Origin: Nitrospiraceae bacterium
GTDB lineage: Bacteria; Nitrospirota; Nitrospiria; Nitrospirales; Nitrospiraceae
Direction of reading: 5' to 3'
Assembly: GCA_035623075.1 (NCBI GenBank)
Contig: DASPUC010000034.1
Span: 3,095-67,094 of the forward strand
DNA length: 64,000 bases
In this document: piece by piece, positions 1-64,000 of the stretch
Position numbering within the stretch: the stretch's first letter is position 1
Layout of the letters: each line of letters starts with the position of its first letter
Program-made: the position numbers and the translations under genes
Notes under the pieces: model-generated
Databases searched by the model: none
What the model was told of the DNA's origin: nothing
What the model saw: the letters and a program-made list of their open reading frames with translations, nothing else

Positions 1-1
1 G

Positions 2-745
2 ATGGTGCGCCAGCTGGAAGGCATCGTGAAGGCCGACCAAAGCCAGATCGACAATGCCAAATTGCAGCTGATCTACAGCCGCATCACGGCGCCGATCAGC
101 GGACGGGTGGGATTGCGGCTCGTGGATCCCGGGAACATGGTTCGCGCCAACGACACGAATGGTCTCCTGGTCATCACACAACTCACGCCGATTACCGTCA
201 TCTTCACCATTCCGGAGGACAATTTGCCTGCGGTTCTTGAACGGCTCAAAGCGGGTCAACAGCCGACCGTCGACGCGTTCGACCGGGAGCAAAAGAAAAA
301 ACTGGCCTCCGGTACCCTGCTCACAGTCGATAATCAGATCGATCCCAACACCGGCACCGTTCGGCTCAAGGCAGTGTTTCCGAACGAGGACAGCGCCCTG
401 TTCCCCAATCAATTCGTCAATGCGCGCCTGTTGTTGGAGGTAAAACATGGCGTCACCATCGTGCCCTCCGCTGCGATTCAACGGGGAACAAAGGGCACGT
501 TCGTCTATGTGGTGAATGATGATCGGACGGTCGCTGTTCGAACCGTCGCTATTGGCACGACTCATGGCGAGGAGGCATCGATAAGTTCGGGGCTCGCCCC
601 CAACGAATTGGTCGTCGTGGATGGCACCGAGAAACTGCGCGAAGGCAGCAAGGTCGATGTTCGGAACCAGAATGATCAGCCTGCGAAAGGATCCGACGTT
701 CCGCCGGCTGACCTTGAAAGGCCGCCGCGAGGAAGACGATCGTGA
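2..745 (+). CDS. mdtA: RND efflux periplasmic adaptor (membrane fusion protein), MdtA-like, C-terminal part; 5' end lies outside the window
   Basis: The translation (..[20 protein letters not shown].., beta-barrel and membrane-proximal regions) is typical of RND adaptors. The stop overlaps the next start (GTGA at 742-745). Two tandem RND pumps follow. Confidence 0.85.
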
Positions 746-3700
746 ATCCATCCCGCCTGTTCATCATGCGGCCGGTGGCGACCGCTTTATCGATGGTCGC
801 CATTCTGCTGGCTGGTGTGTTGGCCTACCGTCAGTTGCCAGTCTCCGCCCTACCCCAGATCGATTATCCGACCATCCAAGTCCTGACGTTCTACCCCGGC
901 GCCAGTCCCGACGTCATGGCCTCGTCCGTCACGGCGCCGCTCGAGCGACAGTTCGGGCAGATGCCCGGCCTGAATCAGATGACCTCGACCAGTTCCGGCG
1001 GCAGTTCGGTCATCACATTGCAATTCAGCCTCGACCTGAGCCTGGATGTCGCCGAACAACAGGTACAGGCCGCGATCAACGCATCTTCCACGTTCCTCCC
1101 GCGCGATCTTCCGAACCCGCCGGTCTATAACAAGGTTAATCCAGCCGATGCGCCGATCCTGACGCTGGCTCTGACGTCGAGCACGTTGCCCCTGCCACAA
1201 GTGGAAGATCTGGCGGAGACGCGATTTGCGCAAAAAATCTCCCAGCTTTCCGGCGTCGGGCTCGTCAGCATCAGCGGCGGCCAGCGACCGGCCGTCCGCA
1301 TTCGGGCGAATCCCCGAGCATTATCGGCGTACGGGCTCACCTTGGAGGATGTGCGCGCGACCGTGGCTGCGGCCAACGTCAATCAAGCCAAAGGGGCCTT
1401 TGACGGGCCGCGAAGGGCCTCCATCATCAATGCAACCGACCAATTGCTGTCGAGCCGCGATTATCAGCCGTTGATCGTTGCCTATCGCAACGGCGCGCCC
1501 GTCCACTTGTCCGACGTCGCTGACGTTGTTGACGATGTGGAAAACTTCAGGCAGGCAGCCTGGATGAACGAGACACCGGCCGTTCTCATCAATATCCAAC
1601 GGCAGCCGGGAGCGAACGTCATCGAAGTGGCAGACCGCATCAAAAACCTGCTGCCTCAACTCCAGAGCGCGCTGCCGTCCTCCGTGCAAGTCACGGTGCT
1701 GACCGACCGGACCACTTCCATTCGAGCCTCGGTGCGCGACGTGCAGTTTGAGCTGATGCTCGCCGTGGCACTCGTCATCATGGTCATTTTTCTCTTCCTG
1801 CGCACACTATCGGCGACCGTGATTCCCGCGGCGGCAGTGCCCTTGTCGATCGTGGGGACATTCGGCGCAATGTACCTGATGGGGTTCAGCCTCAACAACC
1901 TGACGTTGATGGCACTCACGATCTCGACGGGCTTTGTCGTGGACGACGCGATCGTCATGATCGAAAACATCTCGCGGTACATCGAGCGGGGCGACTCGCC
2001 GCTCCAGGCCGCACTCAAGGGATCACAACAAATTGCGTTCACCATTCTTTCGCTGTCGATCTCGCTCATCGCGGTGCTCATCCCGCTTCTCTTCATGGGT
2101 GACGTGGTGGGCCGGCTGTTCCGCGAGTTCGCGGTTACGCTGAGCTTTACGATCGTCATATCGGCGATCGTCTCACTCACATTGACGCCGATGATGTGCG
2201 CCAGACTGCTCCGCTACCGGCGTGAAGTGGACCAGGGAACGTTTTACCGTTGGTCTCAAGAGGTCTTCGATCGGGTGATCGCGGCCTACGGCAGGACACT
2301 GCGGTGGGTCTTACATCGTCAATCTGCGACCCTGGCGGTCGCGGTCGGGACGCTCCTGTTCACCATCCTGCTGTATATCGTCGTGCCCAAAGGCTTCTTT
2401 CCTGTGCAGGATACAGGCGTGATCCTGGGCATTTCCGAAGCGGCCCAATCGATCTCGTTTACCGCGATGGTTGAGCGTCAACAGGCGTTGTCCGCCGCCA
2501 TCCTCACGGATCCAGCCGTCGCTAGCCTGTCGTCTTTTATCGGTGTGGACGGAACCAACATTACACTCAACAGCGGACGCATCCAGATCAATCTGAAGCC
2601 TTTGGCTGAACGCAGGATCAGCGCGCAGGAGGTGATCGGCCGCCTGCAGCCCCAGGTAGCCGGCGTTGACGGCATCACCTTGTTTCTCCAACCGATGCAG
2701 GATCTCACGGTCGAGGATCGGGTCAGCCGTACGCAGTACCAATATACGCTGGAAGACGCGGATCCGGAGGAGCTGAGTCGATGGGCTCCCACGCTCGTTG
2801 AAGCATTGCAGGCCCTGCCCGAATTGCGAGACGTGAGTAGCGATCAACAGGACCAGGGACTTGCCTCTTTGTTGGTCATCGATCGCAGCACAGCCTCTCG
2901 GCTCGGCATCACGCCCCAACTGATTGTCGATACGCTCTACGACGCGTTCGGACAGAGGCAGGTATCCACGATGTTCACGCAGTTGAACCAATATCGCGTC
3001 GTGCTCGAAGTGATGCCGGAGTTCCAGAGCGGGCCGCACGCGCTCCAGTTTCTCGATATCCGGTCGCTGACCGGCGGGCAGGTTCCGCTGAACGTGTTTA
3101 CCCAGTTCTCCGAGACGACCACCCCCCTGGCCATCAGCCGGCAGGGACAGTTTCCCGCCGTCACGTTGTCGTTCAATCTCGCGCCGGGGAAATCCCTGGG
3201 TGACGCCGTGACGGCTATCGAACAGGCAGCACAAGCCATCGGCCTGCCGGCGAGCATCAGGGGGAGTTTTCAAGGGACCGCCCAGGCGTTTCAAAATTCC
3301 CTGGCGAACGAAACCTGGCTGATTCTCGCAGCCCTCGTCACCGTCTACATTGTGCTGGGCATCCTGTATGAGAGCTATATCCACCCGCTCACGATCTTGT
3401 CCACGCTCCCGTCTGCGGGCGTCGGTGCGCTGCTGGCCTTGATGCTGTTCCGCACCGACTTCAGTGTGATTGCGTTGATCGGCATCATTCTGTTGATCGG
3501 AATCGTAAAAAAGAACGCAATCATGATGATCGACTTCGCGCTCGACGCGGAACGCAAAGAAGGCAAACAGCCGGAAGAAGCGATCTACGAAGCCTGCCTC
3601 TTGCGCTTCCGGCCGATCATGATGACGACGATGGCCGCGCTGCTCGGGGCGCTGCCGCTGGCGATCGGCTCGGGGGTCGGCTCGGAACTGCGGCATCCGC

Positions 3701-3858
3701 TCGGGATCGCCATCATCGGCGGGCTGATTCTAAGCCAGGTGTTGACGCTGTACACCACGCCGGTCGTCTATTTGGCCTTCGATCGGCTCGCGCGTCGCGT
3801 CAGCTCCCGTCAGTCGTCGACTCTGGATACCGAGGCGTTGACCCCCGGTACGTTATGA
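742..3858 (+). CDS. mdtB: RND multidrug efflux transporter, MdtB-like (1038 aa)
   Basis: AcrB/MdtB-type 12-TM architecture. N-terminus is [24 protein letters not shown], and the C-terminal half has [21 protein letters not shown]. Translationally coupled to the genes on both sides. Confidence 0.9.
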
Positions 3859-6800
3859 ACATTTCCGCGCCGTTCATCCACCGTCCGGTCGCCACGACCC
3901 TGCTGACCATTGGCGTTACGCTCGTCGGCATCGTGGCGTTTCGATTTCTCCCTGTCGCTGCGCTTCCTCAGGTGGAGTTTCCGACCATCAACGTGTCCGC
4001 CACGCTGCCGGGCGGAAGCCCGGAAACCATGGCCACCTCTGTGGCGGCCCCGCTCGAACACCAGTTCACGCGCATTGCCGGTGTGACGGAGATGACGTCC
4101 ACCAGTATGCTCGGCTCTTCCAATATCACACTGCAATTCGAACTGAGTCGTGACATTGACGGCGCCGCTCGAGACGTCCAGGCCGCAATCGTGGCCGCGA
4201 GAGGCGATCTGCCGGCCAACCTGCCGAACAGACCCACGTATCGCAAGATCAACCCGGCCGATGCGCCGATTCTCATCCTGTCGCTGACCTCGGACATCGT
4301 CAGCCGGGGCCGGATGTACGATGTGGCATCGAGCATCCTCCAGCAGAAGCTGTCGCAGGTCGACGGCGTAGGCCAGGTGACCGTGGGAGGAGGCTCGCTG
4401 CCCGCCGTGCGTGTTGATCTGAATCCCACGGCACTGAACAAATACGGGATCGGACTGGGCGACGTCCGCCAGATGCTGAGCAACACGAATGTGAACCGTC
4501 CGAAGGGTCAACTTGCCAATGAAACACGCACGTGGGAGATCAGAACAAACGATCAGCTTCACGACGCAGAGGACTACCTGCCATTGATCGTGAGCTACCG
4601 GGAGGGACGGGCCGTACGGCTGTCGGATGTCGCGGCCGTAGAGCAGTCGGTCGAGGATCTCCGGACGACAGGGTTGTCGAACGGGATCCCGGCGGTCCTC
4701 ATCATTATCAACCGGCAGCCGGGTGCGAATATCATCGAGACCGTTGACCGTGTGCGAGCATTGCTTCCGCAGCTGGAAGCATCCATCCCCGGCAGCATGA
4801 CCCTCTCGGTCGTGGTCGACCGGACCCCAGTCATTCGCGCATCGCTCCACGACGTCGAACGGACGCTCGCGATCTCCGTGCTCCTCGTGATCCTGGTAGT
4901 CTTCCTGTTTCTTCGGGACGTTCGCGCCACGCTCATTCCCTGCGTAGCGGTACCGGTTTCTCTGATCAGCACGTTCGGGGTGATGTATCTCTTCGGGTAT
5001 AGCTTGGACAATCTTTCCCTGATGGCGCTGACGATTGCGACTGGATTCGTGGTGGACGACGCGATCGTGGTTTTAGAAAACATCAGCCGCTACCGCGAAG
5101 AGGGCATGGCGCCGTTTCAGGCTGCGCTGCGCGGCGCGCGCGAGATCACGTTCACCGTTTTGTCGATGACCTTGTCGCTGGTCGCGGTGTTTGTTCCCAT
5201 CCTCTTCATGGGCGGCATGATGGGCCGGTTGTTCAGGGAATTCGCGGTCACACTCTCCGTGGCGATTCTCGTCTCACTCGTCGTGTCACTGACCACGACC
5301 CCCATGATGTGCGCGCGGGTGCTGAAGTCCGAACAGGGCCGGACTCACGGACGGTGGTATCGGTTCAGCGAGCGGTTCTTCGAGGGCATGCGCGGTGGAT
5401 ATGCCCGGAGTCTCGCGTGGGTGCTACGCCATCCGCGGAGCATGTTGGCGCTCACGCTGGCGACCATGGCTGTGAGCGTCTATCTCTATACCGCTGTCCC
5501 CAAAGGATTTTTCCCCCAGCAGGACACCGGGCGCATGTTCGGGAATATTCAGGCCGCACAGGATATTTCGTTTCAAGCGATGCGCCAGAAGCTGACGGAA
5601 GTGGTGGACATTATCAAGAGCGATCCGGCGGTCGATACGGTCACAGGGTTCAGCGGCGGAGGCGTGAGCGGTCAAACAAATACCGGCCGGATGTTCATCG
5701 CGTTGAAACCGCTTCAAGAGCGACAGATGAGCGTGGACCAGGTGATGGCCCGGCTGCGCCCCAAGCTGGCCAAGGTGCCCGGCGCACCGACGGTGCTCCA
5801 GGCGATTCAGGACCTGCGTATCGGCGGCCGGGCAAGCAGCGCGCAGTACCAATACACGCTCCAAAGCGTGGACCTGGCCGAATTGAACACGTGGGCGCCC
5901 CGGGTGGAACGTCAATTGCGTACGCTGAGCGAAATTGTGGACGTGAACAGCGATCAACAAGACAAGGGGCTCCAGTCGCTGGTCGTCTTCGATCGCAGCA
6001 CGGCCTCGCGACTCGGCCTCAGTCCGCAGCTCATCGATGACACCCTTTATGATGCCTTCGGTCAGCGCCAGGTCTCCATCCTCTATACGCCGTTCAATCA
6101 GTACCACGTCGTGATGGAAGTCGCCCCGCAATACTGGCAGAGCCCCTCCACACTCCAGGAAATCTATGTGCGGTCCCCCACAGGAGCGCAAGTGCCGCTG
6201 AGTGCGGTGGCGCGCTACGAACCCACGAACACGTTGCTGCTGGTCAACCATCAGGGGCAATTTCCCGGCGTGACGCTGTCGTTTAACATGGCGCCAGGCG
6301 TGTCGCTGGGCGATGCGGTGAAGGCCATTGAAAAATCCACGCGGGAGATCGGCTTACCAGCCGGCGTCCATGGCAGTTTTCAGGGCACGGCCAAAGCCTT
6401 TCAGGCGTCGGTGCAGAACCAGCCGTTGCTCATCCTTGCCGCGCTCATCACGGTCTATATTGTCTTGGGGATTCTCTACGAAAGTTACGTCCATCCGGTG
6501 ACGATTCTGTCGACACTGCCGTCTGCCGGCGTGGGAGCGCTGCTCGCACTGCTCCTCTTTAAGACGGAGCTGAGCATGATCGCACTCATCGGGATCATCC
6601 TGCTGATCGGGATCGTGAAAAAGAACGCCATTATGATGATCGATTTCGCCCTGGACGCGGAACGAAAAGACGGCAAACGGCCGGAGCAAGCGATCTATGA
6701 AGCCTGCCTGTTACGCTTCAGACCAATCATGATGACGACGATGGCAGCGCTGTTCGGCGCCTTGCCGTTGGCGCTCGGAACGGGAGTGGGCTCGGAACTG

Positions 6801-6959
6801 CGTCGGCCGCTCGGCATCGCCATCGTCGGCGGGTTGCTCGTCAGTCAGTTGCTCACCCTCTATACGACGCCGGTCGTGTACCTTTATCTTGATCGAGTGC
6901 GCCTGCGTTTCTTACGAATGCATCCGAGGGCGGTGGAAGCCAGGCCGCTGCCCCAATAA
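3855..6959 (+). CDS. mdtC: RND multidrug efflux transporter, MdtC-like (1034 aa)
   Basis: Paralog of the preceding pump ([18 protein letters not shown].., [21 protein letters not shown]). ATGA overlap with mdtB at 3855-3858. The adaptor plus two pumps is the mdtABC layout. Confidence 0.9.
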
Positions 6960-7036
6960 GATCCAGCCCCAGACCGTGCGTAGCGGCGACGGAAGATATG
7001 ATCCTGTGGTAGGCTTACTCAAGGTGGTGGTGAGGT

Positions 7037-7657
7037 ATGATCGCAAGGACTAAGCGTATCGGGCTCGCTCTGAGCAGCCTTCTCATGATCGTCGGCTGCT
7101 CCACGACGCCGGCTCCCGGAACAAACCCTGATACCGTACGACAACATGCAGACAAAGCGTTTCAACAACTGAGAGTGGAAGAACACCCGCAGGAACAAGG
7201 CGCCTCTCCTTCCGCTCAGCCGATTTCAAAGGTCGAGGATACCACATCCCCACCGGCAGCGGTCGCCCCAAAAGACGTGCAGATTCCGCCCGCCGAGGTC
7301 GGCCCATCCGACGGCGAGTACGTCCGCGCGACAGGATACGGCAATCTCACAAAGGGGCTCTACCTCTGTCAGCATTCGGCCGACCTGGCTGCGCGTGTTG
7401 AGCTCTCAAAGCTCGTCCGTGTCCAGGTGAAGGAAAAATCGGTGGATCGAATCCGGGAAAAGACCGGAAAGGACGCCGAACAGGATATCGAAGTGGTCCG
7501 CGAAGGCCTGGTCGACCAAGTCCTCAGCGATGTACGGATCGTGGATCGCAAAGTGGACAAAGAAGCGGGCACCTGTTCAAGTACTGCGGTGATCCCCAGA
7601 CGGAATCTTTTCCCGACGCCGCCGACTCCCGATGCCAAGATCGCTGCTCCCCAGTAA
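7037..7657 (+). CDS. Lipoprotein, possibly LPP20/FlgP-like
   Basis: Signal peptide with lipobox LLMIVGC, a Pro/Ala-rich linker, then a globular C-terminus. The family assignment is only an impression. Confidence 0.55.
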   Translation: MIARTKRIGLALSSLLMIVGCSTTPAPGTNPDTVRQHADKAFQQLRVEEHPQEQGASPSAQPISKVEDTTSPPAAVAPKDVQIPPAEVGPSDGEYVRATGYGNLTKGLYLCQHSADLAARVELSKLVRVQVKEKSVDRIREKTGKDAEQDIEVVREGLVDQVLSDVRIVDRKVDKEAGTCSSTAVIPRRNLFPTPPTPDAKIAAPQ

Positions 7658-7799
7658 ACGAGTACGCCCTTCCGGATCACGCAACTATCTAGAAACAGAC
7701 TTTCACGCTGGATATCGCGCGCCCTCGTCAGTAAAATGAACGGCGCGAAGGGGACGGTGGTCCGAAGCGGGTCACAACTCAGCTGAAACGAGGGAGAGC

Positions 7800-8984
7800 A
7801 TGCCTGGATTCGAGTTGATTGGCGAGGAAGAACGCCGCGAGGTTCAGCAAGTTCTCGAATCCGGCGTGTTGATGCGTTACGGATTCGATGCGGCGCGGAA
7901 CGGGCAATGGAAGTCGCGCGACCTTGAACAGGCTCTGGCGACTCGTTTCGGCACGCGACACGCCCATGTCTGCTCCAGCGGGACGGCCGCCCTTAGCACA
8001 GCTTTGGCAGCGTGCGGTGTCGCGGCCGGTGACGAAGTCATCCTTCCTCCCTTCACCTTCGTCGCCGATCTTGAAACGGTGTTGCTCGCGGGCGCGGTGC
8101 CTGTCTTCGCCGAAATCGACCAGACTCTGTGCCTGGACCCGCATTCGGTCGCGGCCGCCATCACGCCGAAGACCAAGGCCGTGCTCGTAGTTCACATGTG
8201 TGGAGCTATGGCACGGATCGATGCGTTAGCTGAATTGTGCCGTACGCACCGCCTGATTCTTATCGAGGATGTCGCTCAGGCAGCCGGTGCAAGCTTTCGA
8301 GGCAAGTCGCTGGGCACCTTCGGGAAGATCGGGTGCTTCTCCTTTGACTATGTGAAAACCGTCACGTGCGGAGAGGGCGGCGCGATCATTACCGACGATG
8401 CTCAAGTCTATAACCTCGCGCAGGCCTTTACCGATCATGGCCATGATCATCTGGGTGCCGACCGAGGTGCTGACAATCACCCGCACATCGGCACGAACTA
8501 CCGCCTCAGCGAACTCAATGCTGCGGTCGGCGTCGCTCAGCTGGCGAAACTTGACCGTATCCTAGAAACCCAGCGGGCCCATAAGGCCCAACTCAAGGAA
8601 GGCCTCGCGGGACTCCACCGCCTGCAGTTTCGTGAGCTTCCCGACGCTGCAGGAGACTCGGCCACCTTCTTGAGCTTCCTTTTACCGACTGAAGACGAGG
8701 CACGTCAGGCTGCCAAATCCCTGGGAGCTGCCGGCGTCGACGGCTGTTTCTACTGGTACGACAACAATTGGCACTACCACCGGAAATGGGACCATATTAA
8801 GACGTTCACATCTCCAGGCCGCTTGCCCATCGATCGCTTCGGATACGGCGCCGATCTGACGAAAATTTCCCTGCCCCAGTCCGATGCCATCATGGGCCGG
8901 ACTATCTCAATGTTGATCAGACTGCGGTGGACGCAGGATCAGGTGCGTGATAGACTCGCGCGGATGAAATCGGTTTTAACCTAG
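7800..8984 (+). CDS. DegT/DnrJ/EryC1/StrS-family PLP aminotransferase (candidate KdnA-like Kdo 8-aminotransferase)
   Basis: Family-typical blocks: SSGTAALSTALAACGV, DEVILPPFTFVA, and FSFDYVKTVTCGEGGAI (PLP lysine context). AGGGAG RBS just upstream. Sits directly upstream of kdsB. Confidence 0.8.
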   Translation: MPGFELIGEEERREVQQVLESGVLMRYGFDAARNGQWKSRDLEQALATRFGTRHAHVCSSGTAALSTALAACGVAAGDEVILPPFTFVADLETVLLAGAVPVFAEIDQTLCLDPHSVAAAITPKTKAVLVVHMCGAMARIDALAELCRTHRLILIEDVAQAAGASFRGKSLGTFGKIGCFSFDYVKTVTCGEGGAIITDDAQVYNLAQAFTDHGHDHLGADRGADNHPHIGTNYRLSELNAAVGVAQLAKLDRILETQRAHKAQLKEGLAGLHRLQFRELPDAAGDSATFLSFLLPTEDEARQAAKSLGAAGVDGCFYWYDNNWHYHRKWDHIKTFTSPGRLPIDRFGYGADLTKISLPQSDAIMGRTISMLIRLRWTQDQVRDRLARMKSVLT

Positions 8985-9017
8985 CTCCTACACCGTCCTC
9001 TCAGGTTGGACATCCCC

Positions 9018-9776
9018 ATGAACGTCGCGATCATTGTTCCGGCCCGCATCGGCTCGACGCGCTTTCCAAAAAAGTTGCTCCACCCGGTCAAGGGCAAACC
9101 CGTCATCGTCTGGACCGCCGACCGCATCAGGAACGAGGCGCCTGAGTTTCCCCTTTACTTTGCCGTGGATCACGAATCGCTGGCTGACGCGCTCCGCAAA
9201 GAGGGATACGAAGTCATCATGACCGATCCAGGCCACTCCTGTGGAACAGACCGGATTGCCGAAGCCAACCGCGGCCTCAAGGCCCGGTATGTAATCAACG
9301 TGCAGGCCGACGAGCCCTTGGTGACCGGAGAGCAAATTCGCCAACTTGTCGATCTCATTCAGCGCGACACGGAGATGGCCACATTAGGAACGCCGGTGCG
9401 GTACGACAAGGATTACCGGAATCCGAACCACGTCAAGCTGGTGTGCGATGAGAACGGCTATGCCGTGTATTTCTCCCGCGCGCCGATCCCCTATTTCCGA
9501 GACACACACGGGGCCTTCGAAGCGGAGGTGGCGGCCGGCGTTCCGGTGTTGATCCATCTCGGGCTGTATGCCTACACAGCCTCCTTCCTCGAGCTGTTCA
9601 GCAGGCTCCCTCCGGGCAAACTCGAGCAGGTCGAGAAGCTGGAGATGCTGCGCGCCATGGAACGAGGGCACCGAATTAAGGTGGGAATCACGAAAGATGC
9701 GTTGATCGAGATTGATACTCCTGATCAGGCCGTGGATTTTGAACAAGTCGTTACCGAGCGATTCTTGTCGCACTAA
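9018..9776 (+). CDS. kdsB: 3-deoxy-manno-octulosonate cytidylyltransferase (CMP-Kdo synthetase)
   Basis: MNVAIIVPARIGSTRFPKKLL.. and ..NVQADEPL.. are KdsB hallmarks. The ORF opens at a TTG at 9006; the ATG at 9018 gives the canonical N-terminus. Confidence 0.88.
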   Translation: MNVAIIVPARIGSTRFPKKLLHPVKGKPVIVWTADRIRNEAPEFPLYFAVDHESLADALRKEGYEVIMTDPGHSCGTDRIAEANRGLKARYVINVQADEPLVTGEQIRQLVDLIQRDTEMATLGTPVRYDKDYRNPNHVKLVCDENGYAVYFSRAPIPYFRDTHGAFEAEVAAGVPVLIHLGLYAYTASFLELFSRLPPGKLEQVEKLEMLRAMERGHRIKVGITKDALIEIDTPDQAVDFEQVVTERFLSH

Positions 9777-10045
9777 ACATAGGAGGGTGAATAATCGTTT
9801 GGTCATTCGTCCGATGGAGATAGGCAGGCGGTGCAGAGGGGCTGAGAGTCTTCGTCAGGATGCTCAATTAGGTTGTCCTCGTCATATTGTATTCATCGTT
9901 CGTACTTCGTATCTCACAAGCGAATTACGCTTCCCGGGTCTACCGAGCGGCACGAGAACCACGCCTGGTGAAGGGCGTGTCTTGACACAGCGGAGCTGGG
10001 TCCGTGAGAACGGGGACCTTTTCAACATCCTGAAAGGACGTAACC

Positions 10046-11119
10046 ATGTACCGAAACCTCCGCTTAGTCCCCCAGCTTATTTTCGGGCGAGGCAGCATCA
10101 ATCAGCTCGGGGATATTCTGACTAAGCAACGCACCGAGAGTGGATGTCCCGTCGTGTTTCTCATCGACGCAGTCCACGAGAAACAACCGTTCGTCCAGCG
10201 ATTGCCGCTCCGCGCGAATGATTTGATCATCTTCGTGGATGTCGGAACGGAACCCAAGACCCAGTATGTGGATGAGCTCACGGAGCGGGTGAAGGCCTTC
10301 TCGAACCGCCAGCCGGACGCGATCGTGGGGATTGGAGGCGGCAGCGCGATGGATCTCGCCAAATCCGTCTCGCTTATGTTGACCAACCCCGGATCAGCCT
10401 CCGATTACCAGGGGTGGGACCTGGTAAAATACCCGGCGATTTATCACGTCGGTGTACCGACGCTGGCGGGAAGCGGAGCAGAGGTCTCGCGCACCGCGGT
10501 CCTGACGGGACCGGTGAAGAAGCTGGGCATCAATTCCGATTTCACGCCCTTCGACCAGATCATCATGGACCCCGATCTGATCGCAACCGTCCCACCGAAC
10601 CAGCGATTCTACACCGCAATGGATTGCTACATTCACTCCTGCGAATCACTGCAGGGCACGTTTATCAATGAGTTCAGCCGCGCCTTCGCGGAAAGCGCGC
10701 GCGACATCTGCCGCGACGTGTTTCTCAACGACTGCGACGCGAACGTGGCCGATGAACGGCTGATGGTGGCATCGTACTTCGGCGGCTTGAGCATCGCCTA
10801 TTCCCAAGTCGGCGTCTGTCATGCCCTCTCGTACGGGCTCTCCTACGTGCTAGGGGTGCGTCACGGCGTGGGTAATTGCATCGTGTTCACTCAGCTCGAC
10901 GAATATTACGGTAAGGACGTCCGTGAATTTCAGCGCATGATCGACAAGAACCATATCGACTTGCCCACGGGTGTCACCGGCGCGGTGGAGGAAGCAGGCA
11001 TGAATAAGATGATCGACACCGCGCTGGGGCTCGAGCCCCTGTGGAAAAACGCGCTTGGTGAGAACTGGAAGCAGATCATCACCCGCGAGAAGATCCGCTC
11101 CTTGTATGCGAGAATGTGA
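10046..11119 (+). CDS. Iron-containing (group III) alcohol dehydrogenase family protein (candidate KdnB-like Kdo 8-oxidase)
   Basis: GIGGGSAMDLAK nucleotide and metal motifs, plus His-rich metal ligands (CYIHSCE, VCHALSYGL). Lies between kdsB and the core glycosyltransferases. Confidence 0.8.
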   Translation: MYRNLRLVPQLIFGRGSINQLGDILTKQRTESGCPVVFLIDAVHEKQPFVQRLPLRANDLIIFVDVGTEPKTQYVDELTERVKAFSNRQPDAIVGIGGGSAMDLAKSVSLMLTNPGSASDYQGWDLVKYPAIYHVGVPTLAGSGAEVSRTAVLTGPVKKLGINSDFTPFDQIIMDPDLIATVPPNQRFYTAMDCYIHSCESLQGTFINEFSRAFAESARDICRDVFLNDCDANVADERLMVASYFGGLSIAYSQVGVCHALSYGLSYVLGVRHGVGNCIVFTQLDEYYGKDVREFQRMIDKNHIDLPTGVTGAVEEAGMNKMIDTALGLEPLWKNALGENWKQIITREKIRSLYARM

Positions 11120-11197
11120 AACCGCTGCGTCCTGCCGGCATGCATAGATGAGGTTATTGCCCCTTCACCCACTCCTCGAGGCTCCCTGATCCGACCC

Positions 11198-12280
11198 GTG
11201 AAAATCCTTATCGTGAAAACCAGCGCGATCGGGGATGTGATTCACACTCTCCCTGCGCTGTTGTCGCTTCGCCATCACTATCCGGACGCGCATATCGCCT
11301 GGCTGATCGAAGAAATGGCGGCCGATCTGATCACCGGCCATCCGGCGCTGAACCGCGTGCTCGTTTCCCGTCGCAAGGCGTGGCTGGCCGACCTGCAAGC
11401 CGGACGGGTGTTGCGGGCCCTGCGAGAGTTCGTCCGGTTCATCCGCACCCTGCGGGATACTCGGTACGATCTGATCATCGATTTTCAAGGGTTACTCAAG
11501 AGCGCCATCTGGGTTCTCCTGGCGAAAGGAGTCCGCAAAGTGGGATTCGGTCGGGGGATGCATCATGCCGAGCTCAGCTACGTGGTGTTGAACGAACCGG
11601 TGCCAGCTGTCGACATGAACCAACACGCCATCGAGCGGGAATTGCTTCTCCTCAAAGGAATCGGAGTGCCTACCACAGGTGTGCGTTACGAACTTCCTAT
11701 TTCGCCCGAGCATGAGTCCGAGGCAGCTGCGCTGCTGCGCGCGTCGGGCATTGACGATCGGGATCGATTGGTTGTCATCAATCCCATGGCTCGCTGGCCG
11801 ACCAAGTTGTGGGAGCCGGCCTCTTTCGCCGCAGTGGCGGATGGACTCGAAGGCCAGGGCATTCGTGTCATCTTCACTGGCGGGACGCAGGATCGATCGT
11901 CCATCGACGAGATTTGCCGATTGATGACGAGCAAGAGCCGCCGGGTCGATGGCCGAACCAGCCTTAAAACTCTTGCGGCGATTTACAGGCGCGCACAGGT
12001 GCTGCTCACCACGGATAGCGGCCCCATGCATCTGGCCGTGGCGATCGGGACGACGGTCGTCGCCTTGTTCGGGCCGACCGCTCCGTGGAGGACTGGTCCT
12101 TACGGCCCAGGCCATACGGTGTTGCGAGCAGGGATCAGCTGTAGCCCCTGTTTCAAGAAGGACTGTTGGACCACTGACTACGAGGAGCGGGCCTGTATGA
12201 AACGCTTGACCGTTGACGAAGTCGTTCGGGCCGTCATGGAGAAAATGGCGACGGCGCCGATCGCAGCCTCTTTGAACTGA
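11198..12280 (+). CDS. Glycosyltransferase family 9 (LPS heptosyltransferase, WaaC/WaaF-like)
   Basis: MKILIVKTSAIGDVIHTLPAL.. N-terminus and ..TTDSGPMHLAVAIGT.. C-terminal block are GT9 signatures. GTG start. Confidence 0.85.
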   Translation: MKILIVKTSAIGDVIHTLPALLSLRHHYPDAHIAWLIEEMAADLITGHPALNRVLVSRRKAWLADLQAGRVLRALREFVRFIRTLRDTRYDLIIDFQGLLKSAIWVLLAKGVRKVGFGRGMHHAELSYVVLNEPVPAVDMNQHAIERELLLLKGIGVPTTGVRYELPISPEHESEAAALLRASGIDDRDRLVVINPMARWPTKLWEPASFAAVADGLEGQGIRVIFTGGTQDRSSIDEICRLMTSKSRRVDGRTSLKTLAAIYRRAQVLLTTDSGPMHLAVAIGTTVVALFGPTAPWRTGPYGPGHTVLRAGISCSPCFKKDCWTTDYEERACMKRLTVDEVVRAVMEKMATAPIAASLN

Positions 12281-12291
12281 CGGGAGATCCC

Positions 12292-13635
12292 TTGCAGTTG
12301 CGATGGCATCAGCAGGTCGTCCTCGCCATCTTCCGCACGGGCTTCACTCTGGCCATCCTTCTGTTCGTGATCGTCTTGTTCCCGTTCTGGGTGCTCATCC
12401 CAAAACGACGGAAGACACTGTTCAAACGCCTCGGCTGGCAAGACTATCCCCGACGAGCACCGTCTTCCCCTGGACCGGTGTGGATCCATGCCCTGTCAGT
12501 GGGCGAGCTCTTATCAGCGGGAAGCCTCATCGAGAACCTGCGCCGTACGATCGGGGATCGGCCGCTATTCCTGTCGGTATCGACCTTATCGGCTTTTGTG
12601 ATTGCCACAGAGCGATTCCGTCGATTCTGTGACGGCCTGTTCTATTTCCCCTACGACGTCACCTATTCCGTGAGGAACTGCCTCGACAAAGTTGACCCGG
12701 CGCTGTTCGTGCTGGTTGAAACCGACATCTGGCCCGGGTTCCTCGCGGAACTCCGCCGGAGGGGGATTCTCTGCCTTCTGGTCAACGGACGCCTGTCCCC
12801 GGAATCGTTTCGCGCCTATCACTTCCTGCGGATGCTGTTCGAACCGGCGTTCAATACATTTCGGTGGGTCTATCCTCAGTCCTCTGGCGAAGCCGAGCGG
12901 TTTCTCGCGTTGGGGCTCGAACCGGCTCGGCTGCGCAGTGCGGGCAATCTCAAATTCGATGTGGCTCTGTCACTACCCGCAGATGAAGCATGTACGGCGC
13001 TTCAACAGGAACTCAACATCCCGCCTGGATCTCGCGTCATGATTGCCGGAAGCACTCATCCGGGAGAAGAAGACGTGATTCGTTCGGTGTTCCTTCGACT
13101 AAGAAAGGAATTTCCGCCCCTTCAGCTGATCATCGTGCCTCGTCGGCCGGAGCGAGGCGACGAGGTTGCGAACGTGTTTCGGAACGATGGTGTGCAGGTG
13201 GCGCTGCTCTCTCAACCAAAGAGCTCACCACCCGTGGTTGTGGTTGTGGATCGGATGGGCTATCTCAGTCGCTTGTACGCTCTGGCCGACATCGCGGTGG
13301 TCGGTGGGAGCTTCGTTCCCAAGGGCGGGCAGAATCCGATAGAACCGGCTGCCTGCGGAAAACCCGTCCTCTTCGGACCTGACATGCATGATTTTCCTGA
13401 CGTGTCCCGATGGTTGGTGGAGGCAGGAGGGGCTGTTCAAGTACGGAATGAGCAGGAACTATTCGCAGAGTGTCGGCGGTTGTTGGCAGACCCGCAACAG
13501 GCGAGGGTCATGGGAGACCGCGCCCGTGGCGTCGTGACGGCGAATCAAGGCACGACGGCAAGAATCGTCGCAGACATTACAGGTCTCGCGGCTGGCTCCT
13601 CCCCGCCATTGTCCTCATCTCTTTCAGGACTCTGA
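12292..13635 (+). CDS. waaA: 3-deoxy-D-manno-octulosonic acid (Kdo) transferase
   Basis: N-terminal membrane anchor, then VWIHALSVGELLSAGSLIENL (the HAxSVGE motif of KdtA/WaaA). C-terminal GGSFVPKGGQNPIEPAACGKPVLFGP. TTG start, exact start uncertain. Confidence 0.88.
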   Translation: MQLRWHQQVVLAIFRTGFTLAILLFVIVLFPFWVLIPKRRKTLFKRLGWQDYPRRAPSSPGPVWIHALSVGELLSAGSLIENLRRTIGDRPLFLSVSTLSAFVIATERFRRFCDGLFYFPYDVTYSVRNCLDKVDPALFVLVETDIWPGFLAELRRRGILCLLVNGRLSPESFRAYHFLRMLFEPAFNTFRWVYPQSSGEAERFLALGLEPARLRSAGNLKFDVALSLPADEACTALQQELNIPPGSRVMIAGSTHPGEEDVIRSVFLRLRKEFPPLQLIIVPRRPERGDEVANVFRNDGVQVALLSQPKSSPPVVVVVDRMGYLSRLYALADIAVVGGSFVPKGGQNPIEPAACGKPVLFGPDMHDFPDVSRWLVEAGGAVQVRNEQELFAECRRLLADPQQARVMGDRARGVVTANQGTTARIVADITGLAAGSSPPLSSSLSGL

Positions 13636-13730
13636 ATATTCTGACGGGAAGGCGGTGATTGATTGGGTGGCCGCTCCCCCGGTTGCAGATTCGTATGGGG
13701 GAGCGGGTCGTGATGAGCGGGAGGAGACGA

Positions 13731-14459
13731 TTAATGCGCCGGCATAACAATGCTGATGGCGCCGGCCAGATCTCCTTCATTCCAACCTTCTTTTCTCATC
13801 CCGGTGATGTCCCGTTCTCCCTTCGGGTTGCCGTGGCAGCTGAGACACGAGGCTCCGGCATATTCCGGCTTCATGACGCGAAGCGCCGGTTTCCCGTTCA
13901 CCATGCTGGTGCGGCTGACGACCTGTCCCTTGGGACTCTTCGGGTCCGCAAACACTTGGAGCACCTCCTGCTCAAAATCATCCGGCTTGTTGCCGTCATA
14001 CCGGTAGGCGACGCTGGTCAACTTCACCTGGATGCCCGTTTTCTTGTAGAAGGTTGCCCCGGTTCGGCGTGCGAAGACGGCGGGCAGGAACGCCTTGAAG
14101 CCGACCCCTTGCTTGTTGATCATCGGCTGGGCTCCGTCCATCACTTCTTTTTGCGATTCGAGCATGGTCTGTAGCAACTTGATCGAGGGATGAGCATTCG
14201 GGCCGAGCAGATCGACATTCGTTTGCTTCTTAAACCGATCGGCGATCTGACCGGTCACAAATTCGGCGGTGACACCCTTGTCGCCCTTTGCCGGATCGTT
14301 GATCAGGGTTTGCTGCTCCGAGATTACGCCACGGCCGATTTCGACCATCTTAATCAGCAGCTTGGCTGTCTCAAGATCCTGATCGGCCCGTGCCAGATTC
14401 GGGAGGACAAGAAACAGTCCGCTCAACAGACTTCCGAGTACAATGGTTGTGATTCGCAT
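13731..14459 (-). CDS. Periplasmic c-type haem protein, DUF3365 (Tll0287-like) family
   Basis: Signal peptide MRITTIVLGSLLSGLFLVLPNLARA. A single CLSCH haem-binding motif near the C-terminus (SCLSCHGNPKGERD), as in DUF3365. AGGAGG RBS before the internal ATG at 14459; the ORF extends to 14555. Confidence 0.7.
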   Translation of the reverse strand: MRITTIVLGSLLSGLFLVLPNLARADQDLETAKLLIKMVEIGRGVISEQQTLINDPAKGDKGVTAEFVTGQIADRFKKQTNVDLLGPNAHPSIKLLQTMLESQKEVMDGAQPMINKQGVGFKAFLPAVFARRTGATFYKKTGIQVKLTSVAYRYDGNKPDDFEQEVLQVFADPKSPKGQVVSRTSMVNGKPALRVMKPEYAGASCLSCHGNPKGERDITGMRKEGWNEGDLAGAISIVMPAH

Positions 14460-14698
14460 CGCCGCTGAATCCTCCTGTGTTCGCCCGGTGAGTGATAGGT
14501 GCGCCCTGACATTCACCGACGCAACCTCCTGAAAAAGTTTGATTGGATCGATCAAAAGCCCGCGCCCCTACGAGTATAGCAGGCGATAAAAAACTGTCTT
14601 GTCGGGGAGGCTGTGATCGAATGGGCAGGTCGATTGGGGCTAGAACAGCGAGGGGAGGAAACGTATTAACTTATTGTAAAATAATAGGTTCCGTCGCC

Positions 14699-15073
14699 TC
14701 ACGAGCCGAGATGCTGGATCGCGACCGCTTCGACACAGACACGGAGGGGAATATTATCAGGGTTGCGCAGGACCTCAATTTGCGCGGTTATTTGCACACG
14801 ATCGCCCTCTCGGAGCGGTTCAACCAGGCGATTGGCCCGACGGATGGCCACCTCGATAGAGCCCGTGTCATCGGCCAACACAAACGCGACGCTCCCACAT
14901 TTCCCGCCCATCTGTTGCTGATGCCGCCGAGCAAGATGCACGACGCCTTGAAGTGTGACAACCTCCAGGTTCGACGACTCCACCGTCGAGCGCAGGCTCC
15001 CGATCGACATTTGACCGTGGGCCTCCGTCATCGCCAGCAAGAGCATCAATAGCACCCAGCGGATCGTCCACAT
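14699..15073 (-). CDS. Secreted small protein, possibly bacterial OB-fold (BOF/YgiW-like)
   Basis: Signal peptide MWTIRWVLLMLLLAMTEAHG and an AAGGAGG RBS 8 nt upstream. The fold assignment is an impression only. Confidence 0.5.
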   Translation of the reverse strand: MWTIRWVLLMLLLAMTEAHGQMSIGSLRSTVESSNLEVVTLQGVVHLARRHQQQMGGKCGSVAFVLADDTGSIEVAIRRANRLVEPLREGDRVQITAQIEVLRNPDNIPLRVCVEAVAIQHLGS

Positions 15074-15198
15074 GGAAGCATCCTCCTTCGATCCTAGTCT
15101 AGCAGACAGGCCGAGGAGTCTGAGAATGACATGTGTTCGTGGTGGCTTCCAATCTGTGCGTCGAAGGGCGACTTCCCTTTTGCTAAGGCACCTCCAGC

Positions 15199-15597
15199 TT
15201 ACGGGTGAATCTCCTTGGTACGGTGTTGCCGGTCTCGCACCACGAGCGAGGGCTTCCCCTCTTCGTCCACACTCAAGACGAGCCGGGTTTTGCCATCCAC
15301 ATCGCGCACGGCGAGACCGGTCTCAGACGAGATGCCGATCCACACCCGGTCGGTGTCGAACTCATCCTTCAATTGAAAGTAGGGCTGCCCTTCATCTGTG
15401 ACATCGAGTATGGCCCGAATGTGGCCCTTGGCATCGACGAGGCAGAATTCCTGAGCGCTGATTATTTGAGGAATGTCTGAGGGCGTGGGCTGGGCGATAA
15501 CCGAATTCCCCACAAGAAGGAAGGTTCCGAAAACTCCTCCGACCAGACCGGACATCAGACTCAACACGACAAGCAACCGAGGATTCGCGTTCAGCAT
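15199..15597 (-). CDS. Membrane-anchored hypothetical protein
   Basis: Internal ATG with an AAAGGAG RBS. N-terminal TM segment (LLVVLSLMSGLVGGVFGTFLLV), followed by repeated D-x-x-G-x-x-R-x-x-L beta-like segments. Confidence 0.5.
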   Translation of the reverse strand: MLNANPRLLVVLSLMSGLVGGVFGTFLLVGNSVIAQPTPSDIPQIISAQEFCLVDAKGHIRAILDVTDEGQPYFQLKDEFDTDRVWIGISSETGLAVRDVDGKTRLVLSVDEEGKPSLVVRDRQHRTKEIHP

Positions 15598-15707
15598 GAA
15601 AACTCCTTTCCGCGAGATATTCATTGGTGTGGCACGATGCCTCATCATTCTGATCTCCGCCACTCCTCTGGCAGCCATGACTTACTTCTTTTTTCGCTGT
15701 TCTCGCC

Positions 15708-15890
15708 CTAACCCATCGCGGCCCAGATTTTCTGCGCGTTCTCTCCGGTGTACGACACTTCGTCAACCGTGGTGCCCCGCTCGAAATAAAGACGCAGCAC
15801 GCCTCCCCCGAAATGGGCCTGACGGACCAAATCGAGATTGATCGCCGCATCCCCCGGACGGTCTTCATCTTTCACTTTGACGAATCGCAT
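15708..15890 (-). CDS. Small hypothetical protein (60 aa)
   Basis: Strong AAGGAGG RBS 9 nt upstream of the ATG. No recognisable family. Confidence 0.45.
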   Translation of the reverse strand: MRFVKVKDEDRPGDAAINLDLVRQAHFGGGVLRLYFERGTTVDEVSYTGENAQKIWAAMG

Positions 15891-16066
15891 CGGTGCTCGC
15901 CTCCTTGAATGAGTGTTGCGGATTGCATTGTTATGAAACCAGCCAACCTATTCCGAGAACAAGGTCTGATCAAACTATGCGGGGAGGAACCATGAGTCAA
16001 GAGGAGGGAAGGACTCTTTTTGAGGCGTGGATACCAGAGACACGCCACTCGTCCACCGAAGAGTCA

Positions 16067-16621
16067 TCAACAGCGAAGGACTTTCGTTTCTCTGGTATCA
16101 TCTCTCACGATGACGAGGAGACACTTTTCTGACGAACGACTCGAAGACTTCGGGTTAAACGAGACCGTCCACTCTCGATTCTGCGGATCGAAGATTACGC
16201 TGTTCAGGTCATATTCATCGAACGTCTTCCCTTTCTCCTTCTTCGCTGCATTCTTCGCCAGTCGCACGACCTCAGCCTGCAGCAAGATCGCCTGACCCAC
16301 CCCGCTCGAAGACTGCGCTAGCAGCCGAGGGAGACGGTTGTGTCGCTCCATCTCACGTCCCGACAGCGCCATCAACGCCGTGCCTCCTTTTGTAAATTGT
16401 TGATTCCCGAAAGCACTCGCGTAAGCGCTGTATGGTAAGCCACAGCCAATTATGACGAACAGCACACAAATAATGATGGTGTGAGATACGCTCTTATCGG
16501 ATTTCTTGTGATGTCCTGTCACGTTATCCCTATTATTTCTGAGAATGGAAGTGGGCGCAGCCCGATCTGTCCAATTTTCTGTATAATAGCCTTGTCCATA
16601 ACTTAAGGAAACTCGCGTCAT
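16067..16621 (-). CDS. Hypothetical lipoprotein; start uncertain
   Basis: Lipobox-like FVIIGCG after a hydrophobic stretch. The local region is AT-richer than its surroundings. No family recognised. Confidence 0.4.
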   Translation of the reverse strand: MTRVSLSYGQGYYTENWTDRAAPTSILRNNRDNVTGHHKKSDKSVSHTIIICVLFVIIGCGLPYSAYASAFGNQQFTKGGTALMALSGREMERHNRLPRLLAQSSSGVGQAILLQAEVVRLAKNAAKKEKGKTFDEYDLNSVIFDPQNREWTVSFNPKSSSRSSEKCLLVIVRDDTRETKVLRC

Positions 16622-16953
16622 GATGCGTAATTAGGCCTGGTACGGGCGTTCGAACGAGAACAGATCCGTCACTCTCCAGTAGATCATCAGCGCAATCTCA
16701 AAATTGTGGAAGCCTTATTCGAAGAAGCGCATCTCCTAGGTGTATGGCCGCCATCAGACCCACTTGAAGGAATCGACGTGGATATTCGCCTCGCAAAGCC
16801 CTTGAATGCTCACAGAGCTCCTGATACGTGCGCATCGGCGAAGACGGATACCAATACACCGGCCGGCTGATTCGCTCATTGCTGGCTGAATGGCTCACGC
16901 CACCATCGAGCCATTCTGAGTTTGCCATCTCAAGCTGTGTTACACTGCGCTCA

Positions 16954-17307
16954 ATGTCGAACCGGGCTGATTCTACCCCTACTCCTTCTCTAAAGTTGCT
17001 TCCTGCTTATCTTGGGACAAGCTCCATCGAGAACGCGCTGGCCACCGCCCGCGGCCGCCGGATTCTCTGGCTTGAAATTTTGGTTAATGATCAGCTTGAT
17101 CCAACTCCGTGGCTCGAAAACCCGGCGTTTCGCCAGGCATATCAGATTGCATGCCGGTGGTATACCCAGTACCGAGGCTTGCTCACGTATTTATTCGACC
17201 GGGCTCCCCTCCCTCTAGACGCTGCTCCTATTGATTTTCGAGACTACCGGGCATTTGCAAAAGCCTTGTACTTTGTGGCTCATCGTGACCAGACAAGATG
17301 CTCTTAG
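16954..17307 (+). CDS. Hypothetical protein (weak call)
   Basis: Open frame with an internal ATG at 16954. No RBS or family recognised. Competes with a minus-strand ORF at 16698-16928. Confidence 0.3.
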   Translation: MSNRADSTPTPSLKLLPAYLGTSSIENALATARGRRILWLEILVNDQLDPTPWLENPAFRQAYQIACRWYTQYRGLLTYLFDRAPLPLDAAPIDFRDYRAFAKALYFVAHRDQTRCS

Positions 17308-17391
17308 TCGATGTTGGTTGTACCACCGACTCTGAATGCCGAAAGACTGAACGGCTAATTCACTCGTTATTGATTGACCGCTTACTCCATC

Positions 17392-18393
17392 ATGACGCAC
17401 CTCTCTCGACGTCGTTTCCTCACCGCCATCGGTGCTGCTACAACTTGGCTGGCTGTGCGACCATTTACCGCGGTTGGCGGCATTCTCGATAAATTGTTCG
17501 GGCACAGAGAAGTCAAGCCGACTCCGCCCATTACGCCTAACGAGGACTTCTATGTGACGTCGTACCGCAGCCCGCCCACGGTGCGGGTCGCCGAGTGGTC
17601 GATGCGTATCCTTGGTCTGGTCGAGCGACCGCTCACGTTGGACTACGCGCAGCTTCTCGCCAAGCCGACCGTTTCGCAGATCGTGACGCTCGAATGTGTC
17701 GGAAACACCGTGGCCGATGAATACATCAGCACAGCGGAATGGGAAGGCATCCCCTTGCGTGCGCTCTTGGATGAAGCAGGCGTGAGTCCCGATGCTTACG
17801 ATGTGGTCTTTCGCGCCGCCGACGGGTATTCAGACAGCATCCGGTTGGACCGCGCCATGGCCGGCGACGTACTGCTTGCCCACAAGATGAACGGTGTGCC
17901 GTTGCCGCAGGGTCACGGCTTTCCCGCACGCATGATCGTGCCCGGTGTCTATGGGATGAAAAGCGTGCAGTGGCTCACGGAAATCGAGGTCGTCGATCAG
18001 GACTATCAAGGGTATTACCAGCAGAAGGGTTGGTCGGACGAGGCCACGATTAAAACGATGTCGCGCATCGATGTGCCGGGACATGGTGCGACTCTCCACG
18101 GTCTGACCCATCTGGTGCAAGGCCTCGCCTTCGCGGGGACGAGAGGGATTCGTCTCGTCGAACTGAGCATGGATGGGGGCGCGCAGTGGCACGCCGCCAC
18201 ACTCACTCCTCCGCTGTCTCCGTCGAGCTGGGTGTTGTGGAGTTTTGAATGGGCGGTACTGAATGCAGGACGTTATGAGTTGGTCGTGCGGGCGACGGAT
18301 GGGTCAGGAAAACTTCAGACGTCGATTGAGCAGGACCCAGCCCCCGACGGCGCGACCGGCCTGCACAATATCACCGTGACGGTCGATCTCTAG
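17392..18393 (+). CDS. Sulfite-oxidase-family molybdopterin oxidoreductase, TAT-exported
   Basis: Twin-arginine signal MTHLSRRRFLTAIGAATTWLAV. Mo-ligand cysteine context TLECVGN, GFPARMIVPGVYGMKSVQWL, and a C-terminal Ig-like dimerisation domain. Confidence 0.82.
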   Translation: MTHLSRRRFLTAIGAATTWLAVRPFTAVGGILDKLFGHREVKPTPPITPNEDFYVTSYRSPPTVRVAEWSMRILGLVERPLTLDYAQLLAKPTVSQIVTLECVGNTVADEYISTAEWEGIPLRALLDEAGVSPDAYDVVFRAADGYSDSIRLDRAMAGDVLLAHKMNGVPLPQGHGFPARMIVPGVYGMKSVQWLTEIEVVDQDYQGYYQQKGWSDEATIKTMSRIDVPGHGATLHGLTHLVQGLAFAGTRGIRLVELSMDGGAQWHAATLTPPLSPSSWVLWSFEWAVLNAGRYELVVRATDGSGKLQTSIEQDPAPDGATGLHNITVTVDL

Positions 18394-18400
18394 GATTGCG

Positions 18401-19264
18401 TCATCGAACGACGAGGACTGAGCAGCTGCTATGCTGGACCAGCTTCGTCGAGACACTGCCTAACAGAAAGCGCGCGACCGCTCCCATCCCCTTAGCCCCG
18501 GTGACGATCAGATCGGCTTTCTTCTGAGTCGCGACTTTCAAGATTTCTTCGGCGGGCTTTCCGAGGCGGAAGGCTTCGTCCACCACAAATCCGCCTTTGA
18601 TCAATTTGTTCGCCGTCTGTTCCACCAACTTCACTCCGGCCTGTTTAATCTCCGGATATTTGAGGAACGGCATGATGTGGACGACATCCACCTCGATCGC
18701 CGTCTGTCCGCCGTTCTGGCCCAGCACATTTGGCCGCAGCCTCTTCAGAAGAAAGTCGAGCGCCTTCTCCGAAGACTTTGAGCCATCGGTCGCGAACACG
18801 ATGCGATTGAGCATGCGAGCGTCTTCCTTCACAACCAACACTGAACAAGGCGCATGGGTCGTCACATGGGTAGAGACGCTCCCGAGCATGAAGCGATCGA
18901 GTGCATCGAGGCCCCGGCTGCCGACGACGACCAGCCCGTCGCGCTTCGGCGCACGTTTGAGGATACTGACTGCCACGGCGCCCTGCTCTTTGACAACCTT
19001 GCCTTTTATGTTGAGTGAGGCCAGGACGGTTCGGGCCTCCGCGACGGTTTTCTTCGCTCGCTCCTCCAACCGCTGGATTTCCTCCCGGATGTAGCGCTCG
19101 TTACCAGCCATGACCGGCTGCACCATGAACGGAGCACGCAACGCTGCGACATCGACGACGTGCAGCGCGGTGATCTGAGGCGGAGCCGCAAACGGCATGT
19201 GCGCGATCCATTCAAGCCCCCAGCGCCCGAATTTTGATCCGTCAATAGCCACCAGGACTTTCAT
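18401..19264 (-). CDS. Universal stress protein with tandem UspA domains
   Basis: Two repeats each ending in GSRG/G-x-G..GSVS..V....CSVLVV (MLGSVSTHVTTHAPCSVLVV and LLGSVSTKLVQHSSCSVLVV). Confidence 0.85.
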   Translation of the reverse strand: MKVLVAIDGSKFGRWGLEWIAHMPFAAPPQITALHVVDVAALRAPFMVQPVMAGNERYIREEIQRLEERAKKTVAEARTVLASLNIKGKVVKEQGAVAVSILKRAPKRDGLVVVGSRGLDALDRFMLGSVSTHVTTHAPCSVLVVKEDARMLNRIVFATDGSKSSEKALDFLLKRLRPNVLGQNGGQTAIEVDVVHIMPFLKYPEIKQAGVKLVEQTANKLIKGGFVVDEAFRLGKPAEEILKVATQKKADLIVTGAKGMGAVARFLLGSVSTKLVQHSSCSVLVVR

Positions 19265-19316
19265 CGTCCCTATCCTTTCGTCAACTCACTCAGCCGCTCT
19301 TGTCCGACTCCCCGAC

Positions 19317-20600
19317 CTATATAACAGAATTGAACCGCGTGCGAAATACCTCGGCCGATACCCCCACCACCGAGGCGCATCGTGTCATCGTCTCGCCATC
19401 GGCCAGGTCGTCCTGAGACAGGCGGATCATGTACCGGCGTGCGATCTGGTAGGACTCCGACTCGACATCCACCATTCGGACCTTCGCCCGGCCCGTTGAC
19501 GGGTCCAACATCTCTTTGAAAGGGATCGGTGTGAATCGACCCTGTTGAATCGACACCATCGCCGCGGTGCCACCGTCGAGCAGATACTGTGCGGCACAGT
19601 ACCCGAGATCGCGCGTGTATTCCATGTCGAACGGAATGGGATCGGCACAGCGCAATTCGTATCCGATGTTCTTGGACACGATGGTGGTCTTGAGATTGAA
19701 GCCCGCCAGCACTTTCGCGACTTCCCGTTTGAGAACCTCTCCGATATCGACTTCCGAGAGCCGAATGTGACCGTGCTGGTCCCGCTCTACGTGATCCAAC
19801 CCGCCCAGACCCTGAGGATCGAGCACTTCGACCAGCCCTTCGGCCAAGATGGCAACTCCGTCGAGCCGCCCCTCGCTGGCCCGTTTGATCATGGCCGCCG
19901 CCAACGTATCGACCAATCGCGCCAGCTGCACGGGGCGCTGGCGAAATTCCTCGGGAATGAGCGTCAGTGTCGCACCGGCGGCTTTCCCGATCCCAAGTGC
20001 TAGGTGGCCGGCTTTCCGCCCCATGGTCACGACGAAGTACCAGCGGGAGGTCGTCTGGGCATCGACCATCAAATTTTTCACAATGCCCACGCCTATATGG
20101 CGGGCCGTCTGAAACCCGAACGTCGGAATACTGTAGGGAAGATCCAGATCGTTGTCGATCGTCTTCGGGACATGTACGACCTGGAGGCGGCCCGCCGCCT
20201 TTTCTTCCACTTTCAGCGCTGAAAATGCCGTATCGTCCCCGCCGATGGTGATCAGCCTGGTGACACCGAGGCCGGTCAAGGTCGACACAACCTTGTCGAG
20301 ATGCTCGGGTTTCTTGGTTGGATTCGCGCGCGAGGTCCCGAGCAATGAGCCTCCACGGAAATGAAGGCGACTGACGTCCTCGATTGACAGAGGCCGCACG
20401 CGACTCGTGTTTCCTTGCATCAGCCACTCGAAACCGTCGAGGAAACCGAAGACCTCGCATCCGGCCAGAAGACTCCGAATGGTGGCAGCCCCGATGACGC
20501 TGTTGATGCCGGGGGCCGGCCCACCTCCCACGAGAATTCCAACGGTCGTTCGGGGCTGCTTCACGACTCCCTCCCTTGGTCGGCCCATGACACTCTCCAT
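19317..20600 (-). CDS. pfp: Phosphofructokinase, PPi-dependent type
   Basis: TVGILVGGGPAPGINSVI and ITIGGDDTAF. GGDDT rather than GGDGS is the classical PPi-PFK signature. The start could be 20588 instead of 20600. Confidence 0.8.
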   Translation of the reverse strand: MESVMGRPREGVVKQPRTTVGILVGGGPAPGINSVIGAATIRSLLAGCEVFGFLDGFEWLMQGNTSRVRPLSIEDVSRLHFRGGSLLGTSRANPTKKPEHLDKVVSTLTGLGVTRLITIGGDDTAFSALKVEEKAAGRLQVVHVPKTIDNDLDLPYSIPTFGFQTARHIGVGIVKNLMVDAQTTSRWYFVVTMGRKAGHLALGIGKAAGATLTLIPEEFRQRPVQLARLVDTLAAAMIKRASEGRLDGVAILAEGLVEVLDPQGLGGLDHVERDQHGHIRLSEVDIGEVLKREVAKVLAGFNLKTTIVSKNIGYELRCADPIPFDMEYTRDLGYCAAQYLLDGGTAAMVSIQQGRFTPIPFKEMLDPSTGRAKVRMVDVESESYQIARRYMIRLSQDDLADGETMTRCASVVGVSAEVFRTRFNSVI

Positions 20601-20982
20601 CTCTCAACTACGACCGCATAGACTAACGCACGAGGACCATTCCATTCAGAACTCTGCCTGGCGCCATCACAATGAAACTATTCACCAGATTGTCCACTAG
20701 AACCGCCGCGGCCGTCGTCACCTTCTTACGGTTCCTCCACGACGAGGGTCGGCTCCAAGAGATTTCTCCACGCTTGTCCTCAATAAGGAGGAGGCAGGTC
20801 AATTCGCTGACCTTCCCCGACGGCGCCGGCCTCCATATCTTACCCGGAACCCTTGCCTACACGCCATTCGGAAACTCGAGCACTCGTATCGGTCAGGGGC
20901 TGGCCCGATGCCGATCGCCGGCAGGGGCATGAGGTCGTACTTCGTAGGCAGAGGCCGGGGCGAAAGAGTAAGATACGGCGCA

Positions 20983-21927
20983 ATGACGATTTCAGCACAA
21001 TTTCCACAGGAACAGTCCAGCGAAGGTGAATTCATCCGACAGGAGGATGCCTTTCGTGAATGGGTCACGGCTGATGGGAGTTCCGATTTTCCTGCTGCCA
21101 AGGGGCGTTACCACCTCTATGTGTCATGGGCGTGCCCGTGGGCACACCGCACGATCATCGTGCGAACGTTGAAGGGACTTGAAGGTGTCATCGGCATGTC
21201 CGTCGTGGACCCGATCCGCGATGATCGAGGCTGGGCCTTCCGCGAAGGGTCCGGCCACACCCTCGACCCCATCAATGGATTTCGGTTTCTCAGCGAAGCG
21301 TACCGCGCCACCGATTCACAGTATCGGGGACGAGTGACCGTCCCGATCCTCTGGGATACGGTCCGCAAACGCATCGTGACGAACTCCGACGACGATCTCA
21401 TGCGTATGTTCAACAGCGAATTCGAACGGTTCTCCGGGAGTACGATGGACCTCTATCCGGACCGGCTCAGGAAGGACATCGACGCACTCAACGCGTTCAT
21501 TTACGAGAACGTGAACGACGGCGTCTATCGGGCCGGCTTCGCGACATCACAACGCGTGTATGAGAAGGCCGTGCGACGTCTCTTCGACGCGCTCGATCAG
21601 CTCGATGCTCGCCTCACAGACCGACGATACCTCTTCGGACCGCAATTCGTCGAAACCGATTGGCGATTATTCGTGACGCTCATCCGCTTCGACGCCGTGT
21701 ACCACGGCCATTTCAAGTGCAACATCCGGCGGATTATCGATTACCCGAATCTTTTCGGCTACCTCAAGGATCTTTATCAAGTCGACGGTATCGCCGACAC
21801 GGTCAATTTCGACCACATCAAGCGCCACTACTACATCACCCACGACGACATTAATCCCACCGGGATCGTGCCGGTCGGCCCTGAGCAAGATCTCTCGGCA
21901 TCGCATGGCCGCGAGGGACTGCGATAA
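20983..21927 (+). CDS. Xi-class glutathione transferase / glutathionyl-hydroquinone reductase (YqjG/ECM4-like)
   Basis: GRYHLYVSWACPWAHRT contains the Cys-Pro-Trp-Ala active-site motif of Xi GSTs. The ORF opens at 20908; the ATG at 20983 gives a normal N-terminus. Confidence 0.85.
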   Translation: MTISAQFPQEQSSEGEFIRQEDAFREWVTADGSSDFPAAKGRYHLYVSWACPWAHRTIIVRTLKGLEGVIGMSVVDPIRDDRGWAFREGSGHTLDPINGFRFLSEAYRATDSQYRGRVTVPILWDTVRKRIVTNSDDDLMRMFNSEFERFSGSTMDLYPDRLRKDIDALNAFIYENVNDGVYRAGFATSQRVYEKAVRRLFDALDQLDARLTDRRYLFGPQFVETDWRLFVTLIRFDAVYHGHFKCNIRRIIDYPNLFGYLKDLYQVDGIADTVNFDHIKRHYYITHDDINPTGIVPVGPEQDLSASHGREGLR

Positions 21928-22080
21928 CCTTCTACGATCGTTGTTAGGTAGGATTTGCGCTGGCCAGAGAATTAACTGCCTATTGCAGTGGCGAGAGTAC
22001 CGTCTTTCTTGCGCTTCCCGCAGAGAAGTGGTCGTCAGCTACGAGACCAGCCCTGTCTGGTACCTAACGCTCAGACTCAG

Positions 22081-22731
22081 CTATTTCACTTTCGAAAAGT
22101 CGGTCTCGAACTCGCTCATCTTTCCGTCCGGGAAAAACACAATGACTTTCGTTTTGGCAGTCGGTTCAAAACTCTCATACGCAAACCGTGCGGTGAACCG
22201 CGAGCGGTAGGCAGGTCCGGCGCCCTCGTTCTTCCTGCCTCGTTCTGCCGGACTCACGTCCACCGGTTTGATGTTCTTGCTGCCTTGCTGGAAGGCCATT
22301 TGTACTCCCTCGGCGAAGTACTCGTCATCGCCGCAGAGTTGCACTTCGACCTCCATGTTCGGCATGTCGATCACTTTCTTGATAAATTCTTCTGGCATAC
22401 GGACCTCGGACTTTTTCTTCTTGCTTTCAGCCGCTTCTTGACGGCCGAACGCCTCCAGCCGATACCGCTTGGTCCGCAAAATGGCGCTGGTTCCACAAGG
22501 ATCTTTTTCGGGATCGGCCCCGACGCGCGTGACCATCGAGGCTTGCTGAAGCACCTTCTTCACATCCTCCGGCGAGTTGGCCTTCTCCATCGGTGCACGA
22601 CCGGCTTCGAGCGCTTTCTGAGCATCCTCCATCGTGAGTTTCACGTCGATCGCGTAGACCGGTTGACTGAGGGCGAAGCCTACCACGATCGTTGCCGCAC
22701 AGCTGATGATTCCAACCAATTGTATGCCCAT
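22081..22731 (-). CDS. Secreted hypothetical protein
   Basis: Signal peptide MGIQLVGIISCAATIVVGFALSQPVYA and a Lys/Glu-rich mature part. The antisense ORF 21988-22836 looks like an Arg/His-rich shadow. Confidence 0.55.
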   Translation of the reverse strand: MGIQLVGIISCAATIVVGFALSQPVYAIDVKLTMEDAQKALEAGRAPMEKANSPEDVKKVLQQASMVTRVGADPEKDPCGTSAILRTKRYRLEAFGRQEAAESKKKKSEVRMPEEFIKKVIDMPNMEVEVQLCGDDEYFAEGVQMAFQQGSKNIKPVDVSPAERGRKNEGAGPAYRSRFTARFAYESFEPTAKTKVIVFFPDGKMSEFETDFSKVK

Positions 22732-22850
22732 GAGTCCCCCCGTAAGATCACGACGAATAAATGGCGGCATTTTACGAAAACCCCCACCCCAATGCAATCA
22801 GTCAAGCCGTCTGATCGACAACGGGAGCAAGGATAACTCGTAAAAGGCCT

Positions 22851-23495
22851 TCATGAAGGAGAGACGTTGGAGAAGCGGCCCCAGTTGGGGTAGGGCTTTG
22901 CCGTGTAGAGGGTTTCAATCTCGACCGGCGCCCTTAAGCCTGCTTGCGCGAGAAGCGTCGCCACGAGTCGAAGAGGTAATCCAACAACGGTGGGGAAATC
23001 TCCTTGAATAGCAGCAATGAGGTCGCCGCCTAGGCCTTGAATCGAATAGCCTCCGGCTTTCCCGAGACTTTCCCCGGTGGCGAGGTATCGTTCATGCGTC
23101 TGCTCCTCGTAGCCCTTCATCCACACGGTCGCGGTGGAAAGGGCCACCAATTCAAGCTTCCGCACCTTGCTTACGAGCCCAACCGCCGAATGCACGTGAT
23201 GATGGCGACCGGCCAGGCGTCGCAACATCGCGCGGGCCTCAGCCACATCGCCCGGCTTCCCAAGCACATCGTGATCCACCTCGATGACAGTGTCGCTCCC
23301 TAGCACAATGGCCACCGGCTCTTGCTCTGCGACAGACCGGGCCTTGCCAATGGCAAAACTTTTGACCTGCTCGACGGCGGAGTGATCGGATTTCAATTGC
23401 TCATCGAACGACGGGCTCCTCACGTCGAAGGGGATATTCAGGAGAGCCAGCAACTCGCGGCGGCGGGGTGAAGTCGACGCCAGGATTAGTTGCAT
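22851..23495 (-). CDS. maf: Maf-like nucleoside triphosphate pyrophosphatase
   Basis: MQLILASTSPRRRELL.., ..VLGSDTV.., ..KAGGYSIQG.. are Maf signatures. Confidence 0.88.
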   Translation of the reverse strand: MQLILASTSPRRRELLALLNIPFDVRSPSFDEQLKSDHSAVEQVKSFAIGKARSVAEQEPVAIVLGSDTVIEVDHDVLGKPGDVAEARAMLRRLAGRHHHVHSAVGLVSKVRKLELVALSTATVWMKGYEEQTHERYLATGESLGKAGGYSIQGLGGDLIAAIQGDFPTVVGLPLRLVATLLAQAGLRAPVEIETLYTAKPYPNWGRFSNVSPS

Positions 23496-24667
23496 CGAGA
23501 CAGAAGCGGTTCAGCAAAGACCACGTGATCGACAGGGCTTTCAGAAAACCCTTCGACCGTCGCAGATGCGGTGGCACGATGTTCGGTGAGTGCCTGTTCG
23601 ACTTCCTCGACCGACGACGCCTGGAACATCCGCGCGCGGAGCGACGCCGCGTGAGGAAAGCCTTTGCAGTACCACCCGAGATGCTTGCGCATGCGTCGGA
23701 ACTGATTCTGTCCGGCGAGCGCTTCGAATCGGCGCGCGTGATCAAGCAAAATCTCAAACCGGGACTCCAAGGTTGGTGCCCAGATCTGCGCACCATGACC
23801 ATCCTCGGTTTGGTCAGCTCCATCTCTCATTGCTTTCTTCTGACGGAAGAACCACGGCGTGCCGAGCACAGCCCGTCCAACCAAGACACCATCGACCCCA
23901 GTCTCTCGAACCCGACGCATCCCGTCAGCCAGGCTTTGCACATCGCCGTTTCCGAGCAGCAGCGTGCCGCTGCCTTGTACGATGTCCGCCGCCCTCGCGA
24001 TGGCACGCCAGTCCGCTTCGCCCCGATACATTTGCTGTAACGTTCGACCATGAAGAGAGATGATAGCCGGGTGCTCAGCTAATAAATGCTCGATCCATCG
24101 ATCGACGATGACGGCATCATATCCGAGACGAGTTTTGACGGATAAGGGGATCGTCCGCTTGATGACCGGGCGAGCCTGCGATCGCCGTTGGTTCATCCGT
24201 TGAATAGCGGCGATGCGAGCAGGCTTAAGGCCGGCGCTTTCCAAGCTCTGGCCTTTGGCCCAATCGGTGATGCCCTGCCGGGCCGCTCGCATGATTTCGT
24301 GGGCGAGATCGGGGGTCCGAATGAGCCCGGCACCGGACCCGGATGATGCGACGTTCCGGGACGGGCAGCCCATGTTGATGTCGAGACCGTCAAACCCCAG
24401 CTCACAGACCGCGTGAGCAGCCTGGTAGAACAGCGCGGGATCCTTGCCATAAAGCTGCGCCACGACCGGCCGTTCGACTTCGCTGTAGAGCAAAGACTCC
24501 AGCAAAAACTCCGGTCCTCGACAGACGTCGTGCACATGGGTGAACTCACTATAGGTAACGTCCGGTTTCCCATGTACCGCCACCGTGTGGCGAAACGAGG
24601 CGTCCGTCACTCCGTCCATCGGCGCCAGGCCGATGATTGGCCTAGGGAGTGCTGTCCAAAAATTCAT
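23486..24667 (-). CDS. tRNA-dihydrouridine synthase family protein with a long C-terminal extension
   Basis: GLAPMDGVTDASFR, VAQLYG, DGLDINMGCP (catalytic Cys), SVKTRLGY and ISLHGRT are Dus motifs. Confidence 0.85.
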   Translation of the reverse strand: MNFWTALPRPIIGLAPMDGVTDASFRHTVAVHGKPDVTYSEFTHVHDVCRGPEFLLESLLYSEVERPVVAQLYGKDPALFYQAAHAVCELGFDGLDINMGCPSRNVASSGSGAGLIRTPDLAHEIMRAARQGITDWAKGQSLESAGLKPARIAAIQRMNQRRSQARPVIKRTIPLSVKTRLGYDAVIVDRWIEHLLAEHPAIISLHGRTLQQMYRGEADWRAIARAADIVQGSGTLLLGNGDVQSLADGMRRVRETGVDGVLVGRAVLGTPWFFRQKKAMRDGADQTEDGHGAQIWAPTLESRFEILLDHARRFEALAGQNQFRRMRKHLGWYCKGFPHAASLRARMFQASSVEEVEQALTEHRATASATVEGFSESPVDHVVFAEPLLSRCN

Positions 24668-26235
24668 CTCGCTCTCCCTTGAGCCGGTATGGCCGGCTCG
24701 TTGACTTCAGCATAGGCCGCACGTAAGCCTGCCGCTTCCTGTTCCGCGCAAGTGGTTACCTCAGGCGCCCGCTCTCGCACAAATTCCACGAATCGTTCAA
24801 TCTTGATGAGAAAAAAGTCGTAGCACTGCGTAATAGGCCTCGGCTCCCGAAACCAGAAGGCGACAAAGTCCCTGAGAGCAATTCCACGTTGGCGTAAGGC
24901 CTGGCAGCTCTCTGGAAACATGTCCGTGAGCGAGCCACCCCACTGGAGAATTTCATGAGGCAAATAGGACGTACGGTACAGCTCGAGTCCCTCGCATTCA
25001 CATACAGCTCCGTTCCACTGATCCCCTGGTGGAGCGGTATGGTCTGACACGATCTTGGCGTATCGTTCATAGTCGTCGCACAACTGCTGTCGCTCGAACC
25101 GGCTGGTGATAGCGGGTTCATACGTGCCGTAGGGCGATTGCTCTGAGGCGAGGTTCGTCATTGTGCTTCCACCCATCACACCCTGAATGACCGGAGCGAA
25201 CTGCCGTGACACCTGTTCAAATTCGTTGGCGATCAAGTCGATCACCTTGGTGTCGACTTCTAACGCCACCCCCCTCAGACTCGTCAGGTTTCTGTGGCCA
25301 AGCACTTGTCCCAGGATCTCGAACAGGACCGGTGGAATCGGAGCTGCGTGCGCATCGAGCCATTCGGGCGGCTCGGAGCTGATCTCACGCCTATGAAGTG
25401 CTTCATGTGTGGCCAAGCCCGCGATGTGGATTTCCACGACGCGGTCCATCGGGAATTCATCGAGGAATTCCTGGACGAATTGGACCAGGGACATTCGTCG
25501 CCACATTCCTGTGTAGCGATACACCGTCCAGAGATGACCGAGATCCAGCACGAGGCCGCAAGGAGCACGCTCGACGATCAATCGGAAAAATTGTGCGATC
25601 GGAATGGTACCGACGGCGAAGTAGGTCAGTGGCGGCATTTCCAACAAAAACACGGGAGTCGAACCATCAGGTCTGCGACATTGGCTATCGAGCGCAGCCT
25701 GCACAAGAACAATGTTCTGAGCAACGACTTCGGCGCTCGCTGGCGTAAAGAGCGGAGGCAAGTAGGTCCCGAACGAATAGCCTCCCATCTGTTTCGTCGC
25801 GCATTCATGGTTCAGCCACGGGCTCTGGAGGATATTGAGGTGTGTCGCGGCTTCGGCCACTGCCTCATCAAATGTCTGATGGCCTCGGCTTTCTGGTTGA
25901 GTCACCCACAATCCCTCTCCATGATACGAGAGGGCGACGCTCGGTAGATGCTGTCTTATGACCTCCAGCGCGCCCGTCGAGGCTTTAAAAATTTCGAGAT
26001 AACCCGGAGAGAGCTTTCGACTTCCGAGGTGGTCTGTGAGTTCGATCAGGTCAGGAGAATAGACGTCTACTGAGACTCCGAGACCCTGAGGGGAAATCGC
26101 TTGGAGTCGATCCGTAAAGGCTCGCTTGACGTTTCCAGAGACGGTCAAGAATCCACCCTTGTGCTGTGCCAAAAATTGGCCTAGTCTAGTCGCCAAACCC
26201 GTTGTTTGACAAGGGAAGACCTCGATCCGGGTCAA
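24664..26235 (-). CDS. Divergent DUF692 (MbnB/TglH-like, xylose-isomerase-like TIM barrel) protein fused to an uncharacterised ~180 aa C-terminal domain
   Basis: These blocks align by eye to the DUF692 consensus: SPWLNHEC, FLLEMPPLTYF, PCGLVLDLGHLW, RVVEIHIAGL and WLDAHAAPIPP. TTG start. ATGA overlap with dus at 24664-24667. Confidence 0.6.
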   Translation of the reverse strand: MTRIEVFPCQTTGLATRLGQFLAQHKGGFLTVSGNVKRAFTDRLQAISPQGLGVSVDVYSPDLIELTDHLGSRKLSPGYLEIFKASTGALEVIRQHLPSVALSYHGEGLWVTQPESRGHQTFDEAVAEAATHLNILQSPWLNHECATKQMGGYSFGTYLPPLFTPASAEVVAQNIVLVQAALDSQCRRPDGSTPVFLLEMPPLTYFAVGTIPIAQFFRLIVERAPCGLVLDLGHLWTVYRYTGMWRRMSLVQFVQEFLDEFPMDRVVEIHIAGLATHEALHRREISSEPPEWLDAHAAPIPPVLFEILGQVLGHRNLTSLRGVALEVDTKVIDLIANEFEQVSRQFAPVIQGVMGGSTMTNLASEQSPYGTYEPAITSRFERQQLCDDYERYAKIVSDHTAPPGDQWNGAVCECEGLELYRTSYLPHEILQWGGSLTDMFPESCQALRQRGIALRDFVAFWFREPRPITQCYDFFLIKIERFVEFVRERAPEVTTCAEQEAAGLRAAYAEVNEPAIPAQGRAR

Positions 26236-26324
26236 CAGTTCCTGTCTGCTATAATTGGCTTACGCCGACGGGGGCGAAACCCTCACGAACCTGGGAAAAC
26301 CGCGACAGGAGCGGTTTCGAACCC

Positions 26325-27083
26325 ATGTCAACAGCCGATGAGTATCCCCCTCGGACCACGAATCCAATACCGACTGTGGTTGCCCATATGATGACACCAG
26401 GGGTCGTACAGATTCCGGGCGATGTCTCCGTGAGTGAGGCGGCGCTCATGCTCGAACGCGAACAGACTCCCTGCCTGCTGGTGAAAGACACTGAGACGCT
26501 GTTCGGACTCATGACTCCAACCGACATCGTCAAGAAAGTGGTCGCGCAGGGACTGGAACCTCATAATATCGAGGCTCGCACGATCATGACTCAGCCAGTC
26601 CAGTTCATCGAATATGACCGTGCGTTGGAAGAGGCCACCGCCCTCATGACGTCGACGGGAGCCTCTCACTTGATCGTCACAAAAGACAACCAGCCGGTCG
26701 GTGTACTCAGCGCACGCGATCTCATGCTGACTCCACCGCCGCGACGCACGCGAATTCCCGCGATGCTCAGAATCTCACAGAGCGGAATCGCGGCTGGGAC
26801 GACTCCTTACAGCGCCACCATTATCCAACTCGGTCACCTCGGGGCGCTGCTCGAGTTAAACACGGCTCTGGATGCGGGAACAAATATTCTTCTTGTCTTT
26901 TCGTTGCCCGGTCAGCACACACCGCTGACGCTTCAAGGAACGGTGCTTGTCTGTAAGGAAAACCGTTCGGGCAACGCCTCGAATGCCGTCGACATCCAAT
27001 TTAAAAACGTAGCGACGACGGACCAGACACGTATCAAAGCCTGGGTATTGCAAACACTTCCGCTTCCCCAAGATCGCTCCTAA
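26325..27083 (+). CDS. CBS-pair protein with a C-terminal PilZ-like beta-barrel
   Basis: Two CBS repeats (MTPGVVQIPGDVSVSEAALML.., IMTQPVQFIEYDRALEEATALM..). The C-terminus resembles PilZ, but the RxxxR and DxSxxG motifs are not intact. The start could be 26389. Confidence 0.65.
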   Translation: MSTADEYPPRTTNPIPTVVAHMMTPGVVQIPGDVSVSEAALMLEREQTPCLLVKDTETLFGLMTPTDIVKKVVAQGLEPHNIEARTIMTQPVQFIEYDRALEEATALMTSTGASHLIVTKDNQPVGVLSARDLMLTPPPRRTRIPAMLRISQSGIAAGTTPYSATIIQLGHLGALLELNTALDAGTNILLVFSLPGQHTPLTLQGTVLVCKENRSGNASNAVDIQFKNVATTDQTRIKAWVLQTLPLPQDRS

Positions 27084-27157
27084 CGGGTCTCTTCCATTGC
27101 TTTGACCAATCGTGAATCAGCTGATAGAATTTTGTCTCTAGCACGCATCCTACTGAG

Positions 27158-28213
27158 ATGAATGATCCGGTGAAATCCACACCAGCTCGTCCTCGAAGCA
27201 CACTGTCGAAGGAGGAAACCCTCGACCAGGTCCGTCTCCTGCTCGATCGTCCCGACGACGACCTTCCCGCCGCACTGTTGAAAGAACTGCTCGGGGGGGT
27301 CCTTCGCCTACACGAAGCCCATCTCGACGTTCTGGATCTGAAAATCCTGAATCGGGCGATGAAGGAACTGCGCCACGCATTTCGCGTGTTCCACAACTAT
27401 CGGGGTCGCCGAAAAGTCAGTATCTTCGGGTCCGCACGTACCGCGTCGAACGATCCTAATTATCAATTGGCGTTCCTCTTCGCCGAACGTGTCGTGCAAG
27501 CCGGTTTCATGGTGATCACAGGTGGTGCGGACGGCATCATGCGGGCGGCACAGGAGGGAGCCGGCCGCGAGAACAGCTTCGGCGTCAATATCATGCTGCC
27601 CTTCGAACAGGGGCCCAATGCGACGATTGCTGACGATCCCAAGCTCGTCACGTTTAAATACTTCTTCACGCGCAAGCTCATGTTTCAAAAAGAGGCCAAT
27701 GCCATCGCCTTATTCCCCGGTGGATTTGGTACCCACGACGAGGGATTTGAGATTTTGACATTGGCGCAAACGGGCAAGAGCGATCCCATGCCGATCGTAT
27801 GCCTTGAGGCGCCGGGATGCGATTATTGGGACGAATGGGCAGGCTTCATCAATGCTCAGCTACTCGCTCGGAAACTGATCAACGAAGAGGATTTGAGCCT
27901 CTTTAAGATCGTCACATCCGCGGACGAGGCCGTCGCGGAAATCATGGCCTTCTATCGACGATTCCACTCGATTCGATACGTGGGACGGCAGCTGGCCATG
28001 CGCCTCACGCAAGCCCCCTCGTCCGAACAGGTGGCGAATATCCACGCACGGTTTGCGGACCTCCTGTCTGAAGGTACCTTCGATCTCCGCGGGCCGCTTC
28101 CTGAAGAGCTAGACGAGCCGGACCTCATCGACCTCCCTCGCTTAGTGTTCACTTCAAACCGACGCAGTGCTGGACGGCTACGCCAGCTGATTGACCACCT
28201 CAACACGCTGTAA
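27158..28213 (+). CDS. LOG/TIGR00730-family nucleotide 5'-monophosphate nucleosidase (PpnN/YgdH-like)
   Basis: VSIFGSAR.., ITGGADGIMRAAQEGA, and PGGFGTHDEGFE (the PGGxGTxxE motif). Confidence 0.8.
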   Translation: MNDPVKSTPARPRSTLSKEETLDQVRLLLDRPDDDLPAALLKELLGGVLRLHEAHLDVLDLKILNRAMKELRHAFRVFHNYRGRRKVSIFGSARTASNDPNYQLAFLFAERVVQAGFMVITGGADGIMRAAQEGAGRENSFGVNIMLPFEQGPNATIADDPKLVTFKYFFTRKLMFQKEANAIALFPGGFGTHDEGFEILTLAQTGKSDPMPIVCLEAPGCDYWDEWAGFINAQLLARKLINEEDLSLFKIVTSADEAVAEIMAFYRRFHSIRYVGRQLAMRLTQAPSSEQVANIHARFADLLSEGTFDLRGPLPEELDEPDLIDLPRLVFTSNRRSAGRLRQLIDHLNTL

Positions 28214-28246
28214 TCGAATTCACGAAGAGTCTTTAGTCCCGTTCGA

Positions 28247-29149
28247 GTGCCATGGTATGCTCGCAATATTATGGCCGGCTCGCATCAACCTCGTCGTTTC
28301 TCCAAACCTCCGACTGTCATTCTCTACCACGCCGAATGTGCGGATGGCTTTGGGGCAGCGTGGGCGATCTGGAAACAATTTCCCAGCGCGCGCTTTATCC
28401 CGGTGAAACATGGCAATCCGCCTCCTCCCGAGCTGACCACACAACGAGTCGTGATCGTGGACTTCAGTTATGACCGCCCAACCCTTGAACGCATGGCCTC
28501 CGAGACGCAGGCTCTGTTGGTTCTCGATCACCATATCACTGCAGAGAAAGCCCTGGCTGGTCGACCCTACGCCTACTTCGATTTGAAGAAGTCCGGCGCG
28601 GTGCTCGCGTGGGAATGGGCCCATGATCACCCTGTGCCCTGGTTGCTCGACTATATTCAGGATAAAGATTTATGGACGTGGGCGCTTCCCTTGAGTCGAG
28701 AAATCAACGCCGCCGTTGCGTCTCACCCGTTTGATTTTGAACTCTGGAACGGATTCCAACAGAAGGACCTGGAACAGGAGGGCCGCGCCATCCTGCGGTA
28801 TGAGCATGAGCTGGTGAATAAACTCGCCGCCCAGGCTGTCTTGGTCGAGTTTCAGAAGGCCATTGTCCCTTCCGTGCAAAGTGCGGTCTTAACCAGTCAG
28901 ATCGGCGAACGACTTTCCGCCGATTACCCGTTCTGCATCATCTGGCACGATCGCGACGGACGACGATACTACAGCATGCGTTCTCGTGAGGATGGAACTG
29001 ATGTCGGCGCCATTGCGGCCTCGTTTGGCGGGGGCGGGCACACACACGCGGCCGGCTTTTCGATCTCTCTGGGCCAAGACGGATCCCTGCCGAACAATCC
29101 GACTCTTCCACGCTCGATCGTCAACCGTCGACGCCCTTCCTCCTCGTGA
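28247..29149 (+). CDS. DHH/DHHA1-family phosphoesterase
   Basis: HAECADGFGAAWA, LVLDHHITA (DHH motif), and GGGGHTHAAGF (DHHA1 motif). Confidence 0.78.
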   Translation: MPWYARNIMAGSHQPRRFSKPPTVILYHAECADGFGAAWAIWKQFPSARFIPVKHGNPPPPELTTQRVVIVDFSYDRPTLERMASETQALLVLDHHITAEKALAGRPYAYFDLKKSGAVLAWEWAHDHPVPWLLDYIQDKDLWTWALPLSREINAAVASHPFDFELWNGFQQKDLEQEGRAILRYEHELVNKLAAQAVLVEFQKAIVPSVQSAVLTSQIGERLSADYPFCIIWHDRDGRRYYSMRSREDGTDVGAIAASFGGGGHTHAAGFSISLGQDGSLPNNPTLPRSIVNRRRPSSS

Positions 29150-29156
29150 GGGCCCC

Positions 29157-29861
29157 ATGATTCCGCTCCACGACGACAATCCGACGGAGCACACGCCCGT
29201 CGTCACGATCACGTTCATCGTTACCTGTGTCCTTGTGTTTCTGTATCAAGCGAGCTTGTCCGACAAGTTCGGAGAATTGTTCGTCTTTCAGTACGGCGCC
29301 ATTCCCGCTGCTGTCTTTGGTCAAACCGATCTTCCCGAAGACACAAGCAGGATTCCGGCCTATTCCACACTCTTGACCAGCATGTTCCTGCACGGCAGTT
29401 GGATGCACCTGCTCGGCAACATGCTCTATCTCTGGGTATTTGGAAACAATATCGAAGATGTCATGGGTCACGCCAAGTTCGTCATCTTCTACGTCACATG
29501 CGGAATCCTCGCAGCGTTAAGCCATGCGATAACTGATCCCTCATCGACCATTCCGATGGTGGGGGCCAGTGGAGCGATCTCGGGCGTGCTGGGCGCATAC
29601 CTGCTGTTGTTTCCCCGCGCCCACGTGCTCGTGCTGATGCCGGGGCTGGGGATGACGCAGGTTGCGGCCGGAATTGTGCTCGGGATGTGGTTCGTCCTGC
29701 AACTACTCAGCGGTGGAATGAGCTTGGGAAGTTCAGGTGGTGGAGTCGCCTTTTTCGCTCATATCGGAGGTTTTGTCGCCGGGATGGCCCTCATCGGATT
29801 CTTCAAGCGGCCGGATGTTCCGTTCTTTGCCCCGAGTCGAAGGAACCGATGGGATTTCTAG
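29157..29861 (+). CDS. Rhomboid-family intramembrane serine protease
   Basis: HGSWMHLLGNMLYLWVFG, GASGAISGVLGAY (catalytic Ser) and FFAHIGGF (catalytic His). The ORF opens upstream inside the previous gene; the ATG at 29157 follows its stop by 8 nt. Confidence 0.85.
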   Translation: MIPLHDDNPTEHTPVVTITFIVTCVLVFLYQASLSDKFGELFVFQYGAIPAAVFGQTDLPEDTSRIPAYSTLLTSMFLHGSWMHLLGNMLYLWVFGNNIEDVMGHAKFVIFYVTCGILAALSHAITDPSSTIPMVGASGAISGVLGAYLLLFPRAHVLVLMPGLGMTQVAAGIVLGMWFVLQLLSGGMSLGSSGGGVAFFAHIGGFVAGMALIGFFKRPDVPFFAPSRRNRWDF

Positions 29862-30047
29862 CATCGTCGGAGCACGGCACGATGCCATACCGGAGTTGAT
29901 AACTCACCCAAGAAAATGCCGACCCGCGTCTGCGCAACGAGATAAGGCGTGCGCGAGACGGAAAACACCTCAGCTATAGTGATTGAAACGCGAGCGAGTG
30001 GCTATGGAGTAAAAATTGGGACCAGTCCGCATAGAGGTTTAAATCCG

Positions 30048-31217
30048 TCAGCTGTTCTGGTCGCTGGCTAACTTGCGACAGAGTTGTCGTGCGCGCTCCT
30101 CTGCGAGGCTCACCGAATCGACAACGAACGTCACATGGCCCATCTTTCGTCGAGATCGCATGATCCGCTTTCCGTACAGATGAAGAAATGTTCCGGGCGT
30201 GTTGAGCAGAGCTCCACAGCTCGGGTCATGTATCGTCGTTGCATCGGTTCCAAGGAGATTCACCATCGCGGCAGCTTTCAGGAGACGAGCTTCTCCAAGC
30301 GGGAGGCTGCAGAGCGCGCGTACTTGTTGCTCAAACTGAGACACGCTGCACGCATCGAGGGTATAATGCCCCGAGTTGTGGGGTCGAGGAGCAATTTCGT
30401 TGATCAGCAATTCTCCGGTGGATAGATAAAACAGTTCAAGACAGAAGACGCCGACACCCTGAAGCGCCTCCACAACCTCCCGCGCGAGCTTTGCAGCACG
30501 TGCGGCAATCTCCGCGGGGACGCGAGCGGGCACGAGCGTCGTCCGTAGAATACCGACCTCATGTTCGTTCTCGGCCAGGGGATAGATTCGGGTCTGTCCG
30601 TCCATCCCGCGGACGACGAGAATCGAGAGTTCTCGGTCAAACGTTACGAGCCGTTCAACAATCCACCTGATTCCGGGACGAACCGACTCGGACAAGACTC
30701 GTTCGAGTTGCTCAACGTCAGACTCACCGGTGATTCGCCACTGACCCTTTCCATCGTAGCCCGCCGTCGCCGTTTTCACGAGCGCAGGATGCCCGACCTT
30801 TCCCACGACAGCCGAAAGCTGGTCCGGCTTCAACAAGGGAAGAAACGGCACGACGGGAAATCCCCGGGCGGCTAAAAACCCTTTCTGTTCGAGACGATCT
30901 TGAATGGTGTGAAGAATGGCGCTCGACGGCCGAACCGGCTTGCTTACTTCCAGCGTCCTGCACAGACTGACCGGAACGTTTTCCCACTCATAGGTCACGG
31001 CGCTGACCAAGGCGAGGAACTCACCGAGCGTGGGTTGGTCGGAAAAGGGAACGGGGAAGGATCGCTGGGCAAGCCGGTGAGCTGGCGCATCTGGATCAGG
31101 ATCCCAGACCGCCACCTGATAACCCATTCGCTGGGCAGCCGTCGTGAACATGGCGCCCAACTGTCCGCCGCCCAGGACGCCAAGCACGTTCCCGGGCTCA
31201 ATAACCGCGAATGTCAC
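30048..31217 (-). CDS. purK: N5-carboxyaminoimidazole ribonucleotide synthase
   Basis: ATP-grasp PurK pattern ([11 protein letters not shown].., HNSGHYT). Overlaps purE by 4 nt. Confidence 0.9.
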
Positions 31218-31792
31218 GACCGGCGACTCGGATGACGGGACGTGGTGCCCCCGGCCACCATGCCTTTGGCTTCAGCAGAATGGAGAACCCCCTCGGTCTG
31301 CTTTTTTCGAAACGCTTTTACGCGTGTTTCAATTTCAGGATACCGACCGGCAAGAATCTGAGCCGCGAGCAGCCCTGCATTCTCTGCGCCCCCGATCGCC
31401 ACCGTTGCCACTGGTATCCCGCGTGGCATCTGGACGATGGAAAGCAACGAATCGAGTCCACGGAGATTTTCTGTCGGAATCGGGATACCGATGACGGGAA
31501 GGTGTGTTTTTGCGGCGAGCATGCCGGGGAGATGGGCCGCACCGCCAGCTCCGGCGATTATCACTTCGATACCTCGTGCCGGGGCTTGTTCGGCATAGGC
31601 AAACAGGCGGTCCGGGGTCCGATGCGCCGAGACCACCATCAGTTCACTGGCAATCCCAAGTTCTGTGAGGACCGCAACTGCCTTTTCGAGGATTGGGAAA
31701 TCGGACTTGCTTCCTCCAAGGATTCCGACCAGCGGGCGGGCTCCTTTTTGTCCTTGTTGCCGAGATCGGCTGCCACCACCGGCAAGGGCCAT
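31214..31792 (-). CDS. purE: N5-carboxyaminoimidazole ribonucleotide mutase
   Basis: [16 protein letters not shown].., SAHRTPD.., [10 protein letters not shown].. are canonical PurE blocks. Confidence 0.9.
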
Positions 31793-31939
31793 ACGAGAAA
31801 ATCCTCTGGTTCCTCCGAGATCTACAACTATCGCAGGGGCTTCACCATAACGATATTCCCATTGACGGTCAAGATCATGCTAGACCTCTCAAACAGCGCG
31901 TTCTTGCTCAAGAATTGACCCATTGAGCTGCTTTCCTCT

Positions 31940-33430
31940 ATGATAAACGGGCGACTGACTCGCTCGTTCCTTCCTTCATCTGAAGAGGACGTGGTGGCAC
32001 GCCTGACCGAAGGCCTCAGAAACAAAGTCCGGTCTCTCGTCAAACAGGACACCGGCCTCGACCAGATCGCCATCGACGACCTCGCGACTTCCAACAAACT
32101 CCAAGCCTGGGAAGCGGTTGATATCCCTGAACGCTTGCGCTTTTCCTCACGGCTCGCCATCAAGTTGGTCCTCCTTTTTATATTGATCATCGCCTTTGTT
32201 CCCTGGACCCAGACGATCACGGTGACAGGCCAACTGTCTGCTTACACCCCGTTCGAACGACCCCAGGACATCGAAGCGCAAATTACCGGACGGATAAAGA
32301 AGTGGCACATCTTCGAGGGCGTGCGGGTCAAGCAAGGCGATCTGATTCTGGAGATGGACGATTACGACCCCGACTTCATGTCCCCCGACTTGCTCTCGTT
32401 ACTCGAGCAGCGGCGGAAGGCTCTGGCTGATACTCGGAAGGCCGCCTTAGGTCGCGCCGAGCAACTCGACAAACGCATCAGCGAGATGCAGAACCTCGTA
32501 AAGGCCGCAGTGCCTTCGGCACAGGCTCGCGTCGTCGAGGCAGAAAACAGGGTTCGCGAAGCCAACCAGAAGGTAGAAGCGGCGAAAATTGCGGTCACGA
32601 CGGCAGAGTTGAACGTAGATCGCCACAAACAACTGGCTGAACAGGGGTTGGTTTCTCAGCGTGAACTCGAGTTGACGATCCAAGCGGCCATTGCGACTAA
32701 AGCAGACTTGACCGGAGCGCAGGCCAGTCTCAAAGCGGCGGAACAGAGCATGAAGGCGTTGAGTTTCGGTCGAGAGCAGGTCAGCGCCGAAGTGCTGCAA
32801 CGTTTGCTCGATGCGGAAGCTGCCCGCGACGCGTCGGTGGCTGAGGCGGCCAAGGCCGCCGATCAGTTGGCGGATGTGTCGTTACGGCTCTCCAACGCAG
32901 AGCAACGCCGTCTGGCCAGCCGCGTCTTGGCTCCGATCGACGGCACCGTCGTCCGCATGGCGCAGGCAGGCGCTGGAGAAACAGTCCGACAAGGAGATAA
33001 GATCGTTCGTATTTCACCGGCCAGCACCGATAAGGCCATTGAAATGATGGCCGACGGGTTGGACGCGCCATTGCTCAACGTTGGCCGAAAAGTCCGCATT
33101 CTCTTCTACGGGATTCCCGCCATTCCCCTTCCTGCATGGCCTGAGATTATGGCCGGTACCTTCGGAGGCGTGATCAAAGTCATCGACCAAGTTGACGACG
33201 GGAAGGGCAACTTCCGATTCTGGGTGGTCCCTGATCCGGACGATCGCCCGTGGCCTCCACAGGAGCACATTCGCCAAGGCACGAAGGCCATGGGATGGGT
33301 CATTCTGAATCGTGTCCCTCTCTGGTATGAGCTGTGGCGACGGTTCAATCTCTTTCCGCCTGATTATCAAGAACGGCCGCCGAGCTTAATCGACACCCTC
33401 CTGCCGAAAGCAGGACGGGGTGCGAAGTAA
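31940..33430 (+). CDS. HlyD-family periplasmic adaptor (type I secretion / ABC export)
   Basis: One N-terminal TM, a lipoyl-like hairpin (ITGRIKKWHIFEGVRVKQGDLILEMD), a long coiled coil, and VLAPIDGTVV. Confidence 0.82.
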   Translation: MINGRLTRSFLPSSEEDVVARLTEGLRNKVRSLVKQDTGLDQIAIDDLATSNKLQAWEAVDIPERLRFSSRLAIKLVLLFILIIAFVPWTQTITVTGQLSAYTPFERPQDIEAQITGRIKKWHIFEGVRVKQGDLILEMDDYDPDFMSPDLLSLLEQRRKALADTRKAALGRAEQLDKRISEMQNLVKAAVPSAQARVVEAENRVREANQKVEAAKIAVTTAELNVDRHKQLAEQGLVSQRELELTIQAAIATKADLTGAQASLKAAEQSMKALSFGREQVSAEVLQRLLDAEAARDASVAEAAKAADQLADVSLRLSNAEQRRLASRVLAPIDGTVVRMAQAGAGETVRQGDKIVRISPASTDKAIEMMADGLDAPLLNVGRKVRILFYGIPAIPLPAWPEIMAGTFGGVIKVIDQVDDGKGNFRFWVVPDPDDRPWPPQEHIRQGTKAMGWVILNRVPLWYELWRRFNLFPPDYQERPPSLIDTLLPKAGRGAK

Positions 33431-33552
33431 GCACGACCCGGCATCCGTCCTTTCATTTCTCATTTCCATCGTCGCCCGACAGTCATCGTGCTTGTGCCGA
33501 CCATAAGCTCGGACAGCATCGGCTTAGTCGCATCATGAAAGGAGCGCACACT

Positions 33553-35040
33553 ATGAATCTCTTTCAATGGTTTTCAGTCGTCGTGCTTGCAGGGACTCTT
33601 GGCCTCTGCCCCGTGTTGACATCTGCCGGGGAGACTACGAAATCAAAAGATCTCCCACCGATCCCGCTTAGCCTGGATGAGGTCCAAGCCTGGATCGATC
33701 GGTCCCACCCTCTTCTGAAGGGAGCGGGGACCGAGAAGGTCATGGCGCGGGGGAAAATGCTCAAGGCGTTGGGCGCCTTTGAGCCAACCGTGGTCAACGA
33801 CACGGAGGTCGAACGATTTATCTCGAGCTCGAACCCCAACGCAGGCACGCAGACGGTCGGCTTTAACGACACACTGGTCGAAGCCCGTCATCCGTGGGGA
33901 TTTAAGTACAGTGCCGGCGTCCGCGAAGTGATCAATGGTCCGGCCAAGATTCCAGACTTGTCGTTCAACAATAGCAACAATCAGGTGCTGCTCGGTGGAT
34001 CATTCCCCCTCTTGAAAGGCCTCTTGATGAACCCGGAGAACGCCGAACTACAGCGGTCCGAGTTGGCCGATCCACGCGCTGATGTGCGAGTCGCTCAGAC
34101 CAGGCAGGATCTGTTTCTGGCGGCGGCGATACAATTCTGGGACTGGGTCGCGAGCGTAAAACTTGCGGAAGTCCAGCGTAAGGCGCTGGGCGTCGCGGAG
34201 GAGCGCTACAGGCAAGTCGAGGGCCGAGCCAAGGCCGGCGCCGTGGCTCCGCTCGACGTTGTGGAAGCCAACCAAGAAGTCCAGCGACGAAGAGAAATAG
34301 CGATCGCCGCCCAACGAGGTGTCGAACAAGAACAGCTCAAGCTGTCGATGTTTCTGTGGGAGCGCAATGCTCCAGTGACGCCCCCCATAGAGCGAGCCCC
34401 TGAATTTCCCTCGCAAATGTTGATTCCCTCTCCGGACACGATTCAGGCTCATAAACTCCAGGCAAAGGCCGATCGTCCAGAAATCAAAGAGATCGATATT
34501 GAAGCCAAGCTCAACAATATTGATTTGGCGCTGGCGAAAAACAACCTCCTTCCCAGCCTTGATGCCGAGGCGGCACCCGCACGCGCCCCCGAGAAATTTG
34601 TCCTAGGTCTTGGGTACCGGTTTGGAGTCGAACTCAGAATTCCCATTCTGCAACGAAAGAGCCGTGGCGAAGTATTAGAAGCGCAAGGGAAGGCCGACCG
34701 GTTCGTTCTGGTGCAAAAATTCCGTGAACAACAGGTCGTGATCGACGTCGACAACGCTCTATCGGCGATCGAACGGGCCAAAGAACGGGTGGCGGCTGCA
34801 ACCGATTCATTACGATTGGCTAAGACACTGGAGGAAGGTGAGCGGTTCCGTTTCAGCCTGGGCGCCACCAGTGTCTTGTTCGTAAACCTGCGAGAACGCA
34901 ATTCCGTTGACTCTGAAAATCAAGTCATCCGAGCGAAAGCCGACTATCAGAAAGCCCAAGCTCTGTATCAATGGGCCATTGGCGCGTGGGCGAGGAACCT
35001 GCCGTCGGCCATCCCGGTCAGCTACCGCGCGCGCGACTGA
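33553..35040 (+). CDS. TolC-family outer membrane efflux protein
   Basis: Signal peptide and two OEP repeats with coiled-coil segments. AAAGGAG RBS 8 nt before the ATG at 33553; the ORF opens at 33535. Confidence 0.8.
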   Translation: MNLFQWFSVVVLAGTLGLCPVLTSAGETTKSKDLPPIPLSLDEVQAWIDRSHPLLKGAGTEKVMARGKMLKALGAFEPTVVNDTEVERFISSSNPNAGTQTVGFNDTLVEARHPWGFKYSAGVREVINGPAKIPDLSFNNSNNQVLLGGSFPLLKGLLMNPENAELQRSELADPRADVRVAQTRQDLFLAAAIQFWDWVASVKLAEVQRKALGVAEERYRQVEGRAKAGAVAPLDVVEANQEVQRRREIAIAAQRGVEQEQLKLSMFLWERNAPVTPPIERAPEFPSQMLIPSPDTIQAHKLQAKADRPEIKEIDIEAKLNNIDLALAKNNLLPSLDAEAAPARAPEKFVLGLGYRFGVELRIPILQRKSRGEVLEAQGKADRFVLVQKFREQQVVIDVDNALSAIERAKERVAAATDSLRLAKTLEEGERFRFSLGATSVLFVNLRERNSVDSENQVIRAKADYQKAQALYQWAIGAWARNLPSAIPVSYRARD

Positions 35041-35186
35041 GATGGAAGAAGTGGCTTTTTCCGCTGTGTTTTGATAGCGTTAGAGCGATCCCGCTCCTGG
35101 GGAAGCGGTCCGGCTTCTCCGTTCTGAAGCCGAGGACAACCGCGCAGGCCCGCAGAAGGCCGGCGCAAACAAAAAGGCGAACTTCC

Positions 35187-36848
35187 GTGCAGCGTCACGC
35201 GGGCAACCAGCCGAATCTCTTTCAGTCGGTCCTCGGCTACCTCGGCGTCCTTCTGCGCTTGGAACGGCGAGTTCTCACCCTCGTGGTGTCTTATTCGCTT
35301 GCCATCGGTTTGTTCTCCCTCATCGTCCCGTTGACCGTCCAGGAACTTGTCAACACCTTCGCCTTTGCTATTCAGCCCATCACGATCGTGACCCTTGCCG
35401 GTGTCATGGTGGCCGCTCTTTTATTCGTCGGAGCCTTCCGTACGTTGCAGTACTACGCAGTCGAAGTGTTGGAGCGGCGATTCTTTGCCCGCGTCGCGAT
35501 CGGCATGGCGAAACACTTACCGCACATGCAGTTTTTGGGGTTCAAGCCCCGCTATGCCAACTATTTCATGGAAACCGTGTTCATGCAGCGGGCTCTTTCG
35601 GTACTCCTGGTCGATCTCATCAACGTGATCGTCGGTGGCGCCGTCGGGATGACGATCTTGGTGTTCTATCATCCCTATTTCCTCCTCTATAACGCTCTAC
35701 TCCTAGCCGGTTTCAACGTCGTTTTCTTGCTGTCGCGCGGAGGACTCAGAGCCACCATCGACATGTCGCACGCCAAGTACGACACGCTGCATTGGATGCA
35801 GGAAATCTCTTACAACCTGCTTCATTTTAAGGCGACCGACAGTCAAGCCCTGCTGATGCAAAAGACCGACGACTTGGTAAACAAGTACGTCGAAACCCGT
35901 CGCACGAGATTCGGAATCCTGGTTCGCCAATATTTGGGATCGGTCGGCTGGCAAGCGTTCGCCCATAGCGGACTCATTGCGACCGCCGGATGGCTCTTGT
36001 CGATCGGTCAATTGACCTTGGGACAATTGGTCGCGGCCGAGGTTGTTGTCAGCGGACTCCTGGCAAGCTTCGACGAGGTCGTCAAGCGGATGGGGCACAT
36101 CTACTACTTTCTCACCGGATTAACCGAACTCGATTTTCTCTTGTCGCTCCCGAAGGATCAAGAGTCGGCTAGGCTCTCTGTGCCACTTCCGGACCCGACG
36201 ATTCACGGTATTCGCGTGACTTGCAAAGATCTGACAGTGGAACATCCCGACATGCCGCCGATCTTCCAGAACTTCGATCTCGAAGTAACCCCAGGAGAAA
36301 AAATCGGGATCTATGCGAGCACCACGGCGGCGAAGACAGGGCTCGCACGGGTTCTGGCAGGCTTGGAAAACCCAACCAGTGGTGTCATCCGGTACAACGG
36401 CGTTGATCTCCGCCATCTTGATCTCAATTCGATCAATCGGTGCCGGGGGTTCATGATCGACTCCCAACTCTCCTTGTTCGAGGGCACGATTGAGGATAAT
36501 ATCGTGTTGGGACGCTCCTATGTCCCCTACAATGATGTGCGGTGGGCCTTACACATCACCGAGCTTGAGGAGGACGTCGACGCGCTTCCCCAGGGGTTGA
36601 AGACTCATATTCGGGCTCCTGGTAGGATCCTCGCTCCGACGCATATCATGCGCATCCTCTTGTCACGGGCCATCCTGGCGCGGCCACAGATTCTCATTTT
36701 CGACGGAATCCTGCACAACCTGCATCCTGCCATGCGCGAAACGATTCTGCGTCGGCTCTGTTCCAAGGACGAACCCTGGTCCGTTATCTTCGTGTCGAAC
36801 GATCCGAATTTGACGCCTCACGTTGATCGCCGATTGATCCTCGAGTGA
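35187..36848 (+). CDS. ABC exporter homolog (6-TM domain plus nucleotide-binding domain) with degenerate ATPase motifs
   Basis: The TM domain resembles HlyB/PrtD-type exporters. In the NBD: Walker A reads GIYASTTAAKTG (expected GxxGxGKST), signature LAPTH (LSGGQ), Walker B ILIFDG (hhhhDE), H-loop position N. The ATG at 34971 would overlap tolC by 70 nt, so the in-frame GTG at 35187 is used; the start is uncertain. Confidence 0.75.
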   Translation: MQRHAGNQPNLFQSVLGYLGVLLRLERRVLTLVVSYSLAIGLFSLIVPLTVQELVNTFAFAIQPITIVTLAGVMVAALLFVGAFRTLQYYAVEVLERRFFARVAIGMAKHLPHMQFLGFKPRYANYFMETVFMQRALSVLLVDLINVIVGGAVGMTILVFYHPYFLLYNALLLAGFNVVFLLSRGGLRATIDMSHAKYDTLHWMQEISYNLLHFKATDSQALLMQKTDDLVNKYVETRRTRFGILVRQYLGSVGWQAFAHSGLIATAGWLLSIGQLTLGQLVAAEVVVSGLLASFDEVVKRMGHIYYFLTGLTELDFLLSLPKDQESARLSVPLPDPTIHGIRVTCKDLTVEHPDMPPIFQNFDLEVTPGEKIGIYASTTAAKTGLARVLAGLENPTSGVIRYNGVDLRHLDLNSINRCRGFMIDSQLSLFEGTIEDNIVLGRSYVPYNDVRWALHITELEEDVDALPQGLKTHIRAPGRILAPTHIMRILLSRAILARPQILIFDGILHNLHPAMRETILRRLCSKDEPWSVIFVSNDPNLTPHVDRRLILE

Positions 36849-36861
36849 GCGGAGGTTGCAC

Positions 36862-37656
36862 GTGGGCCTGTCTTCATACATTCGATCGTATCGGCCAAGC
36901 GGTGCACGGATCGTCATCAGCCTGCTAATCGCCGCTCTGGGCTGGCTCAGCGGTCAAGCCCTCAGTCAAGTCGATCAAGATATGCGGATCATGTATACGG
37001 AGTATACGCTGGGTGCGGCAGACTTGGCCCACATTTCGGCTGACGTGATCCGCTATCGCAACACCATCATCCGCGCCTTAGAGGCGGATAACAAGAAGGA
37101 CTTCGAGCGGATTACGGAATCCCTGCCTGTCCAGCGTGCGAAAATTCAGCATGCCGTCGACCGCTATGCAGCAGCAGGATTGCGCGTGTCCCGAAGCGGA
37201 CGAAGCGAGCCCGAAGATATTGAAGCGGTACGCAGGAGTTTGGATCAGTACTTCTCCGTTGCCAGCAGGACCATTGATCTTCTGACGCAAGTATGGAATG
37301 CCCCGTTGCAACCGGATCGCGAGGCACTGCGGCGTAAAGCCGAAGAACACGCCTCTGACAATGGCGGTCCAAAAATGATTCAAGTCAGCTTGGCATTGGA
37401 CCGACTGCTTGATACCGTAGCCGATGTCGCCAAAGATATGCGGGACGAAGGGACCAAGACGATTCAAAAGACGAGCGTTCTGGTCATCGGAGGAAGCTTC
37501 TTCATCGCCATGTTGAATCTCTTCCTTGCTGTGCCGCGGAGGCGGGATCGTGATCGAGATGATACGGAGGTCCACCCCATGATCGAACCTCGGGATGTTC
37601 AGGTATCACTCCCTATTGGCAACGACCGGCCCAATCCCGTCTTGCGAACGGAATGA
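36862..37656 (+). CDS. Membrane protein with a periplasmic four-helix-bundle (4HB_MCP-like) domain and no signalling output domain
   Basis: TM, ~190 aa helical region resembling MCP ligand-binding 4HB (MRIMYTEYTLGAADLAHISADVIRYRN..), second TM, short tail. GGAGG RBS 6 nt before the GTG at 36862. Confidence 0.6.
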   Translation: MGLSSYIRSYRPSGARIVISLLIAALGWLSGQALSQVDQDMRIMYTEYTLGAADLAHISADVIRYRNTIIRALEADNKKDFERITESLPVQRAKIQHAVDRYAAAGLRVSRSGRSEPEDIEAVRRSLDQYFSVASRTIDLLTQVWNAPLQPDREALRRKAEEHASDNGGPKMIQVSLALDRLLDTVADVAKDMRDEGTKTIQKTSVLVIGGSFFIAMLNLFLAVPRRRDRDRDDTEVHPMIEPRDVQVSLPIGNDRPNPVLRTE

Positions 37657-37685
37657 GTGATATCCCGACATATGACGGTTTGGCG

Positions 37686-38405
37686 TTACGTCGCGACTGC
37701 ATCACGTCCGACCTCCTCTAAGAGCTTCGTTCGTTCCTCATCGGTCAGGTTTCTCCAGCTGTTGGGAGCCAATCCCGTAATTTTTATATGCATGATCCGG
37801 ATACGGTGGAGTGTCAGCACGCGATAGCCGAGAGCGCGGCACATGCGTCGGATCTGTCGATTCCGACCCTCTGTGAGAATGATACGAAACCGAGCGGGAC
37901 CCAGACGTTCAACCTGACAAGGCTTCGTTGGACGACCTAAGATCACGACGCCCCGGACCATCCGATCAAGGAATGCCTGATCGAATGGACGGTCCACTGA
38001 CACCAGGTATTCGCGCTCATGACCAAACTCCGTTCGCAGTATCTTGTTGACGATATCGCCATCGTTCGTCAGGAGAATGAGCCCAGACGAGTCCTTGTCA
38101 AGACGGCCAATCGGAAAAATTCTCTCCTGATGGCCAATCACAGCGATGATGTTGCGGGGGACGTGAGATTCGCTCGTCGTCGTTACCCCGACCGGTTTGT
38201 GGTACTTGATGTAGATCGCCTTGTTCCCCCACGGAATGACCTGCCCATCGCGAGCAATGACATCGCCAACGGCAATTTGGTCGCCCAGTTTCGCAGGACG
38301 GCCATTAATAGTGACGCGTCCGCACTCGATGAGCCGGTCGGCTTCGCGACGAGAACAGATCCCGTGTTCAGTAAAGAATTTATTAATGCGGAGTGTTTCA
38401 GCCAC
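37686..38405 (-). CDS. Pseudouridine synthase, RsuA/RluF family, with S4 domain
   Basis: S4 domain (LRINKFFTEHGICSRREADRLI), catalytic GRLDKDSSGLILLTNDG, and the REY motif. Confidence 0.88.
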   Translation of the reverse strand: MAETLRINKFFTEHGICSRREADRLIECGRVTINGRPAKLGDQIAVGDVIARDGQVIPWGNKAIYIKYHKPVGVTTTSESHVPRNIIAVIGHQERIFPIGRLDKDSSGLILLTNDGDIVNKILRTEFGHEREYLVSVDRPFDQAFLDRMVRGVVILGRPTKPCQVERLGPARFRIILTEGRNRQIRRMCRALGYRVLTLHRIRIMHIKITGLAPNSWRNLTDEERTKLLEEVGRDAVAT

Positions 38406-38422
38406 AGGGAGGACAAGCCTGT

Positions 38423-39355
38423 TCAGTGGACTCGGCGGCCCGCTCGAATTCTCCCTAAGATCCGATAGATCAGCCTGGCGATAGAAAACTGCGGCGCAAC
38501 GAACCCTTCAATCGGGGCGATTTCACTGACGTCCATGCCGAGAATACCAGGGCCATTTGCCAAGGCAGTCATGAAGTTCAGCGTATCGTACCAGCCTAGG
38601 CCACCAGGTTCCGGAGTTCCCAGCGCCGGCACGAGCGAGGCGTCAAGTCCATCGCAATCAAACGTGAGATATACCGGTCCCCGACAAGCTTTGACGACGT
38701 CAGGAATCCATTTGGTCGCTCGTCCTTCGTACGGTCCCGATGGATCGAGCAGGTTCGCGGCAAAGAATGTCGAGATGCGATCGGTGCTCCTGATGCGTTC
38801 GATTTCTTCCGGGCAGATCGAACGAATGCCGACCTGCACCAGTGGTAAACCTTCGTCGACGACACGAGCCATCACACTGGCATGACTATAGGGGTTGCCT
38901 TGATACGCCTTCCTCAAGTCTCCGTGGGCGTCGATTTGCACCACACAGAGGTTGGGATACCGACGAGCATGTGCGCGGATAGCACCGAGCGCGCCGGTAT
39001 GTTCTCCGGTGAGAGTGACGAGAAACCGCCCGGCGCCGACATGCGGACGTACGAAGGCTTCAATGGCATCGACCGCAGGGCCGTCAATCTTTCCGTCAAG
39101 CTCCAACGTCGCCGCCGTCGCGATCCCGCCCCATTCACGATAGGGTTCACATTGAAGCTGTTCATCGTAAAACTCAACTTGGTGAGACGCTTCGATGATG
39201 GCTGATGGCCCTTGATCGGACCCGAGGATATAACTCGAGGTATGTTCGTACGGCGCCGGGAGCACATAGACACCGGCCCGATCGGGATGGCACCAGGGCT
39301 CTTCAAGACCTAAAAAATTGTGACGTGCACCGAGCCAGCCGGCAGGAAGGGTCAT
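38423..39355 (-). CDS. speB: Agmatinase (ureohydrolase family)
   Basis: Arginase-fold Mn ligands: GEHTG.., QIDAHGDL.., TFDCDGLD... Sits next to pdaD. Confidence 0.85.
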   Translation of the reverse strand: MTLPAGWLGARHNFLGLEEPWCHPDRAGVYVLPAPYEHTSSYILGSDQGPSAIIEASHQVEFYDEQLQCEPYREWGGIATAATLELDGKIDGPAVDAIEAFVRPHVGAGRFLVTLTGEHTGALGAIRAHARRYPNLCVVQIDAHGDLRKAYQGNPYSHASVMARVVDEGLPLVQVGIRSICPEEIERIRSTDRISTFFAANLLDPSGPYEGRATKWIPDVVKACRGPVYLTFDCDGLDASLVPALGTPEPGGLGWYDTLNFMTALANGPGILGMDVSEIAPIEGFVAPQFSIARLIYRILGRIRAGRRVH

Positions 39356-39436
39356 GGTCTGCTCTGTTGTGACCGCGACAGGACGCTAAGGGTGCAACGA
39401 TCTCGATTGTATAACCAGTCGTTGAACCCCGTGCGA

Positions 39437-40009
39437 CTAGCGACGACGAACCTTTTTGGGAAGATTTTCAAGAGGAATAAAGACCGCCAAGGCAACCACG
39501 GTGGTCCAACGATTAGGCTTCCCGATCGCGGATTGGGTAATGTTCAACGTACGGACGATTTTGCCGCCCATCTTGAAGACCTGTTCTCGCTCTTTCCAGG
39601 CGATGTTGGAATCGAATTCGATCCCCAACGTGGTCGCGAGCATTTGTGCAGCCAAATCCTCCGTATACTCCCCCGACTCTTCGTCGGTCTCTCCATAAGC
39701 GTGGTGCTCCGACAGATAGCCGTATGTGTGACGGTCTGTGGGAATCGCGAGGCCGATAGAAGCCGAAATCAATCGATTACGCTCGTTCGTCTCCGAGCGA
39801 GCCATGACACAATGTGTGATCTCGCCGGGGTTCAAGAGTTTTTCGCCTCGTTTGCGGGGGATGATCTTGCAGTTCGGAGGGAGGATCGAGGACACGCTGA
39901 CGAGGTTACAGTAGGCCACTCCGGCGCTACGCAACGCTTGCTCGAACGAGGCGAGCTTTTCGCGATGCACGCCCACGCCTCTACTCAGAAACATATGCGT
40001 CGGTACCAT
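39437..40009 (-). CDS. pdaD: Pyruvoyl-dependent arginine decarboxylase
   Basis: [15 protein letters not shown].. and the [11 protein letters not shown] self-cleavage region are typical of PdaD. Confidence 0.85.
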
Positions 40010-40135
40010 AGTCCTCTTCTCCCTCTATACAGATTCACAGCGTGGGCGCTCGTTCCTCACCCAGAGCTTAAGCACAGGGTCGCTGTTGTACCAAGAATGG
40101 CGCCGCTTCGCAATATCCCCGCTCGTTTTTTTCGA

Positions 40136-41599
40136 TTAGGCTGTACCAGGCGACTTCAGATTCAGCACGAGTAGGCGAGGCTCGGTCATTTCCTCGATCG
40201 CTGCCCTGACCCCCTCTCGTCCACTCCCGGAATCCTTCACGCCACCGTAGGGCATATGATCTGCGCGGAAGGTCGGAATTTCATTGGCCAGCACCGCTCC
40301 GACCTCCAGATGCCGAAAGGCATGAAACACTTTATTGATATCCTGCGTGAAAACACCGGCCTGCAGCCCGTAGTCGGAATCATTCAACGCCGCGATCGCT
40401 TCGTCAAACTGTCGGTAAGACGTGAGCGTCACGACGGGACCGAAGACTTCCTGACAAGACACATTCATCGTCGGCGTGACATTAGAGAGCACCGTCGCTT
40501 CGACGACCGAGCCCATCCGCTTGCCGCCCAAAAGAACGCGAGCACCTTGCGAGACCGCCTCTCCGATCCAGCCTTCCACTCGAGCGGCTGTGGATGGGTT
40601 GATCAGGGGGCCGACGACTGTGCCCTCATCGTTGGGATCACCGGCCTTCAGACGCGCAACCTGGAGCAGCAGCTTTGTCGTAAAGAGGTCCGCGACAGAA
40701 TGGTGTACGAAGATTCGCTGGACGGAAATGCAGGTTTGGCCGGCATAGCCGAACCCCCCGGTTGCACAACGTTGTGCGGCAAGGTCCAAATCTGCATCCG
40801 CTTCGACGATGACGCCGGCATTTCCTCCCAGCTCCAAGACGACCTTCTTCTTTCCGCATTTTGCCTTCAACATCCACCCCACAGCAGCGCTGCCGGTAAA
40901 GCTTAACAGCCTGAAGCGAGGATCGATTACCAAGAGTTCAGCGATGGCGTTGTCGCACGGCACGACATTCAATCCGCCACGGGGTACACCTGCTTCCAAG
41001 GCAACTTCACCGAGCAGAAGCGCGGTCAAGGGTGTTTGCGGTGCAGGTTTGATCAGAATCGGATTTCCAGCCGCGAGTGCCGGTGCCACTTTATGCGCCA
41101 CGAGATTGAGGGGGAAGTTGAACGGAGTAATTCCGAGCACCGGTCCGATCGGAAATCGTCGGAGGATGCCAAGATGGCCATCGGTGCCGGGGGTCCAATC
41201 GAGCGGAATCACGTCGCCGGGAATACGCTTCGCCTCTTCCGCCGCAACGGTGAATGTTTGAATGGCACGGTTGACTTCCCGTCTGGCGTCCGTAACCGGT
41301 TTCCCCGCCTCGGCGATCATCAGACGGGCAAATTCTTCCCGCCGATCGTACAGTGCCCCGGCGATCTTTTGGAGGAGATGATAGCGAGCGTGAGAAGGAA
41401 GCGACGCCATGACCGACGTCGCATCGACGGTTGACTGAATCGCAGCCTCGGCATCCGCCCGGGTTGCTTGCGATACCTCGGCAATCACCTGACCCGTGAA
41501 CGGATTATTCACACGGACGACACTGTCGCCTTGTCGCCAGTGGCCGCCGATTAAGATTGGACGTGGTCCCTGCAACGGAGACGCTCCGCCAAGCACCAA
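40136..41599 (-). CDS. NAD(P)-dependent aldehyde dehydrogenase
   Basis: LELGGNAG (catalytic Glu), YAGQTCISVQR (catalytic Cys), and FTGSAAVG. Confidence 0.85.
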   Translation of the reverse strand: MVLGGASPLQGPRPILIGGHWRQGDSVVRVNNPFTGQVIAEVSQATRADAEAAIQSTVDATSVMASLPSHARYHLLQKIAGALYDRREEFARLMIAEAGKPVTDARREVNRAIQTFTVAAEEAKRIPGDVIPLDWTPGTDGHLGILRRFPIGPVLGITPFNFPLNLVAHKVAPALAAGNPILIKPAPQTPLTALLLGEVALEAGVPRGGLNVVPCDNAIAELLVIDPRFRLLSFTGSAAVGWMLKAKCGKKKVVLELGGNAGVIVEADADLDLAAQRCATGGFGYAGQTCISVQRIFVHHSVADLFTTKLLLQVARLKAGDPNDEGTVVGPLINPSTAARVEGWIGEAVSQGARVLLGGKRMGSVVEATVLSNVTPTMNVSCQEVFGPVVTLTSYRQFDEAIAALNDSDYGLQAGVFTQDINKVFHAFRHLEVGAVLANEIPTFRADHMPYGGVKDSGSGREGVRAAIEEMTEPRLLVLNLKSPGTA

Positions 41600-41602
41600 G
41601 AG

Positions 41603-41881
41603 TTAGTCCGCGGACTCAAGTGAAGACGCGGGAGTCGGTTCGGGAGTGGGAACCGCTGCTCGCTGCTCCTCGGAAGCAGCTCTCGCGATCAACTCTTCTG
41701 TTCCCCAATCACGAATCGCCTCGAGCGAAAAAGCCTCGTACGTCGAAACTCCGTGACATGTGGGACAATCCGGCATGGGGACCTTGCGATAGAAAACTTC
41801 GCCCAGGCAGGACATGCAGACCCAAAATGCAGCCTCCCCCTCTCCTTGGGGAACGGACCAGAACAATTGTGATGCTGACAT
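41603..41881 (-). CDS. Small zinc-ribbon protein (92 aa)
   Basis: CMSC..(15)..CPTCH four-Cys arrangement. Only a 3-nt gap to the downstream ALDH gene. Confidence 0.5.
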   Translation of the reverse strand: MSASQLFWSVPQGEGEAAFWVCMSCLGEVFYRKVPMPDCPTCHGVSTYEAFSLEAIRDWGTEELIARAASEEQRAAVPTPEPTPASSLESAD

Positions 41882-41965
41882 AATAAAGGTTCCTACGTGA
41901 TTGGGATCGTGTAATGTCTCGCCGTCGAATGGTCAGACGATCCGCTGACTGCCAGGCGGCGCTTC

Positions 41966-42616
41966 CTAGGAACGCGGTGCACTGCGCAACAAACGCTCGA
42001 TCTCCTCCGCAAAGTCGTCAAACGGGAATGCCCCGGGGATAGCCACTGCCGGTTCCTGTTCCGTGGCTCCTCCGACCGTATGCATCAAAATAAACCCGGG
42101 AGTCCCATGAAACCCCCAGCGGTTGGCCTCCTGACGGTCTTGGAATATGGACTCCAGGTACCGCCGTTCATCAACACACTGAGCAAAAACTACTTGATCG
42201 AGGCCGATGGACTTCGCGTAGCCCCGAAAGGCCGCTGAGTCCAAGCGCCCCCCTTCGCCAAACAATCGGTCATGCATGGCCCAATAGCGACCCTGTGCCC
42301 CGGCACACCGGGCCGCCACAGCCGCTTCGACTCCCACCCCTCGATCTGCTCGAGGGTAATCGCGGTATACGAACCGCAGCTTGCCGGTTTCGACGTACTT
42401 GGCCTGCAGTTTCGGCCAGGTGTCGCGGAAAAATTTCAGGCAATAGCCGCAGGTAAAGTCTGAATACTCGATCAAAGTGACTGGGGCATCGACGCGGCCC
42501 CGAATACGTCCATCGTCCGTGATCTCACCGATTCCAGCGGTGGCGAGTGGAATAACCACCACACTTATCAGAAACAACGTCAGGCCGATGATTCGTGTAA
42601 AACCAGCCAACATCAT
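41966..42616 (-). CDS. DsbA-family thiol:disulfide oxidoreductase, membrane-anchored
   Basis: TM anchor and the FTCGYCLKF CxxC active site. The ATG at 42616 overlaps the upstream gene's stop as ATGA; the ORF opens at 42676. Confidence 0.8.
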   Translation of the reverse strand: MMLAGFTRIIGLTLFLISVVVIPLATAGIGEITDDGRIRGRVDAPVTLIEYSDFTCGYCLKFFRDTWPKLQAKYVETGKLRFVYRDYPRADRGVGVEAAVAARCAGAQGRYWAMHDRLFGEGGRLDSAAFRGYAKSIGLDQVVFAQCVDERRYLESIFQDRQEANRWGFHGTPGFILMHTVGGATEQEPAVAIPGAFPFDDFAEEIERLLRSAPRS

Positions 42617-43719
42617 GTACGCTTGGGCTGTTTGGCCTTCTTCCTCTCCAGCAACCCGACCATCAATAACGGCCACACGACAGTCGCGTCGCTCAACACT
42701 TCAGCAAAACGGCCGCCTTCCTCAGGAGGGACAAATTTCCCCCACGAAATGCCTTCTTGATACGTACACCCACTCAACCCACCCCAATAGTCCGGCTCCG
42801 GACAGATTCGCACGCCATATTGAAACCGAGGCGGTTTCACATTCAGCCCCAGCCGCATGTTGGCGATTTCGATGTAGGGGCCGACTTGTTGTGCCCAATT
42901 GCGTGGGACGCCTCCACCAATCGTAAAAATGCCCAGTCGTTTGGTGGATGTCACGACATTGGTATAGCTATTGAGATCGAGGTAGGGGTTGAAAGAAGGA
43001 CAAGACCGGTTGATGAAACGGAGCACCTCAAGATCATTGGTGCCTTTCCCCTGCGATCGCGCCCGATCGATTTCACGACTCATCGCCCACGTGCCGACAT
43101 CCAGGCCCATTTCTGAATCAGTGAATGCGGGGATATACACCGGAATCTTCTTAAGGTACGCGCTCTTGAGGATCCCATCACCTTCAAAATCCTCGGCCAG
43201 CGTCTTCCCCAGTTCGCGTGTCAGGATTTCGGAGGACAGCGGCTGCTCGTGGTTGATCCGCTTCAGTGTCTGCGCAACAATGTGCTCGACGTAGTTCAGA
43301 TTAGCTTCCATCTCCAGTGTGTCGTAGACACGATTGTAACCCTTCCTGAACAGTTCTTCGTCACTCATCGACGGGCGATGGCGATAGTGTGTTTTCCCGA
43401 TGGATTCGCTGAGCCCATGTGCGATCAACGCGCCCGTCGAAACAATACCCTGGACCATGCCGTGGTCGATCATGGTGCTGACGATTTTGCCCATTTTGGC
43501 GATCGTCATCGCACCGGACAGCGTCAGGATCACCGAACAATCTGGATCATCGATCATCGACCACAGCACTTCGAAGGCTTCGCCCAATCGGCGGCCGCCA
43601 AAAGCTGTTTTGCGCATGGCGGTTAGGAGATCTTCGAAGGATCGGATCTTTTCCGGATCAAGCGGCTCAAGCGGTTCAAGCCCGTCTTTCGCACCGTCGT
43701 GGAACTCACGTGCAGCCAT
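42613..43719 (-). CDS. Deoxyhypusine synthase-like protein (bacterial DHS-like / homospermidine synthase type)
   Basis: Full-length DHS-family pattern (..FGGRRLGEAFEVL.., ..LTLSGAMT.., ..IFTIGGGVPRNW..). Confidence 0.8.
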   Translation of the reverse strand: MAAREFHDGAKDGLEPLEPLDPEKIRSFEDLLTAMRKTAFGGRRLGEAFEVLWSMIDDPDCSVILTLSGAMTIAKMGKIVSTMIDHGMVQGIVSTGALIAHGLSESIGKTHYRHRPSMSDEELFRKGYNRVYDTLEMEANLNYVEHIVAQTLKRINHEQPLSSEILTRELGKTLAEDFEGDGILKSAYLKKIPVYIPAFTDSEMGLDVGTWAMSREIDRARSQGKGTNDLEVLRFINRSCPSFNPYLDLNSYTNVVTSTKRLGIFTIGGGVPRNWAQQVGPYIEIANMRLGLNVKPPRFQYGVRICPEPDYWGGLSGCTYQEGISWGKFVPPEEGGRFAEVLSDATVVWPLLMVGLLERKKAKQPKRT

Positions 43720-44101
43720 TGAAGACTCTACCTAGATCAGCACTGAACAAATTAATGGGAGCGCCTTCGTTATACACAACCAACGATAGAGGCGTCAACG
43801 AAGTTTGGGCGTGGAAGAAGCCAGCAGCATGCATGACCACGGTCCAAATAAATAGGACACTCCGGGGGCGTTTGTCCGCCGAAACAATCGCAGTAGAGCG
43901 AGAGCAAGTTGGCGGTGCATACGAAAGGCGATATTGATGTAGGGGGACGCCAGAGAGTCTATCTGCCCGGGGTATGTTGCACGATTAGCCAACAAAGAGC
44001 AGGCAGCACACCCAAGGAGGGTTCGAACAGAAGACAGTCACATTGTGGCATTTTGCGGATCGCCCAATGGAGCAGAGAGGCTTCCGTTCGGCTAGCTCGG
44101 T

Positions 44102-44134
44102 GTGGTGGTCCCAACGGGATTCGAACCCGTGTTT
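44102..44134 (-). repeat. Left att-type direct repeat (tRNA T-arm + acceptor 3' strand + CCA on the minus strand)
   Basis: The reverse complement reads AAACACGGGTTCGAATCCCGTTGGGACCACCAC. Confidence 0.85.
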
Positions 44135-44160
44135 GGGCCTTGAGAGGGCGAAAATAGCGA
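44102..44160 (-). pseudogene. tRNA remnant (3' ~55 nt, tRNA-Glu(CUC)-like anticodon loop); not an intact tRNA
   Basis: On the minus strand there is a T-arm ACGGG-TTCGAAT-CCCGT and acceptor TGGGACC-A-CCA. Upstream is a loop CTCTCAA (U33, A37 context) on a stem of only 3 bp. There is no D-arm and no 5' acceptor strand GGTCCCA. Confidence 0.5.
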
Positions 44161-44515
44161 TTTCCACAAGGGCTTGATCTAAAACCTGGTTTCCCCATTT
44201 CGCTTGTTGACCAAGTAGTTACCTCGTTTACAGCGATTCTATTGGTCCCTGTTTATTCTATCCGTTGCTCCCATTTCTATCACAAATCCATCACAACAAC
44301 TGGCCGATGGTTCACATCAAATTCGATTCCGCTGGCCGCATTAAGAGAAGAGCTTTCATGGTTGCATTTAAATTGGGATAGCAATTCCAAGTCGAAGGAT
44401 CAAAAACCTCCCCCACACCAGAACCATAGACGTCGAATTATCTTGAGCTTTGCCGTATCATTTAGCCCGTTCAAAAAACAAATGATAATGGGCCGCATTT
44501 GAGCCAGGAGAAGCC

Positions 44516-46084
44516 ATGCAGTTTGATGCGAGTGTTCTGGCACCAACTCGAAGTAATTTCCTGAAGCACGATGGACCAGCAGGCCTCGTCGTCTTCCTGG
44601 TCGCACTACCTCTGTGTCTGGGTGTGGCCCACGCCTCCGGTGCGCCGCTGTTCGCTGGCATCATCGCCGGAATTGTCGGCGGCTGCCTGATTTCGATCCT
44701 GTCTGGTTCACAGATCAGTGTGAGTGGCCCGGCCGCTGGACTCGTCGTGATTGTCATCACAGCGATTCAGACACTTGGTTCGTATCAAGCGTTCCTGGTC
44801 GCGGTGGTCCTTTGCGGGGTCATTCAGATCGTGATGGGAATACTGGGTGCCGGGGCGATTGGCGATTATGTGCCGAATTCCGTCATCAAGGGGATGCTTG
44901 CTGGGATCGGGTTAGTGATCGTGCTCAAGCAGATTCCACACGCACTCGGCCATGATCTCGACTGGATTGGTGACTTGAGCTTTCTGGAAGCCGGCAACAT
45001 GAACACATTGTCGGCCATTTTCGCCGACGCCGCTCCAATTCTCGGCGGGCCGCTCCTCATTTCGGTCCTGAGTTTGATCATCCTTGTCGTCTGGGAGAAG
45101 CTTGCCTCAGGAGGTGCGCGCTTTTTCGGAGTTGTGCCCGGCTCACTCGCGGTTGTCGCGCTGGGTATTATCGTGAATCACGTCTTCCAAATTGTGGCTC
45201 CGGCGCTGTACATCAGCGATCCGCAGCACCTCGTGGAGCTGCCGGTCGCCCAATCATTCCAGGATCTGACCCATCAATTCACCATCCCCGATTTTTCTGC
45301 AATTGCAGACTCGAATGTTTGGTCAATCAGCCTGACGCTGGCCATTGTCGCAAGCATCGAAAGCCTTTTGTCGCTCGAGGCTGCAGATCGCATTGATCCG
45401 TACAGGCGGATCTCGCCTCCCAGTCGGGAACTCTGGGCGCAAGGGGCAGGCAACGTGGTCTCGGGGTTCCTCGGGGGCTTACCTGTTACCAGCGTTGTCC
45501 TTCGTACCTCCGCCAACGTGTATGCCGGCGGTCGTACCTGGATGGCTGCATTTGTTCACGGGTTCCTCTTGCTGGCAAGTGCACTCCTGATACCGCAATT
45601 GTTGAATCAGATCCCCCTTGCCTGCCTGGCGGCTATCCTCATCATGGTTGGATACAAACTGACGAAACCGGATATGTACCAGTCCGTCTACCGGCTGGGC
45701 ATGACCCAATTCATCCCCTTCCTCGTGACCGTGATGGCCATTGTGTTTACAGACCTCCTAAAGGGAGTACTACTTGGCCTGGCATGCGGGCTCTTTTTCG
45801 TACTCCGCAGTAACCACCGCGATGCAGTCACCGTTGTCAGCAGGGGCAATGCCTGCCTCATTCGTCTGAATAAGGATACGACATTCATCAACAAGAGTGA
45901 GCTTAGAACGAAACTGCGAGCCATCGAACGGGGTACCGATGTGTTGATCGACGGAACGAAGGCATCCTACATCGATCGCGACATTCTTGAAGTGGTGGAA
46001 GACTTTCGGAAGATGGCCGACCACCAAGACATCACGGTAGAACTGAAACATATTGCAGGCAAAATACTCGGACCGGAGACCTAG
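44516..46084 (+). CDS. SulP-family anion transporter with C-terminal STAS domain
   Basis: The multi-TM SulP pattern (GLVVFLVALPLCLGVAHASGAP.., ..AIVASIESLLS..) and the STAS-like tail. AGGAGAA RBS. Confidence 0.85.
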   Translation: MQFDASVLAPTRSNFLKHDGPAGLVVFLVALPLCLGVAHASGAPLFAGIIAGIVGGCLISILSGSQISVSGPAAGLVVIVITAIQTLGSYQAFLVAVVLCGVIQIVMGILGAGAIGDYVPNSVIKGMLAGIGLVIVLKQIPHALGHDLDWIGDLSFLEAGNMNTLSAIFADAAPILGGPLLISVLSLIILVVWEKLASGGARFFGVVPGSLAVVALGIIVNHVFQIVAPALYISDPQHLVELPVAQSFQDLTHQFTIPDFSAIADSNVWSISLTLAIVASIESLLSLEAADRIDPYRRISPPSRELWAQGAGNVVSGFLGGLPVTSVVLRTSANVYAGGRTWMAAFVHGFLLLASALLIPQLLNQIPLACLAAILIMVGYKLTKPDMYQSVYRLGMTQFIPFLVTVMAIVFTDLLKGVLLGLACGLFFVLRSNHRDAVTVVSRGNACLIRLNKDTTFINKSELRTKLRAIERGTDVLIDGTKASYIDRDILEVVEDFRKMADHQDITVELKHIAGKILGPET

Positions 46085-46088
46085 CACG

Positions 46089-46706
46089 ATGGACCCGTAC
46101 GTCAAGCTCTTGCTGTCGAACGAAGCGTGGGTGATGGAGAAGCTCGCTCTGCGCCGCGATTTCTTTCAACGAGCGGTCCACGGACAAAAGCCGAGGTTTC
46201 TCTGGATCGGCTGTTCGGATTCGCGTGTGCCGCCCGGAGAGATTACCGGATCGGAGCCCGGCGAGCTGTTCGTCCACCGAAACATCGCAAATCAGGTATC
46301 CGAAAGCGACTTGAGCGTGGTGAGCGTGCTGCAGTACGCGGTAGAAGTGCTACAGGTAGAGCATGTCATCGTGTGCGGACATTATCATTGCGGCGGGGTC
46401 TTCCATGCAATCCACGATGAGGAGGACAAGGGCGTGATCGGACAATGGCTTGACCAAGTGAGGGCGATTTACCGTAGCCACGCGGGCGAACTCGACTGCA
46501 TATCCGACTCCGCACTGCGCTTCGACCGCATGGTCGAGCTCAATGTCACCACGCAACTGAGGAATGTCGCCCGGACGGCCATCGTGCGGAAGGCTTGGGA
46601 GAAGAAGCAGGGGCTTCACCTGCACGGGTGGGTCTATGACTTGCGAACCGGGAAATTGAAGGAGCTTGAGACTCTCGACACACCCGACAAATCCAGTCCA
46701 GCATGA
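46089..46706 (+). CDS. Beta-class carbonic anhydrase
   Basis: WIGCSDSRVPP and VCGHYHCGGV carry the Zn ligands Cys, His, Cys of beta-CA. Confidence 0.88.
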   Translation: MDPYVKLLLSNEAWVMEKLALRRDFFQRAVHGQKPRFLWIGCSDSRVPPGEITGSEPGELFVHRNIANQVSESDLSVVSVLQYAVEVLQVEHVIVCGHYHCGGVFHAIHDEEDKGVIGQWLDQVRAIYRSHAGELDCISDSALRFDRMVELNVTTQLRNVARTAIVRKAWEKKQGLHLHGWVYDLRTGKLKELETLDTPDKSSPA

Positions 46707-46979
46707 ATATTACACTGCTTGACCGGGAGCGGACTGCATCGTACAGCTTGGGTATCAAAAACAGTTGTTTGTGACCCCAATAACAGCCAGTCTTGATCAT
46801 CAATGAAATCCTGAGAATGGCGGCTCTGAATCTTGAAGGGTTTTTGACCTCATCAGGGATTCCTTTGCAAACACAGCAGACCGCGTTTAAACCACCGTTT
46901 CTTTTGACGAACGCTATCCTAGCAAGTACGCTTCAGGCATAAGCGTTCCATTCCACTCTGAATTTGAATTGGAGACTAC

Positions 46980-47825
46980 ATGATGTCGAAATCCGTCCTG
47001 CAGGTGATGTTTGTGCTGCTCGTGCTGGGCATGATTCCGCGGGTCGTACAGGCCCAGCAACCAACGCTTCCAGCTTTTGAAGATCGAACCCATGATGATC
47101 ACTTTACCTTCAAGTACGGAAAGCCGTATACCCTCGATCCGTACACGTGGGTTTACACTAAGGAATTTGCACAGATGTTTCGGATGCCGGATAAGTGGAT
47201 TGATGCCAATCTCAAAGGCGCATTGGCCATTGCGTTCCGCATGACCACCATTGGAATTACCACCTGCGGACTTGGGGGTCGAGAAGACAGTTGTTGGCCT
47301 CCAGTCCAATGCCAATTGGATGTCTATTATGATAACCGCATCAAGCTGCCCTGGATGCACGACGAGATCATGAGGGATTTCTTGCTTCGAGGGGTTTCAT
47401 CCCATGAGTTTCTACAGGACCTGAACCACTCCAAAGGATTTCATCGCTATCGGCCAAAAGATGGAAAAGGCGTTCCAAGAGTCCTAGCCACTGAGGCTTC
47501 TCTCAGGGTTGGCAAGTACTCGTCTGGATTTGCTCCAATTGCGTACTTTGATCGTGAGTACGAACCGGGAGTTGGCCTCATCGGATGGGTCGGGATAGGG
47601 GTTTGCCCGACCCCTATAGGCATGGGGCAGATTGCGTTCTTCGATGTGGAGACCCAAGACAAGATTAATCACATGCAAGTCAAGCGCGAAGACGCGAAGC
47701 CAATACACGTAATTGAATTACCCGAATCTTTTATGCGCCGTGCCAACATCGTCTACGAACGCGATAACAAACCGAACGTGGCCGTGACCGAAAGGCTGAA
47801 ACAACAACTCCTTCAGTCTCGTTAG
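46980..47825 (+). CDS. Secreted hypothetical protein (281 aa)
   Basis: Signal peptide MMSKSVLQVMFVLLVLGMIPRVVQA and a GGAG RBS. No family recognised. Confidence 0.6.
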   Translation: MMSKSVLQVMFVLLVLGMIPRVVQAQQPTLPAFEDRTHDDHFTFKYGKPYTLDPYTWVYTKEFAQMFRMPDKWIDANLKGALAIAFRMTTIGITTCGLGGREDSCWPPVQCQLDVYYDNRIKLPWMHDEIMRDFLLRGVSSHEFLQDLNHSKGFHRYRPKDGKGVPRVLATEASLRVGKYSSGFAPIAYFDREYEPGVGLIGWVGIGVCPTPIGMGQIAFFDVETQDKINHMQVKREDAKPIHVIELPESFMRRANIVYERDNKPNVAVTERLKQQLLQSR

Positions 47826-48353
47826 CCTTAGATCCTTTACATGGTAGATTCTCGTATTTAGAGACCCTCTCTAAGCTTGAAGACTTCCAAGGGGAACCGA
47901 TTGTGCTCATGTTGTGCTCAAGCCCACCTCATTCCAGCCCACTCAGGCCTACTCCAGCCAAAGTTCGTACTTTCTGCAAACCTTGGCCCCAGTGGGCCTG
48001 AGTGAGTTCCAGTAGGCCTGAGTAGGGTCGTGATCGCGCTTTCCTAAACCGCGCTTCGTCTACAGTGCTGCACTCTGTGGTTTTATCAGCCTCACTGTGA
48101 TTCAGGAATGTCACATCGAGGCGTGATGCTTCCGCGGGTAGCCGGTGAAGTGGGTAGGAGTTACCAGATGCCTACCTGCCTTCATCCTTGACATCTAGGT
48201 ACCGCCAGCCTAGCCTACTCCTCACTGTAAGTTTTCTGCATAGCTGCAGAACGGGGCGAGGGCACCGCACTCACACAATAAGCACACCTATTCGCTCGCA
48301 AGCCACTGCCGGTACAGAACAACTCTCATCAAGTCGATGAGGAGGATGACGCC

Positions 48354-50630
48354 ATGTCGGAGAACTCGGATGAACTAAATGGATTGACCCGCCGGGAACT
48401 CACTAAGATCCTGGGAGCCTCCGTCGGACTGGCCTGCCTTGCGCCCCTGGCCGGCTGTGGCGAGCTTTGGGAACGCCAACCGGTCATCCCCGTTGACATC
48501 TGGCACAAGGGCGTCTGCCGGTTCTGCGGAACGGGCTGCGGCGTTATGATCGGCCTTAAGGATAATAAAATTGCCGACGTGAAAGGGGACGACGAGGGCC
48601 ACAACCGCGGTCGCCTCTGTATCAAGGGCTTGGCCACCCGTGACATTCTCTACACCGAAGGCCGCGCCCTGTACCCGATGATCCGGAAGAATGGTGAGTT
48701 CCAGCGGGCGAGCTGGGACGAAGCCATGGCGCTGGTGGCGCAAAAGTTCAAGGAATCGATCGAGACACATGGGCCGGACAGTGTGGCCTTCTATGGGAGT
48801 GGGCAGCTCTTCACGCAGGAGAGTTACACCGCGAATAAATTGTTCAAGGCCGGGATCGGCACCAACAATGTCGATGGGAACCCGCGCTTGTGCATGGCGT
48901 CGGCCGTCACCGGTTACACGACGACCTTTGGCAAGGATGAGCCAGCGGGCTGTTTCGAAGACATGGACGATGCCGAGTGTTTTTTTATCACGGGATCAAA
49001 CACTCTGGAGTGCCATCCGATACTCTGGGAACGCGTGCGGGACCGTAAGCGGAGTCACCCGGATACCAAGATCATCGTCGTGGACCCGCGCAAAACCTTT
49101 ACGGCACGGCACGCGGACCTATATCTACCCATCTATCCGGGGACGGACGTCTCCCTCTACAACGCGATGATTCACGTGTTTCTCGAACAGAAATTCGTCG
49201 ACGCGGACATGGTCGAACACTATCTCTCATTTCAGGAAGGCGAAGCGAACCGGACGTTCGACGACTTCAAGCGGCACATTGCGAACTTTACGCCGGAGGC
49301 GGCGGCCAAAACCTGCGGCATCACTCCGCGGGATATTCGCGAAGCGGCCTTTCTCTTCGCCTCGTCGAAGGCCACGATGTCGTTGTGGACCATGGGGCTG
49401 AACCAGCAAGCGCAGGGGACTGCGTCCAACCGGCTGGTCTGCGCGATGCATCTCCTGACGGGACACTTTGGCCGTCCCGGCGCCACACCGTTTTCGTTGA
49501 CTGGTCAGCCGAACGCCTGCGGCGGGGTGCGCGACACCGGCTCGCTCGCGCATGCGCTGCCGAACGGACGTCTGGTGGCCAACCCCAAGCACCGGGAGGA
49601 AATGGAGGATTTGTGGAATGTCCCGCGCGGGCGGATCAGTCCGAAGCCAGGCTTCCATGCCGTCGCTTTGTTTGACGCAATGAACCGCGGGGCAGTGAAA
49701 TGCTGTCTAGTGATGTGCACCAATCCTGGACAGACGCTCCCCAACGTCACGGCCTACCGGGAAGGGATGGAGAAGGCCTTCTTGGTCGTGGTGGACGCGT
49801 TTCATCCGACGGAAACGACACAATTCGCCGACGTGGTGCTGCCTGCCGCCCTATGGGTCGAGGAGGAAGGCGTCACGGGTAACGCGGAGCGACGCTATCA
49901 CCTCACTCCAAAACTCGTGGACCCACCTGGGGAAGCTAAAAGTGACCTCGAAATTCTGGTGGACCTGGCGGACCGCCTCGGCCACGGTGATCTGATCTCA
50001 GCCAGAACTCCGAAAGACGTGTGGGATGAATGGCGTAGGGTCTCAGCCCAGTCGAAATACAACTTTGAAGGCATTACCTACGAGCGGTTGCAGAAAGAGC
50101 GCGGGCTTCTCTGGCCCTGCCCGACGGAGACGCATCCGGGTACGAAACGGCGGTACGTCCCGGGTGAAGATCCCATGGCGACGGGCACGGGCCGGTTCGA
50201 TTTCTACGGAAAACCGGATGGACGAGCCACCGTCTGGCTGGATCATCAGGAAGAACCGCTTGATCCCTACACCGCCGAGTTTCCGCTGATCTTCAACACG
50301 GGCCGGATTCTAGAGCACTGGCATACGATGACCATCACTGGTAAGGCACCTACACTTCAGGGTATCCACCCCGACTACCTGGAGATCCACCCCTACGATG
50401 CCTATCAGTTACAAATCAAGGACGGTGATCCGGTTGTGGTGAAGAGCCGGCGCGGAGAAGTCGAGCTGCGGGCTCGTCTGACGGAGGTTGTGCGGCCAGG
50501 GATGGTGTTCGCAACCATGCACTCCGCCAAGCATCTGGTGAACCAATCCACTCAGGACGTCTACGATCCTTATTCGAAGCAACCAGCCTACAAACGTTGT
50601 GCGGTCGCAGTTCGGCGGAAGATGGCCTAG
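48354..50630 (+). CDS. Molybdopterin (bis-MGD) oxidoreductase of the Nap/Nas nitrate-reductase type, TAT signal plus lipobox
   Basis: TRRELTKILGASVGLACLAPLAGC (twin-Arg then LAGC). 4Fe-4S motif CRFCGTGCGV..CIKG. Mo-ligand context NPRLCMASAVTGY, and SLTGQPNACGG. GAGGAGGA RBS. Confidence 0.8.
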   Translation: MSENSDELNGLTRRELTKILGASVGLACLAPLAGCGELWERQPVIPVDIWHKGVCRFCGTGCGVMIGLKDNKIADVKGDDEGHNRGRLCIKGLATRDILYTEGRALYPMIRKNGEFQRASWDEAMALVAQKFKESIETHGPDSVAFYGSGQLFTQESYTANKLFKAGIGTNNVDGNPRLCMASAVTGYTTTFGKDEPAGCFEDMDDAECFFITGSNTLECHPILWERVRDRKRSHPDTKIIVVDPRKTFTARHADLYLPIYPGTDVSLYNAMIHVFLEQKFVDADMVEHYLSFQEGEANRTFDDFKRHIANFTPEAAAKTCGITPRDIREAAFLFASSKATMSLWTMGLNQQAQGTASNRLVCAMHLLTGHFGRPGATPFSLTGQPNACGGVRDTGSLAHALPNGRLVANPKHREEMEDLWNVPRGRISPKPGFHAVALFDAMNRGAVKCCLVMCTNPGQTLPNVTAYREGMEKAFLVVVDAFHPTETTQFADVVLPAALWVEEEGVTGNAERRYHLTPKLVDPPGEAKSDLEILVDLADRLGHGDLISARTPKDVWDEWRRVSAQSKYNFEGITYERLQKERGLLWPCPTETHPGTKRRYVPGEDPMATGTGRFDFYGKPDGRATVWLDHQEEPLDPYTAEFPLIFNTGRILEHWHTMTITGKAPTLQGIHPDYLEIHPYDAYQLQIKDGDPVVVKSRRGEVELRARLTEVVRPGMVFATMHSAKHLVNQSTQDVYDPYSKQPAYKRCAVAVRRKMA

Positions 50631-50645
50631 CGGAGGACTCTGACC

Positions 50646-51419
50646 ATGACAGAACAACTCGGGTCTCGCCGGAATCAGTTGATTGTCCTCATGGCGTTCC
50701 TTGCGGAAGCGTGGCTAGCGGCCTCTCCTGCATGGGCGGTCGAGACGCACGGCAGATGGTCAGACGTTGATGTCTTGCGCGGGATAGGCATAGCGGCCGC
50801 AGTGGGGGGCATCCTTCTGCTCATTCTGGTTCAGCACGTGTACCGAAACAAACTTCAGCATAGTACCTATCGGCGCCTGCTCCTCATCGGGTTGTTTGTG
50901 CTGCCGATTATCGTGACCTGGAGTACCACGAGGACGGTCATGGAGGGGACCAAGTCGGTGCAGGCCTGCATGTCCTGCCACGTGATGCAGCCCTTCGTCA
51001 ACGACATGGAAAATCCAAGCAGCCCGACGTTGGCCGCGCGGCACTACCGGAACAACTGGATTGCGAAAGACCAGTGCTACTCCTGTCACGTGACCTACGG
51101 CGCGACCGGTACCGTGGAAGGTAAACGAGACGGATTCCGACACTGGCTGTATTACATCACCAATACCTACGCGGATCCCATTCAGTACGCGGGCAGTTAC
51201 GACAATTCCAATTGTATGAACTGCCATCGAGGAACCGGCAAGTGGGAGCGTGTGAAGAGCCATCAAGCGCTCGTGGCAGAGCTTGCAGCAGACCGCATCG
51301 CATGTATCTCCTGTCACGGACCGCCCCATCCCCTACCGAGCGAGCGAAAAAAGATGGCGAGCCGAATAACAACGACCGCGGAGCTGGGAGGTCATTATGG
51401 AAACGACCAACGTCCCTGA
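50646..51419 (+). CDS. Membrane-anchored tetrahaem cytochrome c, NapC/NirT/NrfH-like
   Basis: N-terminal TM segments and four CxxCH motifs (CMSCH, CYSCH, CMNCH, CISCH). GGAGGA RBS. Confidence 0.75.
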   Translation: MTEQLGSRRNQLIVLMAFLAEAWLAASPAWAVETHGRWSDVDVLRGIGIAAAVGGILLLILVQHVYRNKLQHSTYRRLLLIGLFVLPIIVTWSTTRTVMEGTKSVQACMSCHVMQPFVNDMENPSSPTLAARHYRNNWIAKDQCYSCHVTYGATGTVEGKRDGFRHWLYYITNTYADPIQYAGSYDNSNCMNCHRGTGKWERVKSHQALVAELAADRIACISCHGPPHPLPSERKKMASRITTTAELGGHYGNDQRP

Positions 51420-51630
51420 TCGCGCCGCGGCATGGGTCGAGAGGCAATTGACACTGGCCGTGTATACCGCCATTGTGGGCCTCGTCTGCGTGTTGCTGTT
51501 TCTTTGGTACGGGTTCGGCGCGTGGACGATGGGGTTGGGGACCTTCATCGGCATCCCTCTGCTTGGGCTCGCGGGCCTGCTGTACCTCAGCGCCGTCGCC
51601 GCCGACCTGAAACGGCGGCGTGCCTTCTAA
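51397..51630 (+). CDS. Small two-TM membrane protein (77 aa)
   Basis: GGGAGG RBS 5 nt upstream and two hydrophobic helices. Overlaps the cytochrome gene's end by 23 nt. Confidence 0.5.
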   Translation: METTNVPDRAAAWVERQLTLAVYTAIVGLVCVLLFLWYGFGAWTMGLGTFIGIPLLGLAGLLYLSAVAADLKRRRAF

Positions 51631-51781
51631 TGACGTATCTGTCTTCGCTAGATCTTGAGCGCATGGGGCGAGCGCAGAAGCAATCAATCGATGAAAGAAA
51701 CGGTGCCATCATGAAGTGCTGAGCAAGATATTGGGCACAATGAAGGAGGCATGTAGCTACGCTTCCGGGAGGGAACAATCA

Positions 51782-52342
51782 ATGAGATATGACACGCTCA
51801 TCATCTTACTTCTTTCTCTAATAGTAGGTCTCTCGCTTCAACCGTCGATGGCATGGGCAGGAAAGTCGGCTGAGGCGGCCGAGATCGACCGTGAGGCGGA
51901 TGCGGCCCTCAAGAAATTGCTGGCGGATACGCCGGAAGCGGAGACGTTTCGAGAGGATGCCAAGGGCATCCTCATCTTTCCGAGTATCACGAAGGGTGGC
52001 TTTATTGTTGGGGCTCACTATGGGAAAGGTGCCCTCAAAAAAAATGGGGCAACGGTCGGGTATTACAGTACCACGGCTGCATCCTACGGTCTGCAGGCCG
52101 GCGTGCAATCGTTCGGCTACGTCCTGTTCTTCATGAACGACAAGGCGTTGGAGTATCTAGACAATAGCTCGGGGTGGGAGGTCGGGGTCGGTCCCAGTAT
52201 CGTGGTCGTGGATAAAGGCGCGGGGAAGAGCGTGACGACAACGACAGGACGGAGCGATGTCTATGCCTTCATCTTCAGCCAGCAGGGGCTGATGGCGGGC
52301 TTGGGGTTGCAGGGCTCAAAGATCACCAAAATTGAGCCGTAG
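51782..52342 (+). CDS. SYLF (DUF500/Ysc84-like) domain protein, secreted
   Basis: Signal peptide MRYDTLIILLLSLIVGLSLQPSMAWA. GILIFPSITKGGFIVGAHYGKGAL and ..SYGLQAGVQSFGYVLFFMND.. are SYLF-like. Confidence 0.65.
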   Translation: MRYDTLIILLLSLIVGLSLQPSMAWAGKSAEAAEIDREADAALKKLLADTPEAETFREDAKGILIFPSITKGGFIVGAHYGKGALKKNGATVGYYSTTAASYGLQAGVQSFGYVLFFMNDKALEYLDNSSGWEVGVGPSIVVVDKGAGKSVTTTTGRSDVYAFIFSQQGLMAGLGLQGSKITKIEP

Positions 52343-52419
52343 ATCGCGGCGACCCACCAAGGGTACTGGCAGACGTGTAGGGCAACAGTCGTGAATGAAC
52401 TGAGAAAGGAGAAGGGATA

Positions 52420-52899
52420 ATGAGGGTGCTGCAGATTAGCGTGCTGATGTTTTCGGTTCTGCTTCTCGGTCCCGTTCAGGCCCAAGAAGCGAATCAAATG
52501 AACATGGAGATTCTGAAAGAGAAAATCAAAGCCGACAAAAAGCTGATCATCGCCAACAATATGACGCTCACCGATGCGGAAGCGAAGAACTTCTGGCCGC
52601 TCTACGATGCGTATCAGAAGGAATTGGAGCAGATCAATCAGCGGATGATCACCACGATCAAGAGCTATGCCGATGCCTACAATGCCGGGAAGGGTGAGAT
52701 TTCCAATGACACCGCCAAAAAGTTGCTGGCTGACGCCTTGGCGGTCGATGAATCCGAAGTGAAGCTGCGGCAATCGTATGCGGCGAAAATGGGGAAGGTC
52801 CTTCCTGCGACGAAAGTCGCCCGCTATATCCAGCTTGAAAACAAGATCCGGGCGGTCGTGAAGTTCGAGCTGGCCGCGCTGATTCCCTTGGCGAGTTGA
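52420..52899 (+). CDS. Periplasmic helical protein (Spy/CpxP-like impression)
   Basis: Signal peptide ..LLLGPVQAQEA and a Lys/Glu-rich helical sequence. AAGGAGAAGGG RBS. Confidence 0.5.
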   Translation: MRVLQISVLMFSVLLLGPVQAQEANQMNMEILKEKIKADKKLIIANNMTLTDAEAKNFWPLYDAYQKELEQINQRMITTIKSYADAYNAGKGEISNDTAKKLLADALAVDESEVKLRQSYAAKMGKVLPATKVARYIQLENKIRAVVKFELAALIPLAS

Positions 52900-53035
52900 G
52901 GCATGCGACTATGTCAGCGTGCTGGTAAAAGCCTGTGATCGACAAAAACGATCAGCCAGCCGGCGCATCAAAAGGTTGTCAGCATGCGACTGCTATTCTC
53001 TGGATTCCATTGGGGATCAGAAACAGCACGCGTAA

Positions 53036-53060
53036 GGGTCAAAAACAACTATTTTTGACC
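53036..53060. terminator. AT-rich palindromic hairpin between convergent genes (possible bidirectional terminator)
   Basis: GGTCAAAAA-caacta-TTTTTGACC, a 9-bp perfect stem, lying between the 52899 (+) and 53278 (-) gene ends. Confidence 0.4.
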
Positions 53061-53277
53061 TGAACCCTTGTGTAGCGAAAGAACCTGTTCTTCAGTCAGT
53101 GCTTGGCCCTTTATTCTCGGTGTCCTCAGTTATTTTCAATTCAAGGAGTATGTTGCAGCCTTCTAAGGTGAACTATAGGTTGCCGCAACCGGCCAAGCTC
53201 AACAGCGTGCTCATCATTGGAAAGCGGTGAAGAATCGAGGATCGCAAAACACCCAAGCGATCCTTATATCGGCACAC

Positions 53278-53559
53278 CTAGTTAGATGTTTTGAAGGGGG
53301 CCCACCCCCAGCCATCGTGCTTATAGCCCTTCTTCTCCATGCACGCCACGTAGGCATCTGTGTCAGTTACAGGAACCTCGTAGGAAGTTCCTGCAACCAT
53401 TCCTGGGACGACCCCCTCATGCTGGGCGATGCTTAAACACTCGCGCTGATCGACGGACCAGTCTGCTTCACTTGTCCCTTGGGGAACGATGAATGAGTGG
53501 GAAGTGATGCTACACCCTGCGAGTACAGGAAGTGCGAGCGCAAGAACAGTGCTACGCAT
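53278..53559 (-). CDS. Small lipoprotein
   Basis: MRSTVLALALPVLAGCS lipobox. AGGAGG RBS before the ATG at 53559. Confidence 0.6.
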   Translation of the reverse strand: MRSTVLALALPVLAGCSITSHSFIVPQGTSEADWSVDQRECLSIAQHEGVVPGMVAGTSYEVPVTDTDAYVACMEKKGYKHDGWGWAPFKTSN

Positions 53560-53601
53560 CAGAGCCTCCTTCAGCTTTTGTTGATCTCGCACGACAACCA
53601 C

Positions 53602-54594
53602 TTAGCCCCCCTCTTTTGGGAGCCCTTTGAAGAGGCGCTCGGGAATCAACGGCGTGCGGAACACCCAGCGTATGCCGGCCTGCACCGTCCAGTCGAGACC
53701 CAGTGGCGTATTATCCCCCGTGATTCCCACACCGGGCCCAGCAAACACGTTCCAATGATTATCAAACCGGTAGCCGATTTGGCCCACCACGTTCGACGCG
53801 GTCGGTCGGTGGGTATTCCAATCGTTGTTCCAGGTTCCCTGGACCGAAGTCCACCAATGATCGGACCAGATGGTGTTGATGGTCCCCTGGACCTGCAAAA
53901 AGTGGAGGTCGGTGCGGGAGGGATCGCCGCCGACGGAGCTGTAGTCCTGGACCAGGAGATAGAACATGGAGCGCACTCGGGCCAGCGGGGCGGCCAGCAC
54001 CCCGCCCGGTCCGAGAGTATACTTGCCCGTGCCGAGTCGGTCCGGCGAGGCCGTTGGAAACAACACGTCTGTCCCGAGGAACACTGCCACGTACTCACTG
54101 GCATACACCCGCCCACCCACGCGAACCACCGTATCGCTAAGGCCGTTCGTCGGGAATCCCTGCCGCTGCTGATCGGCCCATACATAGGGCACCGTGGCCT
54201 GGACGCCAAAGTTGGGTGTGACCGGAAGGCGGATGACAGCCGTCGCGGTGTCCAGACGCTGCCCGAGGGTGAACTGACTGTGCCCGTAGGTGAGTTGATA
54301 GTAGCCGATGATGGCGGTCGGGTCTGTGCCGAAGGCCGAGGCAGCCTCCGAGAGGCGCTTTCGTTCTGCCGTAAGGCGGGCGCGCTCCTCTGGCGTAGCG
54401 CCCTGCAGGCCCGAGAACAGCCGTCGGTCCTCCGGCGGTGGCGGCTCCTCCGGTGGTTCGACGGCTGCCTCGTCAATATGTCCACCAGATGTCTCGGCCG
54501 CGATTGAAACTGAGCCTATTCCGGAATCAAAGATTCCAAAGAGACCGAGGACGATAAGGAGTATCAGACTCGTTGACGGGCCGGGAGTGTTCAA
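53602..54594 (-). CDS. Outer-membrane beta-barrel protein (MetA/phenol-pathway-like transporter impression)
   Basis: Signal-like LILLIVLGLFGIF, then alternating beta-strand pattern rich in Y/W/G/T. The start is uncertain: TTG at 54594 gives a clean signal peptide, and the ORF opens at 54684. Confidence 0.55.
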   Translation of the reverse strand: MNTPGPSTSLILLIVLGLFGIFDSGIGSVSIAAETSGGHIDEAAVEPPEEPPPPEDRRLFSGLQGATPEERARLTAERKRLSEAASAFGTDPTAIIGYYQLTYGHSQFTLGQRLDTATAVIRLPVTPNFGVQATVPYVWADQQRQGFPTNGLSDTVVRVGGRVYASEYVAVFLGTDVLFPTASPDRLGTGKYTLGPGGVLAAPLARVRSMFYLLVQDYSSVGGDPSRTDLHFLQVQGTINTIWSDHWWTSVQGTWNNDWNTHRPTASNVVGQIGYRFDNHWNVFAGPGVGITGDNTPLGLDWTVQAGIRWVFRTPLIPERLFKGLPKEGG

Positions 54595-55101
54595 CCAGCT
54601 TCCATGTGAGTCATTAACATTTGTTTTTGACCCTTGTCGCTTGAAGCAAGATCCCCTGTGAATTTCGACACCATCGGTCTTCAATTTCGGCGGGGCTTTT
54701 GACCCGGTTCCTCACCAGATTGGACTTCTATTCGTTTCGTGACCTGTCACCGATTTCGGATGCGTAAGCTAGCACTGTGGGTAACGCTGAGTAAACCCGC
54801 GTAAAGCGCGTAAGCTAGCTTGTCCCTATCTCGCACAGTGCGGTGCGCGAACACCGAAGCATTTCGTCCGTGAGAACCCGTTCGGATTTTTGGAAAAACA
54901 AACCGGGCAAGCTTACCCCGATCGGCTCGGACTGGAATCGGACCGCTGGACCAGACGATGGCCGAGTGACAGCTAGGCAGAGTTGGTAACTACTCGCGCC
55001 GTTTATTCGTTAAGGCAGCCACCGCTGCGGGTCTGCCTGCACAGATACCGTCGTGCTCCTCTCGCGTTGGGCCCTTCCTCTGCACTCCCCTCTCGGTTGC
55101 C

Positions 55102-55141
55102 AAAACCCGACACGAGTGTGGGCCGGTCATGTCGGGTTTTT
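55102..55141 (+). terminator. Rho-independent terminator-like hairpin with T-run
   Basis: AAAACCCGACA-(17 nt)-TGTCGGGTTTTT. There is no convincing ORF upstream on the plus strand. Confidence 0.5.
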
Positions 55142-55229
55142 GATTGTTGCATAGCACAGCCTATATACCCCAATCAGAACCAACAGTGCTTATGCGGGCT
55201 GCGTGGACTAGCCACACCCAGAGGCCAGC

Positions 55230-55538
55230 ATGTTGTGGACTGTGAAAGACCTCGCACACAGGTTGAACATCAAACCCTCGACGGTCTACTCGTGGGCGAC
55301 GCACGGACGGATTCCCTGTCTCAAGATTCATGGCGCGCTCCGGTTCCGTCGTGAGGAGATCGAGCGCTGGCTGGAGTCGCTCCGAGTGCAGCAGCCACTC
55401 ACCGCACCAAGCGACCCTCACACAGCGCTCGATGTCCTCATTGCTCGGACGAAACAGCACGCCTATACTCCTCCTCCACGGGGAAGCCAGACCAGATCAA
55501 GCCTCATCAGGAAGGAGGAAACGGATGGGGCTCTATAA
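55230..55538 (+). CDS. Excisionase/AlpA-type helix-turn-helix DNA-binding protein
   Basis: LWTVKDLAHRLNIKPSTVYSWATHGRIPCLKIHGALRFRREEIERWL is a classic excisionase-family HTH. Immediately upstream of int, overlapping it by 14 nt. Confidence 0.75.
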   Translation: MLWTVKDLAHRLNIKPSTVYSWATHGRIPCLKIHGALRFRREEIERWLESLRVQQPLTAPSDPHTALDVLIARTKQHAYTPPPRGSQTRSSLIRKEETDGAL

Positions 55539-56601
55539 GCGACACCGTGTTTGGTGGATGAGTTTCACATACAACGGAGAACAGATTCGCCGTTCGACCG
55601 GCACAACCAATAAGCGATTAGCTGAGGCAATCTGCTCAAAAGTCAGAGTCAAGATCATTGAAGGCCAATACTTCGACCGAGGGGAAGAGCAGGATCGGAC
55701 CGTCGGAGAAATGATGGAGCGGTATTTTCGAGAGCGGGTTGCTGGTGGGAATCGTCATAGTGAGCGGCGAGCCCGCTCCATTCTTACCAACTTGCGCTCG
55801 GTGTTCGGCTCAAAAACACTCGCTGCGGTCACGCCGAAAGAAATTGCCACGTATAAGGCAAACCGTCACCAGCAAGGGGCCAAACCGGCAACGATCGCCA
55901 AAGAACTGGGGCTCATGAAGGCGGCCTACAACGTGGCTATTCGGGAATGGGAATGGTGCCGAGAGAATCCGGTCTGCCGGGTGATGTTTGGACGAATTCG
56001 GAATGCTCGCGTCCGGTATCTCGACGACGGGACGTTTGAACGGGTCGTCAAGGCATGTCCGGCCTGGCTCCAGCCCATCGTCCTGATCGCGCGCTACACC
56101 GGCATGCGGCGGGAGAACGTCGTGATGCTTCAGTGGTCGCAGGTGGATTTACACCGGAAGTTGATTGTCCTTGAGTCCACCAAAAATGGCGATCGGCTCG
56201 GGGTGCCCCTGTGTGATCCTGTGATGACCATCTTGCAAAAGTTAAGGGGCACGAGATTGAACCCCTTCGGACCTGTGTTCACTCGGCTGGATGGAGAACC
56301 CCTGACAGGTGATGCCGTGGGGATCGCCTTCGGGCGAGTCTGTCGTCGGATTGGGATTGAGGATTTCCGCTTTCACGATCTACGACACACGTTTGCGTCG
56401 AGCTTGGTGCAGCAAGGTGTGGATCTGTACCATGTACAGCGACTGTTAGGGCACCGAGATGGTCGGATGACCCAACGTTACGCGCATCTGGCACCTGAAA
56501 ATCTGCGTGACGCGATCCAGGTGTTCAATCGCGGTAATCACAAAATTAGCACACAGGCAGCGGACCGCTCTGAGAGCATGGCACTAAGTCCTTGGAAATA
56601 A
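55525..56601 (+). CDS. int: Tyrosine recombinase (phage-type integrase)
   Basis: GGAGGAA RBS. The C-terminal catalytic region FHDLRHTFASSLVQQGVDLYHVQRLLGHRDGRMTQRYAHL has the R..HxxR..H..Y pattern. The ORF opens at 55330, but the ATG at 55525 has the RBS. Confidence 0.88.
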   Translation: MGLYKRHRVWWMSFTYNGEQIRRSTGTTNKRLAEAICSKVRVKIIEGQYFDRGEEQDRTVGEMMERYFRERVAGGNRHSERRARSILTNLRSVFGSKTLAAVTPKEIATYKANRHQQGAKPATIAKELGLMKAAYNVAIREWEWCRENPVCRVMFGRIRNARVRYLDDGTFERVVKACPAWLQPIVLIARYTGMRRENVVMLQWSQVDLHRKLIVLESTKNGDRLGVPLCDPVMTILQKLRGTRLNPFGPVFTRLDGEPLTGDAVGIAFGRVCRRIGIEDFRFHDLRHTFASSLVQQGVDLYHVQRLLGHRDGRMTQRYAHLAPENLRDAIQVFNRGNHKISTQAADRSESMALSPWK

Positions 56602-56634
56602 GTGGTGGTCCCAACGGGATTCGAACCCGTGTTT
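56602..56634 (-). repeat. Right att-type direct repeat (identical 33 bp)
   Basis: Identical to 44102-44134. The flanking sequence on the right is not tRNA-like. Confidence 0.85.
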
Positions 56635-56783
56635 TAATTCGACTGCGACTTCGCCATTTATTTACGCGAGCTTCGATTATTTTCTTCCAGTCAGAATGGG
56701 GTATGACTAAAACATGGGGCTGAATTTAGGATTATGTGTAGGTATTAGGTTGGCGCTGATAGCATCGCTTCCGAAATGGCAGT

Positions 56784-57695
56784 TCAATGGAAAGTTCGCT
56801 TTGCTAGCAACCCCATGAGTCTGGTGTGGAGGGCAACCAGATCATGTATAACTGTGACCTTGCTATTGAGCAAGAGATGCTCGATAGCAAGTGCGCCTTG
56901 TCCGCCAATCGCAACAGCCCAGCGCATCGATAGAGATTCGAGTTCTTGGAGAAGTTGTCGTACCACTGCGTCCGACTTCACCTCAGTCAGAGACAGAAGA
57001 ACCAGATCAGGTTCGACACGCTCACAGAATGTCTGAAGATCGGAAATGGGAAGGTTCGGTCCGAGATAATAGACATGGCAACCCCGCGTGGCGGCGATAT
57101 ATGCCACAGCCTGTGCACCAATCTCATGGGGCTCACCTTCCGGACATGCAACCAGAACACGCGGCCCGAATTCGTTTACTGGAAGTTGGTTCGTGACTGA
57201 AAATAACTTCTGCTGAACGAGTTTTGTCACATAGTGTTCCACCGCAATACTCACTCGTCCTTCGTGCCATAGCTCTCCAACACGGCGTTGCAGCGGAAGC
57301 AGGATTCTCTGCAGCGCCTCTTCAAACGGGATGACCGCTACTGCCCCATTGAGCTTCCTTTCGAAGCGGGTTTTATCGAGCGGATCGAGGAGCTTAACCA
57401 GTTCGTCGAGGAGACTCGCGTGCGGCTGCAGTTCTTGCGTGGTGGGAATCCCGCTGGTCCGCATTCGTTGGAGTAACGAATCGCGCCCCTCTAATGCGAG
57501 CGCGCCGATCGTCTGGCCGCGATCCAGTTCCTCTTTCAGGAATCGAAGGAGCGTCACATCTTGGTCCGTGTATTCTCTATAGCGGTTTGCGCTGCGCAAA
57601 GGTTTGACTAGTTCATACCGCCTCTCCCAGACCCTTATCACATCCTTCGAGAGACCTGTTAGCTTCGCAACTATATGAATTCTATAAGTATTCAT
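56784..57695 (-). CDS. carH: MerR-family regulator with B12-binding domain, CarH/LitR-type light sensor
   Basis: MerR HTH (IVAKLTGLSKDVIRVWERRYELVKP). W-x9-EH motif (WHEGRVSIAVEH). Cobalamin His-on motif E-x-H-x-x-G (GEPHEIGA), followed by a Rossmann-like B12 domain. Confidence 0.8.
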   Translation of the reverse strand: MNTYRIHIVAKLTGLSKDVIRVWERRYELVKPLRSANRYREYTDQDVTLLRFLKEELDRGQTIGALALEGRDSLLQRMRTSGIPTTQELQPHASLLDELVKLLDPLDKTRFERKLNGAVAVIPFEEALQRILLPLQRRVGELWHEGRVSIAVEHYVTKLVQQKLFSVTNQLPVNEFGPRVLVACPEGEPHEIGAQAVAYIAATRGCHVYYLGPNLPISDLQTFCERVEPDLVLLSLTEVKSDAVVRQLLQELESLSMRWAVAIGGQGALAIEHLLLNSKVTVIHDLVALHTRLMGLLAKRTFH

Positions 57696-57707
57696 GACTT
57701 ATTGTTC

Positions 57708-57736
57708 ATAATATTCTTGCGTCCAGTGTTTGTCAA
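57708..57736 (-). promoter_or_regulatory. Sigma70-like promoter for the carH-like gene (near-leaderless)
   Basis: The minus strand reads TTGACA-17 nt-TATTAT. The -10 box ends 12 nt before the ATG at 57695. Confidence 0.5.
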
Positions 57737-57755
57737 ATATTTTAAATTACAACAC

Positions 57756-57784
57756 TTGACACATTGGACAACATGGGTTATACA
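57756..57784 (+). promoter_or_regulatory. Sigma70-like promoter for the plus-strand operon
   Basis: TTGACA (57756-57761), 17 nt spacer, TATACA (57779-57784). Confidence 0.5.
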
Positions 57785-57814
57785 TTAGACATACATTGAA
57801 CATACATTAAACAT
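57782..57814 (+). promoter_or_regulatory. Three tandem 11-bp direct repeats (candidate CarH operator)
   Basis: ACATTAGACAT / ACATTGAACAT / ACATTAAACAT are exactly contiguous. A fourth related copy, ACATTGGACAA, lies at 57761-57771 next to the -35 box. Confidence 0.6.
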
Positions 57815-57833
57815 CAAATATGCGGAGGTGATC

Positions 57834-58130
57834 ATGGCAACAGCGGCGGAGAAAAGAGAATCGGCGGCGGAACTCACGATGCAGGGCTTCTCCAGCAAAG
57901 GCATCCAAGGCGGACGGTGCCATCAGTGCGGAGGACTCATGGTCGGCGAGTTCTGCATGGACTTACTAAACGGCAGTGGGGAACTCGAGTTCCTCGCCTC
58001 ACGATGCGTCCAGTGCGGGGAGGTCGTCGATCCAGTGATTCTGATGAACCGGAGGCTGCAGCGGAGCGCAGCTGCGGCACAGCCAGGCGAGGTGCTTTCG
58101 CAGTCAGTCGGATCTCAGGTGGCAGCGTAG
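57834..58130 (+). CDS. Small zinc-ribbon protein
   Basis: CHQC..(29)..CVQC. GGAGG RBS before the ATG at 57834; the ORF opens at a GTG at 57828. Confidence 0.5.
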   Translation: MATAAEKRESAAELTMQGFSSKGIQGGRCHQCGGLMVGEFCMDLLNGSGELEFLASRCVQCGEVVDPVILMNRRLQRSAAAAQPGEVLSQSVGSQVAA

Positions 58131-58188
58131 CGATGCGCTCAACCGACCAGGATGGTCCTGGTCTTTCTCAACACTAAGGAGGTTTCTC

Positions 58189-59154
58189 ATGCGGAGTCAA
58201 ATGGTTCTTCAGGCAGGATTAGGCGTTTTGTTGGCAGTTGGTTCTGCTTCTCTGGCCACGGCGGACAAGCCGAATACCGACAAGGATATGGTCAAGATCC
58301 CTCGATCCGAATTTACGATGGGGAGTCATGAACATGCGGATGAGGCCCCGCACCAAGTGGTGTTGGACAGCTACCTGATCGATAAGTACGAGGTCTCAAA
58401 TGCGCGATTCAAAGAATTCATGAAGGCCACCGGGCATCCGGCTCCTGCGTATTGGGATGATCCGCGACTCAGCAAACCCAATCAGCCAGTCGTCGGTGTG
58501 AGTTGGAACGATGCCAATGCCTTTTGCATCTGGGAAGGCAAGCGACTGCCGACCGAGGCGGAATGGGAGCGGGCGGCGAAGGGTCCGGAGGGCGACAATC
58601 ACTACCCGTGGGGACATAAGCTCGATCCGCAGAAAGCCAATTATGGACAGAACGTCGGTCGGACCATGCCGGTGGACTCCTACCCTGAAGGTGTCAGCGG
58701 ATTTGGGGTGTACAACATGGCAGGAAACGTCTTCGAATGGGTCGCTGACTGGTATGACCCAAAGTACTATAAGGAGAGCCTCGCCCTGAATCCGCAAGGG
58801 CCGGATAAAGGATACAACTTCGCGAATCAGGGGCCTGTGAAGGTACTGCGCGGGGGCTCCTGGCTGGCGCCGGAGACCTCGTTGCACACAAGCCACCGGT
58901 TCTGGAACCAGCCCGACAACAACTCCTATGGAGTAGGCCTCGGGTTCCGTTGCGCGAAGTCGGCTCCCGCCATCTCTGACGAATCGATCCAGGCGGGACG
59001 TGACGCTTTCATTGCCGCCCTTGTTGCAATGGGAGCGGAAAAACACGCGGACGCAATGGCCTCAATTGAAAAGGCTCTGGCTGCCGATCCGGGGAACAAG
59101 GAATATCTGGCCACCCGTGATCTCATCAAGAAGAACATGAAGAAGAAACACTAA
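58189..59154 (+). CDS. Secreted FGE-sulfatase-fold (SUMF1/PvdO/NirV-like) protein lacking the FGE catalytic Cys pair
   Basis: Signal peptide, RLPTEAEWERAAKG, GNVFEWVADWY, LRGGSW and GFRCAKS. There are no cysteines after RGGSW, where true FGEs have the C-x4-C motif. Confidence 0.8.
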   Translation: MRSQMVLQAGLGVLLAVGSASLATADKPNTDKDMVKIPRSEFTMGSHEHADEAPHQVVLDSYLIDKYEVSNARFKEFMKATGHPAPAYWDDPRLSKPNQPVVGVSWNDANAFCIWEGKRLPTEAEWERAAKGPEGDNHYPWGHKLDPQKANYGQNVGRTMPVDSYPEGVSGFGVYNMAGNVFEWVADWYDPKYYKESLALNPQGPDKGYNFANQGPVKVLRGGSWLAPETSLHTSHRFWNQPDNNSYGVGLGFRCAKSAPAISDESIQAGRDAFIAALVAMGAEKHADAMASIEKALAADPGNKEYLATRDLIKKNMKKKH

Positions 59155-59299
59155 ACGTCGACCCGGCTCAAGGGGCGGTAAGACCGCCCCTTCCGAGCCG
59201 AATGAGCGACTGGAGTTTCAGCCAACATGATTCGCGGTCTGAAGAAAAGAATCCCGGGGTTTCAAGATAAACCATCGGGATCGTGACGGAGGCGGACGC

Positions 59300-59668
59300 A
59301 TGACACAGTACACGACACTGGTTCTCGGAATTTCTTTCAGTGCGTTCCTGCGAGTGGCCCCTCTCATGGCCGGGCCCATCGATCCAGTCCAGCATCCACA
59401 CCCGGAGCAAGCGACATCGGTCCACGAAGCCGAGCATGCTGTGGACCACGCATGGGAGGTCTATCACCGGGCGGCATTAGGGGGAACCGTGGCGTCCCCT
59501 GCTCTGCAGGCCGAGATTGAGGAGCATCTGCACGAGGCCAGAACCCTCGTGACTCGGGCACAGGAGGCGGCCGAACGCGGAGACAAACGTGAGGTGGATC
59601 ATCTGGTCGGGCAAGTGAAGATTCATTCGACAAAAGCCATCGAAGGCAGCAAGGAGCCGAAGAAATGA
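59300..59668 (+). CDS. Small secreted His-rich helical protein (possible metal-binding)
   Basis: Hydrophobic N-terminus, then PVQHPHPEQATSVHEAEHAVDHAWEVYHR..EEHLHEA. Overlaps the next gene by 4 nt. Confidence 0.5.
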   Translation: MTQYTTLVLGISFSAFLRVAPLMAGPIDPVQHPHPEQATSVHEAEHAVDHAWEVYHRAALGGTVASPALQAEIEEHLHEARTLVTRAQEAAERGDKREVDHLVGQVKIHSTKAIEGSKEPKK

Positions 59669-60501
59669 AATCTGCCTCTGATAACGGACCGCTGTGCCGA
59701 ACACTTTGTGTGGTGATCGTGATTTCAACTTGTACCCTGAGTCCGGCGCTGGCAGCGTCAGCGGATCGGAAAGAGATTGATCCGGTCCCCATGGTGATGA
59801 TTCCAGCCGGAGAGTTCTTGATGGGCAGTCCGGAAGGACAAGGGCGCGCCGATGAGCGGCCTCAACGGTCAGTGTACCTCGACGCGTTCGCAATTGATCA
59901 AGTCGAAGTGACCAATAAACGGTATATGGCCTTCGTCACAGCAACGGGCCATCGCAGTCCGCCGAACCCATACGGAACGGGCCCGTTGGTGTCCATCAAA
60001 GGCATTGAGCAACTCCCTGTCGTGCAAACAACTTGGTACGACGCCAAGGCCTACTGTAGTTGGGCCAAGAAGCGACTGCCGACGGAGGCGGAATGGGAAA
60101 AGGCAGCTCGTGGCACGGACGGCCGGCTGTACCCCTGGGGCAACGAACCGGCCACATTGAAGCGTGCCAACTTCGACCGCGAATGGGAGGAAGACAAGAC
60201 CTTATATCCGGTTGGATCGCTGCTGGGAGGCGACTCGCCGTACGGGGTGAAAGACATGGCCGGCAATGCCAGAGAGTGGGTTGCCGACTGGTACGACGGG
60301 GACTACTACAAACTGGCACCGGTTCGGAATCCACAAGGACCCGACAAAAAGGGGGTCGTCCGGTCGATCCGCGGTGGATCTTGGCACAGCCCAGTGGGTG
60401 ATATCACCACCACCGCGAGAGGTCGTGGTGGGTTTGCGTTGCAGACCCACGGAACCGGTTTCCGCTGCGCGAGTAGTCTGGATGGTGATCAACAGAAATA
60501 G
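59665..60501 (+). CDS. Second secreted FGE-sulfatase-fold paralog, also lacking the catalytic Cys pair
   Basis: Signal or lipoprotein-like N-terminus, RLPTEAEWEKAARG, GNAREWVADWY, IRGGSWHSP and GFRCASS. Confidence 0.8.
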   Translation: MKSASDNGPLCRTLCVVIVISTCTLSPALAASADRKEIDPVPMVMIPAGEFLMGSPEGQGRADERPQRSVYLDAFAIDQVEVTNKRYMAFVTATGHRSPPNPYGTGPLVSIKGIEQLPVVQTTWYDAKAYCSWAKKRLPTEAEWEKAARGTDGRLYPWGNEPATLKRANFDREWEEDKTLYPVGSLLGGDSPYGVKDMAGNAREWVADWYDGDYYKLAPVRNPQGPDKKGVVRSIRGGSWHSPVGDITTTARGRGGFALQTHGTGFRCASSLDGDQQK

Positions 60502-60699
60502 TCGCGGAGGATTCGTCAATGTTTGAGGGTGAGTTGTGGAGCTTCGGAGGCCGGTACACATGTTACCTGTGGTGGCGCCGCAACTCCGCACGGCGTTACC
60601 CACTAAGGTCGACGGGTCCTGATCCCCTGTGAAGGGCCCGTCCCCCTTGGTGCCATTTGGATTGACGCCTTATTGAATATCTTATGGGAGGAGAACGCT

Positions 60700-61617
60700 G
60701 TGAACGTTGTGGTAGCAGGCGGAACGGGATTTATTGGGAGGAGTCTCTGTAAGAGGCTTCTTCTTTGCGGTCACCGTGTGACGATTCTGACGAGGAGACG
60801 AACGGAAGTCGAACGCCTGTTTGGGACAATGGTGAAACCAATCGAATGGGATGGCACCTCATCGGGCCGCTGGGAAGAGGCGTTACAAGGAACACAGGCG
60901 GTGGTGAACCTCGCCGGGGCCTCGATTGCCGAAGCACGCTGGACGGAGAGCCGAAAGCAGTTGCTCACTCAAAGTAGACTTAATGCGACACGTGCACTTG
61001 TCCAAGCCTGCTTCCGTCTGCCGGTGACGCCACAGGTGCTCATAAACGCGTCAGGTATTGGGTTCTATGGCCACCAGGATGATCGGGTGGTCGATGAAGC
61101 TAGCCCAGCTGGTAAGGGATTTCTGGCTGATTTATGTGTGCAGTGGGAATCAGCCGCGCAGAAAGCCGCTGCAAAGGGTATTCGAACCGTCTGTCTAAGG
61201 ACCGGTCTGGTGCTTGGAGACGACGGAGGCGCACTCCCTCGCATGGTCCTGCCGTTCCGGCTTTTCATAGGAGGACCTGCGGGGCCCGGCACTCAGTGGG
61301 TCTCGTGGATTCATCGGGATGATTATGCGGGACTCATCGAGTGGACGCTTTCGACACCGAGTGTATCCGGACCCGTTAACGCTGTGGCACCAGAACCAGT
61401 CACCATGACGGAATTCTGCAGAACACTCGGTCAGGTGTTGCACAGGCCCTCGTGGATTCCCGTGCCTGAAGTTGTGTTCGGGTTGGCCTTGGGAGAACTT
61501 GGATCTCTCATGACAACGGGTCAACGAGTGAAGCCGGCGAAGGCGGAACAAGGGGGATACCGTTTTCAGTATTCGTACCTCACCAAGGCCTTACAGAATA
61601 TCTTCACCCTGCAGTGA
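60700..61617 (+). CDS. YfcH-like (TIGR01777, DUF1731) SDR-family epimerase/oxidoreductase
   Basis: NVVVAGGTGFIGRSL Rossmann motif, and a C-terminal ..GQRVKPAKAEQGGYRFQY.. typical of YfcH. GGGAGGAG RBS 6 nt before the GTG at 60700; the ORF opens at a TTG at 60673. Confidence 0.75.
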   Translation: MNVVVAGGTGFIGRSLCKRLLLCGHRVTILTRRRTEVERLFGTMVKPIEWDGTSSGRWEEALQGTQAVVNLAGASIAEARWTESRKQLLTQSRLNATRALVQACFRLPVTPQVLINASGIGFYGHQDDRVVDEASPAGKGFLADLCVQWESAAQKAAAKGIRTVCLRTGLVLGDDGGALPRMVLPFRLFIGGPAGPGTQWVSWIHRDDYAGLIEWTLSTPSVSGPVNAVAPEPVTMTEFCRTLGQVLHRPSWIPVPEVVFGLALGELGSLMTTGQRVKPAKAEQGGYRFQYSYLTKALQNIFTLQ

Positions 61618-61634
61618 CACGAGGTGCCTGTATA

Positions 61635-63080
61635 ATGCGCAGCATCGTTTGGTTCAGGCGCGATCTCAGACTCCACGATAACCCGGCCCTCATGGCAGCC
61701 TGCAAGGAGTGCGACGAGATCATTCCCCTCTTCGTGTTTGACGAACCACTCCTGCAATCGCATGAGTTCGGTCCGGCCTGCGTGAACTTCATGCTCGGAT
61801 GCTTAGAGGACCTCGCGTCCTCGCTCGCCAAGCTGGGGCTTCCTTTCCAATGGCGGCGCGGCACGCAGGGCGAGGAAGTCGTGAATGCGGCGAAGAGTTG
61901 GAAGGCCGACATCGTATACTGGAACCGCGACTATGAGCCGGGCGCGATCAAACGAGATCTCATCGTGGCTCAACGACTGGCTAAGCTCGGGGTGATTGTG
62001 CGCACGTTCAAGGACCATGTCGTGTTTGAAGCCGAAGAGGTCCGGAGCGCCACTGGCGAACCGCTGCAGCGCTATAGTGCCTATCGGGCGCGCTGGTGGG
62101 CCAAGTGGCACGCGGTGAAGCCGCTGCCGTTGCCGGTCCCCTCGACCGTGAAGCGCCCGAAGGCGGACCGGTTGCTGTTACCTCTCCCGCTGCCTTCGGC
62201 TTCGGATCTGGGATATGAACTCCTTACGCCATGGATCGGACCGGGGGAATGTCGGGCCCGCAAGCGCCTTGAAGAATTTCTCGCTGGTCCCATTCATCGC
62301 TATGTCGACGGCCGAAACCTTCCGGGAATCGACGGAAGCTCCAAGCTCTCTCCCCATTTCCGTTTCGGCACGCTCTCGCCGCGGGACGCGGTTCATGCGG
62401 CGCTCGGTACATTAGCGAAAGGCGGGCGCGTCTCGCGCCCTGATATCCTGACCTGGATCGATGAATTGATCTGGCGAGAGTTCTTCCAACAGGTATTGAC
62501 TGCCTTCCCGCGGGTCGTCGAAGGGCCGTTCCGGTATGCGGCCGTATCTCCTCCACGGGAACGGGACCCTGAGCGGGATCCCTTGTTTCAGGCCTGGTGC
62601 GAGGGACGGACGGGCTATCCGATCGTTGATGCCGGCATGCGTCAACTGAATCAGACCGGCTGGATGCACAACCGAGTGCGCATGATCGTGGCGTCATTCC
62701 TAATCAAGGATCTTCGGATCGACTGGCAGCGCGGAGAGCGGTATTTCATGAATCACCTTCTCGACGCCGACGTGGCTGCTAACAACGGCAACTGGCAGTG
62801 GTGCGCTTCGACCGGGACGGATGCGATGCGCGCGTACCGGATCTTTAACCCCGCGTTGCAGAGCAAAAAGTTCGATCCCGATGGGGCGTATATTCGCCGC
62901 TATGTGCCGGAACTGGCGCGGGTGGCCACCCAGCGGATTCATGAGCCCCATGTGATGACTCTCGATGAACAGAGCCGGTCCCATTGTCGCATTGGGGTGG
63001 ACTACCCCTCGCCGGTTGTGGATCATCGACAGGCTCGCCGGGAATACCTCGGCCTCAGCAAACAGCAGGTAAGGCGGTGA
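61635..63080 (+). CDS. phrB: Deoxyribodipyrimidine photolyase (CPD class I type)
   Basis: IVWFRRDLRLHDNPAL, SKLSPHFRFGTLSPR, WREFF, TGYPIVDAGMRQL..GWMHNR.R, and NNGNWQW. Confidence 0.9.
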   Translation: MRSIVWFRRDLRLHDNPALMAACKECDEIIPLFVFDEPLLQSHEFGPACVNFMLGCLEDLASSLAKLGLPFQWRRGTQGEEVVNAAKSWKADIVYWNRDYEPGAIKRDLIVAQRLAKLGVIVRTFKDHVVFEAEEVRSATGEPLQRYSAYRARWWAKWHAVKPLPLPVPSTVKRPKADRLLLPLPLPSASDLGYELLTPWIGPGECRARKRLEEFLAGPIHRYVDGRNLPGIDGSSKLSPHFRFGTLSPRDAVHAALGTLAKGGRVSRPDILTWIDELIWREFFQQVLTAFPRVVEGPFRYAAVSPPRERDPERDPLFQAWCEGRTGYPIVDAGMRQLNQTGWMHNRVRMIVASFLIKDLRIDWQRGERYFMNHLLDADVAANNGNWQWCASTGTDAMRAYRIFNPALQSKKFDPDGAYIRRYVPELARVATQRIHEPHVMTLDEQSRSHCRIGVDYPSPVVDHRQARREYLGLSKQQVRR

Positions 63081-64000
63081 CACCCGCCCCGCTTCGCCTC
63101 GGAATCAGCCGCTGTCTGCTCGGGGACGAAGTGCGGTTCGACGGCGGCCATAAGCGCGACCATTTTCTGACGGACGTCTTCGGGCGCTATGTGGAGTGGG
63201 TGCCCATCTGTCCAGAAGTCGAGGCGGGACTGGGTACGCCCCGGGAAGCCATGCGGCTGGTCGGCGACCCTAATCGCCCGCGGCTGATCACGATCAAGAG
63301 CGGGAGGGATCATACGGACGCGCTGTGCAAGATGACCGCCGATCGTCTCGACTCACTCGAGGCACTGGATCTCTCAGGCTATATCTTCAAGAAGGACTCG
63401 CCGAGCTGCGGTGTCGAGCGGGTCCGGATCTATAACCAGCATGGCATGCCCAGCCGGAATGGCATCGGTATTTTCGCACGTGCATTTATCAAACGGTTTC
63501 CCCTGATCCCAGTCGAGGAGGAAGGGCGGCTCTGTGATCCGTCTCTGCGCGAGAACTTCATCGAGCGCATCTTCTGTTACCATCGGTACCTGGACCTCGT
63601 GGGCCGGGGAGTGACCAGACAGGCAGTGGTGCGATTCCACACAATTCATAAATTCTTGCTGCTGGCACACAGCCAGCCCCACTACCAAGTCCTTGGGCGG
63701 CTGGTAGGTCGGGCCGACCAGTATCGTACCAAGGAGTTGGCCGCAAAATACGGGGAGCTCTTCATGAAAGCGTTGGCCGTGAGAGCAACCGCCCGCAAGC
63801 ACGTGAATGTGCTGCATCATATTCTCGGCTACTTCAAGAACCGATTAGAGGCCGAGGACAAATCGGAACTCTTAGGCGTGATCGAAGACTATCATCGAGG
63901 GCTCACGCCCCTGATCGTCCCGCTGACGCTGATCAAGCACTACGTCCGCAGATTCGACGTGGGCTACATTCAGGACCAGGTCTATCTCAACCCGCATCCA
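63077..64000 (+). CDS. YbgA-like DUF523 + DUF1722 protein (3' end outside the window)
   Basis: Not in the ORF track; translated by hand. The GTG at 63077 overlaps the phr stop (GTGA). Translation: VTPAPLRLGISRCLLGDEVRFDGGHKRDHF.. (DUF523) ..HRGLTPLIVPLTLIKHYVRRFDVGYIQDQVYLNPHP (DUF1722). The frame stays open to position 64000. Confidence 0.75.
   Translation, partial: MTPAPLRLGISRCLLGDEVRFDGGHKRDHFLTDVFGRYVEWVPICPEVEAGLGTPREAMRLVGDPNRPRLITIKSGRDHTDALCKMTADRLDSLEALDLSGYIFKKDSPSCGVERVRIYNQHGMPSRNGIGIFARAFIKRFPLIPVEEEGRLCDPSLRENFIERIFCYHRYLDLVGRGVTRQAVVRFHTIHKFLLLAHSQPHYQVLGRLVGRADQYRTKELAAKYGELFMKALAVRATARKHVNVLHHILGYFKNRLEAEDKSELLGVIEDYHRGLTPLIVPLTLIKHYVRRFDVGYIQDQVYLNPHP

What the first reader, a model, noticed from the sequence alone, without database searches (positions are those of the whole stretch)
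31940..37656. HlyD-TolC-ABC export operon whose only ABC protein has lost every ATPase motif
The operon has the layout of a complete tripartite exporter. In the single ABC protein the nucleotide-binding domain is degenerate at every catalytic position:
- Walker A is G-I-Y-A-S-T-T-A-A-K-T-G, with all three P-loop glycines of GxxGxGK[ST] replaced;
- the LSGGQ signature is LAPTH;
- Walker B is ILIFDG, with the catalytic Glu replaced by Gly;
- the H-loop His is Asn.

The Q-loop Gln and the overall fold blocks remain, so this is not a frameshifted pseudogene. A homodimer would have no competent ATP site, and no second ABC gene or obvious substrate gene lies in the operon. Possible explanations are a partner elsewhere, a non-ATP energised or scaffold role, or a regulatory pseudo-transporter.
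Basis: partly seen in the sequence, partly recalled or inferred. Interest (0 to 1): 0.6.

Follow-up and report, generated by a model that had tools for sequence, protein, structure and literature searches.

The report
Envelope export pump with dead ATPase
A Nitrospira operon encodes an intact, well-conserved export machine that spans both membranes, but its ABC "motor" protein has lost every residue needed to use ATP, so it probably runs without the usual ABC power stroke.

Summary
The window carries a four-gene plus-strand operon:
- HlyD-type adaptor (MFP), 31940/31991-33430
- TolC-type outer-membrane factor (OMF), 33535-35040
- ABC-fold protein ("ABC*"), 35187-36848, 553 aa
- a small 4HB sensor-like membrane protein, 36862-37656

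ABC* keeps a complete HlyB/PCAT1-like fold (AlphaFold pLDDT 87; TM-score 0.89 to HlyB). Its A-loop, Walker A glycines, signature, catalytic Glu, D-loop and H-loop are all non-canonical.

It is not a pseudogene. dN/dS is about 0.09 in both the membrane domain and the NBD, and it is found in 25 of 28 sampled genomes of the same family.

No partner is evident. The genome has no paralog with a similar membrane domain. Tandem copies in relatives are both degenerate. Two sister species keep the operon with the NBD deleted entirely.

The protein sits at the degenerate end of a large multi-phylum family of ABC-MFP-OMF operons related to HlyB/PCAT, whose ATPase motifs range from near-canonical to absent.

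The most likely reading is a tripartite conduit that does not use ATP hydrolysis at its own cassette. The NBD would be kept as a structural or gating module. Energy source and substrate are unknown.

I found no paper describing this. The scan has noted the same phenomenon before on other DNA, including another Nitrospira genome.

The parts
31915..31944 (+). Promoter-like site (TTGACC, 18 nt, TATGAT) ahead of the operon
   Evidence: It matches 10 of 12 positions, but 3 such sites were found against 2.0 expected by chance, so the support is weak. It would fit an adaptor start at 31991/31994.
31940..33430 (+). Membrane fusion protein (HlyD-type periplasmic adaptor). The longest ORF starts at ATG 31940; the likely true start is GTG 31991/31994.
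   Evidence: Pfam HlyD_3 at 37.4 bits and Biotin_lipoyl_2. TIGR01843 type_I_hlyD scores 68 bits, below its cut-off. Orthologs are 72-87% identical and adjacent to the OMF and ABC* in Nitrospiraceae. RBS check.
33535..35040 (+). Outer-membrane factor (TolC family) with a signal peptide
   Evidence: PF02321 OEP at 118 bits with two repeats. It is syntenic in relatives.
35187..36176 (+). ABC* membrane domain (residues 1-330): six long TM helices of the type-I ABC-exporter fold
   Evidence: AlphaFold helices and pLDDT. Foldseek top hits are HlyB, TmrAB, PCAT1, ComA and PrtD. Residues invariant across the family include L276, G279, Q280, L281, V282 and A283, with E285 nearly invariant, at the start of TM6.
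36177..36848 (+). ABC* degenerate nucleotide-binding domain (residues 331-553, plus the stop codon)
   Evidence: PF00005 at 36.9 bits. Motif alignment. dN/dS is 0.092.
36315..36338 (+). Former Walker A: ASTTAAKT, with the three glycines lost
   Evidence: Clade entropy of the 11-residue Walker A window (376-386) is 1.78 bits against an NBD mean of 1.31. The Lys is Arg in 10 of 32 clade members.
36630..36644 (+). Former signature motif: LAPTH instead of LSGGQ
36690..36725 (+). Walker B ILIFDG (catalytic Glu replaced by Gly507) followed by the D-loop region ILHNLH
   Evidence: Gly507 is invariant and His510 nearly invariant in 32 clade members.
36798..36803 (+). H-loop position Asn538, followed by clade-invariant Asp539
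36862..37656 (+). Small inner-membrane protein: TM, periplasmic four-helix-bundle (MCP-type sensor) domain, TM, short tail. It has no output domain. The ORF could also start at TTG 36856.
   Evidence: PF12729 4HB_MCP_1 at 40.7 bits. It lies directly after ABC* in Nitrospiraceae loci. It matches in 55 of 61 genomes of the family, and the strong matches whose coordinates I compared lie directly beside ABC* (G132, G116, G059, G065, G083, G136). Weaker matches are full-length chemoreceptors of about 640 aa. RBS check.

Best explanation
The four genes encode one envelope-spanning, type-I-secretion-like assembly. It consists of a TolC-type outer-membrane channel, a HlyD-type adaptor, an inner-membrane dimer of an ABC-exporter-fold protein, and a clade-specific 4HB membrane protein.

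The ABC-fold protein is a conserved pseudo-ATPase. Its cassette keeps the NBD fold and its link to the membrane domain, but it can no longer bind and hydrolyse ATP in the canonical way. The machine therefore does not run on the ABC power stroke.

The membrane domain, the adaptor and the channel are the functional core. The dead cassette is kept as a cytoplasmic dimerisation or gating module, or as a partner-binding module. Residues newly fixed at the old dimer interface are Gly507, His510 and Asp539.

Transport would then be driven by the substrate's own gradient or by proton-motive force through the membrane domain. This is the case for SbmA, which has an ABC-like membrane domain and no cassette.

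Shown by computation: gene order and synteny, the fold, the loss of motifs, purifying selection, the absence of a partner, and the existence of NBD-less relatives. Inferred: the assembly stoichiometry, the energy source, the role of the 4HB protein and the substrate.
For: - Fold: AlphaFold pLDDT 87.2. Foldseek gives HlyB in the HlyB/D complex (8dck) at TM 0.89, then TmrAB, PCAT1, ComA and PrtD.
- All ATP-site motifs are non-canonical.
- Within 32 Nitrospirota and Nitrospinota members, the A-loop (2.6 bits) and the P-loop (1.8 bits) are more variable than the NBD mean (1.31 bits). The Walker B/D-loop segment (1.1) and the H-loop segment (0.96) are more conserved than that mean, with invariant G507 and D539 and near-invariant H510.
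- The P-loop Lys is Arg in 10 of 32 members.
- dN/dS is 0.091 for the membrane domain and 0.092 for the NBD across 12 orthologs.
- The protein is found in 25 of 28 sampled genomes of the same family.
- The genome's other NBDs match ABC* only over the cassette, at 28% identity or less among full-length exporters. None resembles its membrane domain.
- Tandem ABC*-ABC* pairs in G059, G152 and G065 are both degenerate.
- Two species carry MFP-OMF plus a 339-aa membrane-domain-only gene. The two genes are 81% identical, end at the same point, have dN/dS 0.27, and show no NBD remnant.
- The ABC-MFP-OMF trio is adjacent in about 60 of 80 loci from nine or more phyla.
- Precedent for a proton-driven ABC-like membrane domain without a cassette: SbmA (PMC13316013).
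Against: - There is no experimental evidence of any kind, and no dimer or complex model could be made.
- Lys383, Thr384 and Asp506 remain in this protein, so weak or unusual nucleotide binding is not excluded.
- The NBD is under purifying selection as strong as that on the membrane domain, so it does something, and that could still involve a ligand.
- dS is about 1.6, near saturation, so the dN/dS values are rough.
- No conserved membrane-embedded acidic residue typical of proton coupling was demonstrated. Only Glu285, near the periplasmic end of TM6, is nearly invariant.
- No substrate is known.
Confidence: 0.6

Rival explanations
1. The cassette still binds, and perhaps slowly hydrolyses, ATP or another nucleotide through non-canonical residues. 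The machine would then be an unusual but still nucleotide-driven or nucleotide-gated ABC exporter.
For: Lys383-Thr384 and the Walker B Asp506 are kept in this protein. Asp506 is invariant across 78 family members. The NBD is under strong purifying selection. Related clades keep near-canonical sites.
Against: - The Gly before the P-loop Lys is Ala.
- The P-loop and A-loop are among the most variable NBD segments examined.
- Lys is Arg and Thr is His/Met/Tyr in many clade members.
- The catalytic Glu, the signature, the D-loop and the H-loop are all lost, so neither half of a composite site remains.
- The AlphaFold model starts the helix three residues before the Lys, which shortens the loop.
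- NBD-less relatives exist.
Confidence: 0.12
2. The complex is not a transporter. It would be a structural or regulatory trans-envelope assembly, such as an envelope tether, a scaffold holding the TolC-type channel, or a signalling device built with the 4HB sensor-like protein.
For: There is no substrate gene and no energy source. A sensor-type 4HB protein without an output domain is co-inherited with it. Other ABC proteins work as channels or regulators (CFTR, SUR; my own knowledge).
Against: - The best-conserved residues lie in the membrane domain along the translocation-pathway helices and at the periplasmic ends of TM3/4 and TM5/6.
- The same trio with near-canonical ATPase sites exists in Melainabacteria and Blastocatellia, often beside ArsR-type regulators, as is typical for efflux operons.
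- The 4HB gene is confined to Nitrospiraceae, so it cannot explain the family.
Confidence: 0.15
3. ABC* heterodimerises with a canonical ABC half-transporter encoded elsewhere, giving one working ATP site as in TM287/288 or TmrAB.
For: Heterodimeric exporters with one degenerate site are common (PMC7756269, seen). The genome has four other full-length type-I exporters.
Against: - Those exporters match ABC* only in the cassette, at 23-28% identity, with nothing in the membrane domain.
- ABC* lacks both the Walker A side and the signature side of a site, so even a heterodimer would have at most a badly crippled site.
- Where a second copy sits in the operon, it is equally degenerate.
- The ABC* gene travels with its own MFP and OMF and with no second ABC gene in about 70 of 80 loci.
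Confidence: 0.05
4. The gene is a decaying pseudogene, or the motif loss is an annotation or alignment artefact.
For: None beyond the loss of motifs itself.
Against: - The frame is open and full length in all genomes examined.
- Orthologs are 78-94% identical and dN/dS is about 0.09.
- Motif positions are fixed by profile and structure alignment.
- The model is confident across the NBD.
Confidence: 0.02

Closest known systems
HlyB-HlyD-TolC haemolysin type I secretion system of E. coli (PDB 7SGR, 8DCK)
   Same: It has the same three-component layout: an ABC-exporter-fold inner-membrane protein, a HlyD-type adaptor and a TolC-type channel. HlyB is the best structural match to ABC* (TM 0.89). 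Longer relatives of ABC* carry an N-terminal domain with a C39-like fold and no conserved Cys or His, like the HlyB C39-like domain.
   Different: HlyB has canonical ATPase motifs, and secretion depends on ATP. ABC* has none of them and has no C39-like domain. No RTX-type or other substrate gene is nearby. ABC* scores 100 bits against a TIGR01846 cut-off of 726. The gene order here is MFP-OMF-ABC.
Peptidase-containing ABC transporters and NHLP bacteriocin exporters (PCAT1, ComA; TIGR03796/TIGR03797) and LssB (TIGR03375)
   Same: These are the best-scoring curated families: 138.6, 119.0 and 119.7 bits. PCAT1 and ComA are among the top fold matches.
   Different: All scores are far below the curated cut-offs of 853, 709 and 693 bits. 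ABC* has no peptidase domain, there is no double-glycine precursor gene, and the ATPase is dead.
Heterodimeric ABC exporters with one degenerate site (TM287/288, TmrAB, CydDC)
   Same: They show that catalytic motifs in an exporter NBD can erode while the fold is kept (PMC7756269; fold matches).
   Different: In those proteins only one of the two composite sites is degenerate, and a consensus partner is encoded next door. Here both halves of both sites are lost and no consensus partner exists.
SbmA/BacA (SLiPT family)
   Same: An ABC-exporter-like membrane domain that works with no cassette and is driven by the proton gradient (PMC13316013). This is a functional analogy for the NBD-less and NBD-dead forms.
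   Different: SbmA is an importer of peptides and is not part of an MFP/OMF assembly. ABC* has no Pfam SbmA_BacA match and keeps a full, though dead, NBD.
PMF-driven tripartite pumps (EmrAB-TolC, AcrAB-TolC)
   Same: They are tripartite MFP-OMF assemblies whose inner-membrane component is not an ATPase (review PMC8277102).
   Different: Their inner-membrane components are of the MFS or RND fold, not the ABC-exporter fold.

Membership tests
ABC transporter nucleotide-binding domain (PF00005) | NBD fold and a profile score above the gathering threshold | tested here: met
   36.9 bits against a cut-off of 25. The NBD is modelled with pLDDT of about 85-93 and superposes on HlyB, PCAT1 and TmrAB.
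ABC transporter nucleotide-binding domain (PF00005) | Walker A GxxGxGK[ST] | tested here: not met
   The sequence is ASTTAAKT. All three Gly are replaced, and the Lys is Arg in 10 of 32 clade members.
ABC transporter nucleotide-binding domain (PF00005) | Signature LSGGQ | tested here: not met
   LAPTH.
ABC transporter nucleotide-binding domain (PF00005) | Walker B hhhhD followed by the catalytic Glu | tested here: not met
   ILIFDG. The Asp is kept, and the Glu is replaced by a Gly that is invariant in the clade.
ABC transporter nucleotide-binding domain (PF00005) | H-loop His, D-loop SALD and A-loop aromatic residue | tested here: not met
   N538, HNLH and His353.
ABC transporter nucleotide-binding domain (PF00005) | ATP binding and hydrolysis | not testable with these tools
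   This needs purified protein.
Type I secretion ABC proteins (HlyB TIGR01846, PrtD TIGR01842, LssB TIGR03375) | Score above the curated family cut-off | tested here: not met
   100.3 against 725.6, 105.2 against 510.2, and 119.7 against 693.1 bits.
Type I secretion ABC proteins (HlyB TIGR01846, PrtD TIGR01842, LssB TIGR03375) | Encoded with a HlyD-type adaptor, and often a TolC-type channel | tested here: met
   The MFP and OMF lie directly upstream. The trio is conserved in about 60 of 80 related loci.
Type I secretion ABC proteins (HlyB TIGR01846, PrtD TIGR01842, LssB TIGR03375) | An identifiable secreted substrate (RTX or C-terminal signal protein, or leader peptide) in the locus | tested here: not met
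   There is no candidate ORF in the operon or its 104-147 bp gaps. The neighbours are purEK, a pseudouridine synthase and polyamine genes.
NHLP bacteriocin export ABC (TIGR03796/TIGR03797) | Score above the equivalog cut-off, a C39 peptidase domain (ABC1), and a paired ABC1/ABC2 | tested here: not met
   138.6 against 853.3 and 119.0 against 709.4 bits. ABC* has no N-terminal domain and no second ABC gene.
HlyD-type membrane fusion protein | HlyD and lipoyl domains plus an N-terminal TM anchor | tested here: met
   PF13437 at 37.4 bits against a cut-off of 22.2. TIGR01843 scores only 68 against 208.65 bits, so it is not the T1SS subfamily by score.
Outer membrane factor (TolC family, PF02321) | Two OEP repeats | tested here: met
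   118.3 bits over two stretches.
SbmA/BacA (SLiPT) | Profile match to SbmA_BacA, and a protein made of the membrane domain only | tested here: not met
   No Pfam hit. It is considered only as a functional analogy.

The most novel reading that the evidence does not exclude
This would be a fourth energetic class of tripartite envelope exporter. The inner-membrane component has the ABC-exporter fold but is driven by proton-motive force or by the substrate gradient. It would have evolved repeatedly from HlyB/PCAT-type ATP-driven secretion systems.

The dead cassette would be kept as a nucleotide-free clamp, possibly closing through a His510-Asp539 contact. In Nitrospiraceae, a periplasmic 4HB sensor protein would gate it.
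Probability: 0.3. Interest if true: 0.85.

Novelty: new variant of a known kind. Interest (0 to 1): 0.66.

Why it matters
ABC exporters are defined by ATP-driven alternating access, and type I secretion is taught as strictly ATP-dependent. Here a complete HlyB-type machine is kept by selection across the nitrite-oxidising Nitrospiraceae with no usable ATP site. Near relatives have deleted the cassette, and more distant relatives still have a near-canonical one.

That gives a natural series from a live motor, through a dead motor, to no motor in one homologous machine. The series makes three questions directly testable:
- What is the cassette for, apart from hydrolysis?
- Can an ABC-exporter membrane domain work as a secondary transporter or channel inside a tripartite assembly?
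- What do these abundant environmental bacteria export?

It also matters for annotation. These genes are currently labelled "ATP-binding cassette domain-containing protein" or "bacteriocin exporter".

Tried and rejected
- **Canonical motifs elsewhere in the sequence.** Rejected.
- **Pseudogene.** Rejected.
- **Partner in the genome.** A protein search of the whole genome found only cassette-level matches.
- **Substrate or small ORF in the operon.** None found. The ORF at 31211-31918 has no Pfam match and lies opposite purE on the other strand.
- **Riboswitch or other RNA element.** Rfam at E up to 1 found nothing in 31500-38000.
- **Promoter and terminator scan.** The counts do not exceed chance.
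- **Literature.** Six full-text searches and the part of the tripartite-systems review that the library holds, its first 300,000 characters (PMC8277102), gave no description of an ATPase-dead ABC protein in an MFP-OMF system. The Nitrospirae paper on SecA_DEAD, HlyD and M50 modules (PMC4452313) concerns a different module without an ABC protein.
- **N-terminal domain of the longer relatives.** A profile search against PDB sequences found nothing. Fold comparison found the C39-like fold.
- **Glycosyltransferase link.** One paralog in G092 has GT2 and GT-C neighbours, but two other orphan paralogs do not, so I did not build on it.
- **Two apparent upstream ORFs in that locus.** Their translations are Arg/Gly-rich with no Pfam match, so I took them to be shadows of genes on the opposite strand.

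Full report
**What is in the window**

Four co-directional genes lie between the divergent purE/purK pair and a convergent pseudouridine-synthase gene.
- A HlyD-type adaptor, 31940-33430 (Pfam HlyD_3 and Biotin_lipoyl_2).
- A TolC-family outer-membrane factor, 33535-35040 (OEP, 118 bits).
- An ABC-exporter-like protein.
- A 4HB_MCP_1 membrane protein.

The longest ABC ORF begins at 34971, inside the OMF gene. More than a hundred orthologs are 553-555 aa long, which fits a start at GTG 35187. The adaptor probably starts at GTG 31991/31994, behind a GAAGAGGA site. The 4HB gene probably starts at GTG 36862, behind GGAGG. Database names of the closest relatives place the window in Nitrospira/Nitrospiraceae.

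**Check of the observation**

- Walker A is ASTTAAKT. The glycines are A, T and A; Lys and Thr remain.
- The Q-loop Gln is present.
- The signature is LAPTH.
- Walker B is ILIFDG.
- The D-loop is HNLH.
- The H-loop residue is Asn.
- The A-loop aromatic position is His.

PF00005 scores 36.9 bits. The 35 stronger NBD matches in the same genome score about 80-135 bits.

An AlphaFold model built on 78 family sequences is confident (pLDDT 87.2). It superposes on ATP-bound HlyB from the HlyB/D complex at TM 0.89, then on TmrAB, PCAT1, ComA and PrtD. The protein is therefore a complete type-I ABC-exporter fold with a dead active site.

**Not a pseudogene, and no partner**

Within the phylum, 25 of 28 sampled genomes of the same family carry the gene, often in two to four paralogous copies. 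Twelve orthologs give a median dN/dS of 0.091 for residues 1-330 and 0.092 for residues 331-553. dS is about 1.6, so these values are rough, but they are far below 1.

A protein search of the whole genome finds only the gene itself at full length. Every other hit covers the cassette alone at 30% identity or less, and the four full-length exporters match at 23-28%.

In G059, G152 and G065 the operon carries two tandem ABC* genes. Both copies are degenerate at all motifs, as are all other paralogs examined.

Two species of a sister lineage (G088, and a Nitrospirales MAG chromosome, L053) keep MFP and OMF followed by a 339-aa gene that ends just after TM6. The two genes are 81% identical, end at the same point, and have dN/dS 0.27. 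tblastn finds no NBD remnant in the flanks. The cassette can therefore be lost while the rest of the operon is kept.

**What the dead cassette still conserves**

I compared 32 Nitrospirota and Nitrospinota sequences.
- The former A-loop (2.6 bits of entropy) and the P-loop (1.8 bits) are more variable than the NBD mean (1.31 bits). The P-loop Lys is Arg in 10 of 32.
- The Walker B/D-loop segment (1.1 bits) and the H-loop segment (0.96 bits) are more conserved than the mean.
- Gly507, in place of the catalytic Glu, is invariant. His510 in the D-loop is nearly invariant. Asp539, next to the H-loop position, is invariant.
- Asn210 and Lys215, which lie in the TM4-TM5 connecting segment of the model where a coupling helix is expected, are also nearly invariant.

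My inference is that nucleotide binding is no longer under selection. The fold, the old dimer interface and the link to the membrane domain still are.

**The wider family**

An exhaustive profile-free search gives 1191 representatives with E below 1e-30. Those listed align over the full length at 30-36% identity and 270-340 bits, far better than any curated family.

Only 21 of the 143 full-length representatives examined keep Walker A, the catalytic Glu and the H-loop His together. Only three keep LSGGQ.

Eighty genomic loci come from Nitrospirota, Nitrospinota, Melainabacteria, Acidobacteriota, Planctomycetota, Myxococcota, Bdellovibrionota, Armatimonadota and Chlorobiota. About 60 show the ABC, MFP and OMF genes side by side, and roughly ten more show ABC* with one of the two. 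The order is MFP-OMF-ABC in Nitrospirota and Nitrospinota, and ABC-MFP-OMF in nearly all the other phyla.

A tree rooted on the genome's own canonical exporters gives three groups:
- A Melainabacteria, Armatimonadota and Blastocatellia group with near-canonical sites (GxSGxGKST, LSRGQ, DE, His).
- A Planctomycetota, Myxococcota, Bdellovibrionota and Acidobacteriota group that usually keeps Walker A. Most of its members have lost the Glu, the His or both.
- A fully degenerate Nitrospirota and Nitrospinota clade on a long stem (1.72 substitutions per site, SH-aLRT support 100).

Many of the longer relatives carry an N-terminal domain of about 175 aa. Sequence profiles find nothing for it. Its model matches the PCAT1 and ComA peptidase domains and the HlyB C39-like domain. 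No Cys or His column is conserved. The family therefore descends from HlyB/PCAT-type secretion ABC proteins. The Nitrospirota form has lost both the C39-like domain and the ATPase.

**The fourth gene**

The 4HB protein follows ABC* in every Nitrospiraceae locus of the main ortholog group, including those with tandem ABC* genes. It gives matches in 55 of 61 genomes of the family. The strong matches whose coordinates I compared lie directly beside ABC* (G132, G116, G059, G065, G083, G136). Weaker matches are full-length chemoreceptors of about 640 aa. It is absent from the sister clades and from other phyla. It is therefore a clade-specific accessory, probably recruited from a chemoreceptor sensor domain. 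Its role is unknown.

**How it most likely works**

By homology with HlyB-HlyD-TolC, an ABC* dimer would dock to the adaptor and the TolC-type channel. In some relatives the dimer would be made of two dead paralogs.

Four facts bear on the energy source. Neither half of the composite ATP site survives. The P-loop drifts. The cassette can be deleted. No partner exists. I therefore think the machine does not use ATP hydrolysis at its own cassette (confidence about 0.6 for the whole statement).

The cassette would serve as a nucleotide-free dimerisation or gating domain. Energy would come from the substrate gradient or from proton-motive force. SbmA shows that an ABC-like membrane domain can be proton-driven (PMC13316013). 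These last steps are inference.

The rivals are residual non-canonical nucleotide use (0.12), a non-transport structural or regulatory role (0.15), a hidden heterodimer partner (0.05) and gene decay (0.02).

**Comparison with what is known, and novelty**

The system works like, and descends from, HlyB/PCAT-type type I secretion systems. It fails the defining catalytic features of ABC ATPases and scores far below the cut-off of every curated T1SS or PCAT family.

Known degenerate ABC exporters lose one site and keep a consensus partner. Here both sites are lost.

I found no description of this in six full-text searches or in the part of the main tripartite-systems review that the library holds. 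I rate it a new variant of a known kind.

The scan has noted the same phenomenon before in other genomes, including another Nitrospira genome. I added the tandem dead-dead pairs, the P-loop drift set against interface conservation, and the co-inherited 4HB gene.

**Limits**

There are no experimental data and no multimer model. dS is near saturation. The substrate is unknown.

Noticed in passing
L026 7870-12802 and L027 6395-11173 (G104 and G189, Nitrospiraceae): Paralogous systems in relatives carry three tandem TolC-type OMF genes next to one MFP and one dead ABC gene. This is an unusual multiplication of the outer-membrane component.
   Followed up: no
L052, L056, L061, L067, L070, L072, L077, L079, L081, L091, L094, L095 (flanks of the ABC-MFP-OMF operon): ArsR/SmtB-type winged-helix regulators, sometimes two, sit next to the operon in Melainabacteria, Blastocatellia and Bdellovibrionota members of the family. 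This hints at inducible efflux of a small molecule or metal(loid) in those clades.
   Followed up: partly
L030 3282-8324 (G092, Nitrospiraceae): One orphan dead-ABC paralog has no adjacent MFP or OMF. It is followed on the same strand by a GT2 glycosyltransferase and a PMT/ArnT-like GT-C glycosyltransferase, with an AlgE-like porin nearby. This is not seen at two other orphan paralogs.
   Followed up: partly
window 31211-31918 (+): This 235-aa ORF has no Pfam match and lies opposite purE (31214-31792, minus strand). It is not a gene of the export operon.
   Followed up: yes
window 35043-35063 (+): A weak hairpin followed by a T-run lies directly after the OMF stop codon and before the ABC* gene. 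It could partly uncouple MFP-OMF from ABC*-4HB transcription. Terminator-like sites in the region are not above chance (9 found, 6.5 expected).
   Followed up: no
L028 9124-12095 (G088): In the genome with the NBD-less form, the truncated gene is followed by two large multi-helix membrane proteins. By eye they resemble NuoL/DabB-type proton-conducting subunits. I ran no domain search on them.
   Followed up: no
window 26202-27083 (+): A protein with a CBS pair and a PilZ domain lies about 5 kb upstream. It is probably unrelated to the operon.
   Followed up: no

Follow-up and report, generated by a model that had tools for sequence, protein, structure and literature searches.

The window analysed here is a stretch of 64,000 nucleotides from the draft genome of a nitrite-oxidising Nitrospira. 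Read from left to right and continued past its right end, the locus comprises a chromosomal flank with a deoxyhypusine-synthase-like (DHS-like) gene and polyamine genes, a 47-nt fragment of tRNA-Glu(CUC), island A, a 32-nt fragment of the same tRNA, island B, the intact tRNA-Glu(CUC) gene and a GlnRS flank (Table 1). Island A, 12.5 kb long, is a genuine integrase-borne genomic island and forms the outer half of a 22.8 kb island pair stacked at one tRNA-Glu(CUC). On the left, the DHS-like, DsbA-like, ALDH and polyamine genes belong to the conserved chromosome, as the first-pass annotation of the window had supposed, and the DHS-like gene is the ancestral chromosomal neighbour of tRNA-Glu(CUC).

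Table 1. Features of the locus in window coordinates, with the basis of each assignment.
Feature	Coordinates	Strand	Basis
Deoxyhypusine-synthase-like gene (left flank)	42613-43719	-	Pfam PF01916
Displaced tRNA-Glu(CUC) 3' fragment (positions 32-78 + 1 nt)	44102-44149	-	100% identity to tRNA positions 32-78
Island A non-coding left end, probable attP arm	44150-44515		Similarity to other IntA-family island ends
SulP-family anion transporter	44516-46084	+	Pfam PF00916/STAS; NCBIfam
Beta-carbonic anhydrase	46053-46706	+	Pfam PF00484; NCBIfam
Secreted 281-aa protein	46980-47825	+	Signal-peptide-like N-terminus read in sequence
Monomeric-type periplasmic nitrate reductase NapA	48354-50630	+	Pfam, NCBIfam, PDB match
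NapC/NrfH-like tetrahaem cytochrome	50646-51419	+	Pfam, NCBIfam
SYLF/BPSL1445-type lipoprotein	51716-52342	+	PF04366, NF049970
Secreted 159-aa protein	52420-52899	+	Sequence features
Lipoprotein	53278-53601	-	Lipobox read in sequence
Putative outer-membrane protein, 360 aa	53602-54684	-	Sequence features only
Xis, excisionase/AlpA-type HTH_17	55230-55538	+	PF12728 (identical 102-aa product), PHROG excisionase families
IntA, 358-aa tyrosine integrase	55525-56601	+	PF00589 + Int_N; phrog_1
Second tRNA-Glu(CUC) 3' fragment (positions 47-78 + 1 nt)	56602-56634	-	Right 33-bp repeat
Island B end, probable attP arm of IntB-type islands	56635-56719		Similarity to L188, L226
Island B cargo in window	56784-64000		Pfam
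CarH-type MerR/B12 regulator	56784-57695	-	Pfam
CPD photolyase	61614-63080		Pfam
IntB, XerC-like integrase	65919-66935 (extended numbering)		Scaffold via 141-bp overlap

The cargo of island A is metabolic and envelope-related rather than phage-like, much as first described. Family matches bear out the SulP transporter and the beta-carbonic anhydrase, and a cassette of the two, 82% identical, occurs on another IntA-type island at tRNA-Val(CAC) on contig C26. The NapA-like enzyme matches the monomeric NapA of Desulfovibrio desulfuricans (PDB 2NAP/2JIO) over its full length with 817 bits, and its tetrahaem cytochrome partner also holds up as a family match; this unit (48354-51419) has a paralogue on C24, with 89% identity at the nucleotide level and 92% at the amino-acid level. 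The SYLF assignment stands, whereas the proposed 'OM barrel' and 'periplasmic proteins' have no family match and are read from sequence features. The secreted 281-aa protein has no match in Pfam, NCBIfam or PHROG, and the two proteins encoded at 53278-54684 match no family, PHROGs included. Paralogues of the genes at 51716-52899 and 53278-54684 are found on C37 and C16, respectively. Only int and xis match PHROGs, with no phage structural, packaging or replication genes in the islands, and neither A nor B yields a Pfam or NCBIfam match for a relaxase, oriT, coupling protein or type IV secretion.

The integrase module occupies the right end of island A, where the excisionase gene precedes and overlaps int, in line with the first-pass annotation. 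The R, HxxR, H and Y motifs of IntA are readable in the sequence; a 423-aa ORF from 55330 is an upstream extension of the same gene, for which 358 aa are called in seven independent contigs. The stop codon (TAA, 56599-56601) directly adjoins the right copy of the repeat, as had been noticed, which places the integrase inside the candidate island at one end. At the opposite end, the segment 44168-44484 is 79% identical to C40:8171-8488, which abuts the displaced tRNA-Lys(CUU) fragment of another IntA-family island, and the motif ATCAAGCC adjoining the left fragment is common to IntA-type islands of other Nitrospira.

Both ends of island A carry an exact 33-mer, GTGGTGGTCCCAACGGGATTCGAACCCGTGTTT, which occurs twice on the plus strand of the window (44102-44134 and 56602-56634); no further copy with up to three mismatches was found in the window, nor any in 100 shuffles. 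On the opposite strand it reads as positions 47-78 of the tRNA-Glu(CUC) of this genome, spanning the variable loop, T arm, acceptor 3' strand and encoded CCA, plus one downstream base, and the repeat pair is thus confirmed as a tRNA 3' end. Neither copy is a tRNA gene, and ARAGORN and Rfam find no intact tRNA gene in the window. The left copy is included in a longer block of identity to the tRNA, of 47 nt rather than 32 (44103-44149), whose outer flank is the orthologue of the sequence downstream of the tRNA in relatives with an empty site. This fragment marks the distal att site both for island A and for the array as a whole. The right fragment, with 32 nt of tRNA at 56603-56634, lacks the anticodon stem-loop; it forms the B/A junction and, for island B, the distal att site. 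The perfect 33-bp repeat is therefore the tRNA 3' part common to both displaced fragments, and the three att copies match one another at 100% along the length they have in common. In terms of the Islander tests, both displaced fragments lie at the far end of an island in the orientation of the tRNA gene (minus strand), and an intact tRNA gene at the integrase-proximal end is absent for the 12.5 kb alone and present for the A+B array.

The carH locus to the right had been regarded as a core flank. It is instead the cargo of a second island, B, which carries an integrase of its own and extends to the intact tRNA-Glu(CUC). The segment at the end of B (56635-56719) is 86-89% identical to sequence adjoining the 33-nt fragments of two IntB-type islands (L188 and L226). 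Further cargo within the window comprises a Zn-ribbon protein, two FGE-sulfatases, a His-rich protein, an epimerase/DUF1731 protein and YbgA/DUF1722. Past the window follow a VapBC toxin-antitoxin pair, a small RHH protein (76 aa, DUF6290/NikA-like), IntB and then the intact tRNA-Glu(CUC), which lies on contig C47 at extended coordinates 66944-67021 (minus strand), 10.3 kb to the right of 56634. The eight-gene CarH/photolyase cluster sits in the chromosome, with conserved synteny, in four other genera, and the apparent native locus in the window's genome (C44) retains only a YbgA paralogue and its neighbour. To judge from this distribution, the cargo of island B appears to have been mobilised. 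Under the Islander 'resolve' rule the pair separates as a tandem array into A (12.5 kb; IntA and the 47-nt fragment) and B (10.3 kb; IntB and the 32-nt fragment), together 22,841 bp.

A unique exact 141-bp overlap links the right end of the window's contig (C34) to C47, taken in reverse complement. An independent contig of 21.7 kb (ERZ27251323:k141_1717069), colinear with the window from 53257 to about 74960 at 99.9% identity, supports this join. A chimeric metagenome assembly or binning error across the repeated tRNA 3' end might produce the tandem order or the repeats, and it is true that the genome is a draft of 58 contigs, that a contig break adjoins the array and that Logan contigs (k=31) end at the 33-mer. 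Such an artefact is nevertheless scarcely credible, given that the order is identical in at least five samples and three assembly sources, at 99.6-100% identity and with both repeats and the C34/C47 join spanned. The break itself can be put down to an IntB allele of 85% identity whose start coincides exactly with the end of C34. Very probably, tRNA-Glu(CUC), a single gene in this genome, serves as a hotspot for integration, at which two non-conjugative islands with tyrosine integrases now stand in tandem.

Comparison with related genomes, suggested at first as a search for an empty site, revealed such a site for A+B together. Seven other species (G012, G018, G025, G028, G031, G034 and G040) have the empty arrangement, in which tRNA-Glu(CUC) is followed on its own strand, 150-210 nt downstream, by the DHS-like gene. 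In three conspecific contigs (99.2-99.9% identical), the DHS flank is joined directly to the tRNA: L174 contains an exact match to the predicted 460-nt empty junction (..44149 joined to 66991..), with flanks 99.83% and 99.92% identical to the window's genome, and L173 and L178 have the same junction. No such site was seen for the 12.5 kb alone: the absent allele is always the full A+B pair, and neither an A-only nor a B-only allele of the strain occurs among the 7-16 contigs per look-up. Occupied (L160) and empty (L174) alleles are found together in one sample (ERZ27251293), and their flanks differ by at most 0.4%. The empty-site contigs have private SNPs in common (43041C in three, 40591C in two) and on this ground seem to represent a sister sub-lineage, not recent excisants. 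In other Nitrospiraceae, 2-47 kb with one to three tRNA fragments separate tRNA-Glu(CUC) from the DHS-like gene; island content at the site differs in nearly every related genome, which implies high turnover.

The composition inside and outside the island, proposed as a further check, does not mark it. GC content is 0.558 in A, 0.568 in B and 0.559 in the genome. For tetranucleotides, 43% (A) and 39% (B) of random genome chunks cut to equal length show a distance at least as large as the island's, so that neither island stands out, and the observed codon-usage distance is reached by 35% (A) and 30% (B) of the background sets. All three measures fall within the genome's own distribution, and the cargo is native-like, consisting of Nitrospira paralogues or xenologues. 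Fully ameliorated or native-like composition would suit a fixed relic, in which both islands are immobile and the polymorphism stems from old lineage sorting or from deletion by homologous recombination between the 50-nt repeats. The SNPs shared by the empty alleles and the lack of matches to transfer genes point the same way, and none of the circle junctions (IntB|xA, IntA|xA, IntB|xB) was seen among the 80 33-mer-carrying metagenome contigs listed. We nonetheless consider immobility unlikely: both integrases and xis are intact ORFs whose products are identical across independent assemblies, and the identity of the att copies, the co-occurrence of both alleles on nearly identical flanks and the turnover at the site all count against a fixed relic.

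The tRNA fragments differ in length according to the integrase family of the island to which they belong. IntA and IntB share 29% identity, in the catalytic domain only, and are unrelated. IntA has seven homologues in public Nitrospira records, mostly at 61-65% identity, and an eighth in G024 at 68%; each of the eight genes runs towards an intact tRNA-Glu(CUC) and ends 13-49 nt from it. Wherever captured, the distal fragments of IntA-type islands begin at tRNA position 32 (G000, L056) or 35 (G024, L035, L037, L040). In all bona fide IntA-type islands examined (these six, with two fragments in L056), identity to the tRNA thus begins where the anticodon loop does, or 3 nt earlier, and extends to the 3' end, the block found in class A attachment sites. 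IntB homologues (about 70% identical, G011) adjoin the tRNA or fragments beginning at positions 46-49. Each integrase family therefore goes with its own tRNA-fragment length. From where the identity blocks begin, we infer a crossover in the anticodon loop for IntA and one in or close to the T arm for IntB; anticodon (A) and T/J crossover classes, like tandem arrays, are established (Islander paper, PMC4383910).

These boundaries bear on the 33-bp pair, which had implicitly been taken as the recombination pair of IntA. It is probably not usable by this enzyme, because the right copy lacks the anticodon loop, where the identity of IntA-type attP sites appears to start. Island A could still be an autonomous, mobile element of 12.5 kb whose IntA and Xis recombine the 33-bp pair, the extra 15 nt being incidental. 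Its perfect direct repeats and intact int and xis agree with this, and the same ends would be expected if A had entered the 32-nt fragment of a B-only ancestor. In L188, from a lineage about 97% identical, an IntB-type island end lies directly on the DHS flank, and a B-only pre-state can therefore exist. Autonomy of A is, however, decidedly improbable: the anticodon-loop boundary recurs in every IntA-type island examined, at least 15 further displaced tRNA fragments in the genome begin at positions 29-35 and bear the same crossover signature, and the look-ups returned no allele with either island alone.

A history consistent with the stacked structure can be outlined. Each integration would regenerate the tRNA from island-borne sequence and push the old 3' end outward, leading to the order tRNA, IntB, island B, 32-nt fragment, IntA, island A, 47-nt fragment and ancestral flank. 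Given the crossover sites proposed for IntA and IntB, island A would have integrated first and B later, into the regenerated tRNA. The insertion of B would have taken the IntA crossover sequence from the proximal end of A. The intact tRNA would now be the one partner left to IntA for the 47-nt fragment, so that A and B would be excised together, while A alone could leave only after excision of B or if IntB acted on the 33 bp that the fragments share. Tentatively, then, the IntB island may have stripped the older IntA island of its crossover site and turned it into a hitch-hiker that moves with the 22.8 kb composite or after B. If A is indeed locked behind B, this would account for a population with only 'A+B' and 'empty' alleles. 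The opposite order (B first, then A into the 32-nt fragment with a crossover inside it) would give the same final structure. Should the hitch-hiker history be true, islands in Nitrospira would merge in this way into bigger, native-like metabolic cassettes that take the place of chromosomal clusters since lost, here uniting NapA respiration with a CarH/photolyase light response. With its cargo, the array would provide periplasmic nitrate reduction, the handling of anions and bicarbonate, and a photolyase cluster under light regulation.

Tandem tRNA islands are an already known kind of mobile DNA, defined in the Islander database together with their sublocation classes (Hudson, Lau and Williams 2015, PMC4383910; Williams 2002). 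As in Islander-type islands, a tyrosine integrase adjoins the target, the tRNA is regenerated, a 3' fragment in the same orientation is displaced to the far end, and anticodon-class (A) and T/J-class identity blocks are both present. The array described here differs in that two unrelated integrase families with different sublocations of one tRNA are stacked, whereby the newer insertion would cut the older island's proximal site to 32 nt, and in its nitrifier host and native-like cargo composition. The Dehalococcoides ssrA islands (McMurdie et al. 2011, PMC3146451) are similar in their tandem position downstream of one small-RNA gene, in the direct repeats of the RNA gene 3' end that bound them, in strain-variable content, and in respiratory or metabolic genes without conjugation genes; that adjacent islands are thought to be co-mobilised at times is a further likeness. 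Those islands use the serine recombinase DsiB, a 20-bp ssrA repeat and one integrase family, and some are atypical in composition, whereas the Nitrospira islands combine tyrosine integrases and a tRNA gene with no compositional deviation. In the ICESt1/CIME accretion model (Pavlovic et al. 2004, as cited in PMC3146451 and PMC5704250), a second element likewise enters the att site of a resident, forming a composite with three att copies whose pairs can recombine. Relative to that model as cited there, the present array has no conjugation or relaxase module, and both partners encode integrases. Unlike P4-like and phage-type Int-Xis modules, the islands come without phage or satellite genes; the likeness to these modules, drawn from family and domain matches, lies in IntA (phrog_1 and Int_N), in the HTH_17 Xis and in the convergence of int on the tRNA 3' end.

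The 12.5 kb integrase island described in the first-pass annotation, said to lie between perfect 33-bp repeats of a tRNA 3' end, is the left member (island A) of a tandem array whose right member (island B, 10.3 kb) ends at an intact tRNA-Glu(CUC) gene. The repeat GTGGTGGTCCCAACGGGATTCGAACCCGTGTTT is found exactly at 44102-44134 and 56602-56634; allowing up to 3 mismatches, the window holds no further copy, and 100 shuffles gave none either. In a whole-genome search, a third copy was located on contig C47, where it forms the 3' end of an intact 78-nt tRNA-Glu(CUC) with encoded CCA, so the reported origin of the repeat pair stands. An intact tRNA at either repeat was ruled out by ARAGORN and Rfam, which returned no tRNA gene within the whole window; the gene sits on C47. 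Numbering the tRNA 1-78 (anticodon loop 35-41, T arm 51-67), the right repeat corresponds to positions 47-78 plus one downstream base and is directly adjoined by the stop codon of the tyrosine integrase of island A (IntA), and the left repeat corresponds to positions 32-78, including the entire anticodon loop.

The window lies on contig C34 (3095-67094), whose right end shares with that of C47 an exact 141-bp overlap; this overlap occurs nowhere else in the genome and has the length of the assembler k-mer. Joining the two contigs places the intact tRNA 10.3 kb to the right of the right repeat. This join is supported by an independent assembly, in which a 21.7 kb contig (ERZ27251323:k141_1717069), colinear with the scaffold from 53257 to ~74960 at 99.9%, spans both the join and the right repeat. 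The starting point of that contig is shared with a second independent contig (JGI Ga0187778_10008972) and falls in a low-GC spacer, which may be a point of variation or recombination inside island A. As for the interpretation originally offered, an island at a tRNA 3' end is upheld, and the carH locus, taken at first for a core right flank, turns out to be cargo of island B, with its own integrase (IntB) and an end at the intact tRNA. In sample ERZ27251271 the IntB allele (L156) is only ~85% identical over extended window 66039-66433, the divergence starting exactly at the C34 end, 3' of identical island-B cargo. The contig breaks there because the assembly graph branches into this allele, which points to mosaic exchange of integrase modules.

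Layout of the tandem array from left to right (window coordinates, extended into contig C47 for the intact tRNA)
Feature	Coordinates	Description
Left flank		Deoxyhypusine-synthase-like (DHS-like), DsbA-like, ALDH and polyamine genes; conserved
47-nt tRNA-Glu(CUC) fragment	44103-44149	
Island A, left end	44168-44484	Non-coding
Island A		SulP and beta-carbonic anhydrase
Island A		Secreted 281-aa protein
Island A, repeat element	47897-48053	~155 bp, in NapA operon leader
Island A		Monomeric-type NapA and NapC/NrfH-like tetrahaem cytochrome
Island A		SYLF lipoprotein; secreted 159-aa protein
Island A, low-GC spacer	~53257	Between 159-aa gene and lipoprotein gene
Island A		Lipoprotein; 360-aa putative outer-membrane protein (barrel call putative)
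Island A, Xis	55230-55538	HTH_17 excisionase gene, overlaps int start
Island A, IntA	true start 55525	358 aa
32-nt tRNA-Glu(CUC) fragment		
Island B		CarH-type MerR/B12 regulator; Zn-ribbon protein
Island B		Two FGE-sulfatase-fold proteins with His-rich protein between
Island B		Epimerase/DUF1731 protein; CPD photolyase; YbgA/DUF1722
Island B		VapBC; RHH protein; 144-aa ORF
Island B, IntB		338-aa tyrosine integrase, ends 8 nt from intact tRNA
Intact tRNA-Glu(CUC)	66944-67021	Minus strand
Right flank		178-199-aa protein, then GlnRS

Empty sites are available at two evolutionary depths. In seven other species of the order (G012, G018, G025, G028, G031, G034, G040), the DHS-like gene follows tRNA-Glu(CUC) on the same strand after 150-210 nt, and the sequence just past the tRNA aligns with that just past the left fragment in the present genome. 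In other relatives the two genes are separated by 2-47 kb containing one to three tRNA fragments, and the site is therefore a hotspot. Among near-identical strains, a 13.4 kb contig from ERZ27251293 (L174) joins the sequence up to 44149 straight to that from 66991, with the predicted 460-nt junction present exactly and flanks 99.83% and 99.92% identical to this genome; the same junction occurs in two other samples (L173 and L178). These conspecific contigs are decisive evidence that both blocks are insertions. The segment missing from them is A+B, 22,841 bp, rather than the 12.5 kb originally delimited, and public contigs on record contain neither A without B nor B without A for this strain.

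ERZ27251293 yields an occupied allele (L160) as well as the empty one, and two short JGI contigs stop precisely where the sequence common to the tRNA and its displaced fragment begins or ends, as expected if both alleles coexist. Fresh excision as the source of the empty alleles is weakened by private SNPs common to the three samples: 43041C is present in all three empty contigs and 40591C in two, and both are absent from occupied contigs. On this pattern, the empty alleles resemble a sister sub-lineage more than recent excision products. JGI metagenome contigs were also scanned for the 33-mer and their junctions classified. Among the matches listed, none had a circular junction, and none was an exact allele of this strain with only A or only B; the finds were limited to L188, from a ~97% identical lineage, where an IntB-type island ends on the DHS flank, and L226, a 4.8 kb IntB-type island of a more distant Nitrospira.

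The two integrases share only 29% identity, confined to the catalytic domain, and their relatives leave different fragments. IntA homologues of 61-68% identity all converge on intact tRNA-Glu(CUC), and more distant ones adjoin tRNA-Gly, tRNA-Arg, tRNA-Lys or tRNA-Ala. In the IntA-type islands examined (this genome, G024, L035, L037, L040 and two in L056), distal fragments begin at position 32 or 35, which puts their start at the opening base of the anticodon loop or slightly ahead of it, and are preceded by a common arm containing ATCAAGCC. At its non-coding left end, island A matches C40:8171-8488 with 79% identity; that sequence abuts a displaced tRNA-Lys(CUU) fragment, although the integrases of the two islands are only ~41% identical. 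The matching stretch could represent a conserved attP arm or else an unannotated small RNA or gene. At least 15 other displaced tRNA 3' fragments in the genome start at 29-35 (Thr, Arg, Ser, Phe, Met, Val, Gln, Lys, Glu), and nine or more additional IntA-like integrases converge on tRNA genes. Anticodon-class islands pervade the genome, many of them at contig ends; tRNA-Glu(CUC), together with 15 or more other tRNA sites, marks where content will vary and assemblies break.

IntB homologues in G011 adjoin the tRNA or fragments beginning at positions 46-49, and the 85 nt beside the 32-nt fragment have counterparts of 86-89% identity in other IntB-type islands. G011 also carries a 33-nt tRNA-Glu(CUC) fragment with an IntB-like gene 1.7 Mb from its tRNA-Glu (G011:C1:3837187-3838242), which might have arisen by integration at a secondary site or by rearrangement between att sites. 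Mapping of the crossover by T-loop G/A differences in G001 and G007 was dropped because the islands there have only distant integrases, ~25-28% identical to IntA.

The established scheme for tDNA islands has the identity block extending from the crossover segment as far as the tRNA 3' end, and divides the sites into an anticodon (A) and a T/J class (PMC4383910). On this scheme, the crossover of IntA would fall in the anticodon loop and that of IntB within or close to the T arm. Island A would have integrated first and island B then entered the regenerated tRNA, replacing everything 5' of position 47 at the proximal end of A, so that the perfect 33-bp repeat would be what the two displaced fragments have in common. 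The repeat pair, judged from the fragment boundaries, is probably not the substrate pair of IntA. The reverse order, with B first and A then entering the 32-nt fragment, could also have produced the same end structure, and the placement of the L188 island end directly on the DHS flank shows that such a starting state can exist. Pairing of the 47-nt fragment with the intact tRNA by IntA would excise A+B, and IntB might in principle act on any pair of the three tRNA copies.

Prophage, ICE and IME readings were ruled out, as no such genes are present, and the array is an ordinary pair of tDNA-integrated islands; the Islander database has 125 tandem arrays (PMC4383910). The closest ecological analogue is the tandem ssrA islands with respiratory genes of Dehalococcoides, for which co-mobilisation by accretion has been proposed (PMC3146451). 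The present array offers a clean natural setting in which to ask how stacking islands with different crossover sublocations limits the units that can later excise.

The compositional comparison suggested in the first-pass annotation gave no signal, as A and B fall mid-range in the genome's own distribution for GC, tetranucleotide and codon-usage distance. Such tests neither support nor exclude an island here; the comparative evidence decides. Genome-like composition fits Nitrospira-type cargo with paralogues: nearly every island A gene has one elsewhere in the genome at 74-93% amino-acid identity, including the SYLF lipoprotein and 159-aa protein (C37) and the 360-aa protein (C16). A SulP and beta-carbonic anhydrase cassette 82% nucleotide-identical to that of island A lies at C26:153501-159341, in a second IntA-family island at tRNA-Val(CAC) with xis and a 45% identical integrase. 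In four other genera, the eight-gene CarH-to-YbgA cluster of island B is conserved on the chromosome. What appears to be the native locus here (C44:316-4527), 2.7 kb from a 22-nt tRNA-Leu(CAG) fragment, has retained just a YbgA paralogue and the gene downstream of it, and G009 has the full cluster 5 kb downstream of tRNA-Leu(CAG), a possible route of its loss or capture. Thus, the islands shuttle Nitrospira-type genes among Nitrospira. Islands with related integrases have no cargo in common, only the backbone genes xis, RHH and VapB being recurrent.

Three traits vary between strains here: the periplasmic nitrate reductase module, the SulP/carbonic-anhydrase cassette and the CarH-regulated photolyase cluster in its entirety. 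These traits are island-borne and exchanged among close relatives in a manner invisible to composition-based island finders, and in metagenome-derived genomes they cannot be assumed species-wide. Close NapA homologues occur in just 3 of the 60 family genomes sampled. A second NapA and tetrahaem cytochrome pair is present at C24:331715-335054 (89% nucleotide and 92-93% amino-acid identity), and no IntA-like integrase was found on that contig. The repeat element in the NapA operon leader has at least 12 further copies in the genome, 77-90% identical to it (three times on C3, twice on C26, at the ends of C17 and C19, and on C4, C11, C21, C40 and C49); with two copies at contig ends, it therefore looks like a MITE-like, assembly-breaking repeat.

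Follow-up and report, generated by a model that had tools for sequence, protein, structure and literature searches.

Light inhibits nitrifiers, which accounts in part for where Nitrospira is found in lakes, oceans and treatment plants. We know of no description of light perception by nitrifiers, and a study of lake Nitrospira discusses photolyases with no mention of a regulator. The locus considered here raises the question whether a Nitrospira cell possesses a cobalamin-dependent light switch, and which genes such a switch would control. On the minus strand (56784-57695) of the window, the whole stretch of 64,000 nucleotides that was analysed, lies an open reading frame for a 303-amino-acid protein, which an earlier note had read as an adenosylcobalamin (AdoCbl)-dependent regulator of CarH/LitR type in a nitrifier-type organism. 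The host is indeed a nitrite-oxidising Nitrospira, and the assignment is supported by the motifs, the alignment to Thermus thermophilus CarH (TtCarH), the predicted fold, a candidate operator and the neighbouring operon. The product of this carH/litR gene is very probably a class I LitR/CarH-type photoreceptor-repressor, which most likely silences the adjacent UV-repair operon in darkness. The notion that a light sensor is notable as such in a non-phototroph was, on the other hand, overstated, as to our knowledge the CarH/LitR proteins characterised so far are all of non-phototrophic origin.

The protein is composed of a MerR-type winged-helix DNA-binding domain (MerR_1, PF13411; aa 4-65, 57501-57686, minus strand, E 1.5e-13) followed by a four-helix-bundle subdomain (B12-binding_2, PF02607; aa 96-164, 57204-57410, minus strand, E 1.2e-10) and a Rossmann B12-binding subdomain (B12-binding, PF02310; aa 179-282, 56850-57161, minus strand, E 3e-11), with each Pfam match exceeding the family cut-off. 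The recognition helix of the MerR domain contains R21-V-W-E-R-R-Y27, the RxWERRY motif defined as a criterion for the CarH family (PMC9304148). In the helical bundle the Wx9EH motif, which in CarH contacts the upper axial 5'-deoxyadenosyl group, is present as WHEGRVSIAVEH (aa 143-154, 57234-57269; W143-H144-x8-E153-H154), along with G140-E-L-W143 (GxxW). The Rossmann subdomain contains GEPHEIGA at aa 187-194, and the spacing counted on the sequence, E188-P-H190-E-I-G193 (57117-57134), 41 residues, S235-L-T237, 26 residues and G264-G265, corresponds to the class I LitR/CarH criterion D/ExHx2G/P-x41-SxT/V-x22-27-GG, of which the histidine is the lower axial ligand. Equally, all four elements of the signature of light-responsive B12 domains, GxxW, EH, GxxH and GxxxP (PMC11796333), can be found (G140-W143, E153-H154, G187-H190 and G212-P216), whereby the assignment of GxxxP to G212-P216 is our own, its position not being given in that work. 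Across 22 Nitrospiraceae homologues with 51-84% identity (alignment A1), R21, W23, E24, R25 and R26 are invariant, as are W143, H144, E153, H154, E188, H190, S235, G264, G265, G212 and P216, while Y27 varies, being F or H in several. One such regulator only is encoded in this genome. A 33-bp repeat adjoins the gene, at which ARAGORN, relaxed settings included, detected no intact tRNA or tmRNA.

TtCarH (TtLitR; PDB 5C8A/5C8D/5C8E/5C8F, 3WHP) serves as the structural prototype for class I LitR/CarH, and Thermus CarH/LitR is also the top PDB match of the protein (E 6e-31 over aa 3-272). The earlier note had pointed to the motifs W-x9-E-H and E-x-H-x-x-G and had proposed to verify them by alignment and structure prediction. 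In the HMMER alignment every key residue stands opposite its counterpart: WHEGRVSIAVEH faces WHRGEIGVAEEH (W131/H132/E141/H142 of TtCarH), GEPHEIGA faces GERHEIGA with H190 aligned to H177, and G212-P-N-L-P216 faces G-P-D-T-P, so that RxWERRY, W-H-x8-E-H and E-x-H-x2-G...SxT/V...GG are all in register. The AlphaFold (AF2) model of the 303-amino-acid protein (pLDDT 87, pTM 0.82) shares the three-module architecture and fold, with the top 50 Foldseek matches in the PDB being TtCarH entries throughout and the B12 domain superimposing on TtCarH at a target-normalised TM of 0.77-0.83 (rmsd 2.7-4 A). On the other hand, only about 30% of the residues are identical to those of TtCarH. The best-scoring NCBIfam family, NF052513 (HTH-type transcriptional repressor CarH; 140.3 bits, E 7e-41, aa 3-272), remains far under its cut-off of 400 bits; the protein was consequently rejected as an equivalog of the curated NCBIfam CarH set. 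Furthermore, the positions of the Arg176-Asp201 salt bridge and of Gly160, which belong to the dimer and tetramer interfaces of TtCarH, read Pro189, Asn214 and Val, and the dark-state assembly may differ from a Thermus-like tetramer, although these interface residues vary within the CarH family, dimeric CarH included, and are not a strictly defining feature (PMC9304148).

The regulatory region upstream of carH can be read in some detail. The promoter PcarH (57708-57736, minus strand) matches the consensus at 11 of 12 positions, with TTGACA at 57736-57731, a spacer of 17 nt and TATTAT at 57713-57708. As stated in the earlier note, 12 nt (GAACAATAAGTC) separate the end of the -10 element from the ATG, and this tail contains none of the Shine-Dalgarno cores GGAG, GAGG and AGGA. 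Since the in-frame stop codon TAA precedes the ATG by two codons, a longer reading frame cannot exist and the ATG is the only possible start. As 29 of 30 relatives keep a distance of 10-13 nt between the -10 element and the ATG and 27 of 30 are devoid of a Shine-Dalgarno sequence, promoter geometry and conservation make the near-leaderless mRNA that had been suggested a sound prediction; transcription probably starts approximately 4-6 nt before the AUG, with translation independent of a Shine-Dalgarno sequence. A possible autoregulatory site, consisting of one operator-like repeat (atatTTGACAa) and one degenerate repeat (acacTGGACGc), covers the -35 element and the spacer of PcarH (57719-57740, minus strand). 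Of 30 relatives, 20 have TnnACA at a distance of 11 bp after TTGACA; here TGGACG takes this place, and with just one good repeat in PcarH autoregulation of carH appears doubtful in this genome.

In the opposite direction, a divergent promoter (57756-57784, plus strand), the architecture of which is kept in 30 relatives, is formed by TTGACA (57756-61), again a spacer of 17 nt, and TATACA (57779-84), a weak -10 element under the threshold of the promoter scan. Three exact tandem direct repeats of 11 bp, ACATTAGACAT, ACATTGAACAT and ACATTAAACAT (57782-57814, plus strand), cover this -10 element together with the predicted start site and the beginning of the transcribed region, each fitting the consensus nnnnTnnACAn of footprinted CarH operators (PMC9304148). 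This candidate CarH operator, searched for as TnnACA-N5-TnnACA-N5-TnnACA, is matched once in the window, where 0.01 matches are expected, and once in the whole genome of 3.4 Mb. A fourth operator-like unit, ACATTGGACA (57761-57770, plus strand), lies just after the -35 element, 21 bp upstream of the first repeat, and four of the 14 ACATTRRACA sites of the genome fall within these 54 bp. In all 20 loci, which represent several genera, motif clusters occupy the carH intergenic region, and the 21/22-bp spacing of the fourth unit recurs in relatives; the exact triple repeat is present in 5 of 30 relatives only, and most display two good repeats 22 bp apart around a degenerate middle one. A second operator before the short-chain dehydrogenase (SDR) or photolyase (phr) gene is absent in the window and in most relatives. 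Extra motif clusters were seen only beside duplicated FGE/Zn-ribbon genes (L032 and L050).

The operon candidate downstream of the divergent promoter starts with a gene for a 98-amino-acid CxxC...CxxC zinc-ribbon protein (57834-58130, plus strand, as all following genes), which is preceded by a GGAGG Shine-Dalgarno sequence, has no family match and resides beside carH in 20 of 20 related loci. There follow a secreted FGE-sulfatase-fold protein without the FGE cysteine pair (58189-59154; PF03781, E 7e-55; top PDB matches FGEs), a small secreted His-rich helical protein with a weak DUF4398 match (59300-59668) and a second, cysteine-less secreted FGE-sulfatase-fold protein (59665-60501; PF03781, E 5e-56), the latter two being syntenic in relatives. 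The distal part encodes a YfcH-family SDR with DUF1731 (60673-61617; TIGR01777, 343 bits versus a cut-off of 207), a class I CPD photolyase (61614-63080, probable ATG at 61635; PF00875 and PF03441), which as the single PF03441 match is the only photolyase of the genome, and a RudS-type protein combining a TudS desulfidase with DUF1722 (63077-64000; PF04463 and PF08349), the gene of which extends 30 nt beyond the window and is complete on contig C34. RudS de-modifies 4-thiouridine in tRNA and has been tied to light operons (PMC11417400). Gaps of 145 bp and 171 bp inside the proposed operon and a distance of 3.8 kb between operator and photolyase gene are to be noted; the photolyase may have a promoter of its own.

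All 20 related loci share this layout in synteny. Many relatives possess a second Zn-ribbon copy before the SDR gene that is not found in this genome. Of 151 sampled genomes of the family, the window's own included, 73 have a carH orthologue, among them cultured N. moscoviensis (NZ_CP011801.1:122637-125536); 67 genomes have both carH and phr, 6 have carH alone, 15 have phr alone and 63 have neither. Wherever both genes reside on one contig (53 of 53 genomes), they are at most 15 kb apart. The combination of a CarH-type operator in the divergent promoter with an operon ending in photolyase and RudS, conserved across the Nitrospiraceae, provides independent support for the CarH assignment. Control of carotenogenesis was considered and rejected, as the contigs C5 and C9 with the two SQS_PSY genes of the genome contain neither the triple repeat nor an ACATTRRACA site; these two genes may encode squalene/hopanoid enzymes.

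A switch of this type requires adenosylcobalamin. The genome encodes a PduO-type adenosyltransferase (204 bits); genes for CobU/T/S, CbiB, CbiZ, a BtuF-type binding protein and a TonB receptor are located behind two cobalamin riboswitches. CbiC was not found in this 99.9% complete genome, which leaves salvage as the only corrinoid route; CbiJ had no match either, a result that adds little owing to the low sensitivity of the model in control genomes. Judged by its gene content, the cell is able to supply adenosylcobalamin via uptake, salvage and PduO.

Can the same observations be accommodated by other modes of action? The dependence on salvage means that B12 status matters to the cell, and since apo-CarH proteins generally do not repress (PMC9304148), the regulator might be conceived as a sensor of B12 availability in a B12-auxotrophic cell, with light having no physiological role. 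We consider this quite unlikely. According to published work, Ado-specific B12 domains that respond to light are marked by the Wx9EH, GxxW and GxxH motifs, all intact here; what is conserved on the output side is photolyase and RudS rather than B12 uptake or B12-dependent enzymes, and the B12 transport and salvage genes are under riboswitch control on a contig other than that of carH. Even less probable is a CarA-like, B12-independent paralogue in need of a partner, be it a CarS-type antirepressor or, as for class II LitR, a LOV protein. Such LitR/CarA systems exist (PMC9758184, PMC9304148), the oligomer-interface residues of TtCarH are not kept, and the small Zn-ribbon gene that always adjoins carH could provide the partner; however, the tryptophan of Wx9EH, which is lost in CarA, and the Rossmann module, which is lost in class II LitR, are present and invariant, and the genome has no second regulator of CarH type. 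The presence of this tryptophan led to the rejection of a CarA identity, and the Rossmann module to that of a Pseudomonas-type class II LitR identity. On the level of sequence the protein displays every feature by which the literature (PMC9304148, PMC11796333, PMC9758184) separates AdoCbl-dependent CarH/class I LitR from CarA, from class II-V LitR and from ordinary B12 proteins.

Least likely of all, finally, would be an activator of MerR type or a regulator of other targets, with the 11-bp repeats then being a coincidence or the binding site of another factor. Most MerR-family proteins are activators, and the weak -10 element TATACA on the plus strand could call for activation. However, the repeats agree with the consensus of footprinted CarH operators and occur nowhere else in the genome, they are located over the -10 element and start site as expected for a repressor, and the cluster travels with carH across genera. 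Moreover, both promoters have the optimal spacer of 17 bp, compared to the 19-20 bp typical of MerR-activated promoters, on the basis of which MerR-type activation was rejected; repression by occlusion fits instead.

From the domains, motifs, fold, operator-like repeats, synteny, co-occurrence and cofactor-supply genes, all observed directly, we infer AdoCbl binding, a light response, an oligomeric state, a co-transcribed gene set and a transcription start, and propose the following mechanism for a light-dependent CarH repressor. In the dark, the protein would bind adenosylcobalamin with H190 as the lower axial ligand and W143/E153/H154 capping the 5'-deoxyadenosyl group. The AdoCbl-bound protein would oligomerise and place its MerR-type heads on the tandem TnnACA repeats (57782-57814), probably also on the weaker repeats over the -35 element of carH itself, and the occupied operator would block RNA polymerase at the divergent promoter. 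The Co-C bond would be broken by light in the near-UV, blue or green range, upon which H144 could take the upper axial position and the oligomer would dissociate and leave the DNA, with the freed promoter transcribing the genes for the Zn-ribbon, FGE-fold, His-rich and second FGE-fold proteins, the YfcH-type SDR, the CPD photolyase and RudS. The corrin ring would not be made by the cell; imported corrinoids would be remodelled and adenosylated by the PduO-type enzyme, and dark repression would thereby hang also on the external B12 supply.

Among characterised systems, TtCarH shares with the Nitrospira regulator the operator of three tandem 11-bp nnnnTnnACAn repeats overlapping the promoter (a candidate here), a photolyase, which belongs to the light-induced gene set of TtCarH and to the candidate operon here, and the non-phototrophic host; in contrast, no carotenoid genes are linked here or equipped with operator-like sites, the first regulated genes would be those for the Zn-ribbon and secreted FGE-fold proteins, and the host obtains its corrinoids by salvage instead of synthesis. 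The CarH proteins of Myxococcus xanthus/Cystobacter and Bacillus megaterium have the same AdoCbl-type motif set. Their operators contain three to five tandem 11-bp repeats, good (DR) and degenerate (dr), including the -35 TTGACA (PMC9304148), a mix also displayed across the Nitrospiraceae. They regulate carotenogenesis, however, and have different oligomeric states (dimer, tetramer), whereas in Nitrospira the candidate operator is a divergent one, its units spaced by 21/22 bp and 11 bp. The M. xanthus B12-independent paralogue CarA equally combines a MerR head with a B12-binding-like C-terminal domain, yet lacks the Wx9EH tryptophan and flanking residues. A similar set of output genes is seen in the Pseudomonas class II LitR systems (PplR/PmlR), in which photolyase, short-chain dehydrogenase and RudS (DUF523-DUF1722) form one light-inducible cluster beside a MerR-type regulator; this regulator consists of the four-helix bundle only (PMC9758184), is unable to bind B12 and relies on a short LOV protein, whereas the Nitrospira protein has a complete B12 module.

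The regulator is a further member of a well-known family, and as a protein family ordinary: around 1,500 candidate photoreceptors of such type have already been mined (PMC11796333), and homologues are labelled 'light-induced transcriptional regulator' by automatic pipelines. Full-text literature searches for CarH/LitR together with Nitrospira/Nitrospirae gave unrelated mentions only and no paper joining them. More tentatively, and with less than even chances, the CarH switch in Nitrospiraceae might have been rewired from carotenogenesis to a conserved light-stress module of the envelope or periplasm that is so far undescribed and would be expressed along with photolyase and RudS. This module would be made up of the Zn-ribbon protein, the His-rich protein and two or three secreted proteins of FGE fold without the catalytic cysteine pair. 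As the host is a corrinoid auxotroph, its dark/light control would depend on the B12 of its neighbours.

With its full AdoCbl-photoreceptor signature, a unique candidate operator and a defined output operon, the locus offers a testable switch for the light response of Nitrospira, and the conserved secreted FGE-fold proteins become candidate light-stress factors. It predicts that dark repression would fail when external corrinoids are scarce. If the reading of a rewired module holds true, the photoinhibition of nitrite oxidisers and their photoprotection would be tied to the B12 supply of the community.

The carH gene, a single ORF with an ATG start on the minus strand (56784-57695), encodes a 303-aa protein that, judged by its sequence motifs and predicted fold, is a class I member of the LitR/CarH family as the literature defines the family. 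The fusion of a MerR helix-turn-helix to a B12-binding module, as read by the earlier note, is borne out by Pfam matches above the gathering score to MerR_1 (aa 4-65, E 1.5e-13), B12-binding_2 (aa 96-164, E 1.2e-10) and B12-binding (aa 179-282, E 3e-11). Equally, the two peptides that it had named as diagnostic, W-x9-E-H (WHEGRVSIAVEH) and E-x-H-x-x-G (GEPHEIGA), are indeed present at aa 143-154 and aa 187-194, respectively. Among all PDB sequences, LitR/CarH of Thermus thermophilus (TtCarH) is the top match (3WHP, 6e-31; 5C8D, 7.5e-31), with an alignment unbroken over aa 3-272, that is, all three modules. In this alignment, proposed by the earlier note as a check, the W-x9-EH motif and the lower-axial histidine fall in register: W143-H144...E153-H154 corresponds to W131-H132...E141-H142 of TtCarH, which caps the adenosyl group and includes the light-state bis-His ligand H132, and H190 in G-E-P-H-E-I-G corresponds to the lower axial ligand H177 in G-E-R-H-E-I-G.

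Furthermore, the Rossmann motif, counted on the sequence, reads E188-x-H190-x2-G193, 41 residues, S235-L-T237, 26 residues, G264-G265, a spacing that fits the published CarH B12 motif D/ExHx2G/P-x41-SxT/V-x22-27-GG, and the recognition helix R21-V-W-E-R-R-Y27 fits the RxWERRY of the same source (PMC9304148). The signature of light-responsive B12 domains, GxxW, EH, GxxH and GxxxP (PMC11796333), is found as G140xxW143, E153H154, G187xxH190 and G212xxxP216, the position of GxxxP being our own assignment. Key motif residues do not vary among 22 aligned Nitrospiraceae homologues (51-84% identity to the query), except Y27, which is F or H in several. An AlphaFold2 model built on the same alignment (mean pLDDT 87, pTM 0.82) superposes on the B12 domain of TtCarH; the top 50 Foldseek matches in the PDB are all TtCarH entries, with a target-normalised TM of 0.77-0.83 and an rmsd of about 3 A for the B12 domain, and lower full-length scores owing to the flexible tether of the DNA-binding head. 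The narrow NCBIfam CarH equivalog model scores 140 bits, below its cut-off of 400. By alignment, the TtCarH oligomer-interface residues Arg176 and Asp201, which form a salt bridge, and Gly160 are replaced by Pro189, Asn214 and Val; the oligomeric state varies within the CarH family (PMC9304148).

A candidate CarH operator lies in the 138-bp spacer that separates carH from the divergent gene. The sites to which CarH proteins bind overlap promoter elements and consist of 11-bp direct repeats in tandem with the consensus nnnnTnnACAn, three in Thermus and four in Bacillus, with degenerate units tolerated (PMC9304148). Three exact tandem units in this register, ACATTAGACAT, ACATTGAACAT and ACATTAAACAT, lie on the plus strand at 57782-57814, starting within the -10 element of the divergent plus-strand promoter (TTGACA at 57756-61, 17 nt, TATACA at 57779-84) and extending across the expected start site. 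Within the 64-kb window, this match to TnnACA-N5-TnnACA-N5-TnnACA is the sole one, compared with 0.01 expected from shuffles, and the pattern recurs nowhere else in the genome (3.40 Mb, 99.9% complete); four of the 14 genomic copies of the tighter 10-mer ACATTRRACA fall inside 54 bp of this spacer. In 20 longer loci, which span several genera, copies of the motif are likewise concentrated in this intergenic region; the typical arrangement is a single unit on the strand of carH and three, at 21/22-bp spacing, on that of the operon. Of 30 relatives, five have the exact triple tandem and 24 have a pair of good repeats at a distance of 22 bp, the unit between them being degenerate. On the carH strand, the -35 TTGACA doubles as a TnnACA unit, and a second unit 11 bp behind it in 20 of 30 relatives suggests that carH may be autoregulated; in this genome the second unit is degenerate and reads TGGACG. 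Extra ACATTRRACA clusters stand beside duplicated FGE-fold (formylglycine-generating enzyme) or Zn-ribbon genes in two related loci (L032:17904-17977 and L050:13862-13924), which suggests duplication of the operator along with its target genes.

The carH promoter itself (TTGACA, 17 nt, TATTAT, GAACAATAAGTC, ATG on the coding strand) scores 11/12 in a consensus scan, the highest in the 7.5-kb region. That its -10 element ends 12 nt before the ATG and that no SD precedes the gene, as noted previously, can be read directly: the 12-nt tail contains no SD-like tetramer, and an in-frame TAA two codons upstream of the ATG makes a longer ORF impossible. The same -35/-10 pair is found in 30 orthologous loci of related genomes, with 10-13 nt (mode 12) between the -10 and the aligned ATG in 29 and an SD-like tetramer in only three. 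If transcription starts about 7 nt downstream of the -10, the leader would be about 4-6 nt long; promoter geometry and conservation thus support a near-leaderless carH mRNA as a conserved design.

Downstream of the operator, every gene has plus-strand orientation. A 98-aa CxxC...CxxC Zn-ribbon protein with a strong SD (57834-58130) is followed by a secreted protein of the FGE-sulfatase fold (58189-59154), a small secreted His-rich protein (59300-59668), a second FGE-fold protein (59665-60501), a YfcH-family SDR (60673-61617; TIGR01777, 343 bits), a class I CPD photolyase (phr, 61614/61635-63080), the sole photolyase of the genome, and a RudS-type TudS+DUF1722 protein (starting at about 63077 and extending 30 nt beyond the window). 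RudS, which acts as a tRNA 4-thiouridine desulfidase, is reported to be encoded alongside photolyase and LitR in light-responsive operons (PMC11417400). No convincing terminator was found in the intergenic gaps, and the one strong hairpin nearby sits within the second FGE-fold ORF. The order carH, divergently Zn-ribbon, FGE (often with an extra FGE), His-rich, FGE (often with a second Zn-ribbon), SDR, variable insert, phr and rudS is complete in 16 of 20 loci from different genera, with carH identities from 79% down to 52%; the other four (L032, L034, L049 and L050) follow it as far as the 20-kb locus reaches, without phr and rudS, and L043 is without rudS. Among 151 family genomes, the window's own included, 67 carry both carH and phr, six carH only, 15 phr only and 63 neither, counts to which no P value is attached as the genomes are related and hence not independent. 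The two genes are linked: in 53 of 53 genomes with both on one contig they lie less than 15 kb apart (median 8.4 kb).

The Zn-ribbon protein, always encoded first after the operator in relatives, has no match in Pfam or NCBIfam and could be a light-induced regulator or a CarH partner; many relatives have a second, shorter copy, absent from the window, right before the SDR gene. By similarity, the two secreted FGE-fold proteins come nearest to genuine formylglycine-generating enzymes (PDB 6MUJ and 2Q17, E about 1e-38); they are cysteine-less at the Cys-pair positions (...GGSWLAPETSLHTSHRF... and ...GGSWHSPVGDITTTARG...) and probably have another function; a third paralogue lies between them in many relatives. 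The SDR matches the NCBIfam model 'thylakoid membrane protein ThyD' (339 bits, cut-off 400) almost as well as TIGR01777, an odd resemblance for a light operon of a non-phototroph.

With respect to the chromophore, the organism looks like a corrin auxotroph because CbiC was not found anywhere in the 99.9%-complete genome; CbiJ was not found either, with a model that is insensitive in control genomes. A contig of the same genome encodes a corrinoid uptake and remodelling cluster (C52:4078-16104). There, two cobalamin riboswitches lie ahead of the transport genes (a BtuF-type binding protein, a permease and an ATPase, and a TonB-dependent receptor), and behind these come a PduO-type adenosyltransferase, CobU, CobT, CobS, CbiB, an aminotransferase-like gene and CbiZ. 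On this gene content, the cell most likely takes up corrinoids, remodels them and is thereby able to make the AdoCbl needed by a CarH.

The analysis directly establishes the architecture, all motifs, the predicted fold, a CarH-type operator that is unique in the genome and placed where a repressor would act, the conservation of the light-damage operon, and the AdoCbl-supply genes; with considerable confidence carH is read as an AdoCbl photoreceptor-repressor of the divergent light-damage operon in a standard CarH cycle. The protein would bind AdoCbl, oligomerise and be released from the operator by light, upon which the seven divergent genes would be co-transcribed; carH, with its presumably short leader, may be autoregulated. 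A sensor purely of B12 supply, a partner-dependent regulator of the CarA-like or class II-like kind and a MerR-type activator were weighed against this cycle, and all three are improbable since the features that define each were looked for and are lacking; the 17-bp spacers in both promoters speak further against an activator. The genome holds one regulator of this kind, its other B12-binding matches being long enzymes.

Named homologues come from Nitrospira or Nitrospiraceae, N. moscoviensis NSP M-1 being among the closest (77% identity), and 73 of the 151 genomes sampled from the family, in 18 of 39 genera, have an orthologue, the window's own genome counted. Outside Nitrospirales, the nearest relatives (Methylobacter, Gemmatimonadota, Acidobacteriota, Myxococcota) share about 30% identity. 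Some homologues are labelled 'MerR family transcriptional regulator, light-induced transcriptional regulator' and others, by different pipelines, are mislabelled 'methanogenic corrinoid protein MtbC1'. Besides the orthologue, a few Nitrospiraceae genomes encode another, more distant CarH-like protein with 34-37% identity (G103:C180, G073:C163, G025:C73). Two identical 33-bp repeats (44102-44134 and 56602-56634) flank a 12.5-kb stretch ending in xis and a tyrosine integrase (55230-56601); on the minus strand they look like the 3' end of a tRNA or tmRNA, with T-arm, acceptor strand and CCA, and ARAGORN, relaxed settings included, found no intact tRNA/tmRNA at either. carH lies outside this stretch, 150 bp beyond the right-hand repeat, and so does not belong to the cargo of the island.

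Compared with characterised CarH systems, no carotenoid genes are linked or bear the operator, secreted cysteine-less FGE-fold proteins are among the first genes after it, the carH leader is probably short and without an SD, the oligomer-interface residues differ from TtCarH, and the host is a corrinoid-salvaging chemolithoautotroph. A literature search found no paper tying CarH/LitR to Nitrospira; a study of lake Nitrospira describes a class I CPD photolyase in most reference Nitrospira and does not mention a regulator. To a CarH specialist this carH is unsurprising; for nitrite oxidisers, it is a useful and directly testable way into their light response and its reliance on community B12.

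Follow-up and report, generated by a model that had tools for sequence, protein, structure and literature searches.

The 138-bp spacer between carH and the operon transcribed away from it quite probably comprises two back-to-back promoters, each overlaid by candidate sites of the adjacent CarH-type repressor, and would serve as a B12-dependent light switch for the operon and for carH. This reading is carried by the sequence elements themselves, by their non-random phasing and selective conservation, by an almost exclusive association with carH homologs and by the CarH motifs of the encoded protein. The first-pass annotation of the window (the whole stretch of 64,000 nucleotides that was analysed) had proposed a candidate CarH operator at this place. 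The proposal is supported, and it is amended here to a DR0-DR1-DR3 design, with an additional site (L1-L2) and a weaker -10 box on the plus strand. The elements of the spacer and the gene to its left are the following.

56784-57695, minus strand: carH, encoding a 303-aa MerR-type protein with a B12-binding module (class I LitR/CarH), assigned by Pfam, structure search and motifs
57708-57713, minus strand: -10 box TATTAT of the predicted carH promoter, 12 nt before the carH ATG
57719-57729, minus strand: candidate repeat L2, ACACTGGACGC, inside the predicted carH promoter spacer and in exact 11-bp tandem with L1; core identity 0.88
57730-57740, minus strand: candidate repeat L1, ATATTTGACAA, containing the -35 box TTGACA (57736-57731); core identity 0.98
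57737-57755, no strand: AT-rich stretch between the back-to-back -35 boxes; conservation moderate, 0.54 over 57741-57755
57756-57761, plus strand: -35 box TTGACA of the predicted operon promoter, assigned by sequence; TTGA invariant in 29 spacers
57761-57771, plus strand: candidate repeat DR0, ACATTGGACAA, fitting nnnnTnnACAn, in the spacer of the predicted promoter; DR1 follows at 21 bp (two helical turns)
57772-57781, plus strand: weak unit CATGGGTTAT between DR0 and DR1; core 1/4, outside the TnnACA rule
57779-57786, plus strand: -10 region of the predicted operon promoter, either TATACA with a 17-nt spacer (57779-57784) or TACATT with a 19-nt spacer (57781-57786)
57782-57792, plus strand: candidate repeat DR1, ACATTAGACAT, overlapping the predicted -10 box; 27/29 orthologs have the full core, core identity 0.97
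57793-57803, plus strand: candidate repeat DR2, ACATTGAACAT, the central tandem unit; intact in the window and in 7/29 orthologs, core identity 0.69
57804-57814, plus strand: candidate repeat DR3, ACATTAAACAT, predicted to fall early in the transcript; 23/29 orthologs have the full core, core identity 0.90
57824-57836, plus strand: ribosome-binding site GGAGG (57824-57828) and ATG (57834-57836) of the first operon gene; GGAGG...ATG conserved in the alignment

Every hexamer and 11-mer named in the first-pass annotation was recovered at its position by direct reading of the sequence, including the three head-to-tail 11-bp units DR1, DR2 and DR3 on the plus strand. The spacer had also been called the most AT-rich stretch of the window and is so, with a GC content of 0.319 at 57696-57833; the lowest-GC stretch of 138 bp lies at 57684-57821 (0.275), followed by a runner-up at 0.399, the window mean being 0.572. 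The array at 57780-57814 presents the top Tandem Repeats Finder score of the window (56, period 11, 3.2 copies), and the triple at 57782-57814 scores 12/12 for nnnnTnnACAn in phase. Three TnnACA cores in 11-bp phase with at most one mismatch are expected 0.06 times per whole window, and when the spacer itself was shuffled 20,000 times with its dinucleotides preserved, a 12/12 triple arose in 31 cases (P = 0.0016). The lone 11-mer pattern ACATTNNACAT, with one mismatch, showed no window-wide enrichment (8 found vs 8.3 expected). Since the single 11-mer is not enriched and the phased triple is rare by chance, the non-random feature is the clustering and phasing of the units. The search for other operator sites in the window gave a single further match, 11/12 and at chance level, inside a coding region (12987-13019).

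The operator rule given in the first-pass annotation, tandem 11-bp direct repeats of the form nAnnTnnACAn, is correct (PMC8156234), and in the later repeat consensus, nnnnTnnACAn, position 2 is dropped (PMC9304148). The units had been said to keep the T-n-n-A-C-A core and the 11-bp phase, and all four on the plus strand do match nnnnTnnACAn. DR0-DR3 have C at position 2 (ACAT...), where the strict nAnnTnnACAn has A, and this departure from the strict consensus counts against the main reading. No fourth unit stands in 11-bp phase with DR2, 57771-57781 and 57815-57825 not being repeats.

The DNA comes from a nitrite-oxidising Nitrospira, and the layout of the spacer is kept throughout the 32 orthologous loci that were fetched, with protein identities of 49-79% and including Nitrospira moscoviensis (L003). 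Column conservation was taken from an alignment of 29 Nitrospira spacers. The invariant or nearly invariant columns are both -35 boxes, the plus-strand TATA(CATT) and positions T5, A8, C9 and A10 of the repeats, specifically T5/A8/C9/A10 of DR1 and DR3 and T5/A8/C9 of L2; the 'n' positions vary, as do the flanks. In the repeat cores mean pairwise identity is 0.84-0.98, with the exception of the DR2 core (0.69), and the background values are 0.43 (carH four-fold synonymous sites) and 0.38-0.42 (spacer flanks). As their identity matches that of the synonymous sites, the flanks drift at the neutral rate. The conservation of L2 and DR3 is not explained by contacts with RNA polymerase, because L2 lies in the promoter spacer and DR3 downstream of the -10 box. 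The comparison of orthologous spacers for loss of the repeats, suggested in the first-pass annotation, thus ended with the repeats kept at T5/A8/C9/A10 in these 29 spacers, and a refutation by loss fails.

The three exactly tandem repeats of the first-pass annotation are intact in the window; as a general design they do not hold, the central DR2 being full in 7/29 orthologs only and carrying a 1-nt insertion in four species. The perfect tandem triple of the window is thus a minority state among the orthologs. DR0, the fourth related unit of that annotation, is present at 57761-57771 and is better conserved than the central unit (full TnnACA core in 23/29 vs 7/29 orthologs; core identity 0.84). 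Most species (22) place DR0 at 21 bp from DR1; 4 have 22 bp here, and 3, with a degenerate DR0, have 20 bp. DR1 and DR3 stand at a distance of 22 bp in 25 of the species and of 23 bp in the other 4. The weak unit at 57772-57781 is conserved only in its 3' TAT, which is part of the -10 box. Judged from the alignment, the conserved design has strong units (DR0, DR1 and DR3) on one face of the helix at intervals of two turns, separated by weak ones. With DR2 degenerate in 22/29 orthologs and a 23-bp DR1-DR3 distance in four, "three tandem repeats per tetramer" is not literally transferable to this group, and this counts against the main reading.

Back-to-back consensus promoters had been described for the spacer, a description that stands for the minus strand, where TTGACA (57736-57731), a 17-nt spacer and TATTAT (57713-57708) scored 11/12 in the promoter scan. 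It stands less well for the plus strand, where TATACA is without the final T and was missed by the scan. The final T of a -10 box is usually essential, and its absence is a further point against the main reading. In the alignment TATA (57779-57782) is invariant and CATT is conserved at 90% or more. The carH -10 candidates fit TAnnnT in 29/33 spacers, which favours TACATT as a putative alternative -10 for the operon promoter. The leader RNA of the operon is predicted to be unstructured (-2.4 kcal/mol, z = +1.8 vs shuffles).

On the carH side, a TAnnnT hexamer was identified 16-18 nt (mostly 17-18) past the -35 box in those 29 of 33 spacers (the window plus L001-L032), at 6-13 nt from the ATG, and the carH -10 boxes drift freely within TAnnnT among orthologs. 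With a -10 box so close to the start codon, the carH mRNA is probably leaderless or near-leaderless. The L1-L2 tandem pair, absent from the first-pass annotation, covers the -35 box and the spacer of the predicted carH promoter; L2 reads ACATTGGACnn in most orthologs, with T5, A8 and C9 invariant in 29 spacers. From this position an autoregulation of carH would be implied. Both arrays overlap predicted promoter elements, these being consensus matches: L1 contains the -35 box and DR1 overlaps TATACA/TACATT. The distance from one -35 start to the other is 23-26 nt among orthologs, and given this variable length the left and right operators would have no fixed mutual phase.

The specificity of the array was addressed with a scan on both strands of 394 kb, made up of the window and every genome locus fetched (about 9 kb each), for triples scoring at least 11/12, and such triples were identified almost only in spacers upstream of carH homologs. 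Among these are the distant Methylobacter carH homologs (L034 and L035), with four tandem repeats beside the start codon, and a carH homolog from a Gemmatimonadetes MAG (L036), with the array upstream; the array-bearing loci of both groups are without the Nitrospira operon. The two-turn pattern, [nnnnTnnACAn]-N10/11-[nnnnTnnACAn]-N11/12-[nnnnTnnACAn], was found nowhere in the 394 kb outside carH spacers, with the exception of a second module in L009. In that locus the Zn-ribbon/FGE operon lies apart from carH and has its own full bidirectional copy of the module, which faces a DCC1-like oxidoreductase gene. As this split operon retains a copy, the module travels with its target genes. Some Nitrospira contain two paralogs with near-identical operators (L027 and L031, on one contig; L016-L018). 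A metagenome scan with TTGACACATTGGACA gave at least 120 stretches; among the matches listed, 9 are true modules, all apparently of the carH/Zn-ribbon spacer type as judged by their own sequence, and no new regulon targets were found among the matches listed.

The protein encoded by carH had been described as CarH-type, and it presents all the CarH sequence signatures, its best solved relative being Thermus CarH. Pfam identified MerR_1 (E 1.5e-13), B12-binding_2 (E 1.2e-10) and B12-binding (E 3e-11), and the top matches among solved structures, over residues 3-272, were Thermus thermophilus CarH/LitR 3whp (E 6e-31) and 5c8d (E 7.5e-31). The features separating CarH from the B12-independent CarA are given in PMC9304148 as RxWERRY, Wx9EH and the B12 motif D/ExHx2G/P-x41-SxT/V-x22-27-GG; Wx9EH caps the adenosyl group, and the loss of such features marks B12-independent relatives. 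In the window protein the recognition-helix motif reads RVWERRY, Wx9EH is intact (residue 143, WHEGRVSIAVEH, the Trp being followed by a His) and the B12 motif is complete from residue 188 (EPHEIG-x41-SLT-x26-GG), the lower axial His included. Wx9EH is present in 33/33 Nitrospira sequences and the full B12 motif in 29/33.

Two observations on the same protein count against the main reading. The best NCBIfam match is the CarH equivalog NF052513 with 140 bits, below the cut-off of 400. The threshold of this family is narrow, and by its sequence the product is to be classed as a CarH-type homolog, not as the NCBI-defined equivalog. In the alignment with the Thermus protein both residues of the head-to-tail salt bridge (R176 to P, D201 to N) and one glycine of the tetramer interface (G160 to V) are changed, G192 being kept, and with the R176-D201 salt bridge of Thermus absent the oligomeric state is not readable from sequence. 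Thermus-type interface residues vary among functional CarH proteins, one of them dimeric (PMC9304148). None of the 10 flanking genes compared with Pfam is a cobalamin gene and no cobalamin riboswitch was found in the window, a result uninformative for either side.

The genes on the plus strand downstream of the predicted operon promoter are the following.

57834-58130, plus strand: first gene, a 98-aa four-cysteine Zn-ribbon protein of an orphan family
58189-59154, plus strand: FGE-sulfatase-domain protein (PF03781)
59300-59668, plus strand: 122-aa His-rich protein
59665-60501, plus strand: second FGE-sulfatase-domain protein (PF03781)
60673-61617, plus strand: TIGR01777-family SDR
61614-63080, plus strand: class I CPD photolyase

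The Zn-ribbon gene is the first after the operator in most loci. Its product matched no Pfam or NCBIfam family; 143 homologs were identified, the named ones mostly as 'hypothetical protein' and, where an organism is given, from Nitrospirota, with the invariant core CxxCGGLMV...RCVQCGEVVDPVIL. The AlphaFold model is mediocre (pLDDT 61). An assignment to the Thermus small zinc-finger protein ZifS, the best fold match, was rejected as not significant (E 0.21), and the literature search on ZifS returned unrelated material only. The two FGE-sulfatase-domain proteins match PF03781 with E-values of 7e-55 and 5e-56. The order ZnR-FGE-(FGE)-P122-FGE is conserved across the Nitrospira loci, in full Zn-ribbon, FGE, sometimes an FGE-like gene, the 122-aa His-rich protein, FGE, sometimes a second Zn-ribbon, the TIGR01777 SDR and the class I photolyase. 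The pair SDR-photolyase stands in the same order in L011, L014, L015, L019, L024 and L025. No repeat array was found in the 171-nt gap before the SDR gene, and SDR and photolyase are possibly co-transcribed with the Zn-ribbon/FGE operon. Photolyase and short-chain dehydrogenase genes are members of LitR/CarH-family regulons in other bacteria (PMC9758184), which makes both plausible CarH targets here. No carotenoid genes were found near carH or the operon, which counts against the main reading.

Several known systems can be compared with this spacer. The reported CarH operators contain three repeats in Thermus and four in Bacillus megaterium, overlapping a -35 or a -10 box, and binding is also reported for operators in which one or two repeats are good and the others degenerate (PMC9304148, PMC8156234). 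In Thermus one head-to-tail dimer holds the non-adjacent DR1 and DR3 (PMC9304148); by analogy the two-turn spacing of the strong repeats is compatible with this geometry, although not literally. The system is like that of Thermus thermophilus (5C8D/5C8E/5C8F) in the domain order and motifs of the protein (E 6e-31), in 11-bp direct repeats with T5 and A8-C9-A10, one of which holds the carH -35 box (L1 here), and in a carH that diverges from the regulated genes. It differs in that the Thermus repeats are three and contiguous, whereas here three strong ones stand at 21-23-bp intervals and a two-repeat site is added on the minus strand. Position 2 is A there and C here, R176/D201 are absent here and the targets are not carotenoid genes. 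In Bacillus megaterium repeats may lie over the -10 box as well as the -35 box and one degenerate unit is tolerated (PMC9304148), and DR1 here overlaps the predicted -10 box; the Bacillus operator has four contiguous units, unlike this one, with no fourth in-phase unit.

The Pcrt operator of the Myxococcus/Cystobacter CarH-CarA system, of about 55 bp, is arranged as DR1-dr2-DR3-DR4-dr5 (PMC9304148). It resembles the five-unit array of about 54 bp seen here in mixing good and degenerate repeats, in a plastic number of good ones and in a -35 TTGACA inside a repeat (DR4 in Myxococcus, L1 here), and differs from the strong-weak-strong-weak-strong order of the present array. An accessory system of the CarS/CarA type, as in Myxococcus/Cystobacter, is absent here. 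The second, opposed site at the Nitrospira carH promoter is a layout not found among the operator designs in the consulted passages of PMC9304148. The class II LitR regulons of Pseudomonas (PplR/PmlR) also have a light-induced photolyase and a short-chain dehydrogenase near the regulator (PMC9758184), but class II LitR lacks the Rossmann B12 domain and depends on a LOV partner, whereas the Nitrospira protein has a complete B12 module.

The proposed mechanism may be stated as follows; the binding, its stoichiometry, the dependence on B12 and light, the start sites and the extent of the operon are what we infer from the above. In the dark the AdoCbl-loaded protein would oligomerise, by analogy with Thermus and Bacillus CarH into a tetramer of head-to-tail dimers, and its winged-helix domains would dock on the 11-bp nnnnTnnACAn direct repeats. 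On the operon side the protein bound at DR0, DR1, (DR2) and DR3 (57761-57814) would lie over the promoter from its spacer through the -10 box and on into the first ~20 transcribed bases, and RNA polymerase would be excluded from the operon promoter or trapped on it. On the carH side L1-L2 (57740-57719) would cover the -35 box and the spacer, producing negative autoregulation. UV-to-green light would cleave the Co-C bond, the oligomer would disassemble and both promoters would fire. Light would then turn on both carH, whose mRNA would have little or no leader, and the Zn-ribbon/FGE-like operon, whose transcript may extend into the SDR and photolyase genes.

Three other explanations of the same spacer were considered. 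The first, an improbable one, keeps a CarH-family operator and has a regulator that is not a light sensor, responding to B12 availability or another signal or needing a partner protein. Some classes of the LitR/CarH family do sense in other ways (PMC9758184). A partner is required by class II LitR (a LOV protein) and by CarA (CarS). The lost dimer-interface salt bridge of Thermus, the paralogs with near-identical operators in some Nitrospira and the small orphan Zn-ribbon protein that heads the regulated genes in most loci also point in this direction. The light sensor is favoured by the photolyase downstream on the same strand and by three features that the window protein and most orthologs retain intact: Wx9EH, the His that follows its Trp and the whole lower-ligand B12 motif. 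It is still less probable that the array is bound by another protein, such as an autoregulating Zn-ribbon protein or an unlinked global regulator, with CarH acting elsewhere or on the inverted L2/DR0 only. Nothing physically ties the carH product to this DNA. DR0 and L2 stand inverted to each other on either side of the two -35 boxes, and palindromes are the usual targets of MerR proteins. L2/DR0 was considered as a dimer palindrome and rejected, its half-sites being ~40 bp apart with a distance that varies by up to 3 bp among orthologs. Against another binding protein stand the conserved positions of the 11-mer, which are those of the experimentally defined CarH repeat, and the similar arrays that precede the Methylobacter and Gemmatimonadetes carH homologs, where the Nitrospira operon is missing.

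The least probable explanation, to which very little weight is given, has the units acting in RNA, as a CA-rich unstructured leader that enhances translation, or arising by neutral slippage in AT-rich DNA. DR2 and DR3 would indeed fall in the 5' leader, which is less structured than shuffled controls, and AT-rich spacers are richer in TnnACA than coding DNA (8 in this spacer vs 0.76 expected from the window density). The motif is conserved, however, also at DR0 and L1-L2, upstream of the predicted starts and on both strands, and its conservation is position-specific and far above the neutral rate, besides the phasing (P = 0.0016 in spacer shuffles). A structured RNA element was rejected: there was no Rfam match (56400-58300 at the E-value threshold; the whole window at gathering thresholds) and the leader folds worse than shuffles. 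The preferred reading is that of two opposed promoters under candidate CarH sites.

A wider reading, doubtful when all its parts are taken jointly, is that of a non-carotenoid B12-photoreceptor regulon in Nitrospira and relatives, with Zn-ribbon feedback, two-turn operator reading and control of a leaderless carH. Light would derepress periplasmic FGE-like enzymes and their His-rich partner, headed by the orphan Zn-ribbon protein, which may itself exert feedback, on CarH or on RNA polymerase, in the manner of Myxococcus CarS. Head-to-tail dimers would occupy DR0-DR1-DR3, two turns apart and with the central repeat dispensable, and the opposed two-repeat site would control the leaderless carH.

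Nitrite oxidisers are not phototrophs, and nitrification is photoinhibited. The photolyases of nitrite oxidisers have been noted in genome studies, one of which, on the Great Lakes, treats those of Nitrospira and mentions no regulator. The literature searched describes no CarH, light sensor or light regulon in Nitrospira or nitrite oxidisers. It also contains no binding, B12 or light experiments on any Nitrospira CarH, which counts against the main reading. The type of switch is already known; in the Nitrospira group it is so far undescribed in that literature, its operator layout is moderately unusual and its regulon is unusual.

The conserved operator, being defined by sequence, makes the proposed light switch testable in a cultured species, as Nitrospira moscoviensis carries this module too (L003), and its pattern is a search tool for the rest of the regulon. 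As a natural variant, bidirectional and with strong repeats every two turns, it bears on the number of DNA-binding domains needed per CarH oligomer. It would also place two sets of proteins in a regulatory context for the first time, the orphan Zn-ribbon family and the FGE-like periplasmic proteins that are abundant in Nitrospira. If the wider reading is true, nitrite oxidisers would have their first defined light-sensing pathway, and the photoinhibition of nitrification could be approached through it.

The carH gene, which encodes the CarH-type MerR/B12-binding repressor, is preceded by a -10 box separated from the ATG by only 12 nt (57696-57713), and in the orthologous Nitrospira and Nitrospirales loci (L001-L032) the end of this box lies 6-13 nt from the start codon. 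No Shine-Dalgarno sequence is present before carH in 57696-57713 or in the equivalent region of these orthologues. The predicted carH mRNA is probably leaderless or near-leaderless throughout Nitrospirales.

The other flank of carH is occupied by an integrase gene and a tRNA/tmRNA-like fragment.

55330-56601, tyrosine integrase gene, ending 2 nt before the tRNA/tmRNA-like fragment
56603-56631, 28-nt fragment (TGGTGGTCCCAACGGGATTCGAACCCGT) that matches, in reverse complement, the 3' end of a tRNA/tmRNA (positions 346-363 of Rfam tmRNA)

Neither a tRNA nor a tmRNA gene was found intact in the window, whereas in the closest relatives (L001, L008 and L003, the latter being N. moscoviensis) carH is followed downstream, after about 90 bp, by an intact tRNA-Leu(CAG). 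This difference points to an integration or rearrangement event next to carH in the window genome. The region 48354-51419, some 6 kb upstream of this integrase and with no relation to the operator, encodes a molybdopterin oxidoreductase with Fe4S4, Molybdopterin and Molydop_binding domains and, after it, a multihaem cytochrome of the NapC/NirT type.

Tandem arrays of the 11-bp unit with the TnnACA core were also identified in more distant Nitrospirales and at distant carH homologues.

L028:3929-3961 and L032:1368-1400, more distant Nitrospirales, tandem repeats on duplicated TTGACA boxes
L034:3955-3998 and L035:3955-3998, Methylobacter, four perfect tandem TnnACA units
L036:3746-3778, Gemmatimonadetes carH homologue, triple repeat scoring 11/12

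The first two read TTATTTGACAA-ACTATTGACAA-ACATTAAACAA and, as they sit on the duplicated TTGACA, the operator has therefore left the -10 side of the operon promoter for its -35 side. In Methylobacter, whose carH homologues share 32% identity, the four repeats lie directly before the start codon, and the Gemmatimonadetes triple lies about 220 bp upstream; these arrays look like further undescribed candidate CarH operators. The sole other triple-repeat match in the window (12987-13019, 11/12) falls inside a 447-aa ORF (12292-13635); it is regarded as a chance match.

The operon also encodes two small proteins. The 98-aa Zn-ribbon protein (57834-58130) has 143 homologues, all of those with an organism name belonging to Nitrospirota, and shares with them the invariant core CxxCGGLMV...RCVQCGEVVDPVIL. 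It belongs to an orphan family; a search for a profile-family match returned none, and the best match of a fold search was the small zinc-finger protein ZifS of Thermus, at a non-significant E of 0.21. Paralogous copies were identified in L009, L011 and L014, and some genomes contain a second copy ahead of the SDR-photolyase pair. The other protein is encoded between the two FGE-like genes.

59300-59668, gene of the 122-aa protein, with a 4-nt overlap with the next gene

Its N-terminus is signal-peptide-like, it carries a His-rich stretch (PVQHPHPEQATSVHEAEHAVDH) and its matches in Pfam are all sub-threshold; the protein may handle metals as a partner to the FGE-like enzymes.

The Nitrospirales locus L009 presents a second copy of the back-to-back promoters with repeats, 2.4 kb distant from carH and upstream of a Zn-ribbon/FGE1 pair (FGE1 being the first FGE-sulfatase-domain gene).

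L009:1402-1500, second complete bidirectional module, with inverted unit, two -35 boxes and DR0-DR3
L009:1666-2076, DCC1-like thiol-disulfide oxidoreductase gene (PF04134, E 1e-25), facing this module

Some Nitrospira contain two carH paralogues a few kb apart (L027 and L031 on contig JAYWIP010000165.1; L016-L018), with about 50% and 78% identity to the window protein, each preceded by a near-identical repeat module of its own wherever upstream DNA is visible. Cross-regulation between the paralogues is thus possible, and the second complete module in L009 is evidence for a predicted CarH regulon with multiple operators.
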